Of a stretch of 63,737 nt of DNA, positions 1 through 63,737 are shown in pieces. The notes beneath the pieces are model-generated. The model was given only the letters and a program-made list of their open reading frames with translations. It was not told the origin of the DNA and searched no databases. How positions within the stretch are numbered: position 1 is the stretch's first letter; every line of letters begins with the position of its first letter. Source of the stretch: Schmidtea nova (Eukaryota); NCBI GenBank assembly GCA_044892505.1, contig CM097883.1, positions 257,734,001 through 257,797,737 on the forward strand, read 5' to 3'. Both the position numbers and the translations under genes were made by a program.

Positions 1-980
1 GTTTAATGGTGAAATCAAAGTCCAGAATTTATCTTTTGACGGTAGTCACGAAACGTTTTCATGAGAAAATCTCATCAAACCTAGAAATATTATATATGAG
101 AAATTTCTAACTATGTTTTTTATTGATGTGCAGTTTGCCGATGTTAATTGATGAGTTCTATAGCACTGTCTAGTCTGAAGCTGTGTCGAGGTAATGCAGT
201 AAGGTCTGCTTCAGAATCAGTCAGTCAGAATCAGTCTAATTCCTCAAGCTTTAGCGTCTACTGTCAATATAGCATTGGCTCAAGATTTATATTCAGGAGC
301 CTCTATCACTGGTTTCATTGAGGCCTCTGTCCGTTTCCTGTCAATTGATTCCAACTGTAAAGTTGCAAACTCTAACACATTTCTACCAATTTTTTGTGAA
401 GGAAATATACTGTTTCTGTTTTTGACTTGATTGAATTTATTTTCTTTATTGTTTGTCCCTGAGTTGAGCTTTGACTGCATTGAGCTCGTTTTGCAGTTGA
501 TATATTGTGTCTTGGTCTTTCCTTGATTCGATTGTATTGATATATTCACAATTTACAGTTTCTATTTCATGGTAAACGTCAACCACCTCTGATAAATTCG
601 AAAGTGACTCTCTGATTTATCAGATGAAGGCGGCATTTTGCTGATAATTTTTGGATAAATTGATGTTTAACTAAATTTGAGTAAGCCATATTGATTGTCG
701 GTTATATTATCCTGTGATAACACTGGGAAACAATAATTTTTGTATCAACGATTTTTATATCATTTTAGGGTAATTTTAGAGCACTGGATCTGAATATGAC
801 ATCTATTTTGCTTGATAGGCTCTAGTTTTTGAGATAATGAATGGCCTCTGTTTTTAGGTTTCTTTCGTGATTTTCATTAATTTTATTATTAGCCAGGTTT
901 AACATTATAAGGGAAATTTAATGTTACAAGTAAAATGAGTCAGGAGAAGATTAGAATGAATGAAACATTGAAGGCAGTAT

Positions 981-1360
981 TTAGAGGTGGAAAACCTTTC
1001 TAGAACAATTAAGTGGTGAAGGAGTGAATGTATATGCGATGACGTGATATGTATATAGAGAGAGATTATTTCACATAGAAAATAAATGCATGAGGAAATG
1101 TTCGAGAATTTTCTACTGCATACACATACACACAAATAAGAATATGGGAAATCCCAAATAATCTGGGTACAGAAACACATACTGCACTTAAATATGGAGT
1201 ACACACGCGTATGATACAGAATAGCCAATCATCGAATATCAACTAAGTATAGGACAACAGTGAAAATAGTTATATTCTCTCTTTATGCACATATCACGTC
1301 ATCACATGAACACTCACTCCATCACCACTTAATTGCTCTAGAAAGTTTTCCATCTTTAAA
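981..1360. repeat. Imperfect ~90-bp inverted repeat pair (981-1070 / 1271-1360) with 200-bp spacer
   Basis: ggtggaaaacctttctagaacaattaagtggtg...gacgtgatatgt matches the reverse complement of acatatcacgtc...caccacttaattgctctagaaagttttccatc. Confidence 0.7.
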
Positions 1361-1569
1361 TAATTATTTTTTCAGAATTATTGAGGGATTTTAGAAATGG
1401 TGAATGTATTTCTGCATTGCTTCAGCTGCTGTGATTGTTGCTTTCTTGATAACAGCTTATTTTAGCTCTTCATATGGATAACTGCATTGCAGTTCATGAC
1501 TTATGTTACTTTTCTAGGGATGAATTTGTCAGTAGGTAGAAGTATTTAACCCTTGTACTTCTGATGTTA

Positions 1570-2914
1570 ACCTGGCCTACCAAAAGTCTCCAGTCAGGCA
1601 GTTATTTACATATTGAAGTTTATAATGAACGTCTGTAGTGCAAATATAAACAGCAATGGGAACAAAGGTCACCAACACCTTCAACATGCTGCATGCGCAC
1701 ATGTACACACACTCACACACAGAATATGACTATTCACTCCAGACACACAACAGTGATAACAGTGAGTCATGTTATTGAAGGGTTGTCATTTTTTTAGAAT
1801 ATGGCTACTGGGAGAGAGGTTACAGATTTTCAGAAAGGCATTATTTACGGATGTTACCTTTGTGGAAAAAGTCAGAGTGAAACTGCTGCATTGACTGGCC
1901 ATCCCAAAGGGACTATTAACTACTTCCTGAGCAAGTACCGCTAGAAGCAGACACATGTCAACAAGCAACGTTCAGGCTGCCCCAAACTTCTGAGCATCCG
2001 TACACAACGGCAGCTGAAACGACTTGTGGTGGCTCATCGTCGGTTCCCCCTGTCCAAGTTAGTGTCCACATTTAACACTGGTGATGTGCATGCCAGCATG
2101 TCCACCATTCGTCGCGCATTACATTTTCGGGGTTTCTATGGCAGATCGTCGCTTGAAGTGGTGCCGGGAGAAAAGGAGTTGGACAGCAGAACAATGACGC
2201 TCAGTCATTTGAAGTGATGAATCACGTTTCACTCTTATCAAATCTCTTAGACAGCAATTCTGCTAGCGTCGTGTAGGAAAACGATTTTACCCTGAATGTA
2301 TTCAGTAAACTGTGAAATATGGAGAAGACTCCATCATGTTTTGGAGTCTTTTCTCAGCTCGTGGAACTGGCCCTCTAGTGAAGTGCAGCAATCACATGAC
2401 GTCAGTTGAATACCGTGCCATTACGTAAAATGAGCTTGTTCCTTTTCGCCTAGAAATTGAGGGACTCATTTTCAAACAGGATAATGCACCAATCCATAAT
2501 TCGCACATTATGAAGAAATTCTTTCTGCAACACAGCATCAGCGTTTGGATTGGGTTCCACAAAGCCCTGATCTGAATCCTATTGAGTTTCTGTGGGACGT
2601 CCTTGGTAGACGAATTCGCAAAAGGATTACCATTGCCCGTAACGCCTCGGAACTGGAAACACATCAGCATGAGGAATGGTCACACATCTCCCCTGATTTC
2701 CTGGCAAAAGTAGTCGATACAATGCCAAAACGAGTGTGCCTTGTTATCCAGATGAAAGGTAGTATAACGAAGTACCAACTCTCTCAGCACTACAGACATT
2801 CAGTATTCGTGTGTGTTTGTGACATTTGTTCCCATTGCTGTTCATTATAAACTGTTCGTTATAAACTGCAATATGTAAATAACTGCCTGACTGGAGACTT
2901 TTGGTAGGCCGGGG
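1570..2914 (+). mobile_element. Tc1-family DNA transposon, defective
   Basis: Long TIRs (ggcctaccaaaagtctccagtcaggcagttatttacatattg at both ends), TA flanks at 1568-1569 and 2915-2916, ~1.35 kb, internal transposase. Confidence 0.9.
1801..2790 (+). pseudogene. Tc1 transposase pseudogene (stop at 1942, frameshifts)
   Basis: ATG at 1801 gives paired-like HTH (MATGREVTDFQKGIIYG...RSGCPKLLS); C-terminal pieces FKQDNAPIH and WVPQSPDLNPIEFLWD. Confidence 0.85.
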
Positions 2915-3274
2915 TAGATAATTCGAATTATCTACTTATAATAACCAATTTTTGGTATATGAAAATTAATTTTGAATTCTTATCCACAGAAGATAGTTTT
3001 CATTTATTGACGAGGTCCCATTTATAACACATTGATTGTCATAATCTTAAGCTACATACATCATTAAGAATTAATATCGATATTGTAGTGCCTCAGACTT
3101 TTCAATTTAATTATAACATTAATTTAATAATTAAATTATTAATGAAATATTATATTAAATGATTTTTTTCTTTTTGTTTTAAATAAGAAAAAAATGCACT
3201 TTTTTCACTTTCAAAAAACCAACATGACGAACATACTCTAAAAAGAATTTATAATTATAAAATCGAAATTTGAA

Positions 3275-3880
3275 ATGATATCCAATGAAATGTTTTCAAA
3301 TCCAAATGAGGGAACGAATCAGAGATCTACGGAAATATCGAGTGAAAAGAAGCTATCTGAATCCAATACTAATAAATATAAACTATCGAATTGTGTCAGT
3401 AACAATCATCAATCATTGAATACGGGAATTCTTTCATCCTCATCTCAATTATGTCCTCCGCCTGGAAGGGCAAATGCTCATTTACTTCAACAATTTCAAA
3501 ACAATTCCCAATATTTCTCGTTGCTAAACATTCGCAATGTGACTTCGATTTTTAGTGGCTGCAATATGAATCAGATTAATGATTTTTCCGATGTCGGCCC
3601 TATAAAGGACAATAAGACCCATCAATCGTTTCTGCATAGTGAAACCAATAAGCAATTCAACCAAAACCCATAGAATCCCAAACACAATACGTGTAATGTT
3701 CAAACAATGCCGAATCCCAGCACAATCAATCAAAATCAACTGGTTAGGCTGTCAAAGATTAGCGATTATAAAAGCCAACGAACTCATTCATCAACTTTTG
3801 TAGATTGGAATATAATGTATTTCGTTCTTAATCTTTTTCTGTTCCTAAAGTTATTAATTACAAAATACTGTAAATTCTAA
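3275..3880 (+). other. Unassigned S/N/Q-rich reading frame with one internal TAG
   Basis: 132-aa ORF; the same frame stays open 68 more codons after TAG 3671-3673 to TAA 3878-3880; no recognised family. Confidence 0.3.
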
Positions 3881-6406
3881 AAACATTTTCCATATTTAAT
3901 TCAATCAAATCCAATTGAACAATATGTAAAATATGCATTTTAGTACCGACTGCAATATGAAATAGATGGCATATTGGAATCACGCCAATCGAATTTGTTA
4001 ATTAATTTTGGCGCTTAGTGCTTAAACGTATGAAAAAATTCAAACTAGAAGAGTTTACATTGTATATTTAGAATTTTTATTGACTATTGAGTATATCAAA
4101 TATTAGTGAGAAGAATTTGTGATATGTATTTTGAAATTTTGAAATTTACTTACTATTCTGTTGATTTTTTTGTGCTGTAACATATTTGTAGCTATCATTA
4201 AACATAAATCCTAAGTAAGTTTCAATTAATGAGGGAGATCCCAAAAGTAAAATTTAACCTTGAGATAATAATATGAGAGAAATAATAATTACACAACTGA
4301 AATATTTATTTTTGTTGGTCTGATATCATTTCATATGCACAAAATCTATTTCATAAAAAGTTGAACAAAACTGTTTGTAATACGATTTTTGAAATTTTCA
4401 TTGAACTGAATCAACTTTTCGTCACTTTATAAAGCTTGTAANNNNNNNNNNNNNNNNNNNNNNNNNNNNNNNNNNNNNNNNNNNNNNNNNNNNNNNNNNN
4501 NNNNNNNNNNNNNNNNNNNNNNNNNNNNNNNNNNNNNNNNNNNNNNNNNNNNNNNNNNNNNNNNNNNNNNNNNNNNNNNNNNNNNNNNNNNNNNNNNNTA
4601 AATTTTTGTGAGACTATAAATCAAAAATTTTTTTTAGTTGATACTAACAACCTATCTAACAACCAAAAAAAAATTTGATACAGTCTTTCAAAAATAAAAA
4701 AAATTGAATTAAAAAAAAGACCAAAAGTGAAACCAAAAGATAATAGTGATAATATATCTGTTTAGTTTCTTATGTATTTTTTCTTAATTTTGAAATAAAA
4801 ATTTAGATGGGTGATTTAAAAATATAATTTTTCCAAATGAGGAATTGTTGCTGACAAAACCGTTTTAATGTACACATAATCTTTAGGCATTCCATTAACA
4901 ATTTGGTAATCCATACATCATAATCTGATACCTGTTTTGATACATGGAAATTAGTTTTATTGTTCAGTTTTTTGTTTTATTATCATGATTACAGTAAGTA
5001 AACAAATTGCTTTCGTTAGAAAACGGTGGAAAGGAGATTGATTGTTAGCTTTATCTTTTATATCTTGTTGGTAGCTTTACATACACACACACACACATAT
5101 ATATATATACACAATATTTTCTTTTATGAAATAAAAAATATAATATACCAACATTGGTAAAAAAGGTCGTGTTGAATATTCATGTAAATAAATAAAAATC
5201 TAGATATAAAAATAAATGACGATAAATGAAATTGAATCGAAAAATTGAAACTAAAAAATTTTGTAATATTTACATCATCACAAATTAAAATGTTTTTCAT
5301 ATTATTATCCTCACAAACTGATTAATTAAAATTAATTTTATCAAATATATCCGAATGAATCTAGAGATGAAATTATTTTAATTATGAAATTAAATTCTAT
5401 AGTAATTTTAACTTTTTTATAATTTTTAATTTTATTCTAATTTTATTCTAATTTTCTCTAAAATAATGATAAAAATTAAAATAGTAAATGTATAAATCGT
5501 CATTTAGGTTGAAATAAACTATTGTACAGTAGGAAAGGTGGATTTTACCAATAAGAATTATTTTTAACAGTAACTTATTATCCGTGTTCTCATAACATGT
5601 AAATATTAATTTATGTAATTAAAGTTTCCACAATTTATTTCGTTAAAAATTAATTAATTTATTGAATTGTATCAATTTCCAAACAAAATATTTCAAAAAA
5701 AAATATTTAGCAAATATGGCTTTTATTAGAATTTAACAAGTATAAAAGTTGTCAAATAACTTTCGAAATTTTTTGAATTTACAAAGTACATTGGATAGAA
5801 TTTTTATCCTTTAATATAAATAATGTATATAAATAATATATATACTTTTCCATACTTTACAAGAAAATACAATAATTTGGTAATTATTATTAGTAAATAT
5901 TAATTTTAGCAAATAATAACCAAAACAAAGTCAAGCACATTTATTAAATGTCTTGAAATATTTAGGCACTTAATCCAAATATTTTATTCATTTTTTACTT
6001 AACCCCTTACTGTATGACTTTTTTGTGACCAAAAGATTTTTTAATTTAACTTAATTTTTCATAGATATACAGAACATGACAAAAAAAATTTATTTGAAGC
6101 AGTGGAACGGGGTGAAAATTATCAAGAATTTGTCAGTTAAATGGGTATACCAGTATTTGACAGCTGGCTTTTAGTACCAACACAATTTTAGTAGCATTTT
6201 ATAGGATATAGCCGATGTGCTACAGTATGCGGTAAGGGGTCAACGTATTAGTTTATAAGATTTTTAAAATTATCTATTAAAGTAATTTAATAAAATAAAA
6301 ATATAAATTTTTAGCTTTCTATATCTAATGGTTATTTGGGTTCTGGTTATTTACCGGAAAATAGTCTTAATTTTTTAATTTTTAATATTTAATTAAACTC
6401 ATTCAG

Positions 6407-6763
6407 TATGGAAGGAAGTATTGTACGATTACCTGAAATTTTGGAGCTGAAGAAAAAGTACAAGTTCTACATCTATTTAGATGAAGCTCACAGTATTGGA
6501 GCTCTTGGAAAAGGTGGCCGTGGAGTTGTCGATTACTTCAATCTTAATCCACGTGAAGTGGATATTCAAATGGGAACATTTACGAAGAGTTTCGCTTCGT
6601 CTGGTGGATACATTAGCGGCTCCCGTAAATTGATCCATTATATAAGAGAAAAATCTCACAGCACGATTTATGGTGGTACAATGTCGGGGCCAATTTGTCA
6701 GCAAATTCTTTCTTCTATGGCTATCATTGGAGGCAAAATGGGTGACAATTTAGGTGAAGAGAG
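6407..6763 (+). CDS. SPTLC2: Serine palmitoyltransferase long-chain-base subunit 2 (SPTLC2/3 type), internal exon with PLP-lysine motif
   Basis: [11 protein letters not shown]...[12 protein letters not shown]...[13 protein letters not shown]; acceptor ttcag ends 6406, donor gtaat at 6764, phase 2 at both ends. Confidence 0.93.
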
Positions 6764-7606
6764 GTAATATTGTTTATTAAATAATGTAATTTAAAATTAA
6801 AATTATTTACTTGTATAAAAATAATATTAGAATTGATAGAATTGAGTATTTATATTGAGAAGTGTTCATGACGGATGTATTCTCTTTTGTTCGAATTACC
6901 ATCATTATTTTTTTTTGATAATTATAATATTTATTTGTCTATATGTGTATCCGATAAAATTGTTTCGGCTCTCTTTTGCATACAGAGCGACACTTAAGAG
7001 GTTAATCCGTATTTCTAATAAATGTATTTAATATCATTATTATATGTCAGATGTAAATTTGAAAGCTTTAACCATTTGCACTAGGAAAGTATTTTCACAT
7101 TTCTTTTCACCAACTAGATAATTATAAATATGATTTATCATAGTGAAAAATTTAGAATTACTTCTTAGATGAAAAAAAGAATCAGTAAAATGTTTCATTT
7201 ATACTTATGCATAAAATTTATCAGAATAAATTGTCATGCAAGTGCTGCTGGCATTCCGATTGCAAAGAGCTATGTTAATTTAATTTAGTTTGAAAATTTT
7301 CTAAAATTATTAACAATAATATTATCAATTTATGTTATCTGACCTTCCATATTCTCGCCAACTTCTTTTCCTCGGGACATCATCAAAATGAATAAATTTT
7401 TAAAATTCCGAAAATTTTACGATAATGATACTTTGCAAATGAGTAAACAAAATATTGAAAACATTAATGAAGTTAAGCAAAATAATATTTTGATCCTAAT
7501 GTAAGAATACCGCGTGGAAATGAGAATGACTTTTAATTGATTTGACAATCCTTATTATTTTTTCCTATGCTGTAAATTTCAGGCTGAGCATTGCCGACCA
7601 AAAGGA

Positions 7607-7801
7607 TTGACTAATATTAGTGATCATTTTAGGAAATGTATCAGTAAAAAAATAGGTATCTCAGATTTTATAATTATTTCAAAAGGTTTAAGTAATTATT
7701 GGGAACGAGTAACTTGTGAGGTATTGTTGATTAGATATTTAAATCCAAAAATAAATGATCAAGTTGCCCGTTCCACGAATATTTTGAATGTGTTTAAGTA
7801 A
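7607..7801 (+). pseudogene. Penelope-like GIY-YIG endonuclease C-terminal remnant
   Basis: DHFRKC..KKIGISDFIIISKGLSNYWERVTCEVLLIRYLNPKINDQ aligns by eye with the C-terminus of the 23971-24648 GIY-YIG ORF. Confidence 0.7.
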
Positions 7802-8075
7802 CTGAAGGTTGAATGTTGCGAATTGTGTTTGTGGTATAATTATGTTTGTTTTTTGTAAACATTTGAATTTTTTTTTTAATTTGTAAATTTTATGTTGAAT
7901 GTTAAAATTTTATTAAATTTTATTTTATTTTTAAAATAATATGTATGTTGTACTATGTAAAATGTTGTTTGTTTTTTTAATTAATTTTTAAAAATTTTTA
8001 TGTTATAAAATAAAATAAAATAAATAAAATTTTAAAATTAAAATTTTGATATAGTATGGAAATGATTATTATTAA

Positions 8076-8296
8076 CCTGTTAACCGGGCAGGACGTATAT
8101 ACAAGTCCTACGAAAATTACTATCAAACGGGCGAGACGTATAAATGTAGTGCGCAAAAACTGGCGGAACTTTGTTAGCCTGTTGTATGACTCATTTTTAC
8201 AAGTTTTACATATGTTTTGAGGACGCATTTATACGTCTCGCCCGTTTGATAGTAATTTTCGTAGGACTTGTATATACGTCCTGCCCGGTTAACAGG
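8076..8296. mobile_element. piggyBac-type MITE
   Basis: Perfect 71-bp TIRs (8076-8146 / 8226-8296) starting CC, TTAA on both sides (8072-8075, 8297-8300). Confidence 0.85.
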
Positions 8297-8356
8297 TTAA
8301 TTAATTTGTTTAAATTTAGCATATTTTCTATTTTATTATTGATTATCCTGATTGCT

Positions 8357-8393
8357 GCCTGACGAAGATTGTTATACAATCGAAATATATCGC
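8357..8393 (+). ncRNA. Minimal type I hammerhead ribozyme motif (Penelope-associated)
   Basis: gc-CTGACGA-a-gattgt(tat)acaatc-GAAA-tatat-c-gc: core, 6-bp stem II, palindromic stem III, UC cleavage site; downstream of a GIY-YIG remnant. Confidence 0.7.
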
Positions 8394-9706
8394 GTTTATG
8401 TTGAATTTACTGAGTTGGCGTTTTTCTATTCTTAAATCATTGCCACATTTTTTTGATTATTAATTTTGTATTTATCAATTTTTTAATGATAAATTTGAGA
8501 GGAAAACTAGATATAAAAAGAAAAAATGTAATGAACGAACAACAAAATATATCTGCATGCTTATAAATATAAGAGTGCCGCGGGTTGGCCACTCCTGCTG
8601 TAATTGGTTTATGTGAATAAACTAAAATTTATATATTTCTTTATTTTTCTATTCGTTGACTTTATTTTTATGTTAAAATTTCTAATGTTTTCGATGTTTT
8701 CACACAGACGAATAATTTATTAATACATTTTAATTGACATTCAGTTTATCAGATACAAAAAATCACGTTCATTGTTAATGAATTCAATTATGTTTTTGAC
8801 ACTATTCTTTATCAATCTATTTGTACTACAATCGTATAAAATTTATTCCGTATAGAAATGAATAACAGTGGCAATGCTAAACAGTTTGACTGACAGAAGA
8901 TGGTTTATTTATATGTATTTCATTCAATTACACAAGATTTTTGCAGTTAGACAATTGTGATAAATCCTTGATGTCGAGATTTAAATAATTTGAAAATTTT
9001 GATTTATTTTCACTTTTCGGTTTTCATAGTATTATTATAGCTGTAGAACTCTGTTAAAAATTTTCAAAATTTAAAGCTAAATTTTGTTTTCAAAAGAATT
9101 TAAACTTTGAATTGTTAAAGTGACTTTATAATAGTGATTCAATGAGCACATTATAACAATATTACAGTCTAAAACTTGAGAACAGGAGTTTTTTGTAATT
9201 TAGATTTCTAATAAATTTTTTTGAGGTACACAAATTTGGAATTATTTACTTAATGTTGCACACATTGATGCCGATTATTTTAAATAATGCGTCGGAACAT
9301 TTAATATTATCAGATAAATTGAAATTTAGTAGGTCCCAATACTCTAGGGCAGTATTGGGAAAAGAACATTTTTCGCTACCCGCACCATTAAATTTTCAAA
9401 GAATATTCTCGCACACTTTAACCAAAATAATTTAATTATATATATTGAAAAAAACTGACATACTTAGTTTTATTATTTGTTTATAGTAAATATTAATTAT
9501 TAATTGAAATATAAATTTATGGTTAATGACTCTTGTTGTTGAAAATCTGGAGTTAGTGGATAAAAATTATTTTTACTAACAAAAATGAATTTTTAATTTT
9601 AGATTTTTATTTTACTAGCTTCGCTTAAATTCAATGGTGAAATTGTAAAAATACAACTTCGTACCCCAGATATTCTCGTACGAACCTCAAAGAGGTGCGT
9701 GCACCA

Positions 9707-9921
9707 ACGGTTTAGAACCACGGCTCCAGGGAATCCAAAATCAATACCATTTTTCAAAGAAATTATTAGAGTTTTTTATTAATTTTAAAAAATTTCTTTC
9801 TAAGACGCAAAATACGGTTTAGAACCACGGCTCCAGGGAATCCAAAATCAATACCATTTTTCAAAGAAATTATTAGAGTTTTTTATTAATTTTAAAAAAT
9901 TTCTTTCTAAGACGCAAAATA
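9707..9921. repeat. Tandem duplication, 2 x 107 bp
   Basis: acggtttagaaccacggctccaggg...gacgcaaaata at 9707 and 9814. Confidence 0.9.
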
Positions 9922-10557
9922 TATCTATAAAAGCTAGAAAAGTAACTTTTTAAAAGGAATTTGTACGAAAACTATACATTTGTGTTCACTATTAAAGTCT
10001 TAGTATAAGAATTTTGTATTACTCTATGGATAAATAAATATCAATCATCTATTATTTCTTGAAATCAAAGGCTGCAATATGAAATGTCCACACACTGTTT
10101 ATTTTCTTATCGCCTGCCCTGTATATACGTATGTAAATAATTATTGATATACAGTCCGTCAATGACGGTTACATTTTTTGAATTTAACTTGTAGTGGGTG
10201 TTTGTTGTTCTAGTGCCAAATACGAGTTAACTGGTCTAGTTTTCATGCCATTTGAAACTATTTTGTGTCAGAAAAGAAGCAAAAGCACGAGTTTGGTGTC
10301 AGCAAAAGATTCATTTTAATTTAAATTATATAACAAAATTAATTTAGCGTGTGTGAATAGATTGAAAAAGTATCGTTCGGCAATGAATGCTTAAGCTGAT
10401 TTTAATTTGTGAAGTCGCTTGAGCATTGCGGTTAGGCTATTCCCGTGCTGGAGTGCCCTACGACACGCGTCCAAGAGATGTGACGCACAACATTTTATCT
10501 GACACATGAATGATTTATAGACTCAATTTTTTTCTAATAGTTTACTTATGTGTAAGG

Positions 10558-12630
10558 CAGGGGTGGCCAACCTTTTTGGAAAAAGGGCCATTACAATATT
10601 TTTGAACCACGCGGCGGGCCGCAGGTTTGAAAGGCGTAAATTTTTATCTGATGCTTCTGAGCTAATTCCAACTAAAGGACAGGAGGAGCGCAGTAATCGC
10701 CCGTAGTGGGGTCTGAGACAACCGTTAAAAAAACAATAAAGCATTTGCGTGCATGTTAAATAAATTATGCTTCTTAGGTACAGGATAAACTGGCACTATT
10801 TATATTGGATGGCCCTGAATAGAAATCATAATGAATTAGGGAAATTTTCAAAATGTAATATACAATAATAATTGGTTAAAAACACATAAACACATGAAAT
10901 AAACAATAAATATTGTTCAATCTTTACTGGCGGCAAACTATTACTTTTTTTTAGTACAGTTAGTAAATCTACCAATTCAAAAAGTAAAGTAACGGGATAT
11001 AAAACATTATATTGCAAAATAAATTGTTTGTACAAAAACACTACATTTTAACTATTCGGGGCAAGTGTCTTTCAGTGAGAAACCTGAGCTTGTTTGCCAG
11101 ATGAGAGCTCTTCTATACTAACATCAAATGCAGACACGGAAATGCGCAAGATGTCGTGCAAATGATCATCAGTAAGTCTGACCCTATGAACCGACTTATT
11201 GCATTTCATTCTTGAAAATGTCTGCTCACATATGTATGTACTGCCAAACAAACTCATCATCTTCAATACATTCTTCCGCAATACTGGATACTTGTCGGAA
11301 GTTAAGAGGGAATAAAACTCGATCAAGTTTCCTTCCAGATATTTTTGTTTTAAAAAGCTATCGGATTGCAGCTCAACAAGCTACATTTGAAAATCTGTCG
11401 ACACATTTTCAACATCCACCAGGAAAAGACTTCCAAAGAGCCGGATTTCTATTTCATTAGAACGGAAGTCAACGAATCTTCTTTTAAACTCCTGCAGCAG
11501 GTTCGTAACCGATTCCTCATACCGCTTTTGTCGTGTCATGCATGCTGCAAAGGCCAGCAAGATCTTCAACAATTTGAAAGTTTTCATTTACTCCACGGAT
11601 GAATATCAGCAGTTGTGCTATACTCTCATCTAGTGCGACTGAATACCAGACAAAATGCCGTGAAGCACGCTGAAGCTGCTGGAGAAGATTTGCGGCAATA
11701 TCTTCAACACGGCGTGTAATGTTTTGTTTTGACAGGCTAACATTAGTGAACTGTTCTTTCATTTCGGGGCAGACATGTCCAACAACTTTCAGCATACAAT
11801 TTTTGACAAATTCCCCATCCGTGAATGGCTTTCCTTGCCTTGCAATCGCAATTGCTACTTTTTAACTTGCTCTAACAGCTGTTCCTGATTGTTTTGTATA
11901 TTTATTGAAAAGGTTCTGCTGCTTGGCCAGGCTTGTCTTCAGAAACGCAATCTTATCTTCTCTGATTTTGCCTTCAAATTTAGAATAAATTTGCTTGTGA
12001 TGAGTTTGTAATGACGTTTCAGATTATAATCTTTCATAATTGCAATTATGTCACTTCAAACCAAACATAAAGCACTACCAGAGTGTTCCACGAAAAAATA
12101 ATACTTTTCCCATCTCTCTTGGAAAGTTCTGCCTTCAGCATCAATTGTTCGGGATCTTTTCTTTTCGTTAATTGTCATTATTGAATTGTAATTATTCTAT
12201 ATTTAATATTTTACCACGCTTGTTAACTATTAATTCGAAATATTTGTAAAAACATTAACATCACAAAATTAACGGAAAATGTATGGTTGTGTATGAAATA
12301 AACAAAGTTTAGCATGATTATCAATTATTCAGAAGCAAGATAATATATATGCACCGTGTATTGACGATCAACAAAAGTAACACAGTTAATAAATGATTAA
12401 ATTTACCATTTTAATTTATTGCTCCGTGGTTTTTGTTTTTTGATAAAAATTTTTATTGTTTGTATTGTAATTATTAACTATATATTCATTGTGTTGTATT
12501 TATTACAAATATTTTTTTTTGTATCATTTTCGTATTTGAAAAAGTTTTTAAAAATTTTTATTCTATTTTTGAAATATTAAAACATTGCGGGCCGCAAACG
12601 GCCCGCGGGCCGCCGGTTAGGCCACTCCTG
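10558..12630 (-). mobile_element. hAT (Buster/SPIN-like) DNA transposon, internally deleted
   Basis: TIRs caggggtggccaacc / ggttaggccactcctg; perfect 8-bp TSD GTGTAAGG with central TA (10550-10557, 12631-12638). Confidence 0.93.
11072..12178 (-). pseudogene. hAT transposase pseudogene (GTF2IRD2/SPIN-like)
   Basis: N-terminal BED finger region, SVALDES..AQLLIFIRG, and dimerisation domain FGSTYICEQTFSRMK; frameshifts and deletions. Confidence 0.88.
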
Positions 12631-13426
12631 GTGTAAGGTATCAAAATTCTTCATTTTATATTAAAGTTTTCTCGTACACAAATATAATATTATACTGGCA
12701 ACACTGTTATTGATATCTGTTATTATTGGAGGCGGTTTTCCTTGCTATTAGACTGAGCTAATGTCCGCCGTAACAAGTCTCAATGTTTCAGCATCTCTAA
12801 CATCTTGCTGATAGTGGATTCCAATTTGCCCATTATCGTACACTATTATGTACACATGTAAAGTAATATGCCGTTTCTTACAATTGCGAAAAAAAGGATT
12901 TATGTGAATAAATAATTTGACCAAAAAACGTTTTGAAAAGTTAAGCTGTGATTTGTTTGTGCTCCAGCTTTTCCTTTATTTGTGAACTGTGAAAGTAATT
13001 TAAATTAAGAATAAAATATTTTTGGATAGGCTTAAAATTATTTAAAAAATTATATTCAGTTTAAAATAAATTAAAAATAAATTGGCGTTTTGTTACTGAG
13101 TTTCACTAAGCTTTACCTTTTATTAATTATTTAAAACAAACAGCCATCCGACAAATATTTTTCAAAAGATATTTCAAGTGATTGAAATAATAAATAAAGC
13201 TAAGGCACTCGAGTGTGCTTGCAAATAAGCTCTTTGGAAAACTATTAGTGCTCAGAGGCGAATATGATATTCATACGCCATGTTTGCAAGTTTACAAATT
13301 ATCAGTAAGACCTATCATTTTTAAATGACATGATACCCGGTGTACCAGAAATGTATTTAATAAAGTTGTTCAGAGTTTATTTTTTACATACCTGACATGA
13401 AGAGCAATCTTCGCGTCTTCTGTATA

Positions 13427-13460
13427 GCACTGATGAGAACCAAAAGATCGAAACTAGTGG
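13427..13460 (+). ncRNA. Degenerate hammerhead ribozyme motif
   Basis: CTGATGA-gaac(caaaa)gatc-GAAA-ctagt; stem II has a mismatch and the cleavage nucleotide is G, so probably inactive. Confidence 0.45.
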
Positions 13461-14169
13461 GGTTTTGTATTATATATCACAAATCTTGACCTTTTATAAC
13501 TTGTTTAATAATAAATTTATTTGATTGTAAATCGATCTCATTTTTATTTAACATGGCTAGTGAAAATAAAAAGAAAATTATTAGAATGGATCAGCAAAAA
13601 CTTTCAAAGACGGTGAATTGAAGAATATGACATGATTAAAAATGATAATAAAACACTTGATTTTATTTTCTGGAACAGTTGTATGCACAACCTCGTTAGT
13701 AAAACGGAATTATGAAAAAAATCCAAAAATCGCTTCATGGGAAAAGTAAGGATGAAGAAAACAAGTTGATTGCTCGGGCGATAAAAAATAAAAATATTCA
13801 GACAACATCTCTAATGAAATTTATGGACAGTCATTGAAATAGATAAGGGCACGCGTAAAAAGGCGCGCCACATTAATAAAGCGCAGGATAATGAAGGTGC
13901 GTATTAAAAAAGGTGCTGAATAATGAGGACACGTAATAATAAAGACACACAGCCAAAATTATAAGTAAATAAAACGATTCACATATAATAATAAATTCGA
14001 TCTTATTAATAACCTTATTATAAATTTGAGCTAACATCCAATACCAATCTATTAATACATTTTTATTAATACTCATCCTTATTATCCGACGCCTTTATGT
14101 GCACGCTCTTTTGTGGTGGTCCTTTTTTTGTGCATACGTTTGATATACCTTTTTTGATATACGTTTGTT

Positions 14170-14410
14170 GAGAAACACGATGAAAGATAAGATCGTGGAT
14201 GTGGCCACAATTATAACTCATCAGTAAAAATACATGTAAGTTCTACTGAACTAATTTCTCTTTGCCTTGATGAGAGCACTGATATAACTGGATCAGCTCA
14301 TTTAACAATTGTAGTTCGTTACTGTATTGAGAAATATATCAAAGAAGAATTGATCACTTTAACATCATTAGCAACTACAAAAAGAAAATATATTTGCAAC
14401 GCATTTTAAT
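14170..14410 (+). pseudogene. Second hAT transposase fragment
   Basis: RNTMKDKIVDVA...ISLCLDESTDITGSAHLTIVVRYC...IKEELITL. Confidence 0.7.
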
Positions 14411-14724
14411 GCATTAGATGAATGAGAAATAGATCTTTCCGAAATTGTGTGAGTTACTACGGATAATGATCGCGTAATCTCTATAAATATGATCAATTTT
14501 TATTGATTTTGTAGGTAACTGGTGATAACAGAGCTGAGCTGTCGAAATATATTGCAAATTCATATTTAAAAACGGTTGTATTTTTTATAACTGAAAAGTT
14601 ATATTAAATAAACCATTTATCAAGATTAAATTCACAAGAATGTTCTTTATAAATGTATTTGTGCTGTTCAATTTTTAAATGGAATTTCACTTCCAATAAC
14701 TAAAGTGTATTTCAATTTATTAAG

Positions 14725-14980
14725 AATTCGTCGACTAGCTTGGAATACCACTTATTTCCGAGCAGCTCTTCATCGAATGGGTCTCATTGTGTTTGGCAAT
14801 AAGGACAGCCCTGTGATTCCCGTAATAGTCTATACGATTCCGAAAGTCGTGGCATTCCATAGAGAATGTATGCGTCGAGGAGTGGGAACAGTTATTGTGG
14901 GTTATCCAGCTTGCAATTTGAAATTGGCAAGAATCAGATTTTGTATCAGTGCTGCTCACACAAAACGCTCATTAGATTAC
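14725..14980 (+). CDS. SPTLC2: Serine palmitoyltransferase 2, penultimate exon
   Basis: IRRLAWNTTYFR...FGNKDSPVIP...VGYPA...ARIRFCISAAHTK; phase-2 acceptor completes Arg (AG|A) from the 6763 exon; donor gttagt at 14981. Confidence 0.92.
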
Positions 14981-16199
14981 GTTAGTTTCTTCTTGTAACA
15001 ATTTACCTTTTAGAATTATTAAATTATGTTTTCAAATTTCAAATTTTCAAATTAATTGTTTCAAAAATTATTTCTATTATTTTTACAACGATTTCCTTTG
15101 AAAGCTCGCATTTATATTCTCAATTTTAAATTAAATTTTAAAATAATTTTTTTTAATAAAATGCTCTTTAATTTTTATACTCTTTAAAATTTAGTTCAAA
15201 TATAATTTTTTTAAATTTATAATGAATTTGATTTTAATTTACATCGGAAATGAGTCGAAAAATTTGAGAGTGTGAGAATATTTGGTGCGTGAGTTTGCTT
15301 CAATTTTTGCGGTTTAAGTAAAATAACTGATGTGATTGTTGACGATTCTTATTTTTTTCTTTTGATCTTTATTCTATACTAGTTTAATTTTTCAAATGTC
15401 GTGGGCGAAATGCCACATAATTTAGAGAAGACTGGCCATCTTTTCTTTAGAGAATTTTCAATTGATGATTATGGACTTTGTTTTTTGAATCAAACTGTTG
15501 TTTTTAAATATTGGAATATTTAACAAAAATATTTAACAAAAAAATATATGATTTTTTAAGATTAATTTATTTGAATTAAAAATAATTTTATCGTTTTAAA
15601 TGTTTTGGCTATTTATAAAATTATAATATACATTTGTAAAAAAAATTGATTAATTTGTTTGAAAATTGATTTATTTGATTTATATTCGAATGGTTGACTG
15701 CATAGCACCTGATGATGAAAAGAAAGTTNNNNNNNNNNNNNNNNNNNNNNNNNNNNNNNNNNNNNNNNNNNNNNNNNNNNNNNNNNNNNNNNNNNNNNNN
15801 NNNNNNNNNNNNNNNNNNNNNNNNNNNNNNNNNNNNNNNNNNNNNNNNNNNNNNNNNNNNNNNNNNNNNNNNNTAACAAAATAAGTCTGCTGCAAAATTT
15901 TCACCTAATAACATTTTGCAGCAAAGGCTTATTTAGTTATTAATTTATTAATTTATTAATTATTTTATATTTAATTAATGTCGCTACCAAAAAATCATCA
16001 TTTTATACTATTATTATCAATTGTAATATTTTCCTTCATGGGAAAATATTGAAATTCTTTCCCCGTTTTTTTATTTACAGTTAAAAAATTTAAAGAAATT
16101 TTGTTCTAGAATTAAAAGTTTGTTTATATTTATGACGAAATTTTAAATACACTTTAATAATAAATATAAACCCAAAAATGAGAAATCCGTCATGTGGTA

Positions 16200-19100
16200 A
16201 TATTGTTGTCTTTTGTTGGGTTTGTTTTGTTTTGTGTTTTACAATTCACTAAAAAATGTGTGGTATTTTTATTTGAGATAGTAACTGTAGCGTTTTTGGT
16301 ATTCTTGTATGATTGCTGTGCTTTTGTTGAGAGGCTGTAAGGGTCTTGCTAGTTTGATTTTTGTTGTTAGAAGGTTTGTGTGTTATTTAGTTGTTGTCTT
16401 GATATGGTTTTAATCTGCGAATGTTTATTCTGACTTTTTTGTTGTTTATTAGTAATGTACCCACTTTTCTTTTCATTTCAAGTAGTCTGTAAGGGCCTTC
16501 GTATTTTGATTCAAAACCACTGGTAAAAGGCTTTTATGAGTACCGTATCGACTATGAGACTGGCTTTTGATTGTTTGGGTTTATTGTCTTTGTTTTTGGA
16601 TAATTCTTTTGTTTCGTTTTGATTTGCTTTGCTTTGCTTTGCTTTTTCTTTAGTGTTGTAACTTTTTTCTGTTTTTTCAATGTTTTCCATAAGATTTGGT
16701 AAATTTGTTTAGTGCCCAAAGGTTTGTTGACTGGAGCTTTTGTTGTTTAGCGTTGAAGTGTTGTTTCGTAAACCGATTAGGATTTCTGGGAGTTTTTCTA
16801 ACCAGTTTCTTTTGTTAGCTTAGGCTCTGATTGCTTGTTTTAAGGATCTGTGTAGCTTTTAAACTTTGCCGTTTGACTGTTGGTTGTATCCTGTTGTTCT
16901 GACTTTTCTGACTTTATATTTTGAGCACAGTCCTTTGAATAGGCCTGACTCAGATTGTCTGCCTTGATCGCTGATGATTATTTTTGGGCATCCACTTCTC
17001 GCAAACCAGTTTAGTTCTAGTTTTCGGCAAATTGTTACTGCTGAGATCTTTTTTGTTGGGATAGCCTCAAATCAGTTTGTGTTTCGGTCTATTATTGTGA
17101 GTAGATATTTGTGTTTGTTGTTAGGTGGTAATGGATCAATTATGTCTATATGCATTGTTTGGAAAGGTTCTGTTTTAAGGAATTCGAATTTTGTTGTTTT
17201 GAATGTTTTTGCTATTTTGTTTTTCTGACACTTTATACATGAGTTGACGTTTTCTTTGATATCCTTTCTCATGTTTGGCCATATATCTTTTGTATGTATA
17301 AGTTCTTGGGTGGTATATGTTGAGGAAATGTTAGATGAGTTCGATTCTGTGTTCATAAGGTACTTTTAGTCTTTTGTTGTTTTCCTTTGAGATATCGTGT
17401 CAAATTTCATCAAATTCTTTAAGAACTAATGAGTTGAGTTTTTGAAATTTTTTAATGTTGTTTCGTGCTTGATTTTCATTGTTTCTTGATTCACAATTGA
17501 GATCATACTGATTGCGTTTATTGCTGTTTCAATTCGTGAAAGGGTATCTGCGCATATGTTTGTTGCACCTGATATGGAGTTTATTTTGCAATTGATTTGT
17601 GAAATGTAATTTAGTTCTCTTAATTTTCTTGGTGACGGTAATTTCATGTTGACTGAGGTTTGTGGTAAGTATATACTTTGAACTCTTTCCCTTCTTAAAG
17701 ATATTGAAACTGTTTTATTGTATCGTGCACTGCCAGTAGTTCCCTGTCGAAAGTGCAATATCGCATTTGGTGAACCTTGAGTTTTTTTGAAAAGAATGCA
17801 ATGGGTTGCTTTTCGTTATTTTTCTCCTGATATATTGTGCCTAACACCGCTATTCCTGAACAGTCTGTGTTGATAATGTAGTTAAAGTTTGGGTCGGGGT
17901 AGTTCACTAGACTTTTATTTGACAATTTAGTTTTTGCTTTTTCGAAAGCAGTATCCATGTCTTTGTTCCAGTTGATTTTTATGTTTCTTTTGATTTTGTT
18001 TAGTTTGTTTAGTAGTGCAAAGATTTCGCTACAACATGGGATATGCTTCTGGTAAAAATTTATCATGTCTAGAAAACGTCTCATTCTGTTGTTGTTTTGG
18101 GAAGTGGAAATTCTTTGATTGTCTTTATTTTGTCTTCTAACGGTCTTGTTCCGTTTTCGTTAAGGTTGTGTCCGAGAAATTTAACTTCGTGTTTTAGGAA
18201 TTCGTATTTCTTTATATTGATTTTGAGATTGTAATTGTTGAGTGTTTTGAGGACTTCTTTGATGTCTTGTATATGCTCGGTTTCGTTTTTTGACGCAATC
18301 AAAATGTCTTCTAGATACACTATCACGTTTCTGTGATTTCTCAATATTTAGTCCATGCACCTTTGAAAAGTTGCTGCAGCGTTTATAAACCAAACGGCAT
18401 TCGGTTGTATTCATATAACCCTATTGGTGTTATTATTGCAGTCTTTTTGATGTCATCTTCGTGCACTAGAACTTGGTGGTATTCTTTTTGTAAATTGATT
18501 TTGCTGAAATAGTTTGTGTTGTATATTCTGTTGATAACGTCGTTGATTATTGGTATGGGGTATTTATCAGGTACTGTAATGTTGTTTAGAACTCTGTAGT
18601 CTCCCAATGCTTTCCATTCGCCGATATCTTTTTCTTTTACCATCAGTGCTGATGACCTATTTGAGTTAGAATGTTGTATGATTTTATTTTCAAGTAGCTC
18701 GTTGAATATTTCTTTCGTTATTGTGATTTTTTCGTTGTTCAATTGTCTGACTTGAGCGTAAACTGGGTTTCCATTTGTGATGATTGCTTGTTTTGTTTTT
18801 ATTTTCTAATGAGAGTTTATCTGTAATTATAGGACAATTTTCGAGTAGGTCATTGATTTCATTTGGTATTGAGTCGTTTGTGTTTACGTTTGGTTTTTCT
18901 CGGTTTTTCTCGGTTTTTTGCGGTTATTACTCCGATATCGCAATTTATTTGGGTTTTCGTAGTTAGGTCTGTTGTTTAGGTATTTTTCTGTTTCAGTTGT
19001 TCTTTGTATTATTTTTTTGTTTCGGCAGTCTACCAACAAATTGTAGTTTAATAAGAAATTATCTCCTAAAATGGTTTGTTTCACGTCGGCAATGGCAAAT

Positions 19101-19550
19101 TTCCAATTGTAATTTACTTCGTTTATTTTTATGGATAATTGTTGTTTGCATAAGTTTTTATGTTGCTGTCGTTCGCTGCACAGACATTGTGATTTTCTTC
19201 TTTTATTGTTTTGAATAAATAACTTGGTAGCAAGCTAACTATTGAACCTGTGTCAACTAGGAATTTTGTATTTTTGCTTTGTACCGAGAATGTTTCGCAG
19301 TCGCCAAATGTCAGGGTTGTCATTGGCGACTTTTATTTTTTTCCTAAGTTTCTTTTGGGGAAGGAACACGGTGCCTTGCATTTGAAAGCCTTGTCTTCTA
19401 ATATATTGTGATAGTAACATCAGCATGAATTGTTTGAATTGCTTTAGTGGTTGTTAGAATTTGGTTTTTGTTCTGTGTTTTTGTTTTGGTAATTTTGTTT
19501 GTATTGTTTTTTCCTTGATTCTCGTTCGTACTTCGTGTTGAATTTTGAAA
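16200..19550 (-). mobile_element. Decayed Ty3/Gypsy (CsRn1-like) internal region within an SPTLC2 intron
   Basis: Gag CYYHNILEDKAFKCKAPC (CHCC) near 19400, protease FLVDTGS, RT (TPIGLYEYNRMPFGL, YLED), RNase H (FDRELLA), integrase (HIDIIDPLP, KYEGPY); many frameshifts; no LTRs seen, ends approximate. Confidence 0.85.
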
Positions 19551-19628
19551 TAAGAAATAAAAGTATCAATTTAATTCAATTATCATTTTTAATTAAATAT
19601 AACTATGGATTGTTTATTTTTGTTTTAG

Positions 19629-19814
19629 ACTCTTTCAGTTGTTGAAGAAATCGCAACTCATTTAAGATTCAAATATAGCAGGTTACCAGTGCCAGAATGG
19701 TGTACGAATGTTCCTCAGCGCTCATTAGTTTTTCATGAAAATAAATGCTGTGATAAATATGATTCGTGCAAATTTTCCATGTCTAATGGGAAAAATACCG
19801 CGCCTTTTGCTTGA
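19629..19814 (+). CDS. SPTLC2: Serine palmitoyltransferase 2, terminal exon
   Basis: Acceptor ttttag; TLSVVEEIATHLRFKYSR resembles the SPTLC2 C-terminal L.LKYSR; phase 0 fits previous exon; TGA 19812-19814. Confidence 0.88.
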   Translation, partial: TLSVVEEIATHLRFKYSRLPVPEWCTNVPQRSLVFHENKCCDKYDSCKFSMSNGKNTAPFA

Positions 19815-22064
19815 TATTTAATTTTTTAACGTTTATTTTTTTAACAAAAAAATGAAAGTTATGGAAAAATTTTATGATTATAATAATGGAAAATCATCTC
19901 AATTAGTTTTTGTATAATTTTCTTAATGAGGATTTTGAGTTACTTTTAATTTATGATTATTTGGTAATATTTTGCTGAGTATTTTGGACAGATACTGAGG
20001 CGTTGCCCTTTGATTTTAGGTTCTTTCAAATTTGGCAAGGATTCAAAATTAATATATGAAAGCTTAATAGTTCCTTTTATATCAAAATCGCTTGTATCAA
20101 AAATTTGTTTATATCGAAGTGTAATCGACAGTCCTGCTTGACGTTATGTTAAATAATACACGGTTTGCGGAATTCACTATATATTATTGTTTATTAGAGT
20201 TTCACGAACATCAATATGATAAGGTTCTATTCTACTTCTAAAAATTCATTCTTAGAAAATACGTAAATATTTATTCTTAGAGATGCAATGAAACACTTCA
20301 AAGAAAGACTGCTAAATTTCTTTAATATCTTTAATCCGCACTAAATAAATTTTAAATATTTTTTTAAAATTTTTATTTGGGAAAATAATACTAAAGATTT
20401 TGACAAATGAATTTTTTTGATAAATTTAAATTTCTCAATAGAAAATTAATAGCGTTAGCATGTGTAGGCAAAATATTTTCAAAGTATTAAAAATTCAGAA
20501 TATTTAAATTATTTTAATATAAAATAATAAAACAAATAAAAAACGATTATTGTATGTTATGTTGGGTTTTTATTTCATGTCGGTATTAATTTCTGACTCC
20601 TTGTGCTCTTATGTAAAATTATTCAAAATCGCCCAACACAATAGCTTTTATTTAATCTAGCAGAAAATTTACACTTGTCAATAACACTTTTGTCTACACT
20701 TTTTGCTGAGATTGATTAAATATCCTAATGGAAAATGCTCTTTCTGGTACGCAGATTTGATTTGCTGATCGTATGTTTTTCTTAATGTCTATTTCTTATA
20801 TCTTCATTAATCCTGATTTTACTCGCCTCTCTTCGACCAACTGGTGAGAATAATAAATTTGTTCCCTCATTTAATAATATTTTTCTTATTGAATATTTTT
20901 TATTTCGATTCAATTACTGGTCAGTTTCTTCAATCAATTTGCCTAAAACTAATTAATTCATCTGAAATTTAGACTTAACTTACCGCTAAGGTTTTCATTT
21001 TTACTACTATGTTTGTTGTGCGTTAGGAAAATTAGATTTTAATTCGATTCTTGTTCAGGTTAGGTTTACGCAGCAACACATAAATAACCTCTGACTGTGT
21101 GCGCTAGGAACCATGAACTCAGCGAAATTGGACGGATTTTTCCTTTCATGTCCTCCGTGACAAATTGTTGGGACATCAGCTTCCTACAGTTTCTGAGCTC
21201 GATCCTCAGGGCCTCATTCTCTAAGTTCAGATCTTCGACGACCTGGTTTGAGTAGCTGAGCCGTTACTTTCTTCATCTCGCTTGGCTAAAAATATTGACT
21301 TTCCAGATCATAATGCTATGTTTTAACCGTTCTATGATTGCTGCAGTAGACACTTTCCTAGACACTTTCTGTTCCGTTCCTTTAGGGAGTGCCACTTACA
21401 GAGTACCTTTTTAATAAACAAAACGACTTTTTAAGACATATCTCTGCAAATTAACTCCGGTGGTCGCTGACAGTTAACTTTCTATAATTATTGTCTAATT
21501 TTACTGAATTTGAAGGGGCTGTATTATAGCTTTGCATTTTCGCAGAATTCATGCATGTGGGTTTTACTATTCTGTTTCACCGTCGATTAGGGTTTCCCGT
21601 CGTCGCTTTTATTTCTAATCAACATAAGAACTACACTAAAATTAAATTCTACTCAATTAACTATTAATCCCAAGTAGTATATGAAATTTTAAACAAAACA
21701 ACTAGTATAATAGAGGGATGCACAACAAGAGACAGAATTAAATTGTTCAGTTCCACGGTTCACACGCAGAATTGATCCGTGTTCGAATTAAATTGACTCT
21801 GAAGGACTGAAGAGAGAGTCTGTTGGCTGGCTTGATGTCGGGGAACTAAACATGAAATGGCCCATTTTGAGGAACTCGTCCGTAGTGATAGTTCCTGAAT
21901 ATCTGATGAAATTTCGGCACACGATAGTGGTGGGTGATTCGACAAAAAAGTTTGGGCAGCCCGCAGAATAGTGACAGTACACGTTGATTTGCCAGGCTTG
22001 ACTGCCTTTCCATATCACCTCACCTGGACTATCTTGGAACATGCTGAGTGATGGCATTTGCCTG

Positions 22065-22239
22065 TTCTGAACAAATGCGTGTTCAAGACGAATGCGTGTT
22101 CAGAATGAATGCGTGTTCAGAATGAATGCGTGTTCAGAACGAATGCGTGTTCAGAACGAATGCGTGTTCAGAACGAATGTGTGTTCAGAACGAATGCGTG
22201 TTCAGAACGAATGCGTGTTCAGAACAAATGCGTGTTCAG
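22065..22239. repeat. 17-bp minisatellite (gaatgcgtgttcagaac), ~10 copies
   Basis: Contiguous tandem units with no spacers. Confidence 0.9.
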
Positions 22240-22919
22240 CGACTATTTCCCTTGCTAGATCGGACGGGATCTTCTTCAAGGACATCGCCAGAATAAGATA
22301 ATTGTCATACACCGATTAGTTGGATTTGGTATTGACTTTGCTGGTACTGGTTCAAACCTTTCTTTCAACTCCTCCAAGATTAAGATTTTTCAAACAAAAA
22401 CCCCGTTCTCGAGTGGATGTGTATTTTTTCACTATCGTCGTTCCCAATAAAGTTTGCTATCTAACTATTGATGTTATTGTTAAATAGCACTTTTCTCTAA
22501 TCATTTATTGTGTCATTAGAAAATGTTGTTTTATCCCAATTAGATAGATTTCGGCTTGAATTAATTTCGGCTGGAATAAATTGATTATCAATCGCATTCA
22601 AAAAGTCTTCGACTGCTGTATCATATCCTTTAACATTTTCTCGTTTACAATTTTAATTTTCCAGGTTGTTCGAACCAGCCGTTTCACGTCCCAGCACGAA
22701 ACTGACGGATCAAACTACCTTAGATCGGCGACCTATTAGGCCATCCCCTATCTGGCAAAATGAATTACTTTTTGAGAAACGCTGGCGAGAAAAAGATATA
22801 AGGGGATACCCAATTGAAATATAAATAACTAAATAAGTAAAATAAAACAATTCATAAAAGTAGCAGGATGTAAGCCCATCATATATAGATCAAGACTCCC
22901 ATAGAAATTTTATTTTTTT

Positions 22920-23310
22920 ATGTAGGTCAATTTAAGGACACTAAGGTAAACTTTTTCGCTTAAGGACACTCTAAAGACAATTTAAAGTAAAAAAGTAGGT
23001 CAAGGTCGATATAAGGTGAATTTAAGGTCAAATTCGTGGTTTAAGGGTACTTAAGGACAATAAATTAGGTCAATTTCAGGTCACATTGAGGACAAATTAA
23101 GTAGATCAAATATTTTTAAGGTGAATTTAAAGTTAAAATAAGTATGGTAAATATAATTTTCAAAATTTTTCTGTCAGAATTAAGTAGGTCAATTTCAGGT
23201 CACGATGAGGACAAATTAAGTAAATCAATAATAATTTTTACAATTTTTCTAAATCAGAATTAAGTAGGTCAAATATAAAAAACTTGAAAATTTTTTCAAA
23301 GTCAGAATTA
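22920..23310. repeat. Degenerate interspersed short repeats (taagtaggtcaa / ttaaggacac / tttcaggtcac)
   Basis: Recurring motifs seen directly; resembles a TE subterminal region; bounds approximate. Confidence 0.5.
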
Positions 23311-24179
23311 ACTATTAAGTGACTTAACACTTTGTGACTCACATAGCATTGTAAGTGCAAGTTTAATACAGGCAATGCAATCAAGCTGCAAGATTAACAA
23401 AGGTAATNNNNNNNNNNNNNNNNNNNNNNNNNNNNNNNNNNNNNNNNNNNNNNNNNNNNNNNNNNNNNNNNNNNNNNNNNNNNNNNNNNNNNNNNNNNNN
23501 NNNNNNNNNNNNNNNNNNNNNNNNNNNNNNNNNNNNNNNNNNNNNNNNNNNNNNNNNNNTTAAAATATATTAATGCAATATATTTCAACAGCTTAGCTGT
23601 CATCATCAGGCTTTCCACAATCTCAATAAAAAATAAAAATTGATCTTAATTATACGCTTAATAGTGATTACATAATTACATGTGCATAATCCAATAAAAA
23701 TTTTATTTACCCTAATAAAATTAATTAAACACTCTCAAAATGCATGTAGATATTGCATTTTGTATATTTATTTTAGGATTAAATGATTTTATCATCAAAG
23801 CCTCACAATTCACACGCTCATAATAATTTTTAAAACCCCTAGAAAGTATTTTGAAATTAGAAATATCAATGCTCTTCTTGCAAGTCTTATTATGCTCAAT
23901 AATGTTACTCTTTCCGCTCTTTCTGGCATGTTCTTGAACTCGTGTACAGAGATGACGGGCAGTCTCTCCAATGTATGTGGCATTACACCCATTACAAGTA
24001 AAACGATATACGAGATCAAAGGAGCACTATCAGAATGTGATTGATGACAAAATTTCCCCTGGTGTTGATCCGTTTAATACTTCTGATAGTGCTCCTTTGA
24101 TTGAAACAGGTGATGTTGTTATGGGAATGAATGATGGTGTTGATTGTAATAATAATAATGAAATAAATAAAAGTAACTT

Positions 24180-24648
24180 GAATGATTGCATTGGTTCTGT
24201 TATAGTTTTACCGTTTTCTGAGGGATTTGTAAATTTTAAAAAATCTATTATAAAATATATTGGAAATACTAATGTTAAAATAATTTCTAAGTCTTGCAAA
24301 GTTCGGGATATGTTCAGTAATAAATCTGTGACGCCATTTGGTCTGTGTTCTGATCTCGTATATCGTTTTACTTGTAATGGGTGTAATGCCACATACATTG
24401 GAGAGACTGCCCGTCATCTCTGTACACGAGTTCAAGAACATGCCAGAAAGAGCGGAAAGAGTAACATTATTGAGCATAATAAGACTTGCAAGAAGAGCAT
24501 TGATATTTCTAATTTCAAAATACTTTCTAGGGGTTTTAAAAATTATTATGAGCGTGTGAATTGTGAGGCTTTGATGATAAAATCATTTAATCCTAAAATA
24601 AATATACAAAATGCAATATCTACATGCATTTTGAGAGTGTTTAATTAA
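24180..24648 (+). pseudogene. Penelope linker plus GIY-YIG endonuclease (C-terminal part of polyprotein)
   Basis: VIVLPFS...LVYRFTCNGCNATYIGETARHLCTRVQEH...EALMIKSFNPKINIQ. Confidence 0.88.
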
Positions 24649-24756
24649 TTTTATTAGGGTAAATAAAATTTTATTGGATTATGCACATGTAATTATGTAA
24701 TCACTATTAAGCGTATAATTAAGATCAATTTTTATTTTTTATTGAGATTGTGGAAA

Positions 24757-24793
24757 GCCTGATGATGACAGCTAAGCTGTTGAAATATATTGC
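24757..24793 (+). ncRNA. Minimal hammerhead ribozyme motif in Penelope pseudo-LTR (mirror copy on minus strand ~23575-23611)
   Basis: gc-CTGATGA-t-gacagc(taa)gctgtt-GAAA-tatat-t-gc. Confidence 0.72.
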
Positions 24794-25257
24794 ATTAATA
24801 TATTTAAAAAAATGGTCTTCTCTTATTTATATGAATAAATTGCCATTTTTATTTAAAATAATAATAATAATAATAAAAATTTTTTTAAAACTTTGATAAT
24901 AACTGTAAAAGTCAATGGAAGGTTATGTTGTTGGAATGATGTAATTATATTGTGAGTGGTTTACGATGATTGTTCCTATCACTATTGAAATATATTTGTT
25001 TTTCGTTATGTGTCATTTTATGTTGGTATTGATAGTTATTGTAGAAGGCTGTAGCGCCCAGCAGAGTCTCCGGTAAAAGTCTGTCTCAGGACAGCTGGGG
25101 TGTATGCTATATAAATGTATTATGCGTATGTGCGTATGTGATTGAAAGCTTTAATCAAATAAACTAACAAATGATTATAATAAACAAAAGCAACTTTACA
25201 GAACGATTTTTATTTAATCAACTAATAAAAAATACTACTCACGGTGAATGGAATTAA

Positions 25258-27143
25258 TAACAAATATCTTCTTTATAATTTAATATTCCTTTGCAATTTT
25301 TCTTTTCTCTTGCTTGGACGATATCTTTTTGAATCTTCAATTTCCTTTTTTCGATCGTTGTTTTTGTCTTTTTGGCGACGTTTCTATGCTTCTTTTGGTT
25401 ATCAATTTCTTTTTTAAAATTTGGTAGATAGTTTGTAGCTCCTTAGTATCTTTTATAAATCATTTGTTTTTTAATTTCTTAATCAATTTCTTATTTTTAA
25501 ATTCTTATAGTAAATTTTTTATTACTATAGGAATTGATTATTTATTTGCTATTTTAATTTTTAAATTAAATTTTCAATTTTTATTATTATTTCAGGCAGA
25601 ATTGCCGAACATTACTTAATAATTAAAGGGGGTCATCCTATGTCCACAAGGACGCCTACCATAATAAATGCTAATTGAAGATAATAGAAGCAAAAAAATA
25701 ATAAAAATAACAACTATTTTGATATAACCTTTACAATAACATTTAAAATTATCACTGGTCTATAAATTAAAACGATAATAAAAATTTGGAAGAGAAAAAA
25801 CTAAATTTGATAATAGTTAAATTTATTAAATAATATTTATGTAAATCGCGCACTGTCGATTCTCCAAATTGGAGTTATAACATCTTTTCTATCTACTTTA
25901 TAACCCTGAATTTTTATATTAATGAACCATTGTTCTTGATCATTGTAGTCCACTGATTGAAACGCATCAGGAAAACGAGTTTTTCTGCTGTTGATCTAAA
26001 TTTTTTCTTTGCAACAAATATCTTCTTTATAATTTAATATTCCTTTGCAATTTTTCTTTTCTCTTGCTTGGACGATATCTTTTTGAATCTTCAATTTCCT
26101 TTTTTCGATCATTGTTTTTGTCTTTTTGGCGACGTTTCTATGCTTCTTTTGGTTATCAATTTCTTTTTTAAAATTTGGTAGATAGTTTGTAGCTCCTTAG
26201 TATCTTTTATAAATCATTTGTTTTTTAATTTCTTAATCAATTTCTTATTTTTAAATTCTTATAGTAAATTTTTTATTACTATAGGAATTGATTATTTATT
26301 TGCTATTTTAATTTTTAAATTAAATTTTCAATTTTTATTATTATTTCAGGCAGAATTGCCGAACATTACTTAATAATTAAAGGGGGTCATCCTATGTCCA
26401 CAAGGACGCCTACCATAATAAATGCTAATTGAAGATAATAGAAGCAAAAAAATAATAAAAATAACAACTATTTTGATATAACCTTTACAATAACATTTAA
26501 AATTATCACTGGTCTATAAATTAAAACGATAATAAAAATTTGGAAGAGAAAAAACTAAATTTGATAATAGTTAAATTTATTAAATAATATTTATGTAAAT
26601 CGCGCACTGTCGATTCTCCAAATTGGAGTTATAACATCTTTTCTATCTACTTTATAACCCTGAATTTTTATATTAATGAACCATTGTTCTTGATCATTGT
26701 AGTCCACTGATTGAAACGCATCAGGAAAACGAGTTTTTCTGCTGTTGATCTAAATTTTTTCTTTGCAACAAATATCTTCTTTATAATTTAATATTCCTTT
26801 GCAATTTTTCTTTTCTCTTGCTTGGACGATATCTTTTTGAATCTTCAATTTCCTTTTTTCGATCGTTGTTTTTGTCTTTTTGGCGACGTTTCTATGCTTC
26901 TTTTGGTTATCAATTTCTTTTTTAAAATTTGGTAGATAGTTTGTAGCTCCTTAGTATCTTTTATAAATCATTTGTTTTTTAATTTCTTAATCAATTTCTT
27001 ATTTTTAAATTCTTATAGTAAATTTTTATATTAATGAATTTTTATATTAATGAACCATTGTTCTTGATCATTGTAGTCCACTGATTGAAACGCATCAGGA
27101 AAACGAGTTTTTCTGCTGTTGATCTAAATTTTTTCTTTGCAAC
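25258..27143. repeat. 754-bp tandem array, ~2.5 copies (third internally deleted)
   Basis: caaatatcttctttataatttaatattcc at 25261, 26015 and 26769; third copy jumps to the unit end near 27024. Confidence 0.9.
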
Positions 27144-28747
27144 TTAAATTTTTATTGATTTTCATTAAAATCTTATTTACTGCAACAACATCTTCTTTAG
27201 ATATATTTGCAGCTAAACTGTCATACAATGAGTTGGTTAATTTGACCGGATACAATAATCTAAAAGGTATTTCTTCTACTAAGAAATAAATTTTATAGTC
27301 ATAATATACTTGGACTGGTTTGATTTCTGTCTTGATTTTTCTTTTAATTTCTTCTTTCTTGTTTTTTCACCATTTTTTGGTTTGTTAAAAATTTTATCGT
27401 AAGTAGGAAAATTTGCTTTGTGTGATTGCATTTTAATATTTATGACATTATCTAAAAATGGCTTTGTATTTATAGTCATGAGTTTATGTCTTTGTCCAAT
27501 GAAAATGACGCATTCACACTGTGTCTGTTATGCATGTGTGTATGTCTTTGTTACATGTCTTTGTTGCATGTGTATCTTTGTCAGATGTTATATATAATTG
27601 ATGCATATGTGCGTATTTTTATGTAGTTAAATGTTTTAGTTAATGTATTTCTTTAAAATGTTTATGTATTTAGTTAATGTTTATATTTCTTTATTTATTT
27701 GTCAAATTATTTGCCCAAATAATTTGATAAAGAAAACCTCTATATTAATAAAAAAACATATTAGTATTTAAAATAAAAAATTAAAAAACTGAACTTTAAT
27801 AAAAACTAAAACAAATTAAAATACGAATGATAATACATTTATTAAATGAAAACTAATAAAGGTAAATACAAATGATAACACATAAAAACATAAATAATAT
27901 CAATGAAAATAACATAAAACATATATACAATATATTCAATTATTGTTACGGTGATGATTGATTGCAATCAGTCATCTCACGATTGCATTGTTCGTAATCT
28001 GGAAGATCATCGGGAATATTGCGATGGCATTCATCGCAATCAGGTGATTCTGGCGATTCGTCGCATTGTGAAGATTTATCACATTGAACTAATTTGTCGC
28101 ATTCTGAAGAAACAGGACAATCAGCGGATTCTTCTCAATCCGGAGTACAATTGGGCCATCTGTTAGGTTCTTCTTCTTCCTCTTTTTCTTCTTTTGCGGA
28201 TTCTAACTCGATTTTTTCAGTTCCATCCTCAAAATTCATATACGGAACCTCTGAATTTGGTCAGTACAATGCCCGCATTAATAGGCACATATGATGTGCT
28301 CGGACATTAAAGGGATCTCAACATCCAGGTTTGCGGGGTGCTCTAGCAATATTTGATTGACGTCTATTCCCGTAATACACTGGATCTTATACAGGAATAG
28401 TTTGGGTGCTGTGTAAGTCAGCTGAGTCATCAAATTGGGGAATATTTCTTCCAGTTTGCTGAATAAGACAGCCATCAGCTTTTCTAAAAAATGTAAATTT
28501 TAAGAAATGATAACTTGTAATTTTTAATTTACAATTTTTTAGATTTTTTGATGTGAGACACATCGTAAATATAAATTATCATAAAATTTTCATGGTAAAA
28601 TTTTCACAGTAACAAACAACATGGAGAAAATAATACACACACATAACTAATCATATTCGAGTACACATAATATGTCTTTATTAAATAAATACATACATAG
28701 CCAATCAGAATCGTACATTACTATTGTAGGTTTATTGCAATCATGAG

Positions 28748-29248
28748 TCACACGATAATAAGAAATCTAAAATGTCTATCCTCAATAATTAATTTTATAT
28801 CGATAATAATATTATCAACTATATTACAATAATCCTTAGTTTTTAACTCTAATATAACTACTTTACCGCTAGTAAATATATTAACACACATAGGATTATA
28901 TTTCATAAATCTCAAAGCTGGAAATATTTCTGGCCCGTAAACACAGTCCAATAATTTAGACAAAGTATTTAAATTACAACAAAATCCCAGGTCTACCGTT
29001 ACAGGAATTGATTTTATTTTTAAATCATAAATCTTTACTTTTTCGTCACTTATAAATTCCTTGCATACCATAATTCTAAATCTACCATTTTTAAAATATA
29101 TTATCAAGTTCTTACCACTTCTATCAATAATTTGCTGTGTTTTCACCTTTTGGAAATTCACGTGAGATACATCAGTTTTACCCTTATAATTTATGTTGCT
29201 ATTCATTACTTTATTACTTATTTTTAAATATGAGAACAACAATGACAA
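28748..29248 (-). CDS. Divergent TATA-binding-protein-fold ORF inside the Polinton remnant
   Basis: VTVDLGFCCNLNTLS...YGPEIFPALRF...P.CVNIFTSGKVVI resembles a TBP repeat (YEPE.FPGL...IF.SGKVV); IIYFKNGRFRI as first-repeat trace; first ATG at 29206. Confidence 0.7.
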   Translation of the reverse strand: MSLLFSYLKISNKVMNSNINYKGKTDVSHVNFQKVKTQQIIDRSGKNLIIYFKNGRFRIMVCKEFISDEKVKIYDLKIKSIPVTVDLGFCCNLNTLSKLLDCVYGPEIFPALRFMKYNPMCVNIFTSGKVVILELKTKDYCNIVDNIIIDIKLIIEDRHFRFLIIV

Positions 29249-29311
29249 CTATTATTTAAAACAAATATAAACAAATATAAACAATAATAATAAAATAATA
29301 AAATTAGAAAT

Positions 29312-29938
29312 ATGGAATTAAGAAATGATGCAGTTTTTCAAATTGTTGGCCCAAGCGGGAGTGGAAAAACTTTGTTTGTTTGTAAATTATTACAATCAAA
29401 ATTATCCAAGTCCAAATTTAATGAAACATATTGGCATATGAGAGCGGATGATGAACATGGAATTACTCAAGATCAATTTTGTAAAATAAAAATGACAATA
29501 ATAAAAGGTTTCGATAAATATTGGTCTACTAAATTACGACAAGGTGATGTGATTATTATTGATAACTTGTATTAAGAAGCAAAAAAGAAAAAAAAGGATT
29601 TTAATAACTAATTTACAAAGTTCGCTATACACAAAGGTGTTACAGTTATTTTTATTACTCAGAATTTATTTCATCAGGGTGGCAGTCATCGACCTCGTAA
29701 TTTGAATGTTCAATATCTAGTTGTTTTTAAAAAACCTAGAGATGCAACAGTCATTGATTTTCTTGCAAGACAATCATACCCTTCTAATCGTAATTTCTTG
29801 ATTGATGCGTTTCAAGATGCTACAAAAGCTCCTTATGGATATCTTTTTCTTGATTTCACTCAACAATGTAGTGATGATTTAAGAGTTAAAACAGATATTT
29901 TCAACAAAGAAGGAGCCATGGTTTATAAACAAAGTTAA
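29312..29938 (+). pseudogene. Polinton packaging ATPase (A32/FtsK-like), with stops
   Basis: Walker A GPSGSGKT, Walker B IIIDN, then FITQNLF and APYGYLFLDF; in-frame stops. Confidence 0.88.
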
Positions 29939-30290
29939 CTAGATGTATATTATCAATCATGTTAATGAAATCTCGAGTAAAGTTTTCGCGTTTGATAAAT
30001 GATAGAAAAGCAGAAACAAGGAAAAACAAAGAAAATAGGAAAACAAAGAAACTTGGAATAACAAAGAAACCAATTTCAAAATCTAGTTATACACAATTGA
30101 AAAAATTTATTATGGATAAAATTCCAAAGAGTAATAGTATTCAAAATACTTTAAAACCACAACCAAAACAAATAGATCATCGTAGTTAATGCATTACTTA
30201 AACCCCCTTATATTAGAAGAATGAGTATTTTACAATCGTTTTCTAATTACGTTATTGACGATTTACTAATGATTTTAATTAAAGTTGTTA

Positions 30291-31584
30291 CGTGGTGCGG
30301 TCAAAAAGTTTCCGGCCTACCCCAGAAAAAGTAAATGCAAGAAAGCACAACTATATTTTTATCAACACCAATACCATTACTTCTCGAACCAATTACCTCC
30401 GGCATCTACACACTTCTGCCAACGACCAGGGAGGGCTTCGAATGCCCCATACTAAAATGAGGGTGGAAGCTGGTCAAAAATCCGATTTACAGCCTACTCT
30501 AAATCGCCTGCATCCATGAAATACTCTCCCCGCAGTTGATTCTTCAATTCCGTAAATAGGCAGTAATCTGAGGGAGCCAAATCAGGGCTGTATGGAGGGT
30601 GGCTAATGATTTCGAAGCCACAGTCATTGAATTTTGTTTGGGCAATGCGGCTGGTGTGAACTGGCGCATTGTCATGTTGAAACCAGTGAGGGAGACCATA
30701 TGGTTTTCGGCACTTTCTACGAGCTTGCTCAACGAGATTACCGTAATATTCTCCGCTGATTGTCCGTCCCTTCTCAAGAAAGTCGGTGAGGATCACTCCC
30801 TTATGACTCCAAAACACAGTCAACATGAGTTCCCGTCTGTGCGACATTCCGGAACGAGACTTCCAAACTTTTCCTTCTTCCGGCTTTCTCCATTCCATAG
30901 ACTCCCGCTTTGATTCAGGCTGATGTAGGGGTAACGGTGTCTCATCACAAGTGAGAATGTTTTGGATAAATCTTTCTCCATACTTGCGGTAAATGGCGAG
31001 GTTCATGAGACACGCATTCTTTCGGTTATTGCACATCTCAGTTGTCAAAAAGCGAGGCACAAACCGAGACACCACCTTGTTGAAGTTAAGGTCTTTCAAT
31101 AATTGCACTACGGTGCCGTGTGATATTTGTAGGGATTCTTCCAGCTGCCTGGTAGTTATACGGCGATCTTCCAGTACCATTTTCTCCAATTTTTCCTTCA
31201 CATCTTCATTTCTCAAAGTCTTTGGTCGACCCTCTCGTTCCTCATCTGACACACTTTGCCGACCCCGTTTGAATTCAGCAATCCAAAACTTGATGGTAGA
31301 CTGAGAGAGACACTTTTTGCCATAGGCTCGATTCAGATTTACCATGATTTCCTGGTTGGTTTAGCCGAGAAGAACACAAAAGCGAATAGCACTGCGATAC
31401 TCAATTTTTTCCAGCGAACGCACTTGCAATGACATTTCCATCTGCAACAGATAAAGTAAATGGATTAGGTCAATAATATTTTCAACATGAAATTGTCAAT
31501 AAATTTCCAATAAAATAAACCTATTTCCATTAAAAAATCAATTTGTTAAGTAGGGTATGTCGGAAACCTTTTGACCGCACCACG
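30291..31584 (-). mobile_element. mariner (DD34D) transposon, 1294 bp
   Basis: TIRs cgtggtgcggtcaaaa / ttttgaccgcaccacg; TA TSD at 30289-30290 and 31585-31586. Confidence 0.95.
30340..31345 (-). pseudogene. mariner transposase with premature stop at 30494
   Basis: FVPRFLT, TCDET, HDNAPVH, YSPDLAPSDY; C-terminal tail disrupted. Confidence 0.9.
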
Positions 31585-32053
31585 TAAAGGTAAAATCAAT
31601 ATAAGTGAATCAAATAGAAGGGTTTTGAATAAACACAAGAAACCACTGCGTAAAATAATATATAAAAAACAAGGAGGATATATTGCAGCATAGCTACCAT
31701 TAGCATTATCACTATTGATTGGTGCTGGTTTATTAGGAAAACGGTCATAAACAATGGGTCAGTCGTTGCCTAATATTAATTTAAACTTTAAATCTTATTG
31801 TTGTAATGGAGAAGATTTGGAAGAACCCAAAACACGAAGCAGGTTTCAGTGGAGTAGAAAAGCTAAGCAAAAATGTATTGAAGTCAAAATAACAGACTCA
31901 AAGTTGATTATCGGGGAAACTTGCATACATTTTAAACAAACCGATGCTGAAACGGTTTCCAACTTGAGCATATAAAAATATAGAATTAATGATTTGTGGC
32001 AAAAGGATTTAATGGAAATGATTCCATATTCAACAATTAACAAGAGATACAAG

Positions 32054-32844
32054 TGTTGGGTATTTGCGATGTTTAGTCGGTGCTGTTAGTCTGACTCCTC
32101 GGTGTTCTTTAAATTTGATTCAATAAAATAACCCAAACACAGAAGAATTTATTTGTAACAATCACACTTTTTGACACACTAAGTCTCTTTAAAATTTCAC
32201 AATAACTTTTATCACTGCTTCTCCGACTTCGCGTAGGGATAAGTCTCCCCAAGGAAGATCTCCCTTTCTGGTACGCTGGAATAATAAATTTGGTTTGGAA
32301 CTTTTCAAATATCGCTCTTAACTCCTCACTTGCTGAATTCACTCACTTTTGCTTCGACCATTCTGGCGAACTTCAGTATTTGTCGTTCCCTTTTATACTG
32401 CTTCTGATGATTGGTTTTCCACTTTGCTGCAGCTGTCAAATGGTAGTACGATTTGACGTTTTAATTTTCCATCTGTCGGTTACTCTCCGGGTCTCCTCCA
32501 AAGTTATTTTTCTCAGGAATTATTACCTGTCATATTGCTTGTCCGGGTTCTCCATAGTCTCGGGTTTCCCATTTGCTCGGGCTTTCCCTTAGCCAATTAA
32601 TTATTAATTAATATTTTAATATTTTAATTATTTCTTTCTGGGGACCCCCCATTGACTTTGTTTTATTATTTTTGGATTCGTTTCAATATTCGGCATCCAC
32701 CCATACCAATTTCCCCCGCTAATTCTCTGTTTCCGAATTTTTCCTAAATTTTAATTAATTTTGAAAATTTTATACGTTATTGATTTTTAATAAGTTTTTA
32801 TGATTTTTATTTTTGTATTTTCCTAATTTTTACTAAACCCCAAC
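32054..32844 (-). mobile_element. Solo LTR, 791 bp
   Basis: TG...CA with 8-bp inverted ends tgttgggt/acccaaca; 4-bp TSD CAAG; excision restores integrase NKRYKYIL; minus strand has TATAAAA then AATAAA. Confidence 0.85.
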
Positions 32845-32988
32845 ACAAGTATATTTTGATATGTGTTGATGTTTACAGTCGTTTTGCTCGGGCTATTCCA
32901 GTAAAATCTAAATCTGCTAATGAAATAGCTATTGCAATCAAAACAATGTTCAAAAGTGGACATCCAACTAATTTACAAACTGATTTGG

Positions 32989-33029
32989 GTAAGATATAAT
33001 TATTTATAAAATGATAATTATGTATCTAG
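32989..33029 (+). other. 41-bp GT-AG intron candidate in Polinton integrase
   Basis: ttg g|gtaagat...atctag|gt aat gaa ttt tac; removal restores QTDLGNEFYN. Confidence 0.72.
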
Positions 33030-33638
33030 GTAATGAATTTTACAATAGCAAAGTCAAAGAAATTATAAAAGGAATCATTACTCAGTATTCTCCCAATTCA
33101 AAGCAGCCCATGTTGAAAGATTTAATCGTACATTGAGAAATCGTCTGAAGAAATTTTTTGTGCATCAAGGGAATAAAACATGGATTAATGTTTGACCACA
33201 AATTATTCATAGTTATAATCATTCTACTCATCGGGGTATACATGGAAGGAAACCTGCTGAAGTAGTTGATACTAAAAATATTTTGAGTGATACGAAAATA
33301 AAGAAACCAAAATAGAAAATAGGTAATTATGTTCGAATTAGTAAAATTAGTGCATCACCTTTCATTAAAAATTTTGATAGTAATTGGAGCGATGAGGTAT
33401 CGAAAATATCGAAAGTCAACATAGTCCAGAATCCTTTCATGTATACTATTTCTGATTCTAATAGCAATATAGTCAGTGGAAAATTCTATAAACAAGAATT
33501 ACAAGTTATTCCCCCTCCAACGATATTTAGAATTCAAAAAATATTGAAAACTAAAATGGTTAGTAAAGAAAGACAATATTATGTCAAGTGGCATGGATAT
33601 AAAGAACCGTCAAGGATATCGTCAAAAAACCTCGTAAA

Positions 33639-34094
33639 ATGAATTTTTATACAATTTTACCAAGCAATAGTTGTCCCGATATACATCCCAATAATACTGC
33701 CAGTAAATTCATAATTAATTTAAAAAAACAGATTTATTTAGAAGGTATTTGGGAAGTCGCTCTCTTGGACTTAACGTTTGCGTATAATCCATTTCCATTT
33801 TATAGTAAAGCTGAAATCCGGTACAAAATTAACATTTTGCACTCAAAATATAAAAATTTGGTAATTGACAATCAACTAGATGAAGTTGATATATCTAATC
33901 CTGCAGATGATTTTGCTCAAAAGTCTAGCAATAATAATTTTATTCATTTCACCTGTGATTATTATCCCTTCACTATAACATTTGATACTTTGGCGATGGC
34001 GAAAAGATTAAGATTACAGAAACAGAGTTATCAAAGTCCTACGGATACATACAAGATGCCGTTACCTAAATATATCAAAGTTGGAGAAAGGTAG
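33639..34094 (+). pseudogene. Polinton minor capsid (penton-like) N-terminal part
   Basis: MNFYTILPSNS...PNNTASKF...L...IYLEGIWEVAL. Confidence 0.8.
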
Positions 34095-34399
34095 GAAAAT
34101 AAAAGAATAAAGATAGAGTACAGGATGATACGGCATTTTCATATAAATTTAAAGATAACTTATCCATATCGAAACTAGATGAAATGCAATCATATTTGAT
34201 ACAAATTTGATTCAAATTCATTTTGAATCCGGATATTAGTGAAATTACTTTTGACAGAAACCTTGTAAAAACATTGGTATAAGGGACAGCAACATATGCT
34301 CAAGATGAATATTTCAATGAATGTAGGAATAAATAAACCGAAAATAATCAGACGTCTACTTTGGGCGGTGAACTTTAGATTGATGTTTACAGTAAACCA

Positions 34400-34600
34400 G
34401 ATCGAATACATGTAATTGATCCCTTTGTATATTATTATCCCAATTTATTAATTCGAAAATTGCAAACTCTAGGTAAACGTATTGTGTATAATAGAATTCG
34501 ATATCAACATCCATTAACAATTACTTGTGGTGAACATTGCCTTGCATGGTTGAAATCTATGTTTAAAAAATTTTATTTTAATAAATTTTTTTTGAAAAAA
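34400..34600 (+). pseudogene. Adenain-type cysteine protease C-terminal fragment
   Basis: IDPF...KRIVYNRIRYQHPLTITCGEHCLAWL (Q...CG..C). Confidence 0.72.
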
Positions 34601-35017
34601 TGTCTTGTTATTTTAATGATATATAAGGATATAATGAAATGGTTTGAACAACTATTAAGAAATTATGCATTATGAATGATAATAGTGTTTTCACACCAGA
34701 GTATTACATATACAGCAATTTATCTTTCTGGCCTGATCATTTAGAATGGTTTGAAGAACAAGATTATTTTTGCCCAAAATGTATTATGAACGATATTAAA
34801 AATAAAGGAGCTATTTTCTATGTTACAGATAATGAAAAATGCAAGTTTTGAAGAAATATTTCCCGAAATTAAGATTAATTAAATATAATTATAAAGAAGT
34901 TGAATTTGTTCCAGATAATATTTCATGTCCCTATAAAGATCATTGCATGTGTACCTATAAATGGCGCTTGTCTGGTGTTATTGATTATTTGAAACAATAA
35001 ATGTATTGTGTTTTTAA

Positions 35018-35018
<1 letters not shown>

Positions 35019-35093
<75 letters not shown>
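35019..35093. repeat. (ATT)n microsatellite, ~25 units
   Basis: Seen directly. Confidence 0.95.
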
Positions 35094-36229
35094 TCAATAA
35101 TTATTCACAACAAAGGCAAATGCATGACAAGTGCTAATAAAAACATGATAAAACATTTGCTGCCATGACGTCATATGTCTTTGTCACGATACAAAGCAAC
35201 TACCGTGACGTCAAATACATAAACAAAGGTACAGTATGTGTGCATGTATATCTCTATCTTATCTCTATCTGATTGGACAGTTAATAAAAATCTACTTTAT
35301 ATAGCATATACTTGCATTATTTCTTCACTTTTTACTCACAATTATTTAAACATTTATATTATCAATTAATCTATTAATTATGCAAAATTTGAATTTTTAT
35401 TTGAAGCGAAGAATCGCTGGAGGACTAAATGCTTTATTTATTATTTATTATTATTATTTATTTTTTCAATTTTTAGAAACTAATATTTCTAATAACATTG
35501 CTGAACCATCGATAGGACTTGGAAATAAAACAACTTTATTGTTAATTAAATTAATAAAATTAATAATATTTTCTTAAGTATTAATTTTTGTAGAAAAACT
35601 ATATGAATCATGTCCCAAAGTTCTAAGATGTTTATATAGATGAACCAAATTATGATGCAAATGTTCCGAATTAGATCCCGAATTTTGATGCCCCGAATGA
35701 TGCCTCGAATAATCTGCAGAGTTTTAATGGAAAAAACTCGAGGAAATGTAAGATTTTTAAATTTTTATTTATTATATTTATTATGACTATTTTAATTAAA
35801 ATTATTATATTTACCTTTAGTATATTAAGTAATTATTTCTAAACAATTACTTAATATACTAAAGGTAAATTTAATATATGTANNNNNNNNNNNNNNNNNN
35901 NNNNNNNNNNNNNNNNNNNNNNNNNNNNNNNNNNNNNNNNNNNNNNNNNNNNNNNNNNNNNNNNNNNNNNNNNNNNNNNNNNNNNNNNNNNNNNNNNNNN
36001 NNNNNNNNNNNNNNNNNNNNNNNNNNNNNNNNNNNNNNNNNNNNNNNNNNNNNNNNNNNNNNNNNNNNNNNNNNNNNNNNNNNNNNNNNNNNNNNNNNNN
36101 NNNNNNNNNNNNNNNNNNNNNNNNNNNNNNNNNNNNNNNNNNNNNNNNNNNNNNNNNNNNNNNNNNNNNNNNNNNNNNNNNNNNNNNNNNNNNNNNNNNN
36201 NNNNNNNNNNNNNNNNNNNNNNNNNNNNN

Positions 36230-36665
36230 GGAAAAAAGAAACACAAACGAACGGCAATTTCTTTGGAAATTAAAATTGCAATCTTAGATCGTTTGGCGAA
36301 AGGAGAGAGATCTACGGATGTTGATAAGCATTTTGGTTTCGGCGAATCTACTATAAGAGCCATTAAAAAGAATGAAGTGTTAATAAGACAGTCTGTTATT
36401 TCGGGTACAAAATTAAGTTCCTAATTGTCATCTTATTCAAGAAATGTTTTAGTAGAAAAAACTGAAAAAGCGTTGATAATTTGTATTGACGATCTAACAA
36501 CAAAATAATTCATTTAGATGGTTTGTTAATTAAAAATAAGGCTCTGCGCTATTTCGAGCAATTGAAGCAAATAGAACCACTTTCTACCGCTCATTCCAGT
36601 AGAAAATTTTCAGCAAGCATAGGATGGCTTACCGGTTTTCTAAAAAGAAATGCTCTTCACAATCA
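36230..36665 (+). pseudogene. pogo/Tigger transposase N-terminal (psq and CENP-B HTH) fragment
   Basis: KRTAISLEIKIAILDRLAKGE...ESTIRAIKKNE...KFSASIGWLTGFLKRN; internal stops. Confidence 0.82.
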
Positions 36666-37626
36666 GCAGACGAGGTGATGGTTTTCGAAAATTATTGAAC
36701 TTATCCCTATTTATTCATTGTAGGTAGTGTCTTTTTATGCTATTTTTTAATGTTTTTTTCTGAGGAACGTATCTATCGCATAAAGACAGAATTGAGTGTA
36801 GTTTATGATTTTTTTAAAAATATATTTAAAACTTAGTTATAATGAATAACAAGAAGAAGAAAGTTATTCTATCAAATAATGAGCTAAATCATTTGAAATA
36901 TTTATGATGTATAAGAAGAAAGTTATGAGATATATTATTTGAAATTTTTATGAGGAATAAGAAGAAGAATCAAAATTAGTCTAAACAATTATAATATTTA
37001 AATATAATAAAAATTTTATTTATGAATTGCATTATTCTAAAAAATCTCTTTTTAATANNNNNNNNNNNNNNNNNNNNNNNNNNNNNNNNNNNNNNNNNNN
37101 NNNNNNNNNNNNNNNNNNNNNNNNNNNNNNNNNNNNNNNNNNNNNNNNNNNNNNNNNNNNNNNNNNNNNNNNNNNNNNNNNNNNNNNNNNNNNNNNNNNN
37201 NNNNNNNNNNNNNNNNNNNNNNNNNNNNNNNNNNNNNNNNNNNNNNNNNNNNNNNNTATTAAAAGTACAAAGAATTACTATTCTTCAATGGGGTATTTCT
37301 TTGTTTTTCAAAAATTACTTTTACAATACTTGTTATTTCTTTAAAAAATGTTGTTTTCTTACTTCGAATTTTTTCTAGTAATGTCACTTTTTCTTTTATT
37401 TGTCTATTTAATAATTTTTTTGGTTACAGATTTACGGTTTAAATATCAAGGCATTATAAATTAATTATGTCTTCTAATTTTTAATAGGCCTTCGAAAAAC
37501 TTTTCTAAATACACATATTTTATAGTTCTGTGTTAAAATTATCAATATAAAGGATCATAATTATCTTTTGGTTTCATCTTTGATTTTCTATTTCAATTCA
37601 ATAATTGTTATTAATTTTTCTATGAT

Positions 37627-37762
37627 TATAGATCAAATTTGTTTTGGTTGTCAGCAACACGATATTTCGGCACAGCGATTTTCAAGCGTGTTTATTTCTA
37701 ATAGATAAAGACTGTGCCGAAATATCGTGCAGCTAACAACAACAAAATATTCTTGATCTAGT
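37627..37762. repeat. Palindromic short element, copy 1
   Basis: tagatcaa...acgatatttcggcacag / ctgtgccgaaatatcgt...ttgatcta. Confidence 0.7.
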
Positions 37763-38420
37763 TTTAGAAAAATTAATGAAAATTATTCAATTAATATAAA
37801 AGATATTTTAATAAATTTATTACATTTATAGTTTAAATTAAGTTATAAATATTAGTACGAATCCNNNNNNNNNNNNNNNNNNNNNNNNNNNNNNNNNNNN
37901 NNNNNNNNNNNNNNNNNNNNNNNNNNNNNNNNNNNNNNNNNNNNNNNNNNNNNNNNNNNNNNNNNNNNNNNNNNNNNNNNNNNNNNNNNNNNNNNNNNNN
38001 NNNNNNNNNCAAATTGAGTAGTTGTTGTTTTAATGTTGACTAAAAAAATGGCAAGCAAACAAATTCAAATGCAAAGATGACAGATTTATTAAATATGAAG
38101 AAGGAAGAAATTCAAAACTCAACGCCCCGACATTTTTATTATAATAAACGTTCATTATTGATAATAATTTATTTCAGAGTTACTAAACTATTATTGCATC
38201 ATTTTTAAAGAAAAATGTATATTGAAAATTTTTAAAAGTAATTCAAAGGAAATTTAATTTTTTTATTTCATTATATTCTTCAATATCACAGTAAACAAAT
38301 TTCACAAAAATTTACTATAACAACTCAAATCAAAACAAAAATGATAGTTTATGAAAAATAGAATTTTTTATATCGTTATTCTCGAAATAAAAAAGAATAT
38401 TTAATTTTCACTGAATTTCT

Positions 38421-38447
38421 TTATGAAACTTCGAAGTACATATAATC
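38421..38447 (-). CDS. Phospholipid scramblase-like, terminal exon (DYMYFEVS*)
   Basis: Acceptor ttaag; resembles PLSCR C-terminal DFMFFE; 46-bp intron upstream. Confidence 0.75.
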   Translation of the reverse strand, partial: DYMYFEVS

Positions 38448-38493
38448 CTTAAATTATTTTAATATTTTTCATAAATTTAATAAGTTTGCTAAC

Positions 38494-38552
38494 CACTAAA
38501 AACATTGCTCCAAACAGAAGAGCTCGTTCAACGGTATCCATGTCATCTGGGA
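38494..38552 (-). CDS. Phospholipid scramblase-like exon (IPDDMDTVERALLFGAMFLV)
   Basis: Resembles PLSCR FP.DLD..KA..GA.FL; donor gttagc; phase consistent. Confidence 0.8.
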
Positions 38553-38598
38553 CTTAATTTAATTATAAAATGATAATGTAAATCGTAAATATGCACAC

Positions 38599-38794
38599 TT
38601 CTCATTAAAATGTTTTCATGATCCATATTTATTCTTGGATATGTTGATTTTGTCCATCTCTTCTCGATTTTCCCCGAATAATAAAAATTTTCCACATAGC
38701 TTTCAGCTGATTTTAATGACGCCATACTACCCGGTTGGTCAGTGATAGCAAAATCTTTAACAACAGATGGACCTTTTCCATCAGGAGTAAACAC
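38599..38794 (-). CDS. Phospholipid scramblase-like exon (VFTPDGKGP...GKIEKRWT...DHENILMR)
   Basis: GKIEKRWT resembles PLSCR GKISKHWT; acceptor attag; 46-bp intron downstream with weak gtgtgc donor. Confidence 0.75.
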
Positions 38795-40239
38795 CTAATT
38801 ATAATAAATCACTAATAATAATAAATCCTAGAAGACTGCTCGAGATTTATCGTACATTAGAGTTTAATAAATTAGGTATTTTCGTATTTTTATTGTGTAA
38901 TAATTAATCAAAATGAAGACATCATTTGTTTTACAAAATAAAAACTTACAATTACAATATATTAAAACATTTAATTTAAAATGTTCAATATAATTTAATA
39001 AGTTAAGTTCGATTATGTACGCTTTCCTAAGTAACTGCATCGTTAAATAAAACGTACTTAAGTAGAGCAACTAAAAACGACCAACGTCTCTGCAACTAAT
39101 ACTGAAATAACACACAATAAAGATTAAACTATTATTTTAGTGATTTTATATCTCTAATACACCGTATAACACAGAATACTTCCTCATATAATACTAGTTG
39201 GTGTGTATGTCAGTGATAAATATTCATTTTATTTGAAATCAAGTAATTTTAATAATAATTATTTGATTTGATTTTTGATTTTTAATATTTTTATTGGATT
39301 TATTTTTACATATAAAATAAGTATTTAATACTGTAAACTAAAATTCATTTTATGTAAATCTATTCTAAAATATTTCAATTTTTTGGTAAACTTTTTAAAT
39401 TAATTATATATTATAAAATTACTTTACTAATAAATAAATTAATAAAATAAATATATTAAAAATAATTTTGAATAAAAAAACCAAACTTTGATGTATGTTT
39501 ATATTTTTTTATTGGTTTTATTCATTGACAGAATTTAATTCATTGATAGTTTGTATGAATTTTCTACTATGTACTTTTTTGGTTCATCATTTTTTTCAAT
39601 CCTTTTTCCTACTATATGATAAATTTTTTATTCATTGTTAGCACTGTTAACATACAGCTTAGTTTGTTTTTGTCTTATATTGTAACTTAATTTTATATTA
39701 TAAGGTTTTTAATGATTTTTATACGGTGTATTACAGCATACATAAATGTGACACTGACTACTATAAAAATATACACTTGAAAAGGTAGTGCTGAAAATTC
39801 GCGTTACAACAGAAAATAAATACTTGATAAAAAAATGAAAGCATCTAAAATTAAATAAAAATAAGTAATATTAAAATTCCTAAGAATAATGACTACTTTA
39901 TGTTTTTTTGATAAATTCTATCAATAGCAAAGTTTTGAAAATTCTAATAAAACTTTAGGTCGCAATACAATTAATATTGACTATACTCAGAGGTACCCAT
40001 AGAGAGGTAAAACAAGTACTTTTTCCTTGGAATAGAGTAGGTAAAAATTTATATGGAATTGAAATTAAAAGATTCACATTAATTTTAAAAATTTTATATC
40101 AATAAATAAAAACTAAAGATCATTATGTAAAATAAAAGTATTATACTTCAAGTTTAGAAAACTGGTGTTGCAGCTCATATAAGAATTGTATGTCTAAAAG
40201 CCAATAATTGGCATTGTGACTTTCATAGATTAAATGTAG

Positions 40240-40800
40240 TTGTGAATTACTTAAACATTATAATACAAATTCGTCACACAAAAGAGATTATACAATTTGT
40301 AGTAAAATCGCTTTAAAAAGTTTTAAAAAAGATGATCAACTGTACTACCAATACTTTTAAAGATGTACAAAAGATGGCAGTTACTATTCCGTTTGGTTCA
40401 TATGAATATTTGTACATGCCGTTTGGGTCAACAATGCAACACTCGCATTTCAAAGACACACAGACTCAGCACTGTCAATTTGCTTGTTTGCCCACATCTA
40501 CATAGACTACATCTTAATCACTTAAGAAAGCGTGAAAGAACACAATGAACACTTGAAAAAAGTATTAAAGCGACTGCACTTACAAGTAAACTGGGAAAAT
40601 TATACATTTTACATGAAATCTGTACCGTTTTCAGGACACAATATGTCAAGCAAAGGACACTCTACTGTCCGAACAAATTGCCAATATAAAAAAGATTCTT
40701 ATACTAAAAACTACGAAATAACTCAGAGGTTTTTCTTGGCGCCCTTCTCTTTTGTCCTCGACACATCTCAAAATGTTCCAATTTGACGGCTAATCTTGTA
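40240..40800 (+). pseudogene. Ty3/Gypsy reverse transcriptase fragment
   Basis: KMAVTIPFGSYEYLYMPFG, EHNEHLKKVLKRL, VPFSGH; heavily degraded. Confidence 0.7.
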
Positions 40801-41698
40801 AAGGTTAGTACAGGTAAAAACATACAAAAATAAATTGAACCAAGACAGTTGCAGACAAATTTGATAGTTTACAAAAAAAAGCCAAGGAAAAAAAGCCATG
40901 GGAAAAAAAGCCATAAAAAAAGCCAAAAACAATTTAGATAATGTCACAATTATAAATTCATTTAATGAATATTTAAGTTAAGCAAAACCATAAAAAAGTA
41001 TATAAAATGTTAAATAATATTTCAAATGAAAATTTAAATTAGACAAATTTTCATAACTATTACTTTTATTACTATTGTTTATACGAATGGTTGACCAAAT
41101 CTGATGTTATGACTGACACAACGAAGAAACTGAGCGATATTTATTTATTTTATTTTATTATTTAAAATATTAAAAATTATGAATGAATGAATTAAATTTG
41201 AGCACACTTCAAACAAACCATTTTTTTAGTATAGATTGAGCATATAAAATACATACAAATTAAATACAGAGCTTTTATTTACACATTTGTGACATTTTTT
41301 TCTTCTTTTTTCCGTTGGCTTTTCTTCCGGCAACCCATTTTGATTAATTCTAAAGTTAACACTTCTAGAATAAGTTCATATAACAACGCAACATACAGTA
41401 AAATTGGTACACCTGAGATCAAAAACATTTTACACGCAAGAAACAATGTAAACAAACAGTTGCGTTTTACAGATTACAACTGTGTCAAATATCCATCTGA
41501 AATAATTCGGTTACAAAAAACGAGAAATAAGTGGATTAATCTATTCATAAATATGAAATATTAATTAATTTTATATTTGTATATATGTATGTGTATATGT
41601 GTATATATTCAAGTTCTGTTTCATTTTCTTAATCTTTCTCGCTTATTGATCGAACGGCCGAGTGGTGTAATGCCGTTACATGATTAGATCAAAATTTT

Positions 41699-42050
41699 TA
41701 GAAATCTTGGATATTATTCGCAACCACAAATTCCAATACGATTTTATATAGAAAATATTTTAATAATTAATATTATTTGAATTATGTTTTTTTAAAAGTG
41801 TAAAAAAAGAAACGGAAATTAGTTAAAAGTAATATGAAAAGATAATTTATTAATAAAAAAAAATAGTTATAAATTAGAAATCTTGGATATTATCGCAACC
41901 ACAAATTCCAATACGATTTTATATAGAAAATATTTTAATAATTATTATTATTTGAATTATGTTTTTTTAAAAGTGTAAAAAAAGAAACGAAAATTAGTTA
42001 AAAGTAATATGAAAAGATAATTTATTAATAAATAAAAATAGTTATAAATT
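41699..42050. repeat. Tandem duplication, 2 x ~176 bp
   Basis: tagaaatcttggatatt...gcaaccacaaattccaatacg at 41699 and 41875. Confidence 0.85.
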
Positions 42051-42703
42051 ATTATTAAATTATATTTTCGCCTCCAATTATTATCATGAATTACCCACTA
42101 ATTTCCACATCTATCAAACATTTCGCCCTCAATATCGGGGAGTTTGTTCCAATCACGGTATTTACATAAATAAAGTTAACAATATCACAATTCCACACAG
42201 CCATTGTGTTATAGATATGTGACCCGCTTCCACATAAAATATTTTAAATAATTAGAAAATTCAATGGTATCACTTAATACTTTTCAAAATAGTTAAAAAG
42301 ACAATTTTTAAGGAAATTTCTTACGTTAAAAGTCAAATCGCATAAACATCGGCATGGACAACAAGGACCTCTAATGGTGCCGACAGGCTCATCTGTTGAA
42401 TCGATAATAGAAACATTTGGTGAACAACAGGAACATCTTTAAATATAATTATAAACCAATTTTTTTTAACTGAGTTACTAATTAAAATAAATAATGAAAG
42501 ATACAATTTTGATCAATTATGAAAATGCAACATTTAATTGCTGTTCAAAATATATTCTTCTAAAGTCGCTCTTAAATAAAAATTTTAAAAATGAAATAAA
42601 AATAATAAAAAAATATAATAATAAAAATAAATAAACAAAGTTATTAAATTGAGAGATAAGTTAAACTAATAATTAATAATTAAATGATTTTCATATTAAT
42701 TCT

Positions 42704-42830
42704 TGTAAGACTAGATCAAAAATTATTTACAGTTATTAGTTACACGATCTTTGGCACAGCCTTTATCACTTGATAAGGGCTGTTTCGAAATATCGTGTAC
42801 CTAACAACCTAAGAAATTTCACCTATAATC
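42704..42830. repeat. Palindromic short element, copy 2
   Basis: taagactagatcaaaa...ggcacagcctttatcac-ttgataagggctgtttcgaaatatcgtg. Confidence 0.7.
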
Positions 42831-44835
42831 TTTTAAAGATTAATATAACAATTATTGAATTGAAAAATGAGATCAAAGTTGAAACCNNNNNNNNNNNNNN
42901 NNNNNNNNNNNNNNNNNNNNNNNNNNNNNNNNNNNNNNNNNNNNNNNNNNNNNNNNNNNNNNNNNNNNNNNNNNNNNNNNNNNNNNNNNNNNNNNNNNNN
43001 NNNNNNNNNNNNNNNNNNNNNNNNNNNNNNNNNNNNNNNNNNNNNNNNNNNNNNNNNNNNNNNNNNNNNNNNNNNNNNNNNNNNNNNNNNNNNNNNNNNN
43101 NNNNNNNNNNNNNNNNNNNNNNNNNNNNNAAATAGAATTTTGTTTGAATTCATCGAAAATTAAAAGGAACAAGTTTAAAAACGCACGATAAAGCATTACG
43201 CAGTAAATTAACGCAAAAGAAATAAAACAGTGAAGTACAATAGTAATCATACTAACCGCATCCGATAAGTCGGTCAAGATAGGGCTTAAACGATAGAAAG
43301 AGGCATCTCAAAAGAGAGCCCACAATTTGAGTGCAGGTCGCATTTACGCACGAATGATCGCACGAGAATTGAATGGGGAAGATCATTGCTTGTATAAAAA
43401 TAAAGAAAGCATGATCAAGGAATAAAATTGACATCAGATTAAAGAAAATAATGTACTAAAAATCAAAGGAAAAATCCCTATTTAAATATCGGAAAAATAA
43501 AAGAGGTCGGAATAAAAATAGAATTCAATTAAAGTTGATTGTTTTAATCAATCAATAAATAAACAAAAACAAAGAACACACACATCATTTATCGGAATTA
43601 AAATCAAATATCTTAAATATAAATAAATAAAATTATAAAATAAAATTTACAAAAAATTAAATAAATAATCGGTTATTGAAACAAATAAATTGAGTTTCAA
43701 TCATAATATAATCAATTGAATGAAAACATGCGTGGGTGTCAGTATATTTTAGAATAAATAGACGCAAAAAATCAGTCGAATTAACTCAGTTAATTTCTGC
43801 AAGTTAGAACAAAATGTTGATTTCGTGTTTCGCCAGCCAGTCGCGTAGGTGAGTAGGTTTGTTTGTGTATATTGCTAATGGTAATCTGTAATGAACATGT
43901 TATGTGAATGGTATTCAATAAATATTTTGAATCATAAAATTTTATCATTATTCGCGGGTAAACCCTCAGAACATCCGGGGAAAAAATATATAAGGGTACG
44001 TACTGATGGTCTCGCGACCTGATGGGCAATAAATGACCTCTCGTCCTAACTCTCTTCGGAAGGTTAGGCAATGCGGCGTACTTGAACCAAATTTGGGTGG
44101 AAGAAAAAGGGATTTCAATGAGAATTCATCGTTTTGGTGAACTAATTGAGAAGGAATAAAGGTATATTGTTGATAGCGGAAAGTAATGGATAGTAAGGAG
44201 GAAAATCATGTGATAGGACCGAAAAGAAAGTAGATGCGTAAGTCCTTCTATCGGCAGCAAGAACCCAAAAGAGAGAATTTAGTGAGGAGTAGTTTCAGCA
44301 ACGGAGCTCACCTGCTCACTAGATTCTCGCCACCGTGTACAGTACCAACATAGTTATTTGGGGAATGACTATGGGTGCACGTGTGTGATGAAGTAATATT
44401 TATGTTGTGGTGTGGGTTGTGTTAACCCCTAGTAATTTTTGTAACAANNNNNNNNNNNNNNNNNNNNNNNNNNNNNNNNNNNNNNNNNNNNNNNNNNNNN
44501 NNNNNNNNNNNNNNNNNNNNNNNNNNNNNNNNNNNNNNNNNNNNNNNNNNNNNNNNNNNNNNNNNNNNNNNNNNNNNNNNNNNNNNNNNNNNNNNNNNNN
44601 NNNNNNNNNNNNNNNNNNNNNNNNNNNNNNNNNNNNNNNNNNNNNNNNNNNNNNNNNNNNNNNNNNNNNNNNNNNNNNNNNNNNNNNNNNNNNNNNNNNN
44701 NNNNNNNNNNNNNNNNNNNNNNNNNNNNNNNNNNNNNNNNNNNNNNNNNNNNNNNNNNNNNNNNNNNNNNNNNNNNNNNNNNNNNNTTCACCTTTGATCT
44801 TTTTTTAATTTTATTATCAATAATTCTCATAATGA

Positions 44836-44981
44836 TAAGACTAGATCAAAATTTCTTTAAATAAGTACACAATATTTCAGCACAGCCTTTATCAAGTTTG
44901 TATTACTATTAATACACACTTGATAAAGGCTGTGCCGAAATATTGTGTACATATTTAAAGAAATTTTGATCTATAGTCTTA
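44836..44981. repeat. Palindromic short element, copy 3 (near-perfect 146-bp hairpin)
   Basis: taagactagatcaaaatttctttaaat...atttaaagaaattttgatctatagtctta. Confidence 0.85.
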
Positions 44982-45762
44982 CCATNNNNNNNNNNNNNNN
45001 NNNNNNNNNNNNNNNNNNNNNNNNNNNNNNNNNNNNNNNNNNNNNNNNNNNNNNNNNNNNNNNNNNNNNNNNNNNNNNNNNNNNNNNNNNNNNNNNNNNN
45101 NNNNNNNNNNNNNNNNNNNNNNNNNNNNNNNNNNNNNNNNNNNNNNNNNNNNNNNNNNNNNNNNNNNNNNNNNNNNNNNNNNNNNNNNNNNNNNNNNNNN
45201 NNNNNNNNNNNNNNNNNNNNNNNNNNNNNNNNNNNNNNNNNNNNNNNAATTATAATAACTATAATATTTATAAAAATAAATTAAAGTTATTAATTTGTAC
45301 TAGATAATAAAAATAAAATAAGATAATTAAAATTAAAATTAATTGAAATTGATGAAAAAATAAAATGTAACAAATAAATAATAATTTTAAGAAACATTTT
45401 TCAACCTCCTACAATACATTATACATAAAATCATCAATACCAACTTGCTAGTAAAAGCAAACACGCATAAGCTACGGATAAGAAATGGAAGTTAAAGGTT
45501 CTTCAGTGGCATTTCTACTTTCGACGTTTGAATCTTGCGTCTTAAATAATAGCCAAATGTTTGAATACAAAATCCTAAATTTGAAAAAACTAATACTTTT
45601 TAAGAGAGAATGCGATAATTTTCCTGTAAAAACATCTTCAAATACTTGAAATAATAAACAAACATTTAAAGTAACTTTTAAATTTTCACAACTTGCACCG
45701 AAAACCATAATTCAAAATTAATACTCATTTTTAATATAAATGTACAATAAAAATAGAAATAC

Positions 45763-45858
45763 TTTTGTCTAGCAAATCCTAAAAAGTTCTTATCTCCATC
45801 GGAAACTGTTATTCTATGATTGCAAAACACACAATCTAAACAACACCATGCATCACAT
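45763..45858 (-). CDS. Phospholipid scramblase-like exon (CDAWCCLDCVFCNHRITVSD...LGFARQ)
   Basis: Cys-rich palmitoylation-type motif of PLSCR; 48-bp GT-AG intron 45859-45906 upstream; link to the 38794 exon unresolved. Confidence 0.82.
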
Positions 45859-45906
45859 CTAATTAAAACAAAATAAAAAAACTTTATATGTTCAATAATA
45901 GGAAAC

Positions 45907-46024
45907 CTGCACGAATGTCGTTGCATATACATGATAGCACGACGATTATTATCATAAGCTACCATTCTGAACCCCCTGGCTGGACCACACCACCATCGAC
46001 TACAGCAATTGTTGCAATCCGGCT
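45907..46024 (-). CDS. Phospholipid scramblase-like exon (PDCNNCCSRWWCGPARGFRMVAYDN...MQRHSC)
   Basis: Resembles PLSCR DCCTRNCCGPSRPF...DN; 45-bp intron upstream. Confidence 0.88.
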
Positions 46025-46069
46025 CTGAATTATTTTATAATTTAAATAAAGCAAAATATAATTTATTAC

Positions 46070-46138
46070 TCTCCAGAATTCTCAAAATAGTATTTCCATT
46101 CTCATCAAATACTTTGTACGAATTTCCATGACAACATT
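46070..46138 (-). CDS. Phospholipid scramblase-like exon (ECCHGNSYKVFDENGNTILRILE)
   Basis: Resembles ET.NKY.I.N..GQ; GT-AG boundaries, phase consistent. Confidence 0.8.
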
Positions 46139-46183
46139 CTGAATGGAAAACAAATTGTAAAACGAGTGAAATAATTCATTTAC

Positions 46184-46322
46184 CCTTCAAATCTCTTGGC
46201 ATTTGTTGTTGCACCCTTACATTTTGTAATCCATCTAAAACCTCCAAGCTTCGAGAATAATAGACAGGAGGTGGATCAACAATTTGACCTTCGGAGTCAA
46301 CTTTGGAATTAGAAGCACCCAT
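46184..46322 (-). CDS. Phospholipid scramblase-like, probable first coding exon (MGASNS...SLEVLDGLQNVRVQQQ)
   Basis: Resembles PLSCR GLEYL..IDQ..IHQQ; MGxxxS myristoylation-like start; donor gtaaat at 46183. Confidence 0.78.
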
Positions 46323-47599
46323 ACCTTAAAGTCTTCAGAGTGTTCTTCTATGAAATCGATTTCAGAAATATTAAAATGTCAACTGATAAACTAAAAGATA
46401 GTAATAGATACAATTTTTCGTTTTTGATATTTATGGTGGCCTGTTTGATTAATTAATTAAACAAATAATCAAATAGAAAGTTGATTCTTAGATTTTGTAG
46501 AAGTAGCATTTTTCAAACAGACAAAATGCTTTCACTATCAAGTGAGGGTTGAAGCGATTTTGTGTATATTAAATAAATTTATTTTTAAAAAATAATTCAA
46601 TTTTGTCTGTTTTCTGTATGATATGNNNNNNNNNNNNNNNNNNNNNNNNNNNNNNNNNNNNNNNNNNNNNNNNNNNNNNNNNNNNNNNNNNNNNNNNNNN
46701 NNNNNNNNNNNNNNNNNNNNNNNNNNNNNNNNNNNNNNNNNNNNNNNNNNNNNNNNNNNAACTCTGTTCATATTAAGCAGGGTTGACTGTACCTATATTT
46801 ATCTATAATGATTGATTGTTAAATGAAATTCTTTTATAAATAAATAATGTAAAAAAAAATTTTTAAAAAATTTTAAATTATAATTAAAAAATCATATATC
46901 TTGTTCAAAAATTGAATTTAAGTAATATTTTCCACAAAAAACTCATTTTCTTTGATTTTGTTGCTGAAATCTTCGAAAGTTCCTTAGAAAGGTATTGTAA
47001 TCAAGGTGTGTAGAGAATGTATCAGAGCACAAAATTTACAATAAAGCAATATGAACCATCTTTTTTCTCAATTTTTTTCAACCCCAATGAAATTTTTCAA
47101 TTTTTCAGAAATTGAATAATATGACTCATTATATTTTTTAAAAATATTTCTATGTCCGTTTAACAAAGAACATTTTTCGAAACAAAGACATGTTATGCAT
47201 CTATATTGCATTGCCATTGCACTTGGATTGCATGCCAAATAATTTAATGTTACTAAAATTATATGAAATTGATGTAGACGTATGTGTTTATTAGTCATGA
47301 ACTTACATTGCATTTCTTTTACACCCGGATTGCAAAATAATTTATTATTATTATTATTATTATTATTAAGAATTTTATTAAATATAACAAGTTTGTCTTT
47401 TTACAGGTACAGATAAGATATTCAGCATGGAATATTACAACAACAATCATATGTTAAAAAACTGCTGCATCTTTTCGTGGATCTGATCTTTAATTGGAAT
47501 TCTTTATCCAGCTTTGCGACATTTCTCAGTTGAATTCATCTTTCTAAAATATAAATGGTTTTGTCGCAGAATGTTTTATTTCGAAAATTAACTTTAACT

Positions 47600-49817
47600 T
47601 GAATTGTCAGATCAAAAGAGGTTTAATATTTACATACTTTTATAATTAAAACAAATGTATTTTACAAAACATTATAATAATTTAAATTAATTTAAATTAA
47701 TTTAATTAATACTATTTATATTTAATTACACAAAGTTTGGTATGAAAGTACCAAATTTTAGCTGAATGTGCAATATTACTTATTGCACAATCTTTCAACA
47801 GTGTCTTAATTCTTTTCTCCTGGACCCCCATATTTAATAATAGATTCATTGTCTTAGGTTCGAATGATCCCAAGGAGCGAATTATACAAGTAAAAAATTC
47901 AACTTTAAAGTCTGGTTTAACTGCTTGTATCTCAGATCTTAGATTTTCGTATTTTTCCAAGTTTAGTTTGTCACTCAACTCAACGTTTGAAACAGAATCA
48001 ACTGGACATTTCATGTCTACTAAAAGTATTGTATTCGTTTCAGTATTTGTTATTAAAAAGTCAACGCGTTCAGTCGAATTCGGTGAAAGGGAACATTTGT
48101 GATCGACGACAACGAGTAAATTTGGATTTTTAAGTTCATTTTTGATTTTATCTATACAAGCATTGTGTTTATTTGTAGCTAAAGATTGATTGATTTTACA
48201 TTTTTGTAAAACGTGAAGTATCGTTTCATCCTCAGATTTACACCTACGACACAGATGATTCTCGCCAGTTTTATGTGGTTTGGCAAATGTTGAGAGAGTT
48301 TTGTTCGTGCATGATGAACGAATTTCCATTCGAATTCTGTCAAATCACTCCGGAAAATAAGCTTATTTACAAGAGGACAGAATTTAATCGCAGAGACGAG
48401 AAGATTACTATGATTACTCATTTCCCATTTTTCGAGATATGAAACTTGTATTGCAGAATGCAATATTTTTGACAACGCCTTTCTTAGAGTTGGTTATAAG
48501 ATGCGTGTGCCAGTTAATGTTGTAGTGATACGAATTGAAAGATTTTCTTTGCCAGTTTCAAATAATAGTTTGATGATGTGAACTCTGGCAAAGTAAGCAA
48601 TAGATGTTCTTAATCGGTAAAAGCGAGTTTTACCACCGCTGTGATTTTGTTTACTCTCTTTTCCATTAACCCATTCTAAAGAGTTGGATTTTTAATTTCA
48701 AGTCTTGGACTCGTAACAAACAAGAGTGAAAAGGTATTTATCGTTTTCGAGTATTTGCAAGGTGATTTTAGCAAACGATAAAAGTATACAATCGTCTATG
48801 CAAGCAGATCTATGCAACCAGCTCCACCAGTTTCCGTTGCATTATAAAAATAACTAATTTCATAATAGTTCGGTAAGTTTAAAATCTTTTTTAAATGGCT
48901 TCTCAGTAGACTAGTATTATTAACATTTATTCTTGAATTATTTTGGGGATTAGCAAAAGAACTGGTTTTTATTTCCCTAGTTCTAATTGGAAAAATAAGC
49001 CAAGAATGCAAAAACATTTTATAAGCCTTAAGTTTTTGCCAGCCATGAAGATCAGAATTAGCAATCTTTTTAGTGTCTTCAATGACTTTTCTGACGATTT
49101 CATAGGGACTTTGATGATTATTCTCACCTGTTGGTACACCCAAATATTGGTAAAATTCATTTGTCGTTATCTTTTTTATGTATTCTTTGTTGACATCAAT
49201 TTCACTTACAATTTCAACCTTTGGATATTGAATATATGCGCATTTTTCAGGACGATATTCAAATCCGATTTCATTAGCAGTACTGATAGCAATGTCTATC
49301 AATGTCTGTAAATTAAATGTATTCGTCGCGATAAGAACTATGTCATCTGCATAAGCCAACACTTGTACAGGAGAAGTCCTTATCATAAATGGATTAACAT
49401 TCGACAAGTTTATAGCTTCAAGAACTGGATTGATGGCTATTGAAGAGTATCATTGAGATTGGACAACCTTGCTTGACACCTTTCTTTTTCAGAATGTCTG
49501 GTGTCTGCGTTTTTTAGGCAATAAAATGAGCTTGTGTCTGTGTAAATTAGTTTTAATATCTTTTCACTAAACGTTCATGTGTCTTAAAAGTGTCCACATG
49601 TAGTCCTGTGGAACACTACCGAACGCGTCTTTTATGTCGAGCCAAGCTATAGTCACAGGTAAGGATTTACTATATTTCGATTGTTCGACAATCGCAGAAA
49701 GAATTGAATTATGTTCAATACATCCCTCGAATTCCGAACCACCCTTTTGGCCAACGTGTAATAGTGAGTTATTTCTGATCCACATATTAAGACGATAGTA
49801 GACAGAAGTGTGCACCA
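47600..49817 (-). mobile_element. 5'-truncated non-LTR retrotransposon with restriction-like endonuclease (R2/NeSL-type), defective
   Basis: WLDIKDAFGSVP, KGVKQGCPIS, YADDIVL, CCHC (CRRCKSEDETILHVLQKC), REL (RVDFLI...LVDMK...KY); frameshifts. Confidence 0.88.
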
Positions 49818-49973
49818 TGAGTCATCGCAGAACAAAGGAAATGACGTCATCGATGAGTCACCCATACCCCCGATGACTCACCGATGACTCGCCAATGACT
49901 CACTGATGACTCATCAATGACTCATTACATGACTCATTACAAATTTGAATTTTATGACGTCATCGATGACTCA
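49818..49973. promoter_or_regulatory. Array of AP-1/CRE consensus sites
   Basis: Eight perfect TGA(C/G)TCA plus two TGACGTCA in 156 bp, central run at 11-bp period; function not shown. Confidence 0.5.
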
Positions 49974-50336
49974 TTTCAAATTCAAATTTTAAATTTAAAT
50001 TTCCAAGGGTCAAATAAGGTCAAACCTTCAAACAAGGGTATCATTCGAAAGGTCTTGGAGAAGTCAATCCAACGGTCATACCCCCAAAGGTGTATGGAGG
50101 GTCCTTAACCTTCAAAGGGTCAAAAACCTTTAACCTTTTTCAAACCTTATAATATACATATCATTTGAAAGGTAAATAAAGGGTGCACACAATGATCATA
50201 CATTCGAAGGTCTATGGTGGGTGCTCAACCTTCGAAGGGTACAAAACCTTCAAACATTATTATATCATTCGAAAGGTAATTGTCAGGTAAATACGGTGTG
50301 TGTGTCTTATAAATTTTCCTACCCCAATTACAACAA

Positions 50337-50437
50337 AGACATTGCAATCCATGTGCAACGAAACCAAGACATTGCAATCCATGTGCAACGAAACCAAGAC
50401 ATTGCAATCCATGTGCAACGAAACAAAGACATTGCAA
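50337..50437. repeat. 30-bp tandem repeat, ~3.3 copies
   Basis: agacattgcaatccatgtgcaacgaaacca. Confidence 0.9.
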
Positions 50438-51030
50438 TATTAACAAAAACTAATCAAATTTTTTTATATATATTGTTGCGAACGTGNNNNNNNNNNNNNN
50501 NNNNNNNNNNNNNNNNNNNNNNNNNNNNNNNNNNNNNNNNNNNNNNNNNNNNNNNNNNNNNNNNNNNNNNNNNNNNNNNNNNNNNNNNNNNNNNNNNNNN
50601 NNNNNNNNNNNNNNNNNNNNNNNNNNNNNNNNNNNNNNNNNNNNNNNNNNNNNNNNNNNNNNNNNNNNNNNNNNNNNNNNNNNNNNNNNNNNNNNNNNNN
50701 NNNNNNNNNNNNNNNNNNNNNNNNNNNNNNNNNNNNNNNNNNNNNNNNNNNNNNNNNNNNNNNNNNNNNNNNNNNNNNNNNNNNNNNNNNNNNNNNNNNN
50801 NNNNNNNNNNNNNNNNNNNNNNNNNNNNNNNNNNNNNNNNNNNNNNNNNNNNNNNNNNNNNNNNNNNNNNNNNNNNNNNNNNNNNNNNNNNNNNNNNNNN
50901 NNNNNNNNNNNNNNNNNNNNNNNNNNNNNNNNNNNNNNNNNNNNNNNNNNNNNNNNNNNNNNNNNNNNNNNNNNNNNNNNNNNNNNNNNNNNNNNNNNNN
51001 NNNNNNNNNNNNNNNNNNNNNNNNNNNNNN

Positions 51031-51803
51031 AAAGCTTTATTAAGAATTTTATTGTCAAATGATTCGAGCAAAATGATTCGAGCAAAATGATTCGATATTA
51101 GAGACAATATAGCGATTTGACCAACATTGTGTGTCGACAGAACTGAAGGCTCATCGTAATGAAATAATAAAGTTTCGAAAATAGAAAGGTCACAATTAAA
51201 GTTATCTAATTTCACAAATTTGGCACAACCATCAGGTTCGGCACCTGGTTTTGCAGACGAGAATCCTTTATATCCTAACTGAAGCATTGCTGGTTCGATG
51301 TCAGATAAGTAATATGAAATTTCAACTTCTTGGAGACAGAAAATGTCACAATTTAAATTCTCCAGATCCTTCTTAATATTTATCCATCGAATTGGCCAGT
51401 CAAGAAATCTCTGATCGCAATTTTCATAAAGAACATAACCATTAACCAAATGACATTGAGCCAAAATATTGAGACTGGAACTCATCATTTGAAAACCAAA
51501 TTTCCCGAACCATAGCATAGAAAACTTCCTTTTAAAACAAATTCTTCCATTCAAAATTTCATATCCAAACTTAAAAGACCGAAATTTCCCGAACAGTTAA
51601 ACTAAATTGCAATATTTAAACAATTCCAAAAATTCTACCTGAAATTCAATTCTCAAATTAATTACAACTCGAACGCGCACACAGACGCGAATAAACACAA
51701 CACCACAGACGGTGAGGGAAAAACGCGCACACAGACGCGATAAGTTATTAACAAACGCACAAAAAACAGCCAAAGTTTGCTCAGGCAAACCTTGGCTGAA
51801 ACA
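51031..51803 (-). repeat. BEL element 3' LTR (contains Angel-like fragment; distal end in gap)
   Basis: Starts TGTTTCAG directly after the polypurine tract; matches 62991-63726. Confidence 0.85.
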
Positions 51804-51817
51804 TTTCCTCCCACCTT
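51804..51817 (-). other. Polypurine tract of BEL element
   Basis: aaggtgggaggaaa immediately before TGT. Confidence 0.75.
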
Positions 51818-51867
51818 GATCTCTTCTAGCGGATCAACCGACCTATTCATCTCTGGGGGGCCAACCT

Positions 51868-53562
51868 TCAATTCCTAACTTTATTTTTCCACTTCGGCTT
51901 ATACTTATATCTGTCACTGAACTTTTCTTCAGCCAATAATCCTCTCATGGTATCCTGGATACACCCCCTCCAACATATGGACATTTTTATTTCCAAATTT
52001 ACTGTTGCCAATTTATCGTTAATATCATTTACATATCTCGTTCCCACTGCTAACATTTCTTCAGTTTCCGCACAATTATTTATTTTTTCTTCTAATCTTT
52101 TAATTTCACTTTTATATTCCAATTCGCCCGTTTTTATTTTACTTTCAAGATTTTCTATCCTTGAATGAAGTTGTGTTACTAAATCCGACTTATCAACAAG
52201 AACTTCATTATCAACAGTTGAACCATGATCAACTTTGTCAAATGATCCAATTTTATCGTCACTAGCTACATCTTTACCTTCTATCGGAAGATAAGCTGAC
52301 TGCTCACTACCTGTTTTCTCTGCCATTATAACTGGACAATTTATTCGTTCAATCGTTTCTACTTTTTCACATTTAAATCTGACATTTTTTATAACTTTTC
52401 CATTATCTTCTAGATTTGTTTCACTTTTATTAACTTTTCCCTCGTCACTTTTATCCACATTGGAATTTTCCACTATTCCTTGCCTAATATTTTCACCATT
52501 AAGGGAATTCTCTCCAATGATTTCCTCAAAATTACAATTTTCTTCAATATCGCTAATATTTTCCACAATTTTCTCATCGACAATGCAGTTTTCTTCAAAA
52601 TTATTCTCATTTACTGCCTGCTCATTTTTTACTGACATTGTAGATTCAATTTTCGTCATTACTTCTTGCACTAAATCGTTTGAAGAAGTATTTATTCCAT
52701 CCTCGTTTGCAATATCAACCGACTCAGAGTTATCAACCATTTTACTAGACACACCACTATTCACTGCGCTATTCTTACCTCGACCTGAAATCAAAACGCC
52801 ATCACTAGTCCGAACCTCCCCAAGAACTACTTCCTGAGCTTTAGGTGCAAAACTCTCGATACATTCCTCTTCACACTGTTCTCTTTGACAAGTCTCCATT
52901 AACAAACTTTTATTCTCGGCTGTCTTTTTACTGTCATCCATTTTACCAAATATGTTATCATTTATTGTGTTATCTTCATTTTGACAAAACCTCATGTTTT
53001 CTGTATGTGTTTCTTCAACTTCCTGGTATCGTTGGAGCTGTTGTTGTGACACTTCATTCGTTGTAAAATATGATTGAATGAAGTGAGTCTGTCCACAGCT
53101 CGGAATGCCTGATCGTTCTTTCCCGATGCAAGTCCATCCCAATGGAGTTAACCTAGCTATCGGTTCTCCTTCACGTCCCCATATCTCTTTAATTGCTTTT
53201 TGTAGACCTGCATAGTCAGCCCCAAGAAGCGCATCTACCGATAATCTACTTCCAGCCGTTGCAAATCTGATTCGTCTCAAATGGTCCCAGTTCTGACTTG
53301 CTTTTTTCCAATCGGTCACTCGCAAATCACTTGTTACCTTCTCTACCGACCAAGCATGAAATTCTTTGACCATCATACCATTTACACTCATTAAGTTCAT
53401 TGTGACTCTCTGCGCCTCCAAATTTTCCCTTTTGCCTCCTATTACTCTAACTGGAACATTAACTTTTGATCCTGATAATTGTAATTCTCTAGACACATAC
53501 ATACTAACATAACTAACCGTACTTGCATCATCTAGTAATGCGTTAACATTATTCTTTTTCCC
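51868..53562 (-). CDS. BEL aspartic protease followed by long acidic low-complexity region in place of RT-RH-IN
   Basis: NVNALLDDASTVSY, ALLGADY, PIARLTPLGWTCIG, then ~400 aa E/N/K-rich sequence; frame is -1 relative to gag. Confidence 0.75.
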   Translation of the reverse strand, partial: GKKNNVNALLDDASTVSYVSMYVSRELQLSGSKVNVPVRVIGGKRENLEAQRVTMNLMSVNGMMVKEFHAWSVEKVTSDLRVTDWKKASQNWDHLRRIRFATAGSRLSVDALLGADYAGLQKAIKEIWGREGEPIARLTPLGWTCIGKERSGIPSCGQTHFIQSYFTTNEVSQQQLQRYQEVEETHTENMRFCQNEDNTINDNIFGKMDDSKKTAENKSLLMETCQREQCEEECIESFAPKAQEVVLGEVRTSDGVLISGRGKNSAVNSGVSSKMVDNSESVDIANEDGINTSSNDLVQEVMTKIESTMSVKNEQAVNENNFEENCIVDEKIVENISDIEENCNFEEIIGENSLNGENIRQGIVENSNVDKSDEGKVNKSETNLEDNGKVIKNVRFKCEKVETIERINCPVIMAEKTGSEQSAYLPIEGKDVASDDKIGSFDKVDHGSTVDNEVLVDKSDLVTQLHSRIENLESKIKTGELEYKSEIKRLEEKINNCAETEEMLAVGTRYVNDINDKLATVNLEIKMSICWRGCIQDTMRGLLAEEKFSDRYKYKPKWKNKVRN

Positions 53563-53760
53563 TTCGATTCTAAAATGATAGGTATCGTCCTGAGGCTTAT
53601 GTAACCCATATCATTTGACTTTCTATTTGTAACCATTCTAGTAACATGTGTTTGGGGTTTTTGATTGCTGTCCTCTTCTGATTCCTTTTCTCTTCGACTA
53701 TGCAACAAACTATGATGTTTTCCCTTACAGTCTTTTTCCTTACAAAATCCTGGTCTGGTG
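53532..53760 (-). pseudogene. BEL Gag C-terminal remainder (third zinc knuckle)
   Basis: TRPGFCKEKDCKGKHHSLLH continues [14 protein letters not shown] across the Gypsy insertion. Confidence 0.85.
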
Positions 53761-54483
53761 TGTGGTGATTCATGCATAGGCATCTGACCACACAGGTTGT
53801 ATGTGTCCAATTGACATTTTGTGGTCGCCTATATTTTGTAATTTTTGTAAAAACTTTCAATTAATTTTTATGTTTGTTGATATTAATATTAATATTAATA
53901 TTGGTGTTGATATTAATATTGATTGTTATTGGTGTTAAGATTAATTTTAATTGTTGTATGAATATGAATATTAATATTAATATTAATTGTTATGAATATT
54001 AATTTTTTGTAGAAAAAGAAAAACTTTGGCGTATTTATAAATAAACATTTACAGTGTTAAAATTGTTTTAATTTCAAATTAAATATTATTTCCAAGTTGC
54101 AAATATTACCTGATTTCAAAAGAATATCACATTTAGAATAATGAATATAGAAAGTAGCAATGAAAAATATTATCCCATAGCTGTTCTAATTGAAGAACTT
54201 AGAAATGATGATGTTCAGTTGCGATTAAATAGCATAAAACGCCTAACAACTATATCATTAGCACTGGGTGCTGAGCGAACTCGATCTGAATTAATTCCGT
54301 TTCTAACAGAAACTATATACGATGAAGATGAAGTCTTGCTAGCTCTTGCAGAACAATTAGCCAATTTCATATCTTATGTTGGTGGACCAGAATACGTTTA
54401 TACCTTGTTACCACCTCTAGAAAATTTAGCAATCGTAGAAGAATCAATTCAAAAGCAGCGGATCCCGGACGTCGTAACCCACA
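53761..54483 (+). repeat. Gypsy 5' LTR
   Basis: Matches 59632-60354 except G54381/A60252; overlapping TATAAA (54036) and AATAAA (54040). Confidence 0.95.
54141..54443 (+). other. Captured intronless fragment of PP2A 65-kDa scaffold subunit A (first HEAT repeats); second copy at 60012-60314
   Basis: [25 protein letters not shown]...[29 protein letters not shown]...GGPEY...[13 protein letters not shown] closely matches PPP2R1A residues ~1-101. Confidence 0.95.
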
Positions 54484-56096
54484 AAATGGTGTCAGAAGTG
54501 GCAGAAGGTATTCTTGTTTCTACGTCTCTAAATGCGCGAGACGAAGTCGTGCGACAGTCCGGACCACTGGAGACTCATACTCCTACCACTGCGGACGTCT
54601 GGGCCAGATTTGTTGATGTCCAGCATGTTTCTCTCGTGGCAAACTACGATCTCCTCACTATCCGAGAACTTTACTTTCAAGGTAACCACATTATGTTAAA
54701 TATTGTTCACCTTTTCAATTTGTGTGGTCTAGGCTTTTTGTGTGTTGTCGCCACATTAACACCCTTACCTGTTCCCTTATCCGGGGGGTCTAACCTCAAT
54801 ATACATAAAGTACCTTGCACTGACATAATGGCAAATGATCAGGGCCATGCCGCCCTACGTGCTTCTGAGGGTTTTGTTTTTGTCTCAACATCAGACAAGA
54901 ACCGGATACTTCCCTTTAGTTTAAGCCTATCCTTTAAAGGACTTCTCAGTTACCTAAAATATGAGAAAAATGTTTACATAAATGACACGTATGCTACATA
55001 CAGGGGTTTTGTACATAGATTCGACGATCGACCCTTATATGAGCATATAAATGCTGGCGACACTATATATTTGCGGTACCGTATGCGCGGGGGCGCAGAC
55101 AGCGACAATTCGTCTGTTTCAGACCAACCGCCTTCGCCTGGGACTACACAGCCAGACATCCCAACATCAATGCACAATTTGCCCAAGATTCCGTTCTTTT
55201 TGGATCAGAACGGATCTCCAGCATCCTGGTTTTTTGTACTGGAAAGACATTTTAGGATCAGGACAATCATATCATCCTCCGAAATGTTCGACCACTTGAT
55301 CACCTGTTTGCAAACGGAACTACTTTCGAAATTGGCTCATAATTTCTTGACCATTTCTACTTCTGCTGACCCGTACACAGCTCTTAAGAATCTAGTCCTC
55401 GAGAATTATCGCGAACCTAAGGCCGATATTTTCTCGCATTACTTCAAGGCACAGTCTCTCGGGTTACAACGTCCATCCGAATTCCTCAAAAGAGCCATTG
55501 ATAACCTCGAATCCTTACAACAAGGTATCACTACCGACGACTCTCTGCTTCGTAGATTTTTTTTGTCGGCTTTGCCACCTCAGACACAGGCAATATTGGC
55601 AGTTACGGAGTCAACCAACCTCCGGGATCTCGCCAATATGGCAGATAAAATCGCCGAAGCATCGGGCGTTAGCACTTCGCAACAGTGCAACCAAGTCAAT
55701 TCGTTTGAGACTTTAGCCGCTGATACAGCCAGTTCAGCAAAGCGAAACATCCAGAGTTCAGATATCGTTTTGGCTGCAATTGAGCAGATATCTGATCGAT
55801 TGAAGAAAATTGAGGCTCGGGATGAAAGACGGTCATCTCCGCACAGACGCACCTTTTCTCGTGAACGTTCTTTTCCCCGTTCTAAGAAGATTTGCTACTA
55901 TCACGAAAGATTCGATAGAAAAGCTCAAAAATGCCACATAGGTTGCGAATATGCAGACAGGAGTTCAAGCTGTGAGCTTTTAGATGTCTGCGTCTATCAT
56001 GGGAGATACAGGCAAGCAGCCAAATACTGTTTAGAAGGCTGCAGGTATTTCAAAAGTAATCCAGCACCGCAGAACAAGTCACATCCAAAAAACTAG
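54141..56096 (+). CDS. Chimeric ORF1: PP2A scaffold A N-terminal fragment, linker, ubiquitin-like domain (RMRGG), CsRn1-type Gag with two CHCC motifs
   Basis: 651-aa uninterrupted ORF from an LTR-internal ATG; Gag with [18 protein letters not shown] and [18 protein letters not shown]. Confidence 0.88.
54487..54501 (+). other. Primer-binding site complementary to tRNA-Leu 3' end
   Basis: TGGTGTCAGAAGTGG is the complement of CCACTTCTGACACCA, 3 nt after the LTR end. Confidence 0.85.
54870..55094 (+). other. Divergent ubiquitin-like domain immediately before Gag
   Basis: 75 aa, FVFVST...YRG...[24 protein letters not shown] follows the ubiquitin pattern IFVKT...FAG...[25 protein letters not shown]. 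Confidence 0.68.
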
Positions 56097-56135
56097 TCTC
56101 GCCATCTCTGTACGCGGCATGCACAGATGGCAATC
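56087..56135 (+). promoter_or_regulatory. Programmed -1 ribosomal frameshift signal (gag to pol)
   Basis: A AAA AAC (56087-56093) just before the gag stop, 7-nt spacer, hairpin gccatct...agatggc; -1 frame open into FLVDTGS. Confidence 0.85.
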
Positions 56136-59100
56136 TCTTTTCTTCTTCCCTTTCTTTTTCATTTTTTGTTTCCGCCCAAATTATTTCACCTCTCTGTACA
56201 GACATAGCACGCAACACCATACAATTTCTAGTAGACACCGGATCTAGCATCTCTCTTTTGCCCAAGTCATTGTACAGACCATGCCAACCGGGCAAATTAC
56301 ATTTGAGAACTGCCAATGGCAACCAGATGTACACTTCTGGTACATGCAACATCACACTCCGTCTGCTTGATCAAATAGTCAATTGGACTTTTCACATTGC
56401 GGAAGTCACACACCCGATATTAGGTATTGACTTCTTACAAGCGTACAGCATTACGTTAAATTGTGAGCAACACAGTTTATCATTCTCCAAGCCGATTTCA
56501 GCTTCTTCCAATGAACTTAAAACGAGTCCCAAACCTTCTTCCTGCAACGCAAAAGCCTTTGCGGTCGACAGCATTCATAATGATTTTGTTAAGAATCTCA
56601 GTTCACACAACATTTTTTCGGACATTGTGGGACCAATCAAAAGAGAAGTCAGCTCGAACTTCTGTCACGAAATTACAACTTCCGACTCGCACCCTCTCAG
56701 AGAGAGAGTTCGTCCAATCTCGGAAGACAAATATAACTTTCTCAAGACTGAGTATGAATCTCTTTTGGCTAGTGGCATTATCCAACGATCCTCCTCACCT
56801 TGGGCCTCACCCATTCACTTCGTGACCAAAAAGGATGGATCTTATCGGATATGTGGCGATTACCGCCGCCTTAACAACATAACGCAGCACGACTCTTATC
56901 CGATGCCACTCATTAATGAATCTCTGACGCGTTTCTCTAACTGCAAGATTTTCTCTACATTTGACCTAGTCAAAGCTTATCATCAAATCCCTGTTGCTCC
57001 ACGGGATGTACCAAAAACAGCCGTCATCACTCCAATCGGTCTGTTCGAGTTCTTGCGAATGCCTTTCGGCTTGCGTAATGCAGCACAAACCTTCCAAAGG
57101 CACATCGATCACATCTTGTCAGATTTAAATTTTGTCGTCGCGTACGTGGACGACATATTAATCGGTTCCCCCGATGTTGAGACTCACAAGGCACATCTAC
57201 GTAAGCTCGTAGCTACATTAAACAAAAATCAATTAAGAGTTAATTTGTCTAAATGTAAATTTTTTCAACATCAAGTTGATTTTCTTGGACACACACTATC
57301 TGCAGACGGAATAGCTCCACAATCAGCTCGTTTAGAATCCATCAGGAACTTCTCTAAGCCTGAAACTGTAACGCAGCTTCGCAGTTTTTTAGGTGTTGTC
57401 AATTATTGTCATCGATTCATACCAAATGTTTCGAATGTTCTCGCTCCATTGACATCACTCAGCTCAGGACCGAAACGTTCCATCGTAAAATGGACAGATA
57501 AATCCAATGCTGCGTTTGGAGAAGCAAAAAGAGCACTCGAGTCAATTCAGACTTTAGCTTACCCAAGGCATTCCCTTCCGTACAGCCTAACGACAGATGC
57601 ATCCGATGTTGCAGTCGGAGCTGTCCTAACTCAGTCACAAGACGGAATAGTTCGACCTCTCGAATTCTTTTCGAAAAAGCTAACCGAAACACAGACTAGA
57701 TATTCAGCTTTTGATCGCGAGCTCTTAGCCATCTTTCTTTCGGTTAAGCACTTCAAACATCTGCTGGAAGGAAAATCCACCACGGTTTATACTGATCACA
57801 AGCCGTTGGTTCACATAACTACAATGAAAGATCCTTCTCCAAGGCAATTACATCAAATCTCCTTTATCACAGAGTTCACCAGTGATATCAGACATATAGC
57901 TGGAAAGGATAACATCATAGCTGATTTTCTGTCTCGCAGTACAAACGCAATTTCGTTAGGACCTTTATTCACTACTTCCACTCTACGAGATAACAAACCA
58001 ACAGAAGCCGATCTTCGGTATTTTCTACACAATAAATCAAATATCGACGGAATCGATTTTGACTCCTCACTCTCAGGTGTACTTAGACCAATTCTTGGAA
58101 CTGAGCTTCGTCGACCCGCATTTCATGCAGTTCATAACTTACACCATCCTGGAACAACAGCCACTTATCAGCTGCTAAGAAACCAGGTCGTTTGGCCTTC
58201 TATGAGGCGAGATGTGAAACTGTGGGTTAGCGAATGTCTAAAATGTCAATGCAATAAAGTAACCCGACACATCAAACCACCGATCACGCACTTTCCAACC
58301 GGTAACCGGTTCGATGTCGTTCACATCGATCTTGTTGGTCCTTTGCCGATAGACAACGGTTTTTCATATCTTCTAACCATGATTGATAGGAAGACAAGAT
58401 GGTTTGAAGTCGTTCCTCTACGATCCATATCAGCAAATATTGTTGCAGAAACTTTTATATCAGAATGGGTCGCACGTTATGGCATTCCAAGACACATAAT
58501 TAGCGATCGAGGAGCCCAATTCGAATCGCAACTCTTCACTTCTTTAACAGAACAGCTTGGCATTAAACGGCTGCGTTCTACAGCTTATCATCCACAGACG
58601 AACGGTCTCATTGAAAGGTTTCACCGGACACTCAAGCACTCGCTCCGAATACTCTCTTTAAATCATCGTTGGACGAAAGCCTTGCCTTTCGTTTTATTGG
58701 GTTGGAGGAACACACCTTCTAAGACGACTGAGTCATCCCCAGCTCAATTACTCTTCGGTACCAACACTACGGTACCTAACGAACTAATTGACTTAGGAAA
58801 TGAAACAACACTCGAAGAACTTGGCACCGCCAGACGCCATTTCCTGGATATTGATAGCAATCCTATATTTTCGTCTGCCAACGCACACAAACCTTTTATA
58901 CCAAAATCTCTATCTTCAGCCAAGTTCGTTTGGATCCGCACAATCTCGGACTCAGCGTTGAAGCCTAGGTATACTGGACCTTATCGCCTACTAGGCATAA
59001 TCGGAAATTACGCCACTGTCAAGATGAACGATTCATCTGAGACAATCGCTCTGGCACGAATCAAACCAGCTTTTGGATTATCGGAATTCTTAGACTATAA

Positions 59101-59506
59101 CGCCAAAGAATTCATTCCAACCCCTACAGATAATTCCTTCCAATCTGATGACACCTCTCCAAGTACCAGTCTTCCACGATCTCAGCCGGACTTGGATAGT
59201 AAAATTCATTCGCCAACAACTCCTACTGAGGACACTACGTTATACCATTCCGATTTCTCTCCTACAAACCTGGACCAAGCACCTTCGCACTCTGATGGTA
59301 CTCACATTACCGTTAGACCCGAAACAAGCTCTTCACCTGCTTGTAGCGAGTTGCCAACTCCAGTTCCAATTTTGAAGAAATTGACACAAGTTCAACTTCC
59401 ATCAGGATCTACTAGGAAGCGCCGTGTTTCCATCAACCCGTGGGTGCGCGAACGTCGTATTGGGGACAATCCCAATGCTCCCACCAGACTCCACCGCATT
59501 TTTTGA
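56093..59506 (+). CDS. Gypsy Pol (protease-RT-RNase H-integrase), intact
   Basis: FLVDTGS, YVDD, FDRELLA, HHCC finger, HIDLVG / SDRG / ERFH, YTGPY; no stops. Confidence 0.95.
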
Positions 59507-59620
59507 AACGCATCCTCTCAACATTCCATCATTTTCTTTCTTCCTTCTTTTTCTTTTTCTTCTTTTTTCTTTGCCGCCAACACATTCTTTTCACCACACA
59601 CTACTGCTCCGCAGCTTTCG

Positions 59621-59631
59621 TAGGGGGCTAA
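59621..59631 (+). other. Short polypurine tract of Gypsy element
   Basis: tagggggctaa directly before the 3' LTR TG. Confidence 0.65.
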
Positions 59632-60354
59632 TGTGGTGATTCATGCATAGGCATCTGACCACACAGGTTGTATGTGTCCAATTGACATTTTGTGGTCGCC
59701 TATATTTTGTAATTTTTGTAAAAACTTTCAATTAATTTTTATGTTTGTTGATATTAATATTAATATTAATATTGGTGTTGATATTAATATTGATTGTTAT
59801 TGGTGTTAAGATTAATTTTAATTGTTGTATGAATATGAATATTAATATTAATATTAATTGTTATGAATATTAATTTTTTGTAGAAAAAGAAAAACTTTGG
59901 CGTATTTATAAATAAACATTTACAGTGTTAAAATTGTTTTAATTTCAAATTAAATATTATTTCCAAGTTGCAAATATTACCTGATTTCAAAAGAATATCA
60001 CATTTAGAATAATGAATATAGAAAGTAGCAATGAAAAATATTATCCCATAGCTGTTCTAATTGAAGAACTTAGAAATGATGATGTTCAGTTGCGATTAAA
60101 TAGCATAAAACGCCTAACAACTATATCATTAGCACTGGGTGCTGAGCGAACTCGATCTGAATTAATTCCGTTTCTAACAGAAACTATATACGATGAAGAT
60201 GAAGTCTTGCTAGCTCTTGCAGAACAATTAGCCAATTTCATATCTTATGTTAGTGGACCAGAATACGTTTATACCTTGTTACCACCTCTAGAAAATTTAG
60301 CAATCGTAGAAGAATCAATTCAAAAGCAGCGGATCCCGGACGTCGTAACCCACA
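59632..60354 (+). repeat. Gypsy 3' LTR (contains PP2A-A fragment)
   Basis: 723 bp, offset 5871 from the 5' LTR. Confidence 0.95.
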
Positions 60355-63300
60355 TGGTGCATTCTCTCACTCCATGTCCTTTCCTTAAGCAGTTATAACA
60401 TAATCTCCACTCTTGAACTAACTTTTTTCTGTCATTTACTGGCAATTGTTTGAATTGTGAGCATTGATCTAGATAATGTGCACCCGGACATTGGAAACAC
60501 ATCGACCTGCTTTGACCTTGTTGCATGATTATTCCTTCCCCACCTTTACTCGAGTTTTGTTTTACTTCATTGCCCGAGTTCGTAAAGTGTGAGTACCGTC
60601 TATTGTCATTCTTTTCGGAAGCCTTGAAGTTCTTCTGCCCATACTGCCAATTAGAGTCTTTTTCACGCCAAAATCCATATAATATCTCATTTGTCGATCG
60701 CGTAAGATCAGCTTCGTTTTGCAACCTCTCTTTTAACCGGGTTATTGATTCTTCCCCTTCATCTTTCGCTTGCTCTCTTTTCCATCGAATAAGTAGCGAA
60801 GCTGGCAATTTCTTTAACAATTGTTGCAAGAGACAGCCTCTCTGTAAGTCCTCTTCCCTTCCGATTGCTTTAAACCGTACCTCCATTGACTCCAACAATC
60901 CAACGAGAATATCCAAGTCTTTCATCTCTACTTCGCGAACCGGTCGAAATTTCTCTACGGTCTCTAACATAGTCAGATAACTACGTTCTTCACCTCCGTA
61001 ACGCCTTTCTAATTTCTCTTTCGCCATCTTGTAGCCATCGGCGGTATAACCCAGTGGCTCTATCATTCTCAGCGGCTCATCTAGCAAGTACTGCCTAAGA
61101 TGCAGCATTTTATCTTCGGCTGTTCCATCTGCCGTATCTATTACCGTATTGAAGGCCGCTTTCCACGTCTCAAACTCGACAACCTTCCCATCGAAAATCG
61201 GAATCTTTATTTTCTGCAACCGATTTAAACTCTTCTTTTCTCTTGGCGCTTCATATTCCGATGTCTTTGACCCCTCGCTCACAACACTTTGTTCTGTTCT
61301 TTTTTGCATTATCTTATCTATCTCTTCTTTTTTTGTTTCCAGCTCACAGATATCTTTTTCCACTAATTCTAACTCCTCCTTCTTGTTTAATTTGTCACAC
61401 AGCTCGACAAGTCTTAACCAATCTTCCAATGTATCCTCAAACTCTTTTTCATATAATACAAGTGTGTCCTTTATTTCCCCGACCATTTCTGCCAACAATA
61501 AGTTACGCGCTCGAGTTACTTTCCATTTTTTAGATCGCCGACGGGTCCATAAACTTTTGAACTCTTCCTCATCATTACCACCTCTTAAACGAAGAACAAG
61601 ATGAAGAGTAGATTCCTTTTGTATGTTGTAATCTGCCAAGATTCTTCCGCCTTCCAATTGTTTACCCGCAAATATCAATCTCTGTTGATCAGGTGGGATT
61701 CCCTCTTTATCTTGTATTCTCGTTTTTACCTTTTCTATTGTGTCACTTGATTCAACTTCCAGGGTAATGGTTTTCCCTGTTAACGTTCTTACAAATATTT
61801 GCAATCCCCCTTCCATTCTCAAAACTAGACCGCGAGTTGATTCCTTGGTGGGAATAGTCGTATTTCGATTAATTAACTTACTGAAAACGCCGCCCAGAGT
61901 TTCAACACCCAACGAAAGCGGTGTAACATCTAGCAATAATACCTCAATCACATACTCAGCAAGAACTCCTCCCTGTATTGCTGCACCCATTGCAACAGCT
62001 TCATCTGAATTCACACTCTTGCTAGGGGCTCTACCAAAATGTTTCTGCACAGTTTCTTGAACTTTAGGCATTCTTGTCATCCCACCAACTAACAACACTT
62101 CTTTAATATCCGATGTTTTTACCTTTGCATCTTTAATAGCCTTTTCACAAGATTCAATTGTTCTCTTAATTAGGTGCTCCACTAATTGTTCTAACTTTGA
62201 CCGTGTGAACCTTAAACTCAAATGTTTAGGTCCCGTATTATCCATTGTCAAATATGGAAGATTAATGTCCGTTTGAATAACCGATGACAATTCAATTTTA
62301 GCTTTTTCAGCTGCTTCTCTAACTCTCTGTAAAGCCATAGGGTCTTTATCAACATCAACGCCTTGATCACATTTAAATTCATAAAGAATATTTTGTAAGT
62401 GCACATTATCAAAATCTTCCCCACCCAAAAACGTATCCCCACTTGTAGATTTTACTTCAAAACTATTATTCAGATTTTTTATATAACTATCTAGCTTTAG
62501 CTTAATGATTTCCCAGTTGAAACACCCATAATTGATTTTAAATCCATAATTTTTAACCTCTCGCCCTATCTCTCTAATCATCGCTGTATTATAAATTATT
62601 TCTTTTGGAACACACTCCTTATTCACACAAGTCCCACCCATTTTATTTTTTCCAATTAAAGGAACAGATTTCCTATATTCATCTGCTCTCCTGGCTCGTT
62701 CATCCCCCAATTGAAAAGAATGCTGGGGCCCATAGCAGCATCTTTTCCGGTCCCTTAATGGACTCAACTCACCGCAAAACTTGTCAAAGGGCAGAGGGGA
62801 AAATGTTTCAACACAGGATAAAAATTTACAATTCATAAAATAATGTTCAAAGATATTACAAAAATACAGATTAAGAAAAGGTACCTTGTTCTGGCTGGAT
62901 AGCCAGAACAGTATTGCCCATGTTCCGAGAAGTACGTGGTCCCCCGATGGGAACCACGCTCTGCTACCAAAAATGATTCCATCAAAACGCAAAGCTTTAT
63001 TAAGAATTTTATTGTCAAATGATTCGAGCAAAATGATTCGAGCAAAATGATTCGATATTAGAGACAATATAGCGATTTGACCAACATTGTGTGTCGACAG
63101 AACTGAAGGCTCATCGTAATGAAATAATAAAGTTTCGAAAATAGAAAGGTCACAATTAAAGTTATCTAATTTCACAAATTTGGCACAACCATCAGGTTCG
63201 GCACCTGGTTTTGCAGACGAGAATCCTTTATATCCTAACTGAAGCATCGCTGGTTCGATGTCAGATAAGTAATATGAAATTTCAACTTCTTGGAGACAGA

Positions 63301-63556
63301 AAATGTCACAATTTAAATTCTCCAGATCCTTCTTAATATTTATCCATCGAATTGGCCAGTCAAGAAATCTCTGATCGCAATTTTCATAAAGAACATAACC
63401 ATTAACCAAATGACATTGAGCCAAAATATTGAGACTGGAACTCATCATTTGAAAACCAAATTTCCCGAACCATAGCATAGAAAACTTCCTTTTAAAACAA
63501 ATTCTTCCCTTCAAAATTTCATATCCAAACTTAAAAGACCGAAATTTCCCGAACAA
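60320..63556 (-). CDS. Chimeric polyprotein: Angel-like, glutathione reductase, mitochondrial-type HSP70 and ubiquitin fragments fused to BEL/Pao Gag; truncated by the Gypsy insertion
   Basis: 1078-codon uninterrupted frame; first in-frame ATG at 63478; domain motifs listed in the sub-features. Confidence 0.9.
60360..61576 (-). other. BEL/Pao Gag
   Basis: [21 protein letters not shown]...KMLHLRQYL...KEKLERRYG; [13 protein letters not shown] and [14 protein letters not shown]. Confidence 0.9.
61577..61804 (-). other. Captured ubiquitin unit, 76 aa, intact LRLRGG
   Basis: [18 protein letters not shown]...[14 protein letters not shown]; nine differences from canonical animal ubiquitin by eye. 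Confidence 0.97.
61844..62461 (-). other. Captured intronless fragment of mitochondrial/DnaK-type HSP70
   Basis: [80 protein letters not shown]. Confidence 0.95.
62462..62710 (-). other. Captured fragment of glutathione reductase (redox-active disulfide region)
   Basis: ARRADEY...[21 protein letters not shown]...YGF...FNWEIIK.K.DSYI..LN aligns with GSR GGTCVNVGCVPKKVMWNTA...FNWRVIKEKRDAYV. Confidence 0.88.
62952..62969 (-). other. Primer-binding site resembling initiator tRNA-Met 3' end
   Basis: TGGTAGCAGAGCGTGGTT is the complement of AACCACGCTCTGCTACCA, 4 nt after LTR-terminal CA (62974). Confidence 0.8.
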
Positions 63557-63731
63557 TTAAACTAAATTGCAATATTTAAACAATTCCAAAAATTCTACCT
63601 GAAATTCAATTCTCAAATCAATTACAACTCGAACGCGCACACAGACGCGAATAAACACAACACCACAGACGGTGAGGGAAAAACGCGCATACAGACGCGA
63701 TAAGTTATTAACAAACGCACAAAAAATGACA
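62974..63731 (-). repeat. BEL element 5' LTR (start tentative, near window edge)
   Basis: Direct repeat of 51031-51776; ends ...GGAATCA before the PBS; possible start TGTCA at 63731. Confidence 0.82.
63059..63454 (-). other. Captured fragment of an Angel/CCR4-nocturnin family (EEP) gene; second copy at ~51099-51494
   Basis: LNILAQ...LYENC....LDW..RW..I...L....CDIFCLQEV...LGY...PDGCA...NVGQIAIL most resembles the ANGEL N-terminal half of the EEP domain. Confidence 0.85.
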
Positions 63732-63737
63732 TTGCTC

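Follow-up and report, generated by a model that had tools for sequence, protein, structure and literature searches.

An intact Ty3/Gypsy retrotransposon of Schmidtea nova carries a gag reading frame that begins inside its 5′ LTR, in a captured piece of a host gene, and runs through the LTR end and the primer-binding site into Gag, with a predicted ubiquitin fold ending in Gly-Gly ahead of the capsid region. The Gly-Gly tail occurs throughout a lineage of related Gag proteins, and the layout is found again in an element of a second superfamily, BEL/Pao. Analysis of these frames makes it probable, in our view, that translation starts at the first AUG of the LTR and that host deubiquitinases cut off the upstream part as a disposable leader, in the manner of pestiviruses that have captured ubiquitin. 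The window referred to below is the whole 63,737-nucleotide stretch of DNA that was analysed.

Results

An intact Gypsy element inside a BEL/Pao element

Layout, ORF and Pfam analysis showed the Gypsy element to be intact, with its LTRs, gag frame and pol all present (Table 1). It has the features that define a Ty3/Gypsy LTR retrotransposon, namely two TG...CA LTRs (723 bp each, with one mismatch between them), a target duplication of 5 bp, a primer site and a polypurine tract, and its pol follows the Ty3/Gypsy order in Pfam: protease (weak, E 0.0011), reverse transcriptase, RNase H and integrase. The host site of the insertion is a BEL/Pao element. The sequencing-run data consisted of contigs from four runs; in run X1, depth was ~1900 over the part derived from PP2A scaffold subunit A (PP2A-A) and ~2500 over the internal region, which does not represent a copy number.

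Table 1. Features of the Gypsy element and its BEL/Pao host element, in window coordinates
Feature	Position	Strand	Basis
Left target-site duplication TGGTG	53756..53760	+	Sequence; unoccupied site marked by loose ends at 53760 in two runs, X1 and X7
5′ LTR, 723 bp, TG...CA	53761..54483	+	99.86% identity to 59632-60354
Captured 5′ end of PP2A scaffold subunit A (55 nt before the ATG and codons 1-103)	54086..54449	+	PDB match; run X5 contig
ORF1, 651 aa: PP2A-A piece, primer site, leader, ubiquitin-like domain, Gag	54141..56096	+	ORF and translation
In-frame ATG (codon 116), partly within the primer site; not kept among relatives	54486..54488	+	Comparison of related loci
Primer-binding site, tRNA-Leu type	54487..54501	+	Sequence; identical 12-mer in PMC8905726
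Predicted ubiquitin-fold domain, aa 245-318, ending Y-R-M-R-G-G; putative cleavage after 55094	54873..55094	+	hhalign, AlphaFold, Foldseek
Gag capsid-region domain DUF7041, aa 359-427	55215..55421	+	Pfam E 4.6e-10
Two Gag CHCC zinc motifs, Cx2Hx9Cx3C	55893..56042	+	Sequence
A AAA AAC heptamer ahead of the gag stop; pol in -1 frame, putative frameshift	56087..56093	+	Sequence
pol: protease, RT, RNase H, integrase; no env	56096..59506	+	Pfam; best PDB match Ty3 Gag-Pol
Polypurine tract	59620..59631	+	Sequence; related loci with identical tract ahead of LTR
3′ LTR, in which the PP2A-A piece recurs (ORF from 60012)	59632..60354	+	Repeat and ORF analysis
BEL/Pao ORF with LTR start, broken by the Gypsy insertion	60320..63478	-	ORF, Pfam, sequence matches
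Right target-site duplication TGGTG	60355..60359	+	Sequence
Near-canonical ubiquitin unit ending RLRGG, directly ahead of BEL Gag	61577..61804	-	Pfam ubiquitin E 8e-28
BEL/Pao LTR, 736 bp, in which the ORF begins and the Angel-like piece lies	62991..63726	-	Second copy 51031-51766, adjoins N gap

A frame open from the LTR into Gag

The preliminary description had an ORF crossing the LTR end and a tRNA-Leu-type primer site that is read as MVSEVA, and both points proved correct. The frame has 651 codons, the first 343 nt of which lie inside the 5′ LTR; the LTR end at 54483 is followed by a 3-nt spacer and by the primer site, the 12-mer of which is the tRNA-Leu primer site printed in PMC8905726, and the ATG at 54486 is in frame. 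From the ATG at 54141 to the ubiquitin-like domain, a length of 240 codons, this frame is free of stops, whereas the other two contain 21 and 17, and an equally open frame was seen in 0 of 2000 Markov shuffles. The nearest ATG upstream of 54141 within the LTR is 149 nt away.

Conservation of the frame across the LTR-primer junction, which the description had proposed as a check, was confirmed in relatives. A Leu primer site stands upstream of Gag in 9 of 21 related loci, which come from few source datasets and include several near-copies (L004/L006). In eight of these nine, the frame starts at an ATG of the LTR, 94-324 nt ahead of the site, and stays open into the ubiquitin-like domain and on to Gag, with shuffles open in 0-8 of 2000 per locus; L003 has a later stop, inside Gag. 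In the ninth, L019, the frame from the LTR ATG crosses the site and then changes frame, and the LTR part of the frame is thus open in all nine. Among the other 12 loci, six stay open as far as the contig reaches, three are mere fragments of the Gag region, L002 has 1303 open codons without a Leu site, and in L001 and L018 a stop closes the frame within the ubiquitin-like domain or a short way upstream of it. Wherever a locus shows the LTR start, the ATG lies inside the LTR. As the frame across the LTR end and primer site is conserved, ribosomes would cross the primer site. None of the run contigs listed (32 of 737) bridges the LTR-primer junction; run X7 has a different LTR end and connects the primer site with 54615, which makes it 108 nt shorter but leaves it in frame, and single-base indels occur in the leader at 54716 and 54782 in minority contigs.

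The expectation that the primer site itself would be under coding constraint was not borne out. It contains no stop codon in any of the three frames, and relatives read it in all of them, primer-site phases 0, 1 and 2 all being present among the related DNA loci. Among 37 related proteins with the Gly-Gly tail, the primer-site peptide is found upstream in 13, against 0.53 expected, read as xVSE in seven, GVRS in three and WCQK in three. We consider very improbable the switch suggested in the description, in which the frame would stay open to let crossing ribosomes control the annealing of the tRNA and decide whether the RNA is translated or packaged. Ty1 offers a parallel, in that its 5′ UTR and 327 nt of GAG serve translation initiation, packaging and priming, with their partitioning discussed in PMC5454406; here, however, the phase at the primer site is free, and the Gly-Gly tail and the host cargo would be left unexplained.

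A cargo-free start at the ATG at 54486, as suggested in the description, fared no better. Gag could in principle be initiated at this codon or at a Met nearer the ubiquitin-like domain, which would make the LTR part of the frame incidental, and the ATG is indeed in frame with an A at -3, while a Met occupies the corresponding place in L015, P0009, P0017, P0155 and P0029. Every such site begins with TGG, so that a preceding A suffices to make an ATG, and its presence in frame is not beyond chance. In the nine primer-site loci the ATG is in frame in one, out of frame in three and absent in five, and X7 has TTG in its place. Scanning ribosomes in the window would first have to pass eight upstream ATGs, the one at 54141 and seven out of frame, and an incidental LTR part would hardly be open in every primer-site locus. 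We therefore consider an internal start very improbable.

TATA-like and AATAAA sequences upstream of the LTR ATGs (at -105 and -101 in the window) carry no weight in such AT-rich DNA. A membrane-anchor role for the leader was discarded, as in none of 8 related loci does its hydrophobicity exceed what base composition gives (window 90 of 2000, unadjusted).

Host gene pieces in the LTR and leader

Residues 6-107 of ORF1 match PP2A-A with E 4e-52 in a search of PDB sequences, and the N-terminus of this protein (aa 1-102) lies inside both LTRs. In run X5, from another organism, a contig with a depth of 971 aligns to 54086-54449 at all but 40 positions and then goes on into the rest of PP2A-A; the capture therefore spans 55 nt before the ATG to near codon 103, and because it includes host sequence upstream of the ATG, the ATG at 54141 is the host gene's own start. 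The captured piece is followed by 34 nt of LTR end. Because the piece is the 5′ end of a gene, and by analogy with the retrocopies described in PMC5131818, we infer that it came from an mRNA by template switching.

Other members of the lineage carry other host pieces. Before the primer peptide we found H2A (P0008, P0156), the start of DIS3L (P0047, P0159), Hsp90 (P0019) and, weakly, the start of Arp8 (P0012, E 1e-3); behind it, relatives have pieces of 5′-nucleotidase, a PheRS-beta-like protein and CNOT1, and a cohesin SA-like piece is also among their cargo. The cargo differs between sub-lineages, and since none can be recognised in most related loci, the PP2A-A capture is younger than the open frame.

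The captured piece might instead have been selected for an effect of its own, either as a PP2A-A fragment (the first HEAT repeats) that lures partners of the phosphatase as a decoy or, at the RNA level, as an anti-silencing device acting through small RNAs in common with an essential gene of the host, and this would be compatible with cleavage. The piece keeps 72-80% identity to animal PP2A-A (66-80% over a wider set of many animals) and is present in both LTRs, the captured genes include several for RNA decay and chromatin (DIS3L, CNOT1, Angel-like, H2A, cohesin SA-like), and anti-silencing via gene capture has been proposed for TART-nxf2 (PMC13534243). We nevertheless regard such selection as unlikely: a different cargo in every sub-lineage and the many loci without any speak against it, the relatives in runs X6 and X7 have no cover over the PP2A-A part, with a different LTR end in X7, and the conservation of the piece may merely reflect recent capture.

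A predicted ubiquitin fold ahead of Gag

ORF1 has the sequence Y-R-M-R-G-G at aa 313-318, 40 residues ahead of DUF7041, and thus shows the R-hydrophobic-x-G-G followed by a residue other than Pro that characterizes a ubiquitin-fusion tail. The segment before it is degenerate, being about 21% identical to ubiquitin, and in the window's own sequence it has no Pfam match and no PDB sequence match. A GG tail stands at the corresponding position in both of the closest relatives, and the tail region of P0003 matches Pfam ubiquitin with E 5.5e-4, below the cut-off. Aligned with ubiquitin by hhalign, a 28-sequence profile that leaves out the three relatives above the Pfam ubiquitin cut-off scored 94.8% (E 5e-8), compared with 65.7% for three sequences (the window's own and those of two relatives) and 97.1% for all 39. 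An AlphaFold model gave a beta-grasp with the order strand-strand-helix-strand-strand-strand and a block pLDDT of 74-91 over the first 70 residues, and among the Foldseek matches listed, all were ubiquitin, ISG15, NEDD8, SUMO or UBL chains, with a best TM of 0.75-0.79 on the target; this model is partly circular because its alignment held true ubiquitins. The relatives' profiles and the AlphaFold and Foldseek results together predict a ubiquitin fold for the segment.

Clearer cases are found elsewhere in the lineage. Of 59 relatives scanned, 10 matched Pfam ubiquitin with E no higher than 0.01, three of them above the curated cut-off, and four related loci have a near-canonical ubiquitin, while identity to ubiquitin is 14-32% in most lineage members. 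For host enzymes the tail by itself does not suffice, as they require further parts of the ubiquitin surface, and this, like the degenerate state of the window's own domain, weighs against cleavage. The predicted domain, which the description had not noticed, would account for the tolerance of the open frame upstream of it.

A Gag lineage with a Gly-Gly tail

Relatives were taken from a sequence search of 1.84 billion representatives, as the best 150 of 1118 matches; ten that were looked up are ENA or JGI entries. Two CHCC motifs are present in 38 of 152 Gag-like proteins examined. Among the two-CHCC proteins with at least 95 residues upstream, 27 of 28 have [LIMV]xGG 5-70 residues before the capsid region, compared with 6 of 22 other proteins with at least 60 residues upstream, all six in the same lineage. 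The hydrophobic residue at -4 is part of the search pattern and hence not an independent finding. Of the 37 tail-bearing proteins, 30 have R or K at -5 and none has Pro at +1, an absence with a probability of 0.015 by linker Pro frequency, with the sequences being related.

A Gag tree of 100 capsid regions (a quick search with SH-aLRT and without bootstrap) placed the 37 tail-bearing proteins inside a group of 43 rows (SH-aLRT 83; 47 rows at 94), separate from 53 ordinary single-CHCC or short Gags. Six of the 43 rows are proteins called without a leader, one of which (P0029) starts at the primer-site Met. Two members with 67-68% identity to ubiquitin nest among members with 18-25%, and to judge from these sequences this suggests that ubiquitin was re-captured within the lineage. 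A pattern scan of IMG/VR returned 61 matches, none related. As a separate observation, the ESM Atlas gave matches at 0.85 only, to DUF7041 clusters, which is a lead only.

In the closest pair of loci (L008/L010), pN/pS was 0.91 for the LTR part, 0.40 for the leader (small counts), 0.50 for the ubiquitin-like domain and 0.11 for Gag; the values are saturated for distant pairs. Among the rows listed (40 of 310), four of five substitutions in codons 117-240 were synonymous. The pN/pS values and these substitutions indicate that the leader behind the primer site is not wholly neutral, which counts against a purely disposable leader.

Selection on the domain could also mean that it is retained in Gag, in a matrix-like or docking role with the proteasome or ubiquitin receptors as its binding partners, or that it is cut off and then conjugated as a decoy modifier. 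In keeping with this, the fold is under moderate purifying selection, with pN/pS of 0.37-0.67 in the closer pairs, yet most members have diverged far from ubiquitin, and R or K is kept at -5 of the tail, a position that is also read by activating enzymes. A retained domain, however, would have no need for an invariant Gly-Gly followed by a residue other than Pro, and a retained leader would place up to about 950 variable residues on the capsid protein. We consider these roles improbable.

The BEL/Pao neighbour

The interrupted element has a Gag domain, DUF1759, with zinc knuckles, and flanking LTRs, as expected of BEL/Pao, and database relatives of its ORF carry DUF1759 and Pao peptidase entries. 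From its start in the LTR, the ORF passes through an Angel-like piece (E 7e-18), a primer-site-like stretch, pieces of glutathione reductase and Hsp70, and a ubiquitin ending in GG before reaching Gag. The primer-site-like stretch, beginning with TGG at 62969, is presumably of the initiator tRNA type. A remnant GG tail precedes the full ubiquitin, and we infer a polyubiquitin origin for it. In three database relatives of the ORF (21-27% identical), ubiquitin was not found. The ORF at 51868-53502 has no Pfam match (we looked for pol with reverse transcriptase and integrase), and this copy of the BEL/Pao element looks incomplete. By its sequence, the neighbour is of the same design as the Gypsy element, with a real ubiquitin, in the one copy seen.

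Discussion

The layout described here can be read as a mode of gene expression, which we regard as the probable one. The RNA would begin within the LTR, slightly upstream of 54141, and the ribosome would use the first AUG, at 54141, and read the LTR end, primer site and packaging region. Host deubiquitinating enzymes would then be likely to cut after the Gly-Gly and so free Gag with a fixed N-terminus, and everything upstream of the Gly-Gly would be a disposable leader removed by this cut. Such a leader need only lack stops, and in-frame pieces of host mRNAs, brought in by template switching during reverse transcription, would therefore be tolerated. A piece taken up while the LTR end is being copied would reach the 5′ end of the host mRNA and thereby bring its own start codon, as the PP2A-A piece does.

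In LTR retrotransposons, the LTR end, primer site and packaging region are normally untranslated, and Gag is processed by the element's own protease. If our reading is true, a ubiquitin tag cut by the host would lift the limit of an untranslated leader and explain how autonomous elements can carry arbitrary in-frame host pieces; Gag production would then depend on host deubiquitinases as a control point, and exons could be shuffled and genes captured at high copy number by a natural path. That two unrelated superfamilies, adjacent to each other, show the design suggests that the host exerts a pressure on translation initiation or silencing. More tentatively, it is possible, if short of probable, that two superfamilies in one animal group independently adopted ubiquitin-fusion expression, and that the LTR and leader serve as an in-frame cargo bay that gathers 5′ ends and other parts of host genes, receives a new ubiquitin once the tag has decayed, and sets free chimeras of cargo and ubiquitin that have an exposed Gly-Gly end and affect the host.

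A gag frame through the primer site is not new in itself, because it is known from Ty1 (PMC5454406); the statement in the preliminary description that gag starts downstream of the primer site holds as a rule, with Ty1, the primer site of which is inside GAG, as a known exception. For ubiquitin ahead of a retrotransposon Gag, we found no description in the literature searched, although subscription papers, Repbase or supplements may hold one. The text of PMC5408684 at hand does not mention ubiquitin, and neither it nor that of PMC5035971 has a bearing on the mechanism.

Comparison with known systems

Among Gypsy elements, the CsRn1 clade (CsRn1, PwRn1 and AgCR) has the CHCC Gag motif Cx2Hx9Cx3C and the PR-RT-RH-IN order in common with the element described here, and a gag/pol overlap in the -1 frame, as found here, is one of its layouts (PMC2582038). 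The present element differs in having two CHCC motifs, a Leu-type instead of a tRNA-Trp primer site, and a target duplication of 5 bp compared with 4 bp in PwRn1, and the portion of PMC2582038 at hand makes no mention of a ubiquitin-like leader or an LTR start codon in the clade. Because its primer site is not of the tRNA-Trp type, we place it in a related lineage and not in the CsRn1 clade. Steamer and other C-clade Gypsy elements have the Leu primer 12-mer directly after the LTR, and the 12-mer is present here behind a 3-nt spacer; in contrast to their single gag-pol ORF and short LTR starting TGTAACA, this element has two frames and a 723-bp LTR starting TGTGGTG.

The gag AUG of Ty1 lies in the LTR. 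According to PMC5454406, Ty1 has a 5′ UTR of 53 nt and a primer site at nt 95-104, inside GAG, and thus resembles our element in having the primer site within the gag frame. However, Ty1 is of the Copia type, its N-terminus is a fixed part of Gag, and it has neither a ubiquitin-like domain nor host cargo.

Capture of host sequences by retroelements is known in several forms. LTR-mediated retrocopies contain partial host mRNAs, sometimes of several genes, joined by template switching and often in frame, as reported in PMC5131818; in these, internal ORFs are partly replaced and the elements are non-autonomous, whereas here gag and pol are intact and the cargo lies in the LTR and leader, fused to Gag. 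TART and other telomeric elements are active retroelements that have time and again taken up fragments of host genes, as here, but they are non-LTR elements for which an effect via small RNAs is proposed, and no in-frame fusion is reported in the part of PMC13534243 at hand. The Burro elements of planarians are described in PMC6431247 as having a Gypsy polyprotein with host-like domains that include a Ubi2/SUMO-like motif; unlike in our element, Gag is N-terminal and the ubiquitin-like motif internal, and Burro elements are 25-30 kb long with env present.

The closest functional parallel to the expression that we propose is found in cytopathic pestiviruses such as BVDV Osloss and CP Rit, in which a captured ubiquitin, in many cases preceded by further pieces of host or viral origin, acts as a signal for processing (PMC8310069, PMC13517609). 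There, ubiquitin C-terminal hydrolases of the cell cleave the ubiquitin, which yields the N-terminus of NS3 (PMC8310069), and it has been captured repeatedly and independently (PMC13517609). The pestivirus insertions are sporadic variants of an RNA virus, whereas the tag described here is a fixed and old one in a retrotransposon lineage, and it stands ahead of the capsid protein.

Captured host sequences

Several of the host pieces captured by these elements derive from RNA-decay genes, namely DIS3L, CNOT1 and the Angel/CCR4 family (Gag-like proteins P0047 and P0159; 63065-63463 in the window); this may reflect chance or an anti-silencing bias. The LTR of the neighbouring BEL/Pao element holds the Angel-like piece, and pieces of glutathione reductase, Hsp70 and polyubiquitin are joined in frame to its Gag.

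At the end of the Gypsy LTR, directly after the PP2A piece, about 11 of the 15 bases at 54450-54464 resemble by eye, with an offset, the host continuation on a contig of another organism (run X5). Judged from these bases, microsimilarity at the switch point is possible.

Neighbouring repeats

The region around the GIY-YIG ORF is presumably a Penelope-like fragment.

Features of the window outside the Gypsy insertion
Feature	Position	Strand	Remarks
17-bp minisatellite	22025-22279		
GIY-YIG ORF	23971-24648 (region 23560-24808)		between long perfect inverted repeats; Pfam E 0.0018
754-bp tandem repeat	25259-27152		
Partial TBP-like ORF	28748-29206		Pfam E 1.8e-10
Tc1/mariner-type transposase ORF	30494-31345	minus	Pfam
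Non-LTR retrotransposon fragments	47712-49386	minus	RT and zinc-finger/nuclease-like part
BEL/Pao element	60320-63726 and 50454-53760	minus (60320-63726)	split by the Gypsy insertion
Downstream ORF of BEL/Pao	51868-53502		no match in Pfam scan

Related loci

Six related loci (L003, L009, L010, L012, L014 and L019) lie on circularly permuted contigs, running from the end of pol through one LTR to gag, and the ends of the L003 contig are identical over 99 bp; these contigs are probably collapsed repeats or circular intermediates. L001 (1-172) and L013 (4591-4762) have 172 nt in common at 99%, in opposite orientation and at contig ends, and the ubiquitin-like domain of L001 is cut at this stretch, an arrangement that suggests insertion of one element into another.

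In the sub-lineage of L002 (135-4043, encoding P0031) and P0027, the frames span about 1,300 codons, with about 900 residues upstream of the ubiquitin-like domain and a cohesin SA-like HEAT match within this long leader. The Leu primer site was not found in this sub-lineage, which therefore may be primed by a different tRNA.

Near-canonical ubiquitin precedes Gag in L003, L009, L013, L019, P0023 and P0037, and the other members of their sub-lineage carry degenerate domains; ubiquitin has possibly been re-captured repeatedly there.

What the first reader, a model, noticed from the sequence alone, without database searches (positions are those of the whole stretch)
53761..54501. PP2A scaffold subunit fragment built into both LTRs of an intact Gypsy
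Seen: ~100 codons of a highly conserved PP2A-A N-terminus with ATG (54141) occupy the distal half of both 723-bp LTRs; no ATG lies between the TATAAA/AATAAA (54036-54045) and it. Inference: it lies in R/U5, provides the first AUG of the genomic RNA and is copied with every transposition. A cleaved HEAT-repeat product might act as a PP2A decoy, as some viral proteins target this scaffold; that role is speculation.
Basis: partly seen in the sequence, partly recalled or inferred. Interest (0 to 1): 0.88.

Follow-up and report, generated by a model that had tools for sequence, protein, structure and literature searches.

The report
Host gene pieces heading retrotransposon Gag
A young, intact Gypsy-type jumping gene carries the first 103 codons of the host's PP2A scaffold gene inside both of its terminal repeats. 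The piece appears to be one interchangeable host-derived "leader" that is translated ahead of a ubiquitin-like cleavage module and the element's own Gag protein, rather than a dedicated PP2A decoy.

Summary
Two 723-bp LTRs (53761-54483 and 59632-60354, one mismatch, 5-bp target duplication) flank an unbroken Gypsy element. Each LTR holds a PP2A-A N-terminal fragment of 103 codons (E 3e-52 to solved PP2A-A).

New here:
- The PP2A ATG opens a 651-codon frame. It runs through the LTR end and the primer-binding site, then an eIF4A-like scrap, then a ubiquitin-like domain ending RMRGG, and straight into Gag.
- In metagenomic relatives the ubiquitin(-like)-GG plus Gag unit is conserved. The leaders upstream are unrelated to each other (histone H2A, 5'-nucleotidase, CNOT1, cohesin SA, RING).
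- In six elements (the window's and five relatives) the ORF starts inside the LTR, upstream of the primer-binding site. One relative has an H2A fragment, with its ATG, inside its LTR.
- The BEL-like element that hosts this Gypsy has the same layout: nuclease, glutathione reductase and mitochondrial Hsp70 pieces, then ubiquitin, then Gag.

Best reading: host mRNA pieces are captured into the transcribed LTR part. They are tolerated because host deubiquitinases would cut Gag free after GG.

The start site, the cleavage and any PP2A-related function are inferred, not shown. The decoy idea has no support. The host organism is unknown, and no second PP2A-bearing copy was found.

The parts
53761..60354 (+). 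Whole inner Gypsy-type LTR retrotransposon (6594 bp). No breaks were counted in gag or pol.
53756..53760 (.). Target-site duplication TGGTG, left copy. The right copy is at 60355-60359.
   Evidence: read
53761..54483 (+). 5' LTR, 723 bp, TG...CA ends
54036..54045 (+). TATAAA overlapping the only AATAAA of the LTR, at the end of an AT-rich minisatellite-like U3 part (GC 0.23). This is the presumed promoter and poly(A) signal.
   Evidence: Relatives have an equivalent AT-rich block 25-105 nt before their ORF start.
54141..54449 (+). PP2A-A (PR65) N-terminal fragment, 103 codons, with ATG. It covers HEAT repeats 1-2 and part of 3. GC3 is 0.18, host-like, against 0.39-0.45 in the element's own genes.
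54450..54483 (+). Terminal 34 nt of the LTR (element-derived end, ...CCCACA), translated in frame
   Evidence: similar ...CCCACA or ...CACA ends in L001, L032 and L034
54487..54501 (+). Primer-binding site TGGTGTCAGAAGTGG, translated as part of the ORF. It contains an in-frame ATG at 54486.
   Evidence: the exact 15-mer is shared with L001, L002, L003, L032 and L033
54534..54677 (+). Degenerate eIF4A-like fragment (C-terminal helicase domain), codons 132-179 of ORF1
   Evidence: E 3.5e-5; 19 eIF4A chains below 1e-3
54867..55094 (+). Ubiquitin-like domain ending RMRGG (codons 243-318). The GG lies immediately before the conserved Gag.
   Evidence: profile against ubiquitin E about 1e-9, ending at the C-terminal GG; hhalign 95.7%; beta-beta-alpha-beta-beta topology at low confidence
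55095..56096 (+). Gag proper (Pfam DUF7041 at codons 359-427; Cys/His-rich C-terminus)
54141..56096 (+). ORF1 as a whole, 651 codons: leader, then Ubl, then Gag. There are no stops in frame, against 24-25 in each other frame over the leader.
56060..59506 (+). pol frame (protease DTG, RT, RNase H, integrase), overlapping gag by 37 nt in another frame
59620..59631 (+). Polypurine-tract region (..AGGGGGCTAA) directly before the 3' LTR
   Evidence: the same motif precedes the LTR start in L001, L003 and L034
59632..60354 (+). 3' LTR. It holds the second PP2A-A copy at 60012-60320, which runs into flanking DNA as a 128-codon ORF. The single LTR mismatch changes codon 81 (Gly in the 5' copy, Ser in the 3' copy).
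51031..63726 (-). Outer BEL/Pao-like element in which the Gypsy is nested. One nested insertion interrupts it. Its repeats are 51031-51766 and 62991-63726 (5 mismatches). The left repeat abuts an assembly gap, so the true LTR length is unknown.
60360..63478 (-). Outer element's mosaic ORF, from its first ATG (inside its LTR) to the nested insertion. In order: Angel/CCR4-type nuclease piece 63065-63463, glutathione-reductase piece 62468-62698, mitochondrial Hsp70 piece 61835-62464, near-canonical ubiquitin ending RLRGG 61571-61798, and DUF1759 Gag 60767-61195.

Best explanation
What it is. The PP2A-A piece is a recently captured 5' portion of a host PP2A-A mRNA (start codon plus 103 codons). 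It sits in the transcribed part (R/U5) of the LTR of an intact, very young Gypsy-type retrotransposon.

Lineage layout. This element belongs to a lineage whose gag ORF does not start after the primer-binding site. It starts inside the LTR and is read through the LTR end and the primer-binding site.

The product. The translated product has three parts. First comes a variable leader, here PP2A-A 1-103, an LTR/PBS-encoded linker, an eIF4A-like scrap and about 60 residues of unknown origin. Second comes a ubiquitin-like domain ending in Arg-Gly-Gly. Third comes Gag.

Inferred mechanism.
(a) Reverse transcriptase switched templates onto co-packaged host mRNA while copying the 5' end of the element RNA. 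The piece therefore landed in the LTR and is copied into both LTRs at each cycle.
(b) Transcription starts between the TATA block (54036) and 54141, so the PP2A ATG is the first AUG.
(c) Host ubiquitin C-terminal hydrolases cut after GG, as they do for natural ubiquitin fusions. This frees Gag with a fixed N-terminus (Ala319) and releases a 318-residue leader-Ubl product.
(d) Because the ubiquitin module insulates Gag from whatever lies upstream, leaders are free to be swapped. The only demand is that the frame stays open.

On this reading the PP2A fragment is mainly a passenger that supplies a start codon. It is not a PP2A-directed factor.
For: Shown:
- Anatomy of the element, PP2A homology and in-frame continuity.
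- Host-like third-position GC of the PP2A piece: 0.18, against 0.39-0.45 in Ubl, gag and pol. This points to recent capture from the AT-rich host.
- Ubl identity. A profile of 7 family members hits ubiquitin at E about 1e-9, with the alignment ending exactly at ubiquitin's C-terminal GG. hhalign against the neighbour's real ubiquitin gives 95.7%. The two Gly and one Tyr are the only invariant columns of the domain.
- More distant relatives have Pfam ubiquitin above the curated cut-off directly before the same DUF7041 Gag: P0135 81.5 bits, P0167 80 bits, P0264 51.6 bits.
- Leaders are non-homologous (alignment A1) and carry different host pieces: 5'-nucleotidase; H2A, CNOT1 plus Rrp44, cohesin SA, RING.
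- The ATG lies 28 to 1100 nt upstream of the shared primer-binding site in the window, L001, L003, L032, L033, L034 and L035.
- L034 repeats the pattern independently. Its H2A fragment, with the ORF's ATG, lies between the LTR start (PPT plus TGTGGTG) and the PBS-like site.
- In all seven elements the leader frame has 0 stops, against 7-48 in the other frames.
- The unrelated BEL-like neighbour has the same order: host mosaic, ubiquitin ending RLRGG, Gag, with its first ATG inside its LTR.

From the literature and general knowledge:
- Capture of mRNA pieces by LTR elements through microsimilarity-dependent template switching is documented in animals (PMC5131818).
- Cotranslational cleavage of linear ubiquitin fusions by host hydrolases is general knowledge. 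The natural fusions appear among the hits.
Against: - There are no RNA or protein data. The start site, the poly(A) site and the cleavage are all inferred.
- For this one element, being in frame is weak evidence. A freshly captured coding piece is open by origin, and it has about a one-in-three chance of joining in frame. The argument rests on the relatives.
- The window's own Ubl is the most diverged of the set. It has no Pfam hit and ends RMRGG, so recognition by a hydrolase is uncertain.
- Only one copy of the PP2A-bearing element was seen. Selection on the fragment could therefore not be measured.
- The fragment's roughly 15 departures from highly conserved PP2A-A columns are mostly conservative. 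That fits recent capture from a divergent host gene, but it would also fit purifying selection on the fragment.
- The host gene is not available, so the mRNA origin and the junctions are unproven.
- An 8-nt repeat flanking the block is matched by 5.9% of shuffles.
Confidence: 0.6

Rival explanations
1. PP2A decoy. The released HEAT-repeat fragment binds PP2A regulatory subunits or other partners and perturbs host PP2A to the element's benefit.
For: - The fragment is well preserved: no stops, mostly conservative changes, E 3e-52.
- It would be released as part of a discrete leader-Ubl product if GG cleavage occurs.
- It is general knowledge that some viral proteins target this scaffold.
Against: - It covers only about 2.6 of 15 HEAT repeats (residues 7-108 of 589). 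From general knowledge of solved holoenzymes, the regulatory and catalytic subunits need many more repeats.
- Relatives carry unrelated host pieces or none at the same position.
- The low GC3 fits a recent arrival that has not been shaped by the element.
- No second PP2A-bearing element was found.
Confidence: 0.08
2. RNA-level role. Pieces of abundant housekeeping mRNAs at the 5' end of the genomic RNA could make the transcript look like 'self' to small-RNA surveillance, or make silencing costly to the host. Alternatively they could simply donate an efficient 5' UTR and start context. In either case the protein they encode is irrelevant.
For: - Most of the identifiable captured pieces come from housekeeping genes: PP2A-A, eIF4A, mitochondrial Hsp70, ubiquitin, glutathione reductase, H2A, CNOT1.
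- They sit at the 5' end.
- In two cases the host's own start codon is used.
Against: - Abundant mRNAs are also the ones most likely to be co-packaged and captured by chance.
- Older pieces (the eIF4A-like scrap, and leaders with no detectable homology) have drifted beyond nucleotide-level resemblance to any host gene, yet their frames stay open. That points to a translational constraint, not an RNA-identity one.
- No small-RNA data exist here.
Confidence: 0.12
3. The ubiquitin(-like) domain is not a cleavage site. It is a permanent N-terminal Gag domain, for example to engage ubiquitin receptors, sorting machinery or the proteasome, and the leader stays attached to Gag.
For: - Ubiquitin-like domains serve as stable interaction modules in many proteins.
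- The window's Ubl is diverged.
- One relative has KIYGG in place of R-x-R/K-GG.
Against: - The C-terminal Gly-Gly is invariant and is among the only three invariant columns of the domain. It always abuts the start of conserved Gag.
- The neighbour and several relatives keep near-canonical ubiquitin with RLRGG.
- Leaders of up to about 870 residues of unrelated sequence are hard to reconcile with capsid assembly if they stay attached.
Confidence: 0.12
4. The PP2A block is untranslated. Transcription starts downstream of 54141, or translation starts at the ATG embedded in the primer-binding site (54486) or later. The in-frame join would then be a coincidence of a very recent insertion into U3.
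For: - The PBS-embedded ATG is conserved in the family. It opens its own short ORF in L002 and lies in frame in L003.
- The chance of an in-frame join is about one in three.
Against: - The only TATA/AATAAA block is upstream of 54141, and no ATG intervenes.
- Six relatives have stop-free ORFs that begin 28-1100 nt upstream of the PBS, each a short distance after an equivalent AT-rich block.
- An insertion of about 330 nt into U3 just after the TATA box would be expected to displace the start site.
Confidence: 0.1

Closest known systems
LTR-mediated retroposition / gene-fragment capture by LTR retrotransposons (Tan et al. 2016, PMC5131818; reviewed in PMC6431247)
   Same: Intronless host coding fragments are joined to LTR-element sequence, sometimes several genes in one chimera. 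They are often co-transcribed and in frame. Template switching by reverse transcriptase is the accepted route.
   Different: In those cases the captured piece usually replaces internal element sequence and the chimera is a dead end. Here the element stays complete. The piece lies inside the LTR itself, so it is duplicated at both ends and heritable by the element. It is translated as the N-terminus of the Gag precursor.
Host ubiquitin insertions in cytopathogenic pestivirus genomes (PMC2850149; PMC13517609)
   Same: Host mRNA fragments that include ubiquitin or a ubiquitin-like protein are recombined in frame immediately upstream of a viral protein. Cellular ubiquitin hydrolases then create that protein's N-terminus. 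Extra host pieces may ride upstream of the ubiquitin.
   Different: That is an RNA virus and an RNA-RNA recombination event that arises sporadically in single animals and is not maintained. Here the module is an inherited feature of whole retrotransposon lineages and stands before Gag.
2A 'ribosome-skipping' peptides in the N-terminal region of non-LTR retrotransposon ORFs (PMC3708506)
   Same: A short cotranslational separator near the N-terminus of a retroelement protein detaches whatever is encoded upstream.
   Different: The mechanism differs (ribosome skipping rather than hydrolase cleavage), the element class differs, and no host-gene mosaics were described upstream.
Natural ubiquitin fusion genes (polyubiquitin; ubiquitin-ribosomal protein L40 and S27a)
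   Same: Ubiquitin ending in GG is fused head-to-tail to a downstream protein and removed cotranslationally. These are the named top hits of the family profile.
   Different: In cellular genes ubiquitin is the very N-terminus. Here it is preceded by 112-870 residues of unrelated leader, and in the window's element it is strongly diverged.
Gag-onc fusion proteins of acutely transforming retroviruses (general knowledge)
   Same: A host coding sequence is transduced by a retroelement and expressed as a fusion with Gag.
   Different: There the host part follows Gag and replaces viral genes, giving a defective genome. Here the host part precedes Gag, lies in the LTR, and the element keeps all of its genes.
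Yeast Ty1, whose GAG ORF begins in the 5' LTR upstream of the primer-binding site (general knowledge, not tested here)
   Same: It is a precedent for a gag ORF that initiates within the LTR's transcribed part and reads through the primer-binding site.
   Different: Ty1 belongs to a different superfamily (Copia) and has no host-derived leader and no ubiquitin module.

Membership tests
Ty3/Gypsy (Metaviridae-type) LTR retrotransposon | Two direct LTRs with TG...CA ends and a short target-site duplication | tested here: met
   723-bp LTRs with 1 mismatch and a 5-bp TGGTG duplication
Ty3/Gypsy (Metaviridae-type) LTR retrotransposon | Primer-binding site after the 5' LTR and a polypurine tract before the 3' LTR | tested here: met
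   A TGG-initiated 15-mer lies 3 nt after the LTR and is shared exactly with 5 related loci. AGGGGGCTAA lies before the 3' LTR and is shared with 3 loci. The priming tRNA could not be identified, because no tRNA gene was found in the window or loci.
Ty3/Gypsy (Metaviridae-type) LTR retrotransposon | gag followed by pol in the order protease, RT, RNase H, integrase | tested here: met
   Pfam RVT_1, RT_RNaseH, Integrase_H2C2 and rve in that order. A DTG motif lies upstream of RT. The gag/pol frames overlap by 37 nt.
PP2A scaffold subunit A (PR65) | N-terminal sequence homology to PR65 | tested here: met
   E 3.3e-52, residues 7-108 of the 589-residue chain
PP2A scaffold subunit A (PR65) | Full solenoid of 15 HEAT repeats, including the C-terminal repeats that hold the catalytic subunit | tested here: not met
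   Homology stops at codon 103. This is a fragment, not a member capable of scaffolding.
Ubiquitin family (beta-grasp with C-terminal Gly-Gly) | Significant sequence match to ubiquitin over the whole domain | tested here: met
   The family profile A2 against solved ubiquitins gives E about 1e-9, and hhalign gives 95.7%. The window's own copy alone gives no Pfam hit, but relatives pass the Pfam cut-off.
Ubiquitin family (beta-grasp with C-terminal Gly-Gly) | C-terminal R-x-R/K-G-G tail at the junction with the next protein | tested here: met
   RMRGG in the window; RLRGG, RIKGG and KIYGG in relatives. GG is invariant.
Ubiquitin family (beta-grasp with C-terminal Gly-Gly) | Beta-grasp fold | tested here: inconclusive
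   The AlphaFold2 model shows beta-beta-alpha-beta-beta at residues 243-317, but pLDDT is only 56-72 and the whole-model mean is 49.6. No fold search was run on it.
Ubiquitin-fusion processing (cleavage after GG by host hydrolases) | Actual cleavage at the GG-Gag junction | not testable with these tools
   This needs protein data (N-termini of native Gag).
LTR-mediated capture of host mRNA (template switching) | Intronless copy of a host gene that has introns, with microsimilarity at the junctions | tested here: inconclusive
   The fragment is uninterrupted over 103 codons, while some environmental PP2A-A genes are split there. The host's own gene is not available. An 8-nt repeat flanks the block, but it is matched by 5.9% of shuffles.
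BEL/Pao LTR retrotransposon (the outer neighbour) | DUF1759-type Gag plus a BEL-type protease/RT/integrase pol | tested here: not met
   A DUF1759 Gag and distant BEL/Pao Gag relatives were found. No protease, RT or integrase was detected in either piece. It is BEL-like by Gag only and possibly non-autonomous.

The most novel reading that the evidence does not exclude
The ubiquitin-GG module may be a general adaptor that lets whole lineages of LTR retrotransposons, in at least two superfamilies, keep sampling host mRNA 5' fragments into their LTRs. The sampled housekeeping-gene leaders would be adaptive. They could work at the RNA level, marking the genomic RNA as 'self' for small-RNA surveillance or making silencing costly. 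Or they could work as released leader-ubiquitin proteins that interfere with host complexes such as PP2A.
Probability: 0.12. Interest if true: 0.9.

Novelty: new variant of a known kind. Interest (0 to 1): 0.68.

Why it matters
- It shows a route by which a mobile element can pick up host coding sequence without losing autonomy. The piece goes into the LTR, so the element itself copies it to both ends, and a ubiquitin cleavage module shields Gag from it.
- If the cleavage is real, this is a retrotransposon counterpart of the ubiquitin insertions known from pestiviruses and of the 2A separators of non-LTR elements. It would be a standing source of novel chimeric proteins (exon shuffling) in the host lineage.
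- I found no description of ubiquitin-Gag fusions or of LTR-borne host leaders in seven full-text searches. The literature outside that library was not searched.
- For genome annotation it is a warning. Well-conserved 'N-terminal exons' of housekeeping genes in such genomes can be LTR cargo.

Tried and rejected
- An exact look-up of ORF1 in public assemblies found nothing.
- The single-protein scan of metagenome contigs returned only genuine PP2A-A genes.
- The protein search with the PP2A part returned only true PP2A-A at up to 78% identity. The host's own gene is therefore not on hand, and a synonymous/nonsynonymous comparison could not be made.
- The Gag of the outer element found only distant insect BEL/Pao proteins, so the host organism stays unidentified. 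All relatives come from unnamed ENA, JGI or Logan assemblies.
- Rfam and ARAGORN found no RNA genes, so the priming tRNA is untested.
- The AlphaFold2 model of ORF1 was too poor (mean pLDDT 49.6) to use for a fold search.
- The 8-nt repeat flanking the PP2A block is not significant.
- The idea that the PP2A block is the host gene's real first exon was rejected. The block occurs twice inside identical LTRs with a target-site duplication, and it sits within another element's ORF.
- A GT-type splice-donor-like site in the leader was noticed, but no tool predicts introns here.
Full report
**1.

The window has two identical-length direct repeats of 723 bp, at 53761-54483 and 59632-60354. They differ at one base. 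They begin TG and end CA. They are flanked on both sides by TGGTG (53756-53760 and 60355-60359).

Between the repeats lie a 651-codon ORF (54141-56096) and a second frame. The second frame is open from 56060 and carries a DTG protease motif, RT, RNase H, the integrase zinc domain and the integrase core, in Gypsy order. The two frames overlap by 37 nt, which is the usual frameshift layout. I counted no stops, frameshifts or insertions in gag or pol.

A TGG-initiated 15-mer lies 3 nt after the 5' LTR, and a purine-rich AGGGGGCTAA lies directly before the 3' LTR. These complete the anatomy.

The first 103 codons of the ORF are a PP2A scaffold (PR65/A) N-terminus.
- Match to solved human PP2A-A: E 3.3e-52, residues 7-108 of 589.
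- Identity to PP2A-A of many animals: 73-78%.
- Homology stops at codon 103, which is 34 nt before the LTR end.
- The same block is in the 3' LTR at 60012-60320.
- TATAAA (54036) overlaps the only AATAAA of the LTR (54040), and no ATG lies between them and 54141.

**2.

The PP2A ATG is in frame with Gag. ORF1 runs in this order:
- PP2A-A codons 1-103;
- the last 34 nt of the LTR;
- the primer-binding site, which is itself translated and holds an in-frame ATG;
- a degenerate eIF4A-like stretch at codons 132-179 (E 3.5e-5, 19 eIF4A chains);
- about 60 codons with no match;
- a domain at codons 243-318 that ends RMRGG;
- Gag (Pfam DUF7041 at codons 359-427).

Over the leader there are no stops in this frame, against 24-25 in each of the other two.

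**3. The RMRGG domain is a ubiquitin homologue placed as a separator**

Seven relatives of the Gag part were found in unnamed metagenome-type assemblies. In six of them, the conserved Gag is preceded by an alignable domain of about 75 residues ending RLRGG, RIKGG or KIYGG.
- A profile of the window's domain and these six hits solved ubiquitins at E about 1e-9. The alignment ends exactly at ubiquitin's C-terminal Gly-Gly.
- hhalign against the genuine ubiquitin of the neighbouring element gives 95.7% probability.
- The two glycines and one tyrosine are the only invariant columns.
- A profile search of 1.84 billion representatives found 8378 relatives of the Gag. Roughly 30 of the best 150 include the ubiquitin part.
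- In several of these, Pfam ubiquitin scores above its curated cut-off directly before DUF7041. Examples are P0135 at 81.5 bits, P0167 at 80 and P0264 at 51.6.
- The window's own copy is the most diverged and has no Pfam hit by itself.
- An AlphaFold2 model shows the beta-beta-alpha-beta-beta order, but only at low confidence. I did not use it further.

**4. The leader is the variable part of the family**

Upstream of the ubiquitin(-like) domain the relatives do not align with each other.
- One relative, P0121, has a Ubl-Gag ORF that starts at the Ubl. In that copy a separate short ORF starts at the ATG embedded in the primer-binding site, and pol is absent.
- Other relatives have leaders of 112 to about 870 residues.
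- Where the leader is recognisable it comes from a different host gene each time. These are 5'-nucleotidase (P0123), histone H2A (P0133), the CNOT1 CAF1-binding domain plus an Rrp44 cold-shock domain (P0169), cohesin SCC3/SA HEAT repeats (P0147) and a RING finger (P0188).

PP2A-A is therefore one cargo among many.

**5. Starting the ORF inside the LTR is a family trait**

The exact 15-nt primer-binding site of the window occurs in five related loci, and 13/15 versions occur in two more. The called ATG lies upstream of that site by the following distances.

| Element | ATG to primer-binding site (nt) |
|---|---|
| L003 | 28 |
| L001 | 152 |
| L032 | 204 |
| L033 | 210 |
| window | 346 |
| L034 | 688 |
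| L035 | 1100 |

- The primer-binding site is read in all three frames in different elements.
- In every one of these seven elements the frame from the ATG to the end of the leader or Ub(l) region has no stops. The other frames have 7-48.
- In L032 and L034 the LTR start (polypurine tract followed by TGT...) and the LTR end (...CACA before the primer-binding site) bracket the ATG.
- L034 is an independent replicate of the finding. Its histone H2A fragment begins at the ORF's own ATG and lies at 987-1331. That is inside an LTR of about 1 kb, after an AT-rich block with several AATAAA/ATTAAA motifs.
- In each element the ATG follows such an AT-rich block by 25-105 nt. This is the comparative argument that transcription starts between that block and the ATG.

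**6. The neighbour does the same thing**

The Gypsy is nested, with its target duplication, in a second element on the minus strand. That element's repeats are 51031-51766 and 62991-63726. They differ at 5 positions, so the element is older than its guest. The left repeat abuts an assembly gap, which I left as it is.

From an ATG at 63478 inside its LTR, its ORF reads:
- an Angel/CCR4-type nuclease piece (E 2.7e-17);
- a glutathione-reductase piece (E 1.6e-14);
- residues about 217-424 of mitochondrial Hsp70 (E 5e-95);
- a near-canonical ubiquitin ending RLRGG;
- a DUF1759 (BEL/Pao-type) Gag.

A TGG-initiated candidate primer-binding site follows the presumed LTR end. I compared the two pieces of this element separately and did not join them. 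No RT or integrase was found in either piece.

**7. Age and origin of the PP2A piece**

Third-position GC is 0.18 in the PP2A block. It is 0.39-0.45 in the Ubl, gag and pol, and 0.47 in the eIF4A-like scrap. The clearly host-like pieces of the neighbour are also low, at 0.26-0.29, against 0.43 in its Gag. The surrounding genome is 20-35% GC. The block therefore still has host composition, which points to a recent capture. The near-identity of the LTRs points the same way.

The block departs from columns that are at least 90% conserved among 120 PP2A-A proteins at about 15 sites within residues 8-103, and most of these changes are conservative. Without the host's own gene I cannot say whether these changes predate or postdate the capture.

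The one LTR mismatch changes codon 81. The 5' copy keeps the PP2A-typical glycine.

The block is uninterrupted, whereas some environmental PP2A-A genes have introns in this region. That fits an mRNA origin but does not prove it.

**8. Mechanism: what is shown and what is inferred**

Shown:
- the anatomy;
- the homologies;
- the family-wide pattern of variable leader, ubiquitin-GG and Gag;
- the open frames.

Inferred:
- (a) Capture by reverse-transcriptase template switching onto co-packaged mRNA while the 5' end of the element RNA is copied. The general route is documented by PMC5131818. It would explain why 5' portions with native start codons end up in the LTR.
- (b) A start site between 54046 and 54140.
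- (c) Cleavage after GG by host ubiquitin hydrolases, as for polyubiquitin and the ubiquitin-ribosomal protein fusions that head the hit list.
- (d) That this cleavage is what makes the leaders freely exchangeable.

I put 0.6 on the chain as a whole. The structural statements are close to certain.

**9. The decoy idea**

Nothing found here supports it.
- The fragment covers 2.6 of 15 HEAT repeats.
- Relatives carry unrelated cargo, or none.
- The block looks newly arrived.

The idea is not excluded. If cleavage occurs, a 318-residue leader-Ubl product would be released. Its fate is unknown.

**10. Comparison with what is known**

The closest systems are:
- LTR-mediated retroposition and gene capture (PMC5131818, PMC6431247);
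- host ubiquitin insertions before NS3 in cytopathogenic pestiviruses (PMC2850149, PMC13517609; cited as a concept only, no such sequence was fetched);
- 2A separators at the N-terminus of non-LTR retrotransposon ORFs (PMC3708506);
- cellular ubiquitin fusion genes;
- Gag-onc fusions;
- from general knowledge, Ty1, whose GAG starts in the LTR.

The new elements here are the combination and the place: host 5' fragments inside the LTR of autonomous elements, translated ahead of a ubiquitin separator, recurring across a lineage and in a second superfamily. Seven full-text searches found no description of ubiquitin-Gag retrotransposons. That is absence in one library, not proof of novelty.

**11. 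Limits**

- The source organism is unknown. By its element families and best protein matches it is an AT-rich, probably metazoan, genome.
- No second PP2A-bearing copy could be looked for in it.

These were a human PP2A-A N-terminus, ubiquitin's C-terminal tail, the 3' end of a tRNA and a histone H2A start.

None of those letters was entered into a tool or a script, or used as evidence. Every comparison reported here comes from tool output. The guess about which tRNA primes the element is therefore left out as untested.

Noticed in passing
window 51031-63726 (-): The outer BEL-like element is itself remarkable. Pieces of three host genes (an Angel/CCR4-type nuclease, glutathione reductase, mitochondrial Hsp70) are fused in one frame to a near-canonical ubiquitin ending RLRGG and then a DUF1759 Gag. 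The first ATG lies inside the LTR. No protease, RT or integrase was detected, so it may be non-autonomous.
   Followed up: partly
window 51871-53502 (-): This 544-codon ORF in the 3' piece of the outer element has no Pfam or solved-structure match at all.
   Followed up: partly
window 54486-54501; L001 1044, L002 369, L003 142 and 5218, L032 2759, L033 352: An identical 15-nt primer-binding site is shared by elements whose Gag proteins are only 34-46% identical. It is translated in all three frames in different elements, and it contains an ATG that opens a short ORF of its own in L002.
   Followed up: partly
L003 1-10324: Two complete copies of a related element lie in tandem (period 5076 bp, 99.3% identical). 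Only about 270 nt separate the pol stop from the next gag ATG. This is either a tandem LTR-internal-LTR array or an assembler's collapse of LTRs. L032 and L034 show the same pol-LTR-gag order.
   Followed up: no
L001 496-1040 versus 6082-6591: The two LTRs of this related copy are 89.5% identical over their first 300 nt or so but barely alignable in the distal, coding part. The cause could be a recombinant element or a chimeric metagenome assembly.
   Followed up: no
window 28751-29248 (-); L002 7389-7832: TBP-like ORFs appear both in the window and next to a related element in L002. L002 also has faint Pox_A32 and weak Adeno_PX matches. L001 carries a DNA_pol_B_2 gene with a faint Endonuclease_7 match. 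These look like Polinton- or virus-like neighbours in the same kind of host.
   Followed up: no
window 23971-24645 (+), 30497-31345 (-), 48799-49407 (-): Other mobile-element remnants are present: a weak GIY-YIG ORF, a mariner/Tc1-type transposase ORF and a reverse-transcriptase fragment. The window is a transposon-rich region with no evident host gene.
   Followed up: no
window 25259-27066 and 41718-42067: There are tandem repeats of 754 bp (three copies) and 175 bp (two copies).
   Followed up: no
window 54115-54122 and 54448-54455: The 8-nt word TTCAAAAG flanks the PP2A block on both sides. It may be a template-switch microhomology, but 5.9% of shuffles give a match at least as long. A similar TCAAAAG directly precedes the ATG in L032.
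   Followed up: yes
window 54680-54690: A splice-donor-like AG|GTAAC lies in the leader just after the eIF4A-like scrap. No intron prediction tool was available and no splice model was built.
   Followed up: no

Follow-up and report, generated by a model that had tools for sequence, protein, structure and literature searches.

Host-derived leader fragments and ubiquitin precede Gag in a BEL/Pao-type retrotransposon of Schmidtea nova

In this study, we analyzed a 63,737-nucleotide stretch of Schmidtea nova DNA (assembly GCA_044892505.1, contig CM097883.1, positions 257,734,001 to 257,797,737; hereafter the window) and identified on its minus strand a BEL/Pao-type LTR retrotransposon in which a single open frame starts in the LTR, runs through fragments of three host proteins and a complete ubiquitin, and continues directly into Gag. 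The ubiquitin-Gag junction is conserved in distant relatives, and the sequence upstream of ubiquitin is variable. We propose with moderate confidence that the leader is a replaceable one, drawn from host mRNAs, and that the ubiquitin would be cut by host deubiquitinases to release Gag.

Anatomy of the element and its open frame

The BEL/Pao-type coding region (51868..63556, minus strand) comprises the leader, ubiquitin, Gag, a protease-like region, and an E/N-rich tail. It is broken by one nested insertion, a Ty3/gypsy element inside gag, and by one frame change; for this reason it is treated here as a single part, the pieces of which were compared separately and never joined. The 5′ LTR (62974..63737, minus strand) runs beyond the window end, and the 3′ LTR (51031..51803, minus strand, with TG at 51803) is cut by an N run at 50487-51030. 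Over 736 bp the two LTRs are 99.3% identical (5 differences), as checked as far as 62991, and the similarity extends past a small indel to the window end. We propose the CA at 62974-62975 as the inner end of the 5′ LTR. The outer ends of both LTRs are hidden by the window end and the N run, and a target-site duplication is thus not visible. A polypurine tract (AAGGTGGGAGGAAA, 51804..51817, minus strand) lies immediately upstream of the 3′ LTR, before its TG start. A PBS-like stretch (62950..62969, minus strand) begins with TGG four bases past the proposed LTR end and is translated within the ORF; a tRNA scan run to name its primer found no tRNA genes in the whole window.

When aligned with full-length BEL/Pao polyproteins, the aspartic-protease-like region (53000..53560, minus strand) matches their protease segment at 32–50% identity. 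On the minus strand of the element, no match to RT, RNase H, or integrase was found besides this protease-like region, the downstream ORFs gave no Pfam match, and the E/N-rich tail gave no PDB match. The copy is a defective, non-autonomous, or deleted derivative. The missing RT, RNase H, and integrase may have been either deleted or replaced, and decay may be a partial cause of the features peculiar to this copy. Its place in BEL/Pao is given solely by descent of the Gag, protease, and LTRs.

The ORF ahead of and into Gag (60320..63556, minus strand) consists of 1078 sense codons followed by one stop, while the other two minus-strand frames contain 76 and 106 stops over the same interval (63556 to 60320). 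When the 660-codon leader was shuffled, the mean number of stops was 51 and the minimum was 28, compared with 0 in the actual leader. Most of a 92-codon stop-free stretch (ORF residues 191–282, nucleotides 62711-62986) is held by an open spacer without a recognizable homolog or Pfam match (62699..62949, minus strand), and zero stops occurred in this stretch in 0.5% of shuffles (P about 0.005). The first in-frame ATG of the ORF is located at 63478, within the LTR. The original prediction was that Angel-like, glutathione reductase, HSP70, and ubiquitin pieces share one stop-free frame with BEL Gag, that Gag translation depends on an LTR start codon, and that selection has kept the frame. The shared frame and the position of the first in-frame ATGs in the LTR are borne out, and the openness, including that of the spacer, is far above chance. 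The interval 60320–63556 had also been put forward as a unit; its frame is indeed open, but the stop at 60320 belongs to the LTR of the nested Ty3/gypsy element and not to the BEL/Pao element.

Host-derived leader fragments and the ubiquitin

The first host piece is an N-terminal fragment of an Angel-like protein (CCR4/nocturnin-type EEP nuclease; 63065..63463, minus strand; ORF residues 32–164), for which the best PDB match is human ANGEL2 (E 1e-17). This piece lies inside the LTR and is duplicated in the 3′ LTR, so that translation would start in host-derived LTR sequence. Farther downstream is an N-terminal fragment of glutathione reductase (62462..62698, minus strand; ORF residues ~287–365; E 4e-15), which scores better with glutathione reductase than with thioredoxin-glutathione reductase and has a changed redox motif. 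It is followed by an internal fragment of mitochondrial HSP70 (mortalin; 61844..62461, minus strand; ORF residues 366–571; E 6.5e-95) that is colinear with mortalin residues 217–424. The HSP70 fragment groups with planarian mortalins (85–86% identity versus 75–79% with those of other animals), and of 135 sites that are invariant in all others compared, 10 are changed in it, suggesting a planarian type under relaxed constraint. The leader fragments are gap-free and colinear with their proteins across 77 to 208 residues. They are partial domains and unlikely to be working proteins. A protein search with the whole ORF returned only genuine mitochondrial HSP70s, and the same mosaic was present in no protein. 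The matches, together with that of ubiquitin, support the predicted host origin of the four pieces and fall within a few codons of the positions first given for them. The only planarian mortalin DNA found was an intron-free contig of unspecified type.

Directly upstream of Gag lies a complete 76-residue ubiquitin ending in LRLRGG (61577..61804, minus strand; ORF residues 585–660; Pfam E 8e-28), with 67 of the 76 residues the same as in canonical ubiquitin. In the AlphaFold model, it forms a confident β-grasp (pLDDT 80–89) that superimposes on 1ubq with a TM of 0.97 and an rmsd of 0.9 Å; a low-confidence flexible tail and then a confident Gag helix follow. The ubiquitin is preceded by 13 residues (61805..61843, minus strand), the last eight of which align with the ubiquitin C-terminal tail. 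By this alignment, the segment is the degenerate tail of a preceding ubiquitin repeat and points to polyubiquitin as the source. It also contains the HSP70/ubiquitin junction, at a Lys-x-Ser common to both sides, which is the sole hint of RT template switching.

The ubiquitin adjoins the Gag N-terminus directly, and the residue after Gly-Gly is not proline. From its start at 61576, Gag is predicted to form long helices; its core, which belongs to DUF1759, the Pfam family of BEL/Pao Gag proteins (60767..61195, minus strand; ORF residues 788–930; Pfam E 2e-9), is followed by CCHC-type zinc knuckles.

Ubiquitin-Gag relatives and the proposed release of Gag

When Gag alone was used as the query of an exhaustive search, 5935 matches were obtained, many of which are full BEL/Pao polyproteins that include Peptidase_A17 and integrase. 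The Gag N-terminus was reached by nine of the best 150 of these 5935 matches, and in six of the nine Gag is directly preceded by a ubiquitin domain or by the C-terminal part of one. The six proteins (P0121, P0122, P0135, P0148, P0185, and P0213), each in a separate 50%-identity cluster, are encoded on short metagenome or transcriptome contigs. A seventh Gag relative (P0132) begins with a remnant, eight residues only, that resembles the ubiquitin C-terminal tail. When the six relatives and the protein from the window were compared (n = 7), the final Gly and Leu73 were conserved in 7/7 and the penultimate Gly in 6/7, one relative having Glu-Gly in place of Gly-Gly; proline never comes next after Gly-Gly. 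Identity among these proteins is 34–75% in the ubiquitin columns versus 18–38% in the Gag columns. P0135 has an HSP90 fragment, not HSP70, upstream of ubiquitin, indicating that the sequence in this position is variable. Gag relatives without ubiquitin begin with a Met 3–25 residues ahead of the equivalent Gag position, indicating that the ubiquitin is placed at the native Gag N-terminus. Long N-terminal extensions are also present in ten other Gag relatives, but no host domain could be recognized upstream of Gag in these. A word-based search with the Gag region gave one weak match, the relatives being too distant, and the matches of a ubiquitin-Gag profile search were dominated by polyubiquitins.

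Ubiquitin looks like a module of this BEL/Pao lineage, conserved at the Gag junction over deep divergence. Its divergence does not parallel that of Gag, and the closest Gag relatives of the window's protein carry the most diverged ubiquitins; the sequences thus do not establish that ubiquitin was captured only once, in ancient times, and would fit equally well with several captures or with renewal from the polyubiquitin mRNA of the host.

We suggest the following route for Gag expression. The long frame would start in the LTR, in the host-derived Angel-like fragment, and reading would then pass the LTR end, the PBS-like stretch, the spacer, the glutathione reductase piece, and the mortalin piece before it arrives at the complete ubiquitin, which joins the Gag N-terminus without intervening residues. 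Host deubiquitinating enzymes would cut after Gly-Gly and yield Gag with a near-native N-terminus. All sequence upstream of ubiquitin would be disposable, with a start codon and an open frame as the sole demands on it, and the leader could be rebuilt from pieces of abundant housekeeping mRNAs. With translation starting in the LTR, the leader would have to remain open, and selection via Gag translation presumably keeps the frame. A long arbitrary leader is likely tolerated because ubiquitin lets host enzymes free Gag. The fragments possibly derive from spliced mRNAs that were co-packaged and captured by RT template switching. Natural ubiquitin fusions are all processed by host deubiquitinating enzymes, and the putative cleavage is proposed from this general knowledge and from the pestivirus precedent described below. 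Asn is a destabilizing N-terminal residue in the N-degron pathway; it is the first Gag residue after Gly-Gly in this copy, which counts against the release model.

The original prediction took the pieces to be four independent and equivalent captures from spliced mRNAs, strung ahead of Gag in a frame kept for the LTR start, with nothing special about ubiquitin. A single open frame from the LTR, gap-free and colinear fragments of 77 to 208 residues, and the common Lys-x-Ser at the HSP70/ubiquitin junction are all consistent with this model. However, the Angel piece is LTR sequence and not an internal insert, and the ubiquitin-Gag junction occurs in relatives of 18–38% Gag identity in which the upstream pieces differ. 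Equivalence of the four captures does not hold, the Angel piece being part of the LTR and ubiquitin apparently a module of the lineage, and we consider the model as a whole rather unlikely.

It is more doubtful still that the ubiquitin is kept on Gag or used otherwise, to mark Gag for degradation or to direct its trafficking or assembly. A link to budding is known for ubiquitin on retroviral Gag, and in the proteins compared here the fold and surface residues of ubiquitin are conserved above Gag, with Gly-Gly lost in one relative. On the other hand, Gly-Gly is retained in 6/7 and the last Gly in 7/7 without a following proline, and linear ubiquitin fusions with intact Gly-Gly are rapidly cut in eukaryotic cells.

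The proposed release of Gag by host deubiquitinases resembles several known systems. In polyubiquitin and ubiquitin-ribosomal protein fusions, the fusion is likewise linear, with Gly-Gly followed by the mature protein, and the tail of a preceding repeat is kept here; these natural fusions differ in that Gag is downstream and a mosaic of unrelated gene fragments is upstream in the present element. Another parallel comes from cytopathogenic pestiviruses, in which captured cellular ubiquitin is a processing signal for cellular ubiquitin C-terminal hydrolases (PMC8310069). There, too, host ubiquitin is located directly upstream of a viral protein, cleavage gives the authentic N-terminus, and a short piece of another host protein is present upstream of ubiquitin (PMC8310069). 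However, the pestivirus insertions are sporadic, strain-level events of RNA recombination in an RNA virus, whereas the present case concerns a retrotransposon lineage and a putative cleavage. Captured host fragments in retrotransposons have precedents (PMC13534243). Retroviral Gag-onc, plant LTR elements, and Drosophila telomeric elements share with this element host coding fragments that are LTR-bounded and in frame with Gag; it differs from such host-sequence transduction in having several unrelated fragments upstream of Gag, one of which is in the LTR and gives the start codon. The DUF1759 Gag, zinc knuckles, protease region, LTRs, and polypurine tract are as in flatworm and other metazoan BEL/Pao elements, but this copy is without RT, RNase H, and integrase, and ubiquitin and host genes are unmentioned in the BEL/Pao survey (PMC3118150). 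The giant gypsy-like Burro elements are also planarian LTR elements with host-like domains in their polyproteins, but these are whole accessory domains in a giant polyprotein, unlike the truncated leader fragments upstream of Gag here (PMC6431247). We found no description of a ubiquitin-Gag fusion in BEL/Pao or other retrotransposons in the literature searched, which is not proof of absence.

If the proposal is correct, a retrotransposon lineage has co-opted a universal host processing system, and Gag can be expressed from an upstream start without its own protease or an exact start codon. This would account for the persistence of long in-frame mosaics of host gene fragments and would constitute a natural retroelement counterpart of the pestivirus ubiquitin insertions.

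The nested Ty3/gypsy element and remaining readings

The nested element (53761..60354, plus strand; 6594 bp) is inserted in the BEL/Pao gag. It is a Ty3/gypsy element by the domain order of its pol ORF (56258-59506, plus strand; RT, then RNase H, then integrase), its TG...CA LTRs (53761-54483 and 59632-60354, plus strand; 1 difference in 723 bp), and its 5-bp target duplication TGGTG (53756-53760 and 60355-60359). ORF1 (54141-56096, plus strand) opens with a fragment of PP2A scaffold subunit A (PR65; 54141..54461, plus strand; E 4e-52) that is present in both gypsy LTRs. Since this fragment is colinear with human residues 6–107, the first ORF1 codon matches the N-terminus of the host protein. 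A fragment of the eIF4A C-terminal domain (54531..54677, plus strand; E 3e-5) is located in frame between the LTR/PBS and the gypsy Gag (DUF7041; 55215-55421, plus strand); a Pfam search of the gypsy leader gave no match. This leader parallels that of the BEL/Pao element in that host pieces run in frame from the LTR to Gag. Shortly upstream of the gypsy Gag, a stretch ending in RMRGG (55044..55094, plus strand) could be what remains of a ubiquitin C-terminus, with an hhalign local P of about 1e-3 over the last 17 ubiquitin columns only. When the region before the gypsy Gag was tested for ubiquitin, the single-sequence AlphaFold pLDDT was 43 and the BLASTP E value was 0.5.

A broader reading, which we offer tentatively, is that planarian LTR elements of at least one superfamily, and perhaps more widely, combine a free-evolving, LTR-initiated leader with a ubiquitin release module, and that the gypsy element is a convergent second case. 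In such a two-module arrangement, the leader would take up 5′ ends as well as internal segments of abundant host mRNAs and would give promoter-proximal sequence and a start codon. It may also act as host-mRNA mimicry against small-RNA silencing.

The host fragments could alternatively be useful as RNA, protecting the element from small-RNA silencing by camouflage or as a hostage, a role that would be compatible with ubiquitin release. The identified pieces are all of housekeeping type and occur in two unrelated elements at the same locus, and such a role has been proposed for fragments of host genes carried by the telomeric retrotransposons of Drosophila (PMC13534243). Nevertheless, the abundance of housekeeping mRNAs is a simpler cause of this bias and constraint on the fragments is relaxed, which leaves an RNA-level role improbable. 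Although an N run adjoins the 3′ LTR, the 5′ LTR leaves the window, and the anatomy was read from a single copy, an assembly chimera or a domesticated host fusion gene is highly implausible, and both were rejected on the basis of the LTR pair with the Angel piece in each copy, the nested gypsy element with perfect TG...CA LTRs and a 5-bp target duplication, and the ubiquitin-Gag architecture in independent data sets, one with an HSP90 piece.

Leaders of this type would provide a tractable record of host mRNAs recombined into retroelements in planarian cells, and would be examples of host coding exons, along with their start codons, borne by LTRs. In genome annotation, they could be mistaken for paralogs or pseudogenes of HSP70, PP2A, eIF4A, or ubiquitin. 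For the host genes of the window, first described as having frequent ~45-bp introns, one clear exon was found, that of an aminotransferase at 6408-6767, and a mariner transposase is also present.

Host-derived leader of the BEL/Pao Gag ORF

In this analysis, the minus-strand ORF from 63556 to 60320 was found to comprise 1078 sense codons and to be interrupted only by its terminal stop, and the remaining two frames of the same strand contain 76 and 106 stops. Shuffled versions of its 660-codon leader had a mean of 51 stops and a minimum of 28, while the actual leader is open; a 92-codon stretch of the leader that has no homolog is also stop-free (P about 0.005 from shuffles). The original prediction of a single frame running through four host fragments into Gag stands, and each fragment was confirmed using the ORF's own protein, with positions that had been correct to a few codons. 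The pieces, all on the minus strand, are the N-terminal part of an Angel/CCR4-type nuclease (aa 32–164; closest solved structure ANGEL2, E 1e-17), the N-terminal part of glutathione reductase (aa ~287–365, E 4e-15), a mitochondrial HSP70 piece (aa 366–571) colinear with residues 217–424 of mortalin without gaps (E 6.5e-95), and ubiquitin (aa 585–660, Pfam E 8e-28). The BEL/Pao Gag domain (DUF1759, Pfam) follows downstream of ubiquitin at aa 788–930. The glutathione reductase piece scores higher against glutathione reductase than against thioredoxin-glutathione reductase, and its redox motif is altered. All the identified leader pieces probably derive from abundant housekeeping mRNAs, and the partial domains are arbitrary and unlikely to fold or function.

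A search with the whole-ORF protein returned only real mitochondrial HSP70s, led by Dugesia japonica mortalin and one contig protein, and none of these matches has the same mosaic. The 206-residue HSP70 fragment is 86% and 85% identical to the top two planarian mortalins, which share 93% identity with each other, and 75–79% identical to those of other flatworms and animals. Of 135 positions at which 12 real mortalins all agree, it is changed at 10, compared with 0–2 such changes in each real mortalin in a leave-one-out comparison. The fragment thus came from a planarian mortalin and later evolved under relaxed constraint; taken with the AT-rich DNA, this points to a triclad flatworm as the probable source organism. 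Nine of the 76 residues of the window ubiquitin depart from the canonical sequence. Because the final eight of the 13 residues preceding it match the tail of an earlier ubiquitin repeat, its source was polyubiquitin. A Lys-x-Ser common to both parents lies at the junction between the end of the mortalin piece and the start of the ubiquitin-tail remnant, which is a hint, and no more, of microhomology.

Captured host fragments have been described in Drosophila telomeric retrotransposons (PMC13534243), and the Burro elements of planarians contain host-like domains (PMC6431247). The leader pieces may have been acquired during reverse transcription, by recombination with cellular RNAs packaged alongside, and their probable common origin in abundant housekeeping mRNAs fits this route.

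Ubiquitin at the Gag N-terminus

The Gag part alone, cut at the nested insertion, was searched against 1.84 billion cluster representatives and gave 5935 matches; among the best 150 of these, nine reach the extreme Gag N-terminus. In six of the nine (P0121, P0122, P0135, P0148, P0185, and P0213), Gag starts directly after a ubiquitin domain or the C-terminal portion of one. The first eight residues of a seventh, P0132, which are the whole basis of the comparison, resemble the C-terminal tail of ubiquitin and may be its remnant. The ubiquitin–Gag relatives represent separate 50%-identity clusters and all come from short contigs. Their pairwise identities are 18–38% in Gag and 34–75% in ubiquitin. 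Across the six relatives and the window protein, the last Gly and Leu73 are present in 7/7 and the penultimate Gly in 6/7, and Gly-Gly is followed by Asn, Ser, Gly, or Met, never by Pro. Gag relatives without ubiquitin have their starting Met 3–25 residues ahead of the same Gag position, indicating that ubiquitin sits at the native Gag N-terminus. The region upstream of ubiquitin varies: P0135 carries an HSP90 fragment (Pfam E 1e-11), and P0185 has 77 residues to which no host piece was assigned. Ten further Gag relatives with long N-terminal extensions contain no recognizable host domain. Judged from these sequences, ubiquitin–Gag is a conserved module. Ubiquitin divergence is out of step with Gag divergence among these proteins; repeated capture, or renewal from the polyubiquitin RNA of the host, would thus be just as probable as a single ancient capture.

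An AlphaFold model of the window ubiquitin–Gag piece, built with the ubiquitin–Gag relatives, contains a confident β-grasp in the ubiquitin part (pLDDT 80–89) that superimposes on ubiquitin with a TM of 0.97 and an rmsd of 0.9 Å. The last four ubiquitin residues form a low-confidence tail, followed by a confident long Gag helix.

A survey of BEL/Pao elements does not mention ubiquitin (PMC3118150). We found no description of a ubiquitin–Gag fusion in retrotransposons in the literature searched, an absence that is not proof of novelty. Like the window ubiquitin before Gag, host ubiquitin has been captured as an insertion in pestivirus, where its cleavage by host enzymes is documented (PMC8310069).

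If Gag translation starts from the first AUGs, it must traverse the whole leader. We propose that host deubiquitinases would cut after the ubiquitin Gly-Gly and that this cut would free Gag from the leader; to our knowledge, every natural linear ubiquitin fusion is cut by host deubiquitinases. Such release would account for the tolerance of arbitrary partial domains upstream, for the variable upstream part versus the constant ubiquitin–Gag among relatives, and for the better conservation of ubiquitin than of Gag and the other fragments. The residue after Gly-Gly in the window protein is Asn (61574–61576, minus strand); Ser, Gly, or Met occupies this position in most relatives. N-terminal Asn is a destabilizing residue (N-degron), and a cleaved window Gag would begin with it, which is a point against the release model.

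BEL/Pao element and nested gypsy element

Comparison of the window against itself revealed two repeat pairs. The BEL/Pao LTRs (51031–51766 and 62991–63726) match over 736 bp with five differences, and when the flanks were read, the similarity extended past a small indel up to the window end. The 3′ LTR opens with TG at 51803, immediately preceded by a polypurine tract, and is cut by an N run; 30-bp tandem repeats (50332–50438) lie immediately before this N run. The Angel-like piece is wholly inside the LTR repeat and thus occurs twice, and the earliest ATGs in frame (from 63478) consequently lie in LTR sequence, in agreement with the predicted LTR start codon. The ORF frame continues across the probable end of the LTR and then a PBS-like stretch.

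The minus-strand part beyond the nested element, compared on its own and never joined to the upstream part, encodes the Gag end and a protease-like region with 32–50% identity to full-length BEL/Pao polyproteins. An E/N-rich open tail of about 380 codons follows (51868–53000, minus strand), without a Pfam or PDB relative; it occupies the place expected for RT, RNase H, and integrase. No match to these three was found on the minus strand downstream of the nested element, and this part of the copy has been lost or replaced. With one nested insertion in gag and one frame change in the gag-protease region, the copy is a defective, non-autonomous derivative. LINE-like (non-LTR) reverse-transcriptase remnants (47712–49900, minus strand), including an ORF with a YADD motif (48796–49407), adjoin the outer side of the 3′ LTR.

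The plus-strand nested Ty3/gypsy element (53761–60354) has 723-bp LTRs (53761–54483 and 59632–60354) with one difference and is young. Its ends are TG...CA and its 5-bp target duplication reads TGGTG; it also contains a TGG stretch resembling a PBS, a polypurine tract, a gag ORF, and a second ORF encoding RT-RNase H-integrase. Since it sits in the BEL/Pao gag, the 60320 stop is part of the gypsy LTR rather than the BEL/Pao element's own. The gypsy ORF1 begins in its own LTR, which holds the first ~107 codons of the PP2A scaffold subunit A; its start is colinear with residues 6–107 of that protein (E 4e-52), so that the first codon matches the host N-terminus. The frame then crosses the LTR end and PBS, and includes an eIF4A C-domain fragment (E 3e-5) followed by Gag (DUF7041). 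The stretch preceding this Gag ends in RMRGG and may be a decayed ubiquitin. The locus therefore holds two LTR elements that are unrelated but have a common design, with a start-codon-bearing host exon in the LTR and in-frame host fragments before Gag. We speculate that host 5′ exons could have entered LTRs through strong-stop template switching onto host mRNA 5′ ends.

Other features of the window

The DNA sequence is AT-rich. A perfect 322-nt inverted repeat (arms 23697–24018 and 24351–24672) lies within a longer 92% inverted pair (23560–24808) that adjoins an N run and may represent either a foldback element or an artefact of assembly; a 225-codon ORF without a Pfam match (23971–24648) spans it. 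Nearby are a minisatellite (22025–22279; about 15 units of 17 bp) and a tandem array (25259–27152) of three copies with a period of 754 bp and 90–100% identity. The minus strand also carries a 283-codon Mariner/Tc1-type transposase ORF with HTH and DDE domains (30494–31345), for which an exact-match search returned no recorded protein, decayed Ty3/gypsy RT and RNase H remnants (17426–18742) in a region of strong GC and AT skew, and an ORF with a TATA-binding-protein domain (28748–29248, Pfam E 2.5e-10), which could be a host exon or a further captured fragment. The only clear host exon identified in the window encodes a class I/II aminotransferase (6408–6767, plus strand, Pfam E 7e-13).

Follow-up and report, generated by a model that had tools for sequence, protein, structure and literature searches.

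The locus analysed here raises the question of how a retrotransposon Gag protein that has no methionine at its beginning, and that is encoded behind a series of host gene pieces in one long reading frame, comes to be released with a proper N-terminus. The window (the whole stretch of 63,737 nucleotides of Schmidtea nova DNA) is AT-rich animal DNA with 11 N gaps, none of them inside the junction at which an HSP70 piece passes into ubiquitin and ubiquitin into Gag. We consider it probable, judging from the arrangement of the reading frame, from the conservation of the site among relatives and by analogy with pestiviruses, that host deubiquitinases (DUBs) cut at Gly76|Asn (61577/61576) and free Gag from a disposable leader.

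All parts of the element lie on the minus strand. Its 5' LTR (62974..63731) is 99.3% identical over 736 nt to positions 51031-51766 of the 3' LTR (51031..51768), which ends in an N gap; the LTR length of about 0.76 kb is inside the range of 0.2-1.2 kb of the Belpaoviridae, and the LTRs flank the genes. The 5' LTR contains the first in-frame ATG (63478) together with a coding piece of an Angel/CCR4-family deadenylase (63065..63463, ORF residues 32-164), which was matched by phmmer to ANGEL2 (6rvz_A, E 2.7e-17); the label “nocturnin” (E 3e-4) was dropped in favour of Angel-like. A primer-binding-site-like sequence (TGGTAGCAG..., 62952..62969), which begins with TGG and which we take to be of the initiator-Met tRNA type, stands after the LTR, and the reading frame passes through it. 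No tRNA genes were found within the window. In the ICTV profile of the Belpaoviridae the primer-binding site is one for tRNA-Arg or tRNA-Gly, the region that follows the 5' LTR is non-coding, and ubiquitin is not described (PMC8742986), whereas in the present element this region is an open frame and ubiquitin is present.

Further along the frame lie a piece of glutathione reductase (62468..62698, residues 287-363, phmmer E 1.6e-14, GC3 0.275) and a piece of HSP70 (61844..62461, residues 366-571, Pfam HSP70 1e-85) without stop codon or intron. An earlier note, made from the sequence alone, had reported that HSP70 runs into ubiquitin; the join is indeed in frame, but the protein is the mitochondrial HSP70, mortalin, with 178 of 206 residues (86%) identical to the mortalin of Dugesia japonica (P0278), its closest named relative, and 75-78% identity to those of other flatworms, values that make a triclad planarian the very probable host. 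The crossover falls within AAG GAA TCA (K-E-S, 61838..61846), a zone defined by codon-level comparison with both donors, and no finer placing is possible. It is followed by the eroded tail of an upstream ubiquitin (residues 63-76, 61805..61846), 14 residues long and ending in MEGG, and then by a whole ubiquitin unit (61577..61804, Pfam ubiquitin 8.3e-28) that ends in LRLRGG. A Gag of the BEL/Pao type (60355..61576), with zinc knuckles, a DUF1759 match (61195-60767, E 2.3e-9) and 38% identity to the related protein P0121, starts immediately after LRLRGG with Asn instead of Met.

Gag is broken by a nested insertion, and its remainder, succeeded by a protease-like region and an acidic low-complexity stretch, occupies 51868..53760, with a frame change near 53.55 kb and 40% identity to P0121 over 203 aa, beyond which there is no similarity. 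The Pfam match of the protease-like region (E 1.7e-4) is below the cut-off, and reverse transcriptase (RT), RNase H and integrase were not found in the element; a purine-rich stretch stops about 35 nt ahead of the 3' LTR, before which Belpaoviridae carry a polypurine tract. With the greater part of Pol absent, the element counts as a non-autonomous offshoot of the BEL/Pao lineage and not as a full member of the Belpaoviridae.

A single minus-strand ORF (63556-60320) leads from the LTR-borne ATG through Angel, glutathione reductase, mortalin, the ubiquitin tail and ubiquitin into Gag, and the four host pieces in it are each uninterrupted. From ATG 63478 to Gly76 there are 634 open codons, with 42 and 74 stops in the other two frames. 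The chance that a leader with two in-frame host-to-host joins is free of stops amounts to about 0.004-0.017 at an erosion rate of 7.3% and about 0.009-0.025 at 5.7% (hand calculation), and this low value indicates that the frame has probably been kept open by selection.

The open leader argues against another account of translation, which we regard as quite unlikely: that the in-frame ATG at 61816, within the upstream tail, replaces the lost Met1 of ubiquitin on a spliced or trans-spliced message, yielding a short ubiquitin-Gag precursor while the long leader is left untranslated. Trans-splicing does occur in planarians, and this ATG, which arose by one of the tail changes, sits four codons ahead of the lost Met1 with A at -3 and G at +4, a context favourable for a start codon. 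However, Met is missing at ubiquitin position 1 in three of the four relatives that can be assessed, and a DUB cut would release Gag anyway.

According to the reading that we prefer, translation would proceed in the single open frame from the 5' LTR ATG through the host pieces and ubiquitin into Gag, and a DUB cut after Gly76 would give Gag a defined N-terminus. Sequence ahead of the cut would therefore be free to be swapped or to decay, provided that it stays in frame. Cleavage by DUBs needs a non-proline residue after LRGG; here LRLRGG is followed by Asn, and a complete 76-residue ubiquitin, 68 residues of which agree with the best named host-type unit, stands in frame directly before Gag. 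The change of Met1 to Leu in this unit (TTG at 61804) is as the earlier note described it, and it would be harmless to judge from the pestivirus BVDV CP Rit, in which a ubiquitin lacking its first three residues, placed after a piece of S27a, is reported to be cut by cellular hydrolases so that NS3 receives its proper end (PMC8310069).

The residues and codons along the path from HSP70 through the tail and ubiquitin to Gag are those given in the earlier note. The upstream tail is real, as the 8-mer directly before the whole unit outscores all 121,376 control 8-mers. The note had further contrasted an eroded upstream site with an intact downstream one. In the whole unit residues 63-76 as well as L8, I44 and V70 are indeed of host type, but the rest is not pristine, with K6R, N25K, K29R, D52G and T55I at invariant positions. 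Of the 14 invariant positions, 4 are altered in the upstream tail and 0 in the downstream tail, a contrast that by itself does not reach significance (Fisher p=0.098).

The HSP70 piece served as a passenger clock, based on columns that are near-invariant in 59 named references (columns in which the piece matches Dugesia were left out, and P0275 and P0276 were excluded for internal duplications suspected from their inflated scores). Invariant positions of ubiquitin were taken from 1,033 units of 89 named proteins and cover positions 2-76. HSP70 has changed at 7 of 122 near-invariant columns (5.7%) and ubiquitin at 5 of 70 (p=0.76), which reveals no extra constraint on the latter. At the passenger rate the downstream tail would be untouched with P=0.44 and the L8/I44/V70 patch intact with P=0.84; the evidence put forward in the earlier note therefore does not demonstrate selection, and the patch, which is variable in the relatives, is no sign of it.

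Erosion of the upstream tail exceeds both the passenger rate of HSP70 (p=0.016) and that of the whole unit (p=0.038), in tests that were post hoc and concern one copy, so simple neutral decay is not the full explanation. The strong form of the original proposal would account for the excess by selection: at capture either GG site could be cleaved, and the upstream one was then removed while the one next to Gag was kept. Two of the four tail changes, at Leu73 and Arg74, agree with it, and the relative P0139 may have the same pattern, but the other two (positions 67 and 68) are distant from the bond, and both upstream glycines are still present. In addition, DUBs are reported to require the ubiquitin surface besides LRGG, tetrapeptides being cut very poorly (10.1101/2020.01.30.926881), and the 14-residue tail offers no such body; for this reason the upstream GG was probably never a real competing site. 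Selection against it is accordingly an unlikely cause of the excess.

A somewhat better, still tentative possibility is that the erosion arose in one event at capture, through error-prone copying or short extra switches by the template-switch point; otherwise the excess may be due to chance. At least 7 nucleotide changes lie in the 15 codons beside the junction, compared with 5 in the next 75; in two of these codons two substitutions are required, and two of the altered codons stand side by side. De novo sequence has been described at some LTR-mediated capture junctions (PMC5131818). On the other hand, a search of the window with four patterns found no template for the altered patch elsewhere. 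Damage at capture is compatible with release of Gag by DUBs and does not compete with it: the upstream GG, lacking a folded ubiquitin, would have been a poor substrate from the start, decaying along with the passenger sequence and probably damaged further when it was captured.

The donor was probably polyubiquitin mRNA, to judge from the order of a ubiquitin tail and then a whole unit, which upholds the origin suggested in the earlier note. Its evidence for microhomology between HSP70 and ubiquitin, the shared sequence AAGGAATC, had to be rejected. This sequence is present at 61846 and 61618, in both cases as ubiquitin codons 63-65, and its 8-mer additionally occurs at two unrelated positions in the window; being common to two ubiquitin units, it reflects their paralogy and says nothing of HSP70.

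A K-x-S overlap remains plausible as the microhomology between the two donors. In 57 of 59 named mortalins this region reads NTTIPTKKSQ, and when mortalin codons are set against ubiquitin Q-K-E-S-T, identity is possible for the Lys codon, for 2/3 of the next codon and 3/3 of Ser, and for none of the flanks. The codons, derived from protein and not from donor DNA, would permit at most an exact run of 3 nucleotides, or 8 matches in 9. If all 46,740 ways of joining Dugesia mortalin in frame to ubiquitin are counted, one adjacent residue is common to both in 12.5% of cases, and a pattern as good as this one appears in 2.6%. Such an overlap is suggestive, and it is in line with the microsimilarity reported for 25 of 29 LTR-capture junctions in Drosophila (median 6 bp; PMC5131818).

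The chain of events may be reconstructed in an order that follows from the direction of reverse transcription. Within the ubiquitin-like domain that was there before, RT would have changed its template for polyubiquitin mRNA, continued for 14 codons into the ubiquitin unit that precedes and then jumped to mortalin mRNA at the short K-x-S overlap. If this is right, the junction is a record of an ordered chain of template switches that can be checked against host cDNAs.

The ubiquitin of this copy appears to be young. It is identical to host-type units at 68/76 positions and to the ubiquitin of P0125 at 32/62, and the GC3 values of ubiquitin (0.28) and HSP70 (0.28) differ from that of Gag (0.43; p=0.015). 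That its invariant sites have changed as fast as those of HSP70 speaks against a long period of strict conservation. Most simply, it would have been re-captured recently from host polyubiquitin mRNA, in place of an older ubiquitin-like domain.

When ubiquitin was part of the query, all of the 120 matches listed were polyubiquitins, and for this reason the relatives were collected by Gag-only searches, with ubiquitin outside the query, which yielded 154 of them. Ten align from the N-terminus of Gag. Eight of these have ubiquitin or a ubiquitin-like tail directly before Gag, five of them with a significant Pfam ubiquitin match, and in seven (P0121, P0125, P0136, P0139, P0154, P0188 and P0217; the tail of P0136 is known over 8 residues only) GG stands before Gag in the same register; the eighth, the nearest relative P0126, has KEG in its place. 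P0127 and P0145, which complete the ten, have a Met start of their own and fall outside the clade formed by the element of the window, the eight tailed relatives and two proteins with a predicted start inside Gag (11 members). A quick tree built on 105 rows, from which 50 of the 154 relatives had been left out as too short, gave this clade an SH-aLRT of 98; in a more careful tree with 38 rows its support was 100/99. Matches to the GG motif in P0155 and P0193 were dropped, as they lie inside Gag.

It is in these relatives that the idea of selection for the Gag-releasing site gains the support that the present copy does not give. In the six whose ubiquitin body can be measured, 181 of 287 positions (63%) are of host type, whereas the terminal glycines of the eight are kept at 15 of 16 positions (p ~0.007, treating rows as independent, an optimistic value since the relatives are related to one another). 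Buried core positions, Leu71 and Leu73 are kept as well, while Ile44, Val70, Arg72 and Arg74 vary. As judged at the level of protein sequence, the comparison shows the GG|Gag boundary to be a trait of the clade, held in constant register. The trait is not confined to defective copies, since P0121 carries a Pao-type RT and Peptidase_A17. Another host piece, of HSP90, lies ahead of the ubiquitin of P0139; the 8-residue linker of this protein looks like another tail in an eroded state (its score was reached by 245 of 121,376 controls), and no such upstream tail was found in the other three of the four testable relatives.

The pattern of conservation also bears on the idea that ubiquitin remains attached to Gag or serves chiefly as a decoy or as a signal for degradation or sorting. 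Two lysines of the present unit are now Arg (K6R and K29R), and P0126 has no GG, as this idea would allow. The surface bound by ubiquitin receptors is the Ile44 patch, but conservation in the clade centres on Leu71, Leu73 and GG instead, and we regard an attached signal as very unlikely.

A chimera of neutral character, or an artefact of assembly, without any function, is more improbable still and has been largely refuted. The copy is interrupted and non-autonomous, the window has its N gaps, and captures of several genes by LTR elements are known (PMC5131818). Nevertheless, the junction is gap-free and its frame open throughout, the join of GG to Gag aligns without gaps to P0125 (39% identity), and the same register recurs in seven relatives with up to about 48% identity in Gag.

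Several observations weigh against release of Gag by DUBs: the variation of R72 and R74 among the relatives, the KEG end of P0126, the second possible start at ATG 61816, the interrupted state of this copy, which has neither RT nor integrase, the absence from its ubiquitin of any constraint beyond that of the passenger HSP70, the excess erosion of the upstream tail, and the presence of an upstream tail in only one of four testable relatives.

By analogy, the element may work like the ubiquitin processing signal of pestiviruses, and it may have arisen like known LTR-mediated retrocopies. In the cytopathic pestiviruses BVDV Osloss, CP1 and CP Rit host ubiquitin mRNA was likewise captured in frame, the inserts being mosaics, present in one or two copies, or lacking their first residues, and cellular hydrolases cut after the insert to generate the proper N-terminus of the next protein (PMC8310069, PMC13517609 and PMC2850149). 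Those inserts are sporadic, belong to an RNA virus and release NS3, and their cleavage has been demonstrated; in the retrotransposon cleavage is inferred, and the ubiquitin stands before Gag, is fixed in a deep clade of LTR elements and has seemingly been renewed.

Partial mRNAs of several host genes inside an LTR element are also known from captures by the Drosophila Pao element BATUMI and from maize Bs1. There the host pieces replace the ORFs of the element (PMC5131818), whereas here they form an in-frame leader that extends from the LTR to a cleavage module before Gag. With the Belpaoviridae, among them the Flow superfamily known from Schmidtea, the element shares LTRs, a DUF1759 Gag and a protease-like region. 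The word “ubiquitin” has 0 occurrences in the accessible text of a survey of metazoan BEL/Pao elements (PMC3118150) and of a planarian genome paper (PMC11410931). Closer at hand are the giant gypsy elements Burro/GYPSM1, planarian LTR elements with host-like domains and a Ubi2/SUMO-like motif in the polyprotein; in these, however, Gag is N-terminal and the ubiquitin-like motif internal, and the accessible description mentions neither a GG|Gag release site nor an LTR-initiated leader (PMC6431247). The top results of our literature search included no report of LTR elements with ubiquitin-GG|Gag.

If release of Gag by DUBs is right, a whole clade of retrotransposons relies for its Gag on a host deubiquitinase and not on a start codon or protease of its own, and a trick of the pestivirus type has become fixed over long evolutionary time. 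It would then be explained how an LTR element can collect pieces of host mRNA ahead of Gag without harm. In that case the deubiquitinase could be tested as a host factor for retrotransposition, in a model animal in which RNAi works.

The insertion that interrupts Gag is a Ty3/gypsy element on the plus strand (53761..60354), with 723-nt LTRs that differ at one position and a 5-bp target duplication, TGGTG. Its ORF begins with an ATG within the LTR (54141), includes about 108 residues of PP2A-A (E 5e-47) and passes through the primer-binding site into Gag. The leader contains LRYRMRGG (55071-55094) about 40 residues ahead of a DUF7041 domain, and it is possible, from this resemblance, that the gypsy and BEL-type elements are convergent in a di-glycine adapter.

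A broader and rather speculative reading would be that two superfamilies of planarian LTR elements have independently acquired an mRNA 5' end of host sequence, with an LTR-borne host start (Angel in the BEL-type element, PP2A-A in the nested gypsy element), a translated, swappable mosaic of host mRNA pieces, a ubiquitin or ubiquitin-like di-glycine adapter renewed from time to time from host polyubiquitin mRNA, and a Gag freed by DUBs. Were this true, the adapter would make the capture of host sequence cost-free, and the captured pieces could hide the element from silencing by small RNAs or lend it an expression pattern like that of host genes. For the ubiquitin fold in the gypsy leader we obtained no Pfam match, an E value of 5.2 with a 76-column profile and a pLDDT of 34.7 in a single-sequence AlphaFold prediction, none of which shows such a fold. 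The Atlas returned ubiquitin-family clusters at 0.90 for this leader, which we treat as a lead only. When 35,390 windows were scored with a matrix derived from the tails of seven BEL relatives, LRYRMRGG came second, and its score was reached by 3 of 200 shuffles.

In the BEL/Pao-derived element, the eroded 14-residue ubiquitin end that precedes the whole ubiquitin unit (upstream tail; 61805-61846, minus strand) has undergone a change at position 73, which generates a new in-frame ATG at 61816 (minus strand). This codon, with an A in position -3 and a G in position +4, lies four codons 5' of the lost Met1 of the unit. Within the unit itself (61577-61804, minus strand), K6R is common to the window element and two of its Gag relatives (P0188 and P0217), while K29R is shared with a third, P0125. 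Across this clade, the GG is followed by Asn, Gln, Gly, Ser or Met, and in no member by Pro.

Host-derived pieces were also observed in the relatives. P0139 (residues 76-149) contains an HSP90 piece followed by a possible eroded ubiquitin tail, and then comes ubiquitin-Gag; this piece is a second chaperone passenger within the clade. The matches of P0136, another member of the clade, to a CCCH zinc finger and to a CFAP58-like protein (residues 431-453 and 920-993) are perhaps further captured host pieces.

At the glutathione reductase/HSP70 junction of the window element (62470-62461, minus strand), two codons (Asn-Ser) could be attributed to neither donor. The region of one redox-motif Cys is changed. 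Where Gag passes into the protease-like region, the frame changes (~53560-53540, minus strand), through either a lesion or a programmed shift; the corresponding place in P0121 is continuous, with no frame change. The place expected for RT and integrase is occupied by an acidic, low-complexity, coiled-coil-like stretch of ~370 residues (51868-52990, minus strand), whose frame is still open.

The leader of the nested gypsy element (54141-55094, plus strand) shares its design with the BEL/Pao-derived element: a PP2A-A start in the LTR, a primer site that is read through, a weak eIF4A-like stretch (E 5e-5), LRYRMRGG and Gag. Because overlapping TATA-like and AATAAA motifs (54031-54046, plus strand) lie ~100 nt 5' of the PP2A-A ATG, this host piece would be placed in U5, after a very short R region.

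Elsewhere in the window, inverted repeats of 459 nt (99.6%) surround a core whose 230-aa ORF matches nothing in Pfam (23560-24808); we take this structure to resemble a DIRS or Penelope-type end. A short-ORF cluster (28748-34675), presumably resembling a decayed Polinton-like element with ATPase-, integrase- and capsid-like pieces, is split by a mariner transposase (30494-31360; Pfam Transposase_1). Host-gene-like exons (6393-6767 and 14630-14998, plus strand), separated by long, repeat-filled introns, look to us like those of a serine palmitoyltransferase gene. The window also contains what we assume to be a decayed gypsy-like pol (16859-19234, minus strand), a decayed non-LTR-like RT (47712-49449, minus strand; RVT_1) and a tandem triplication of 754 nt (25259-27152).
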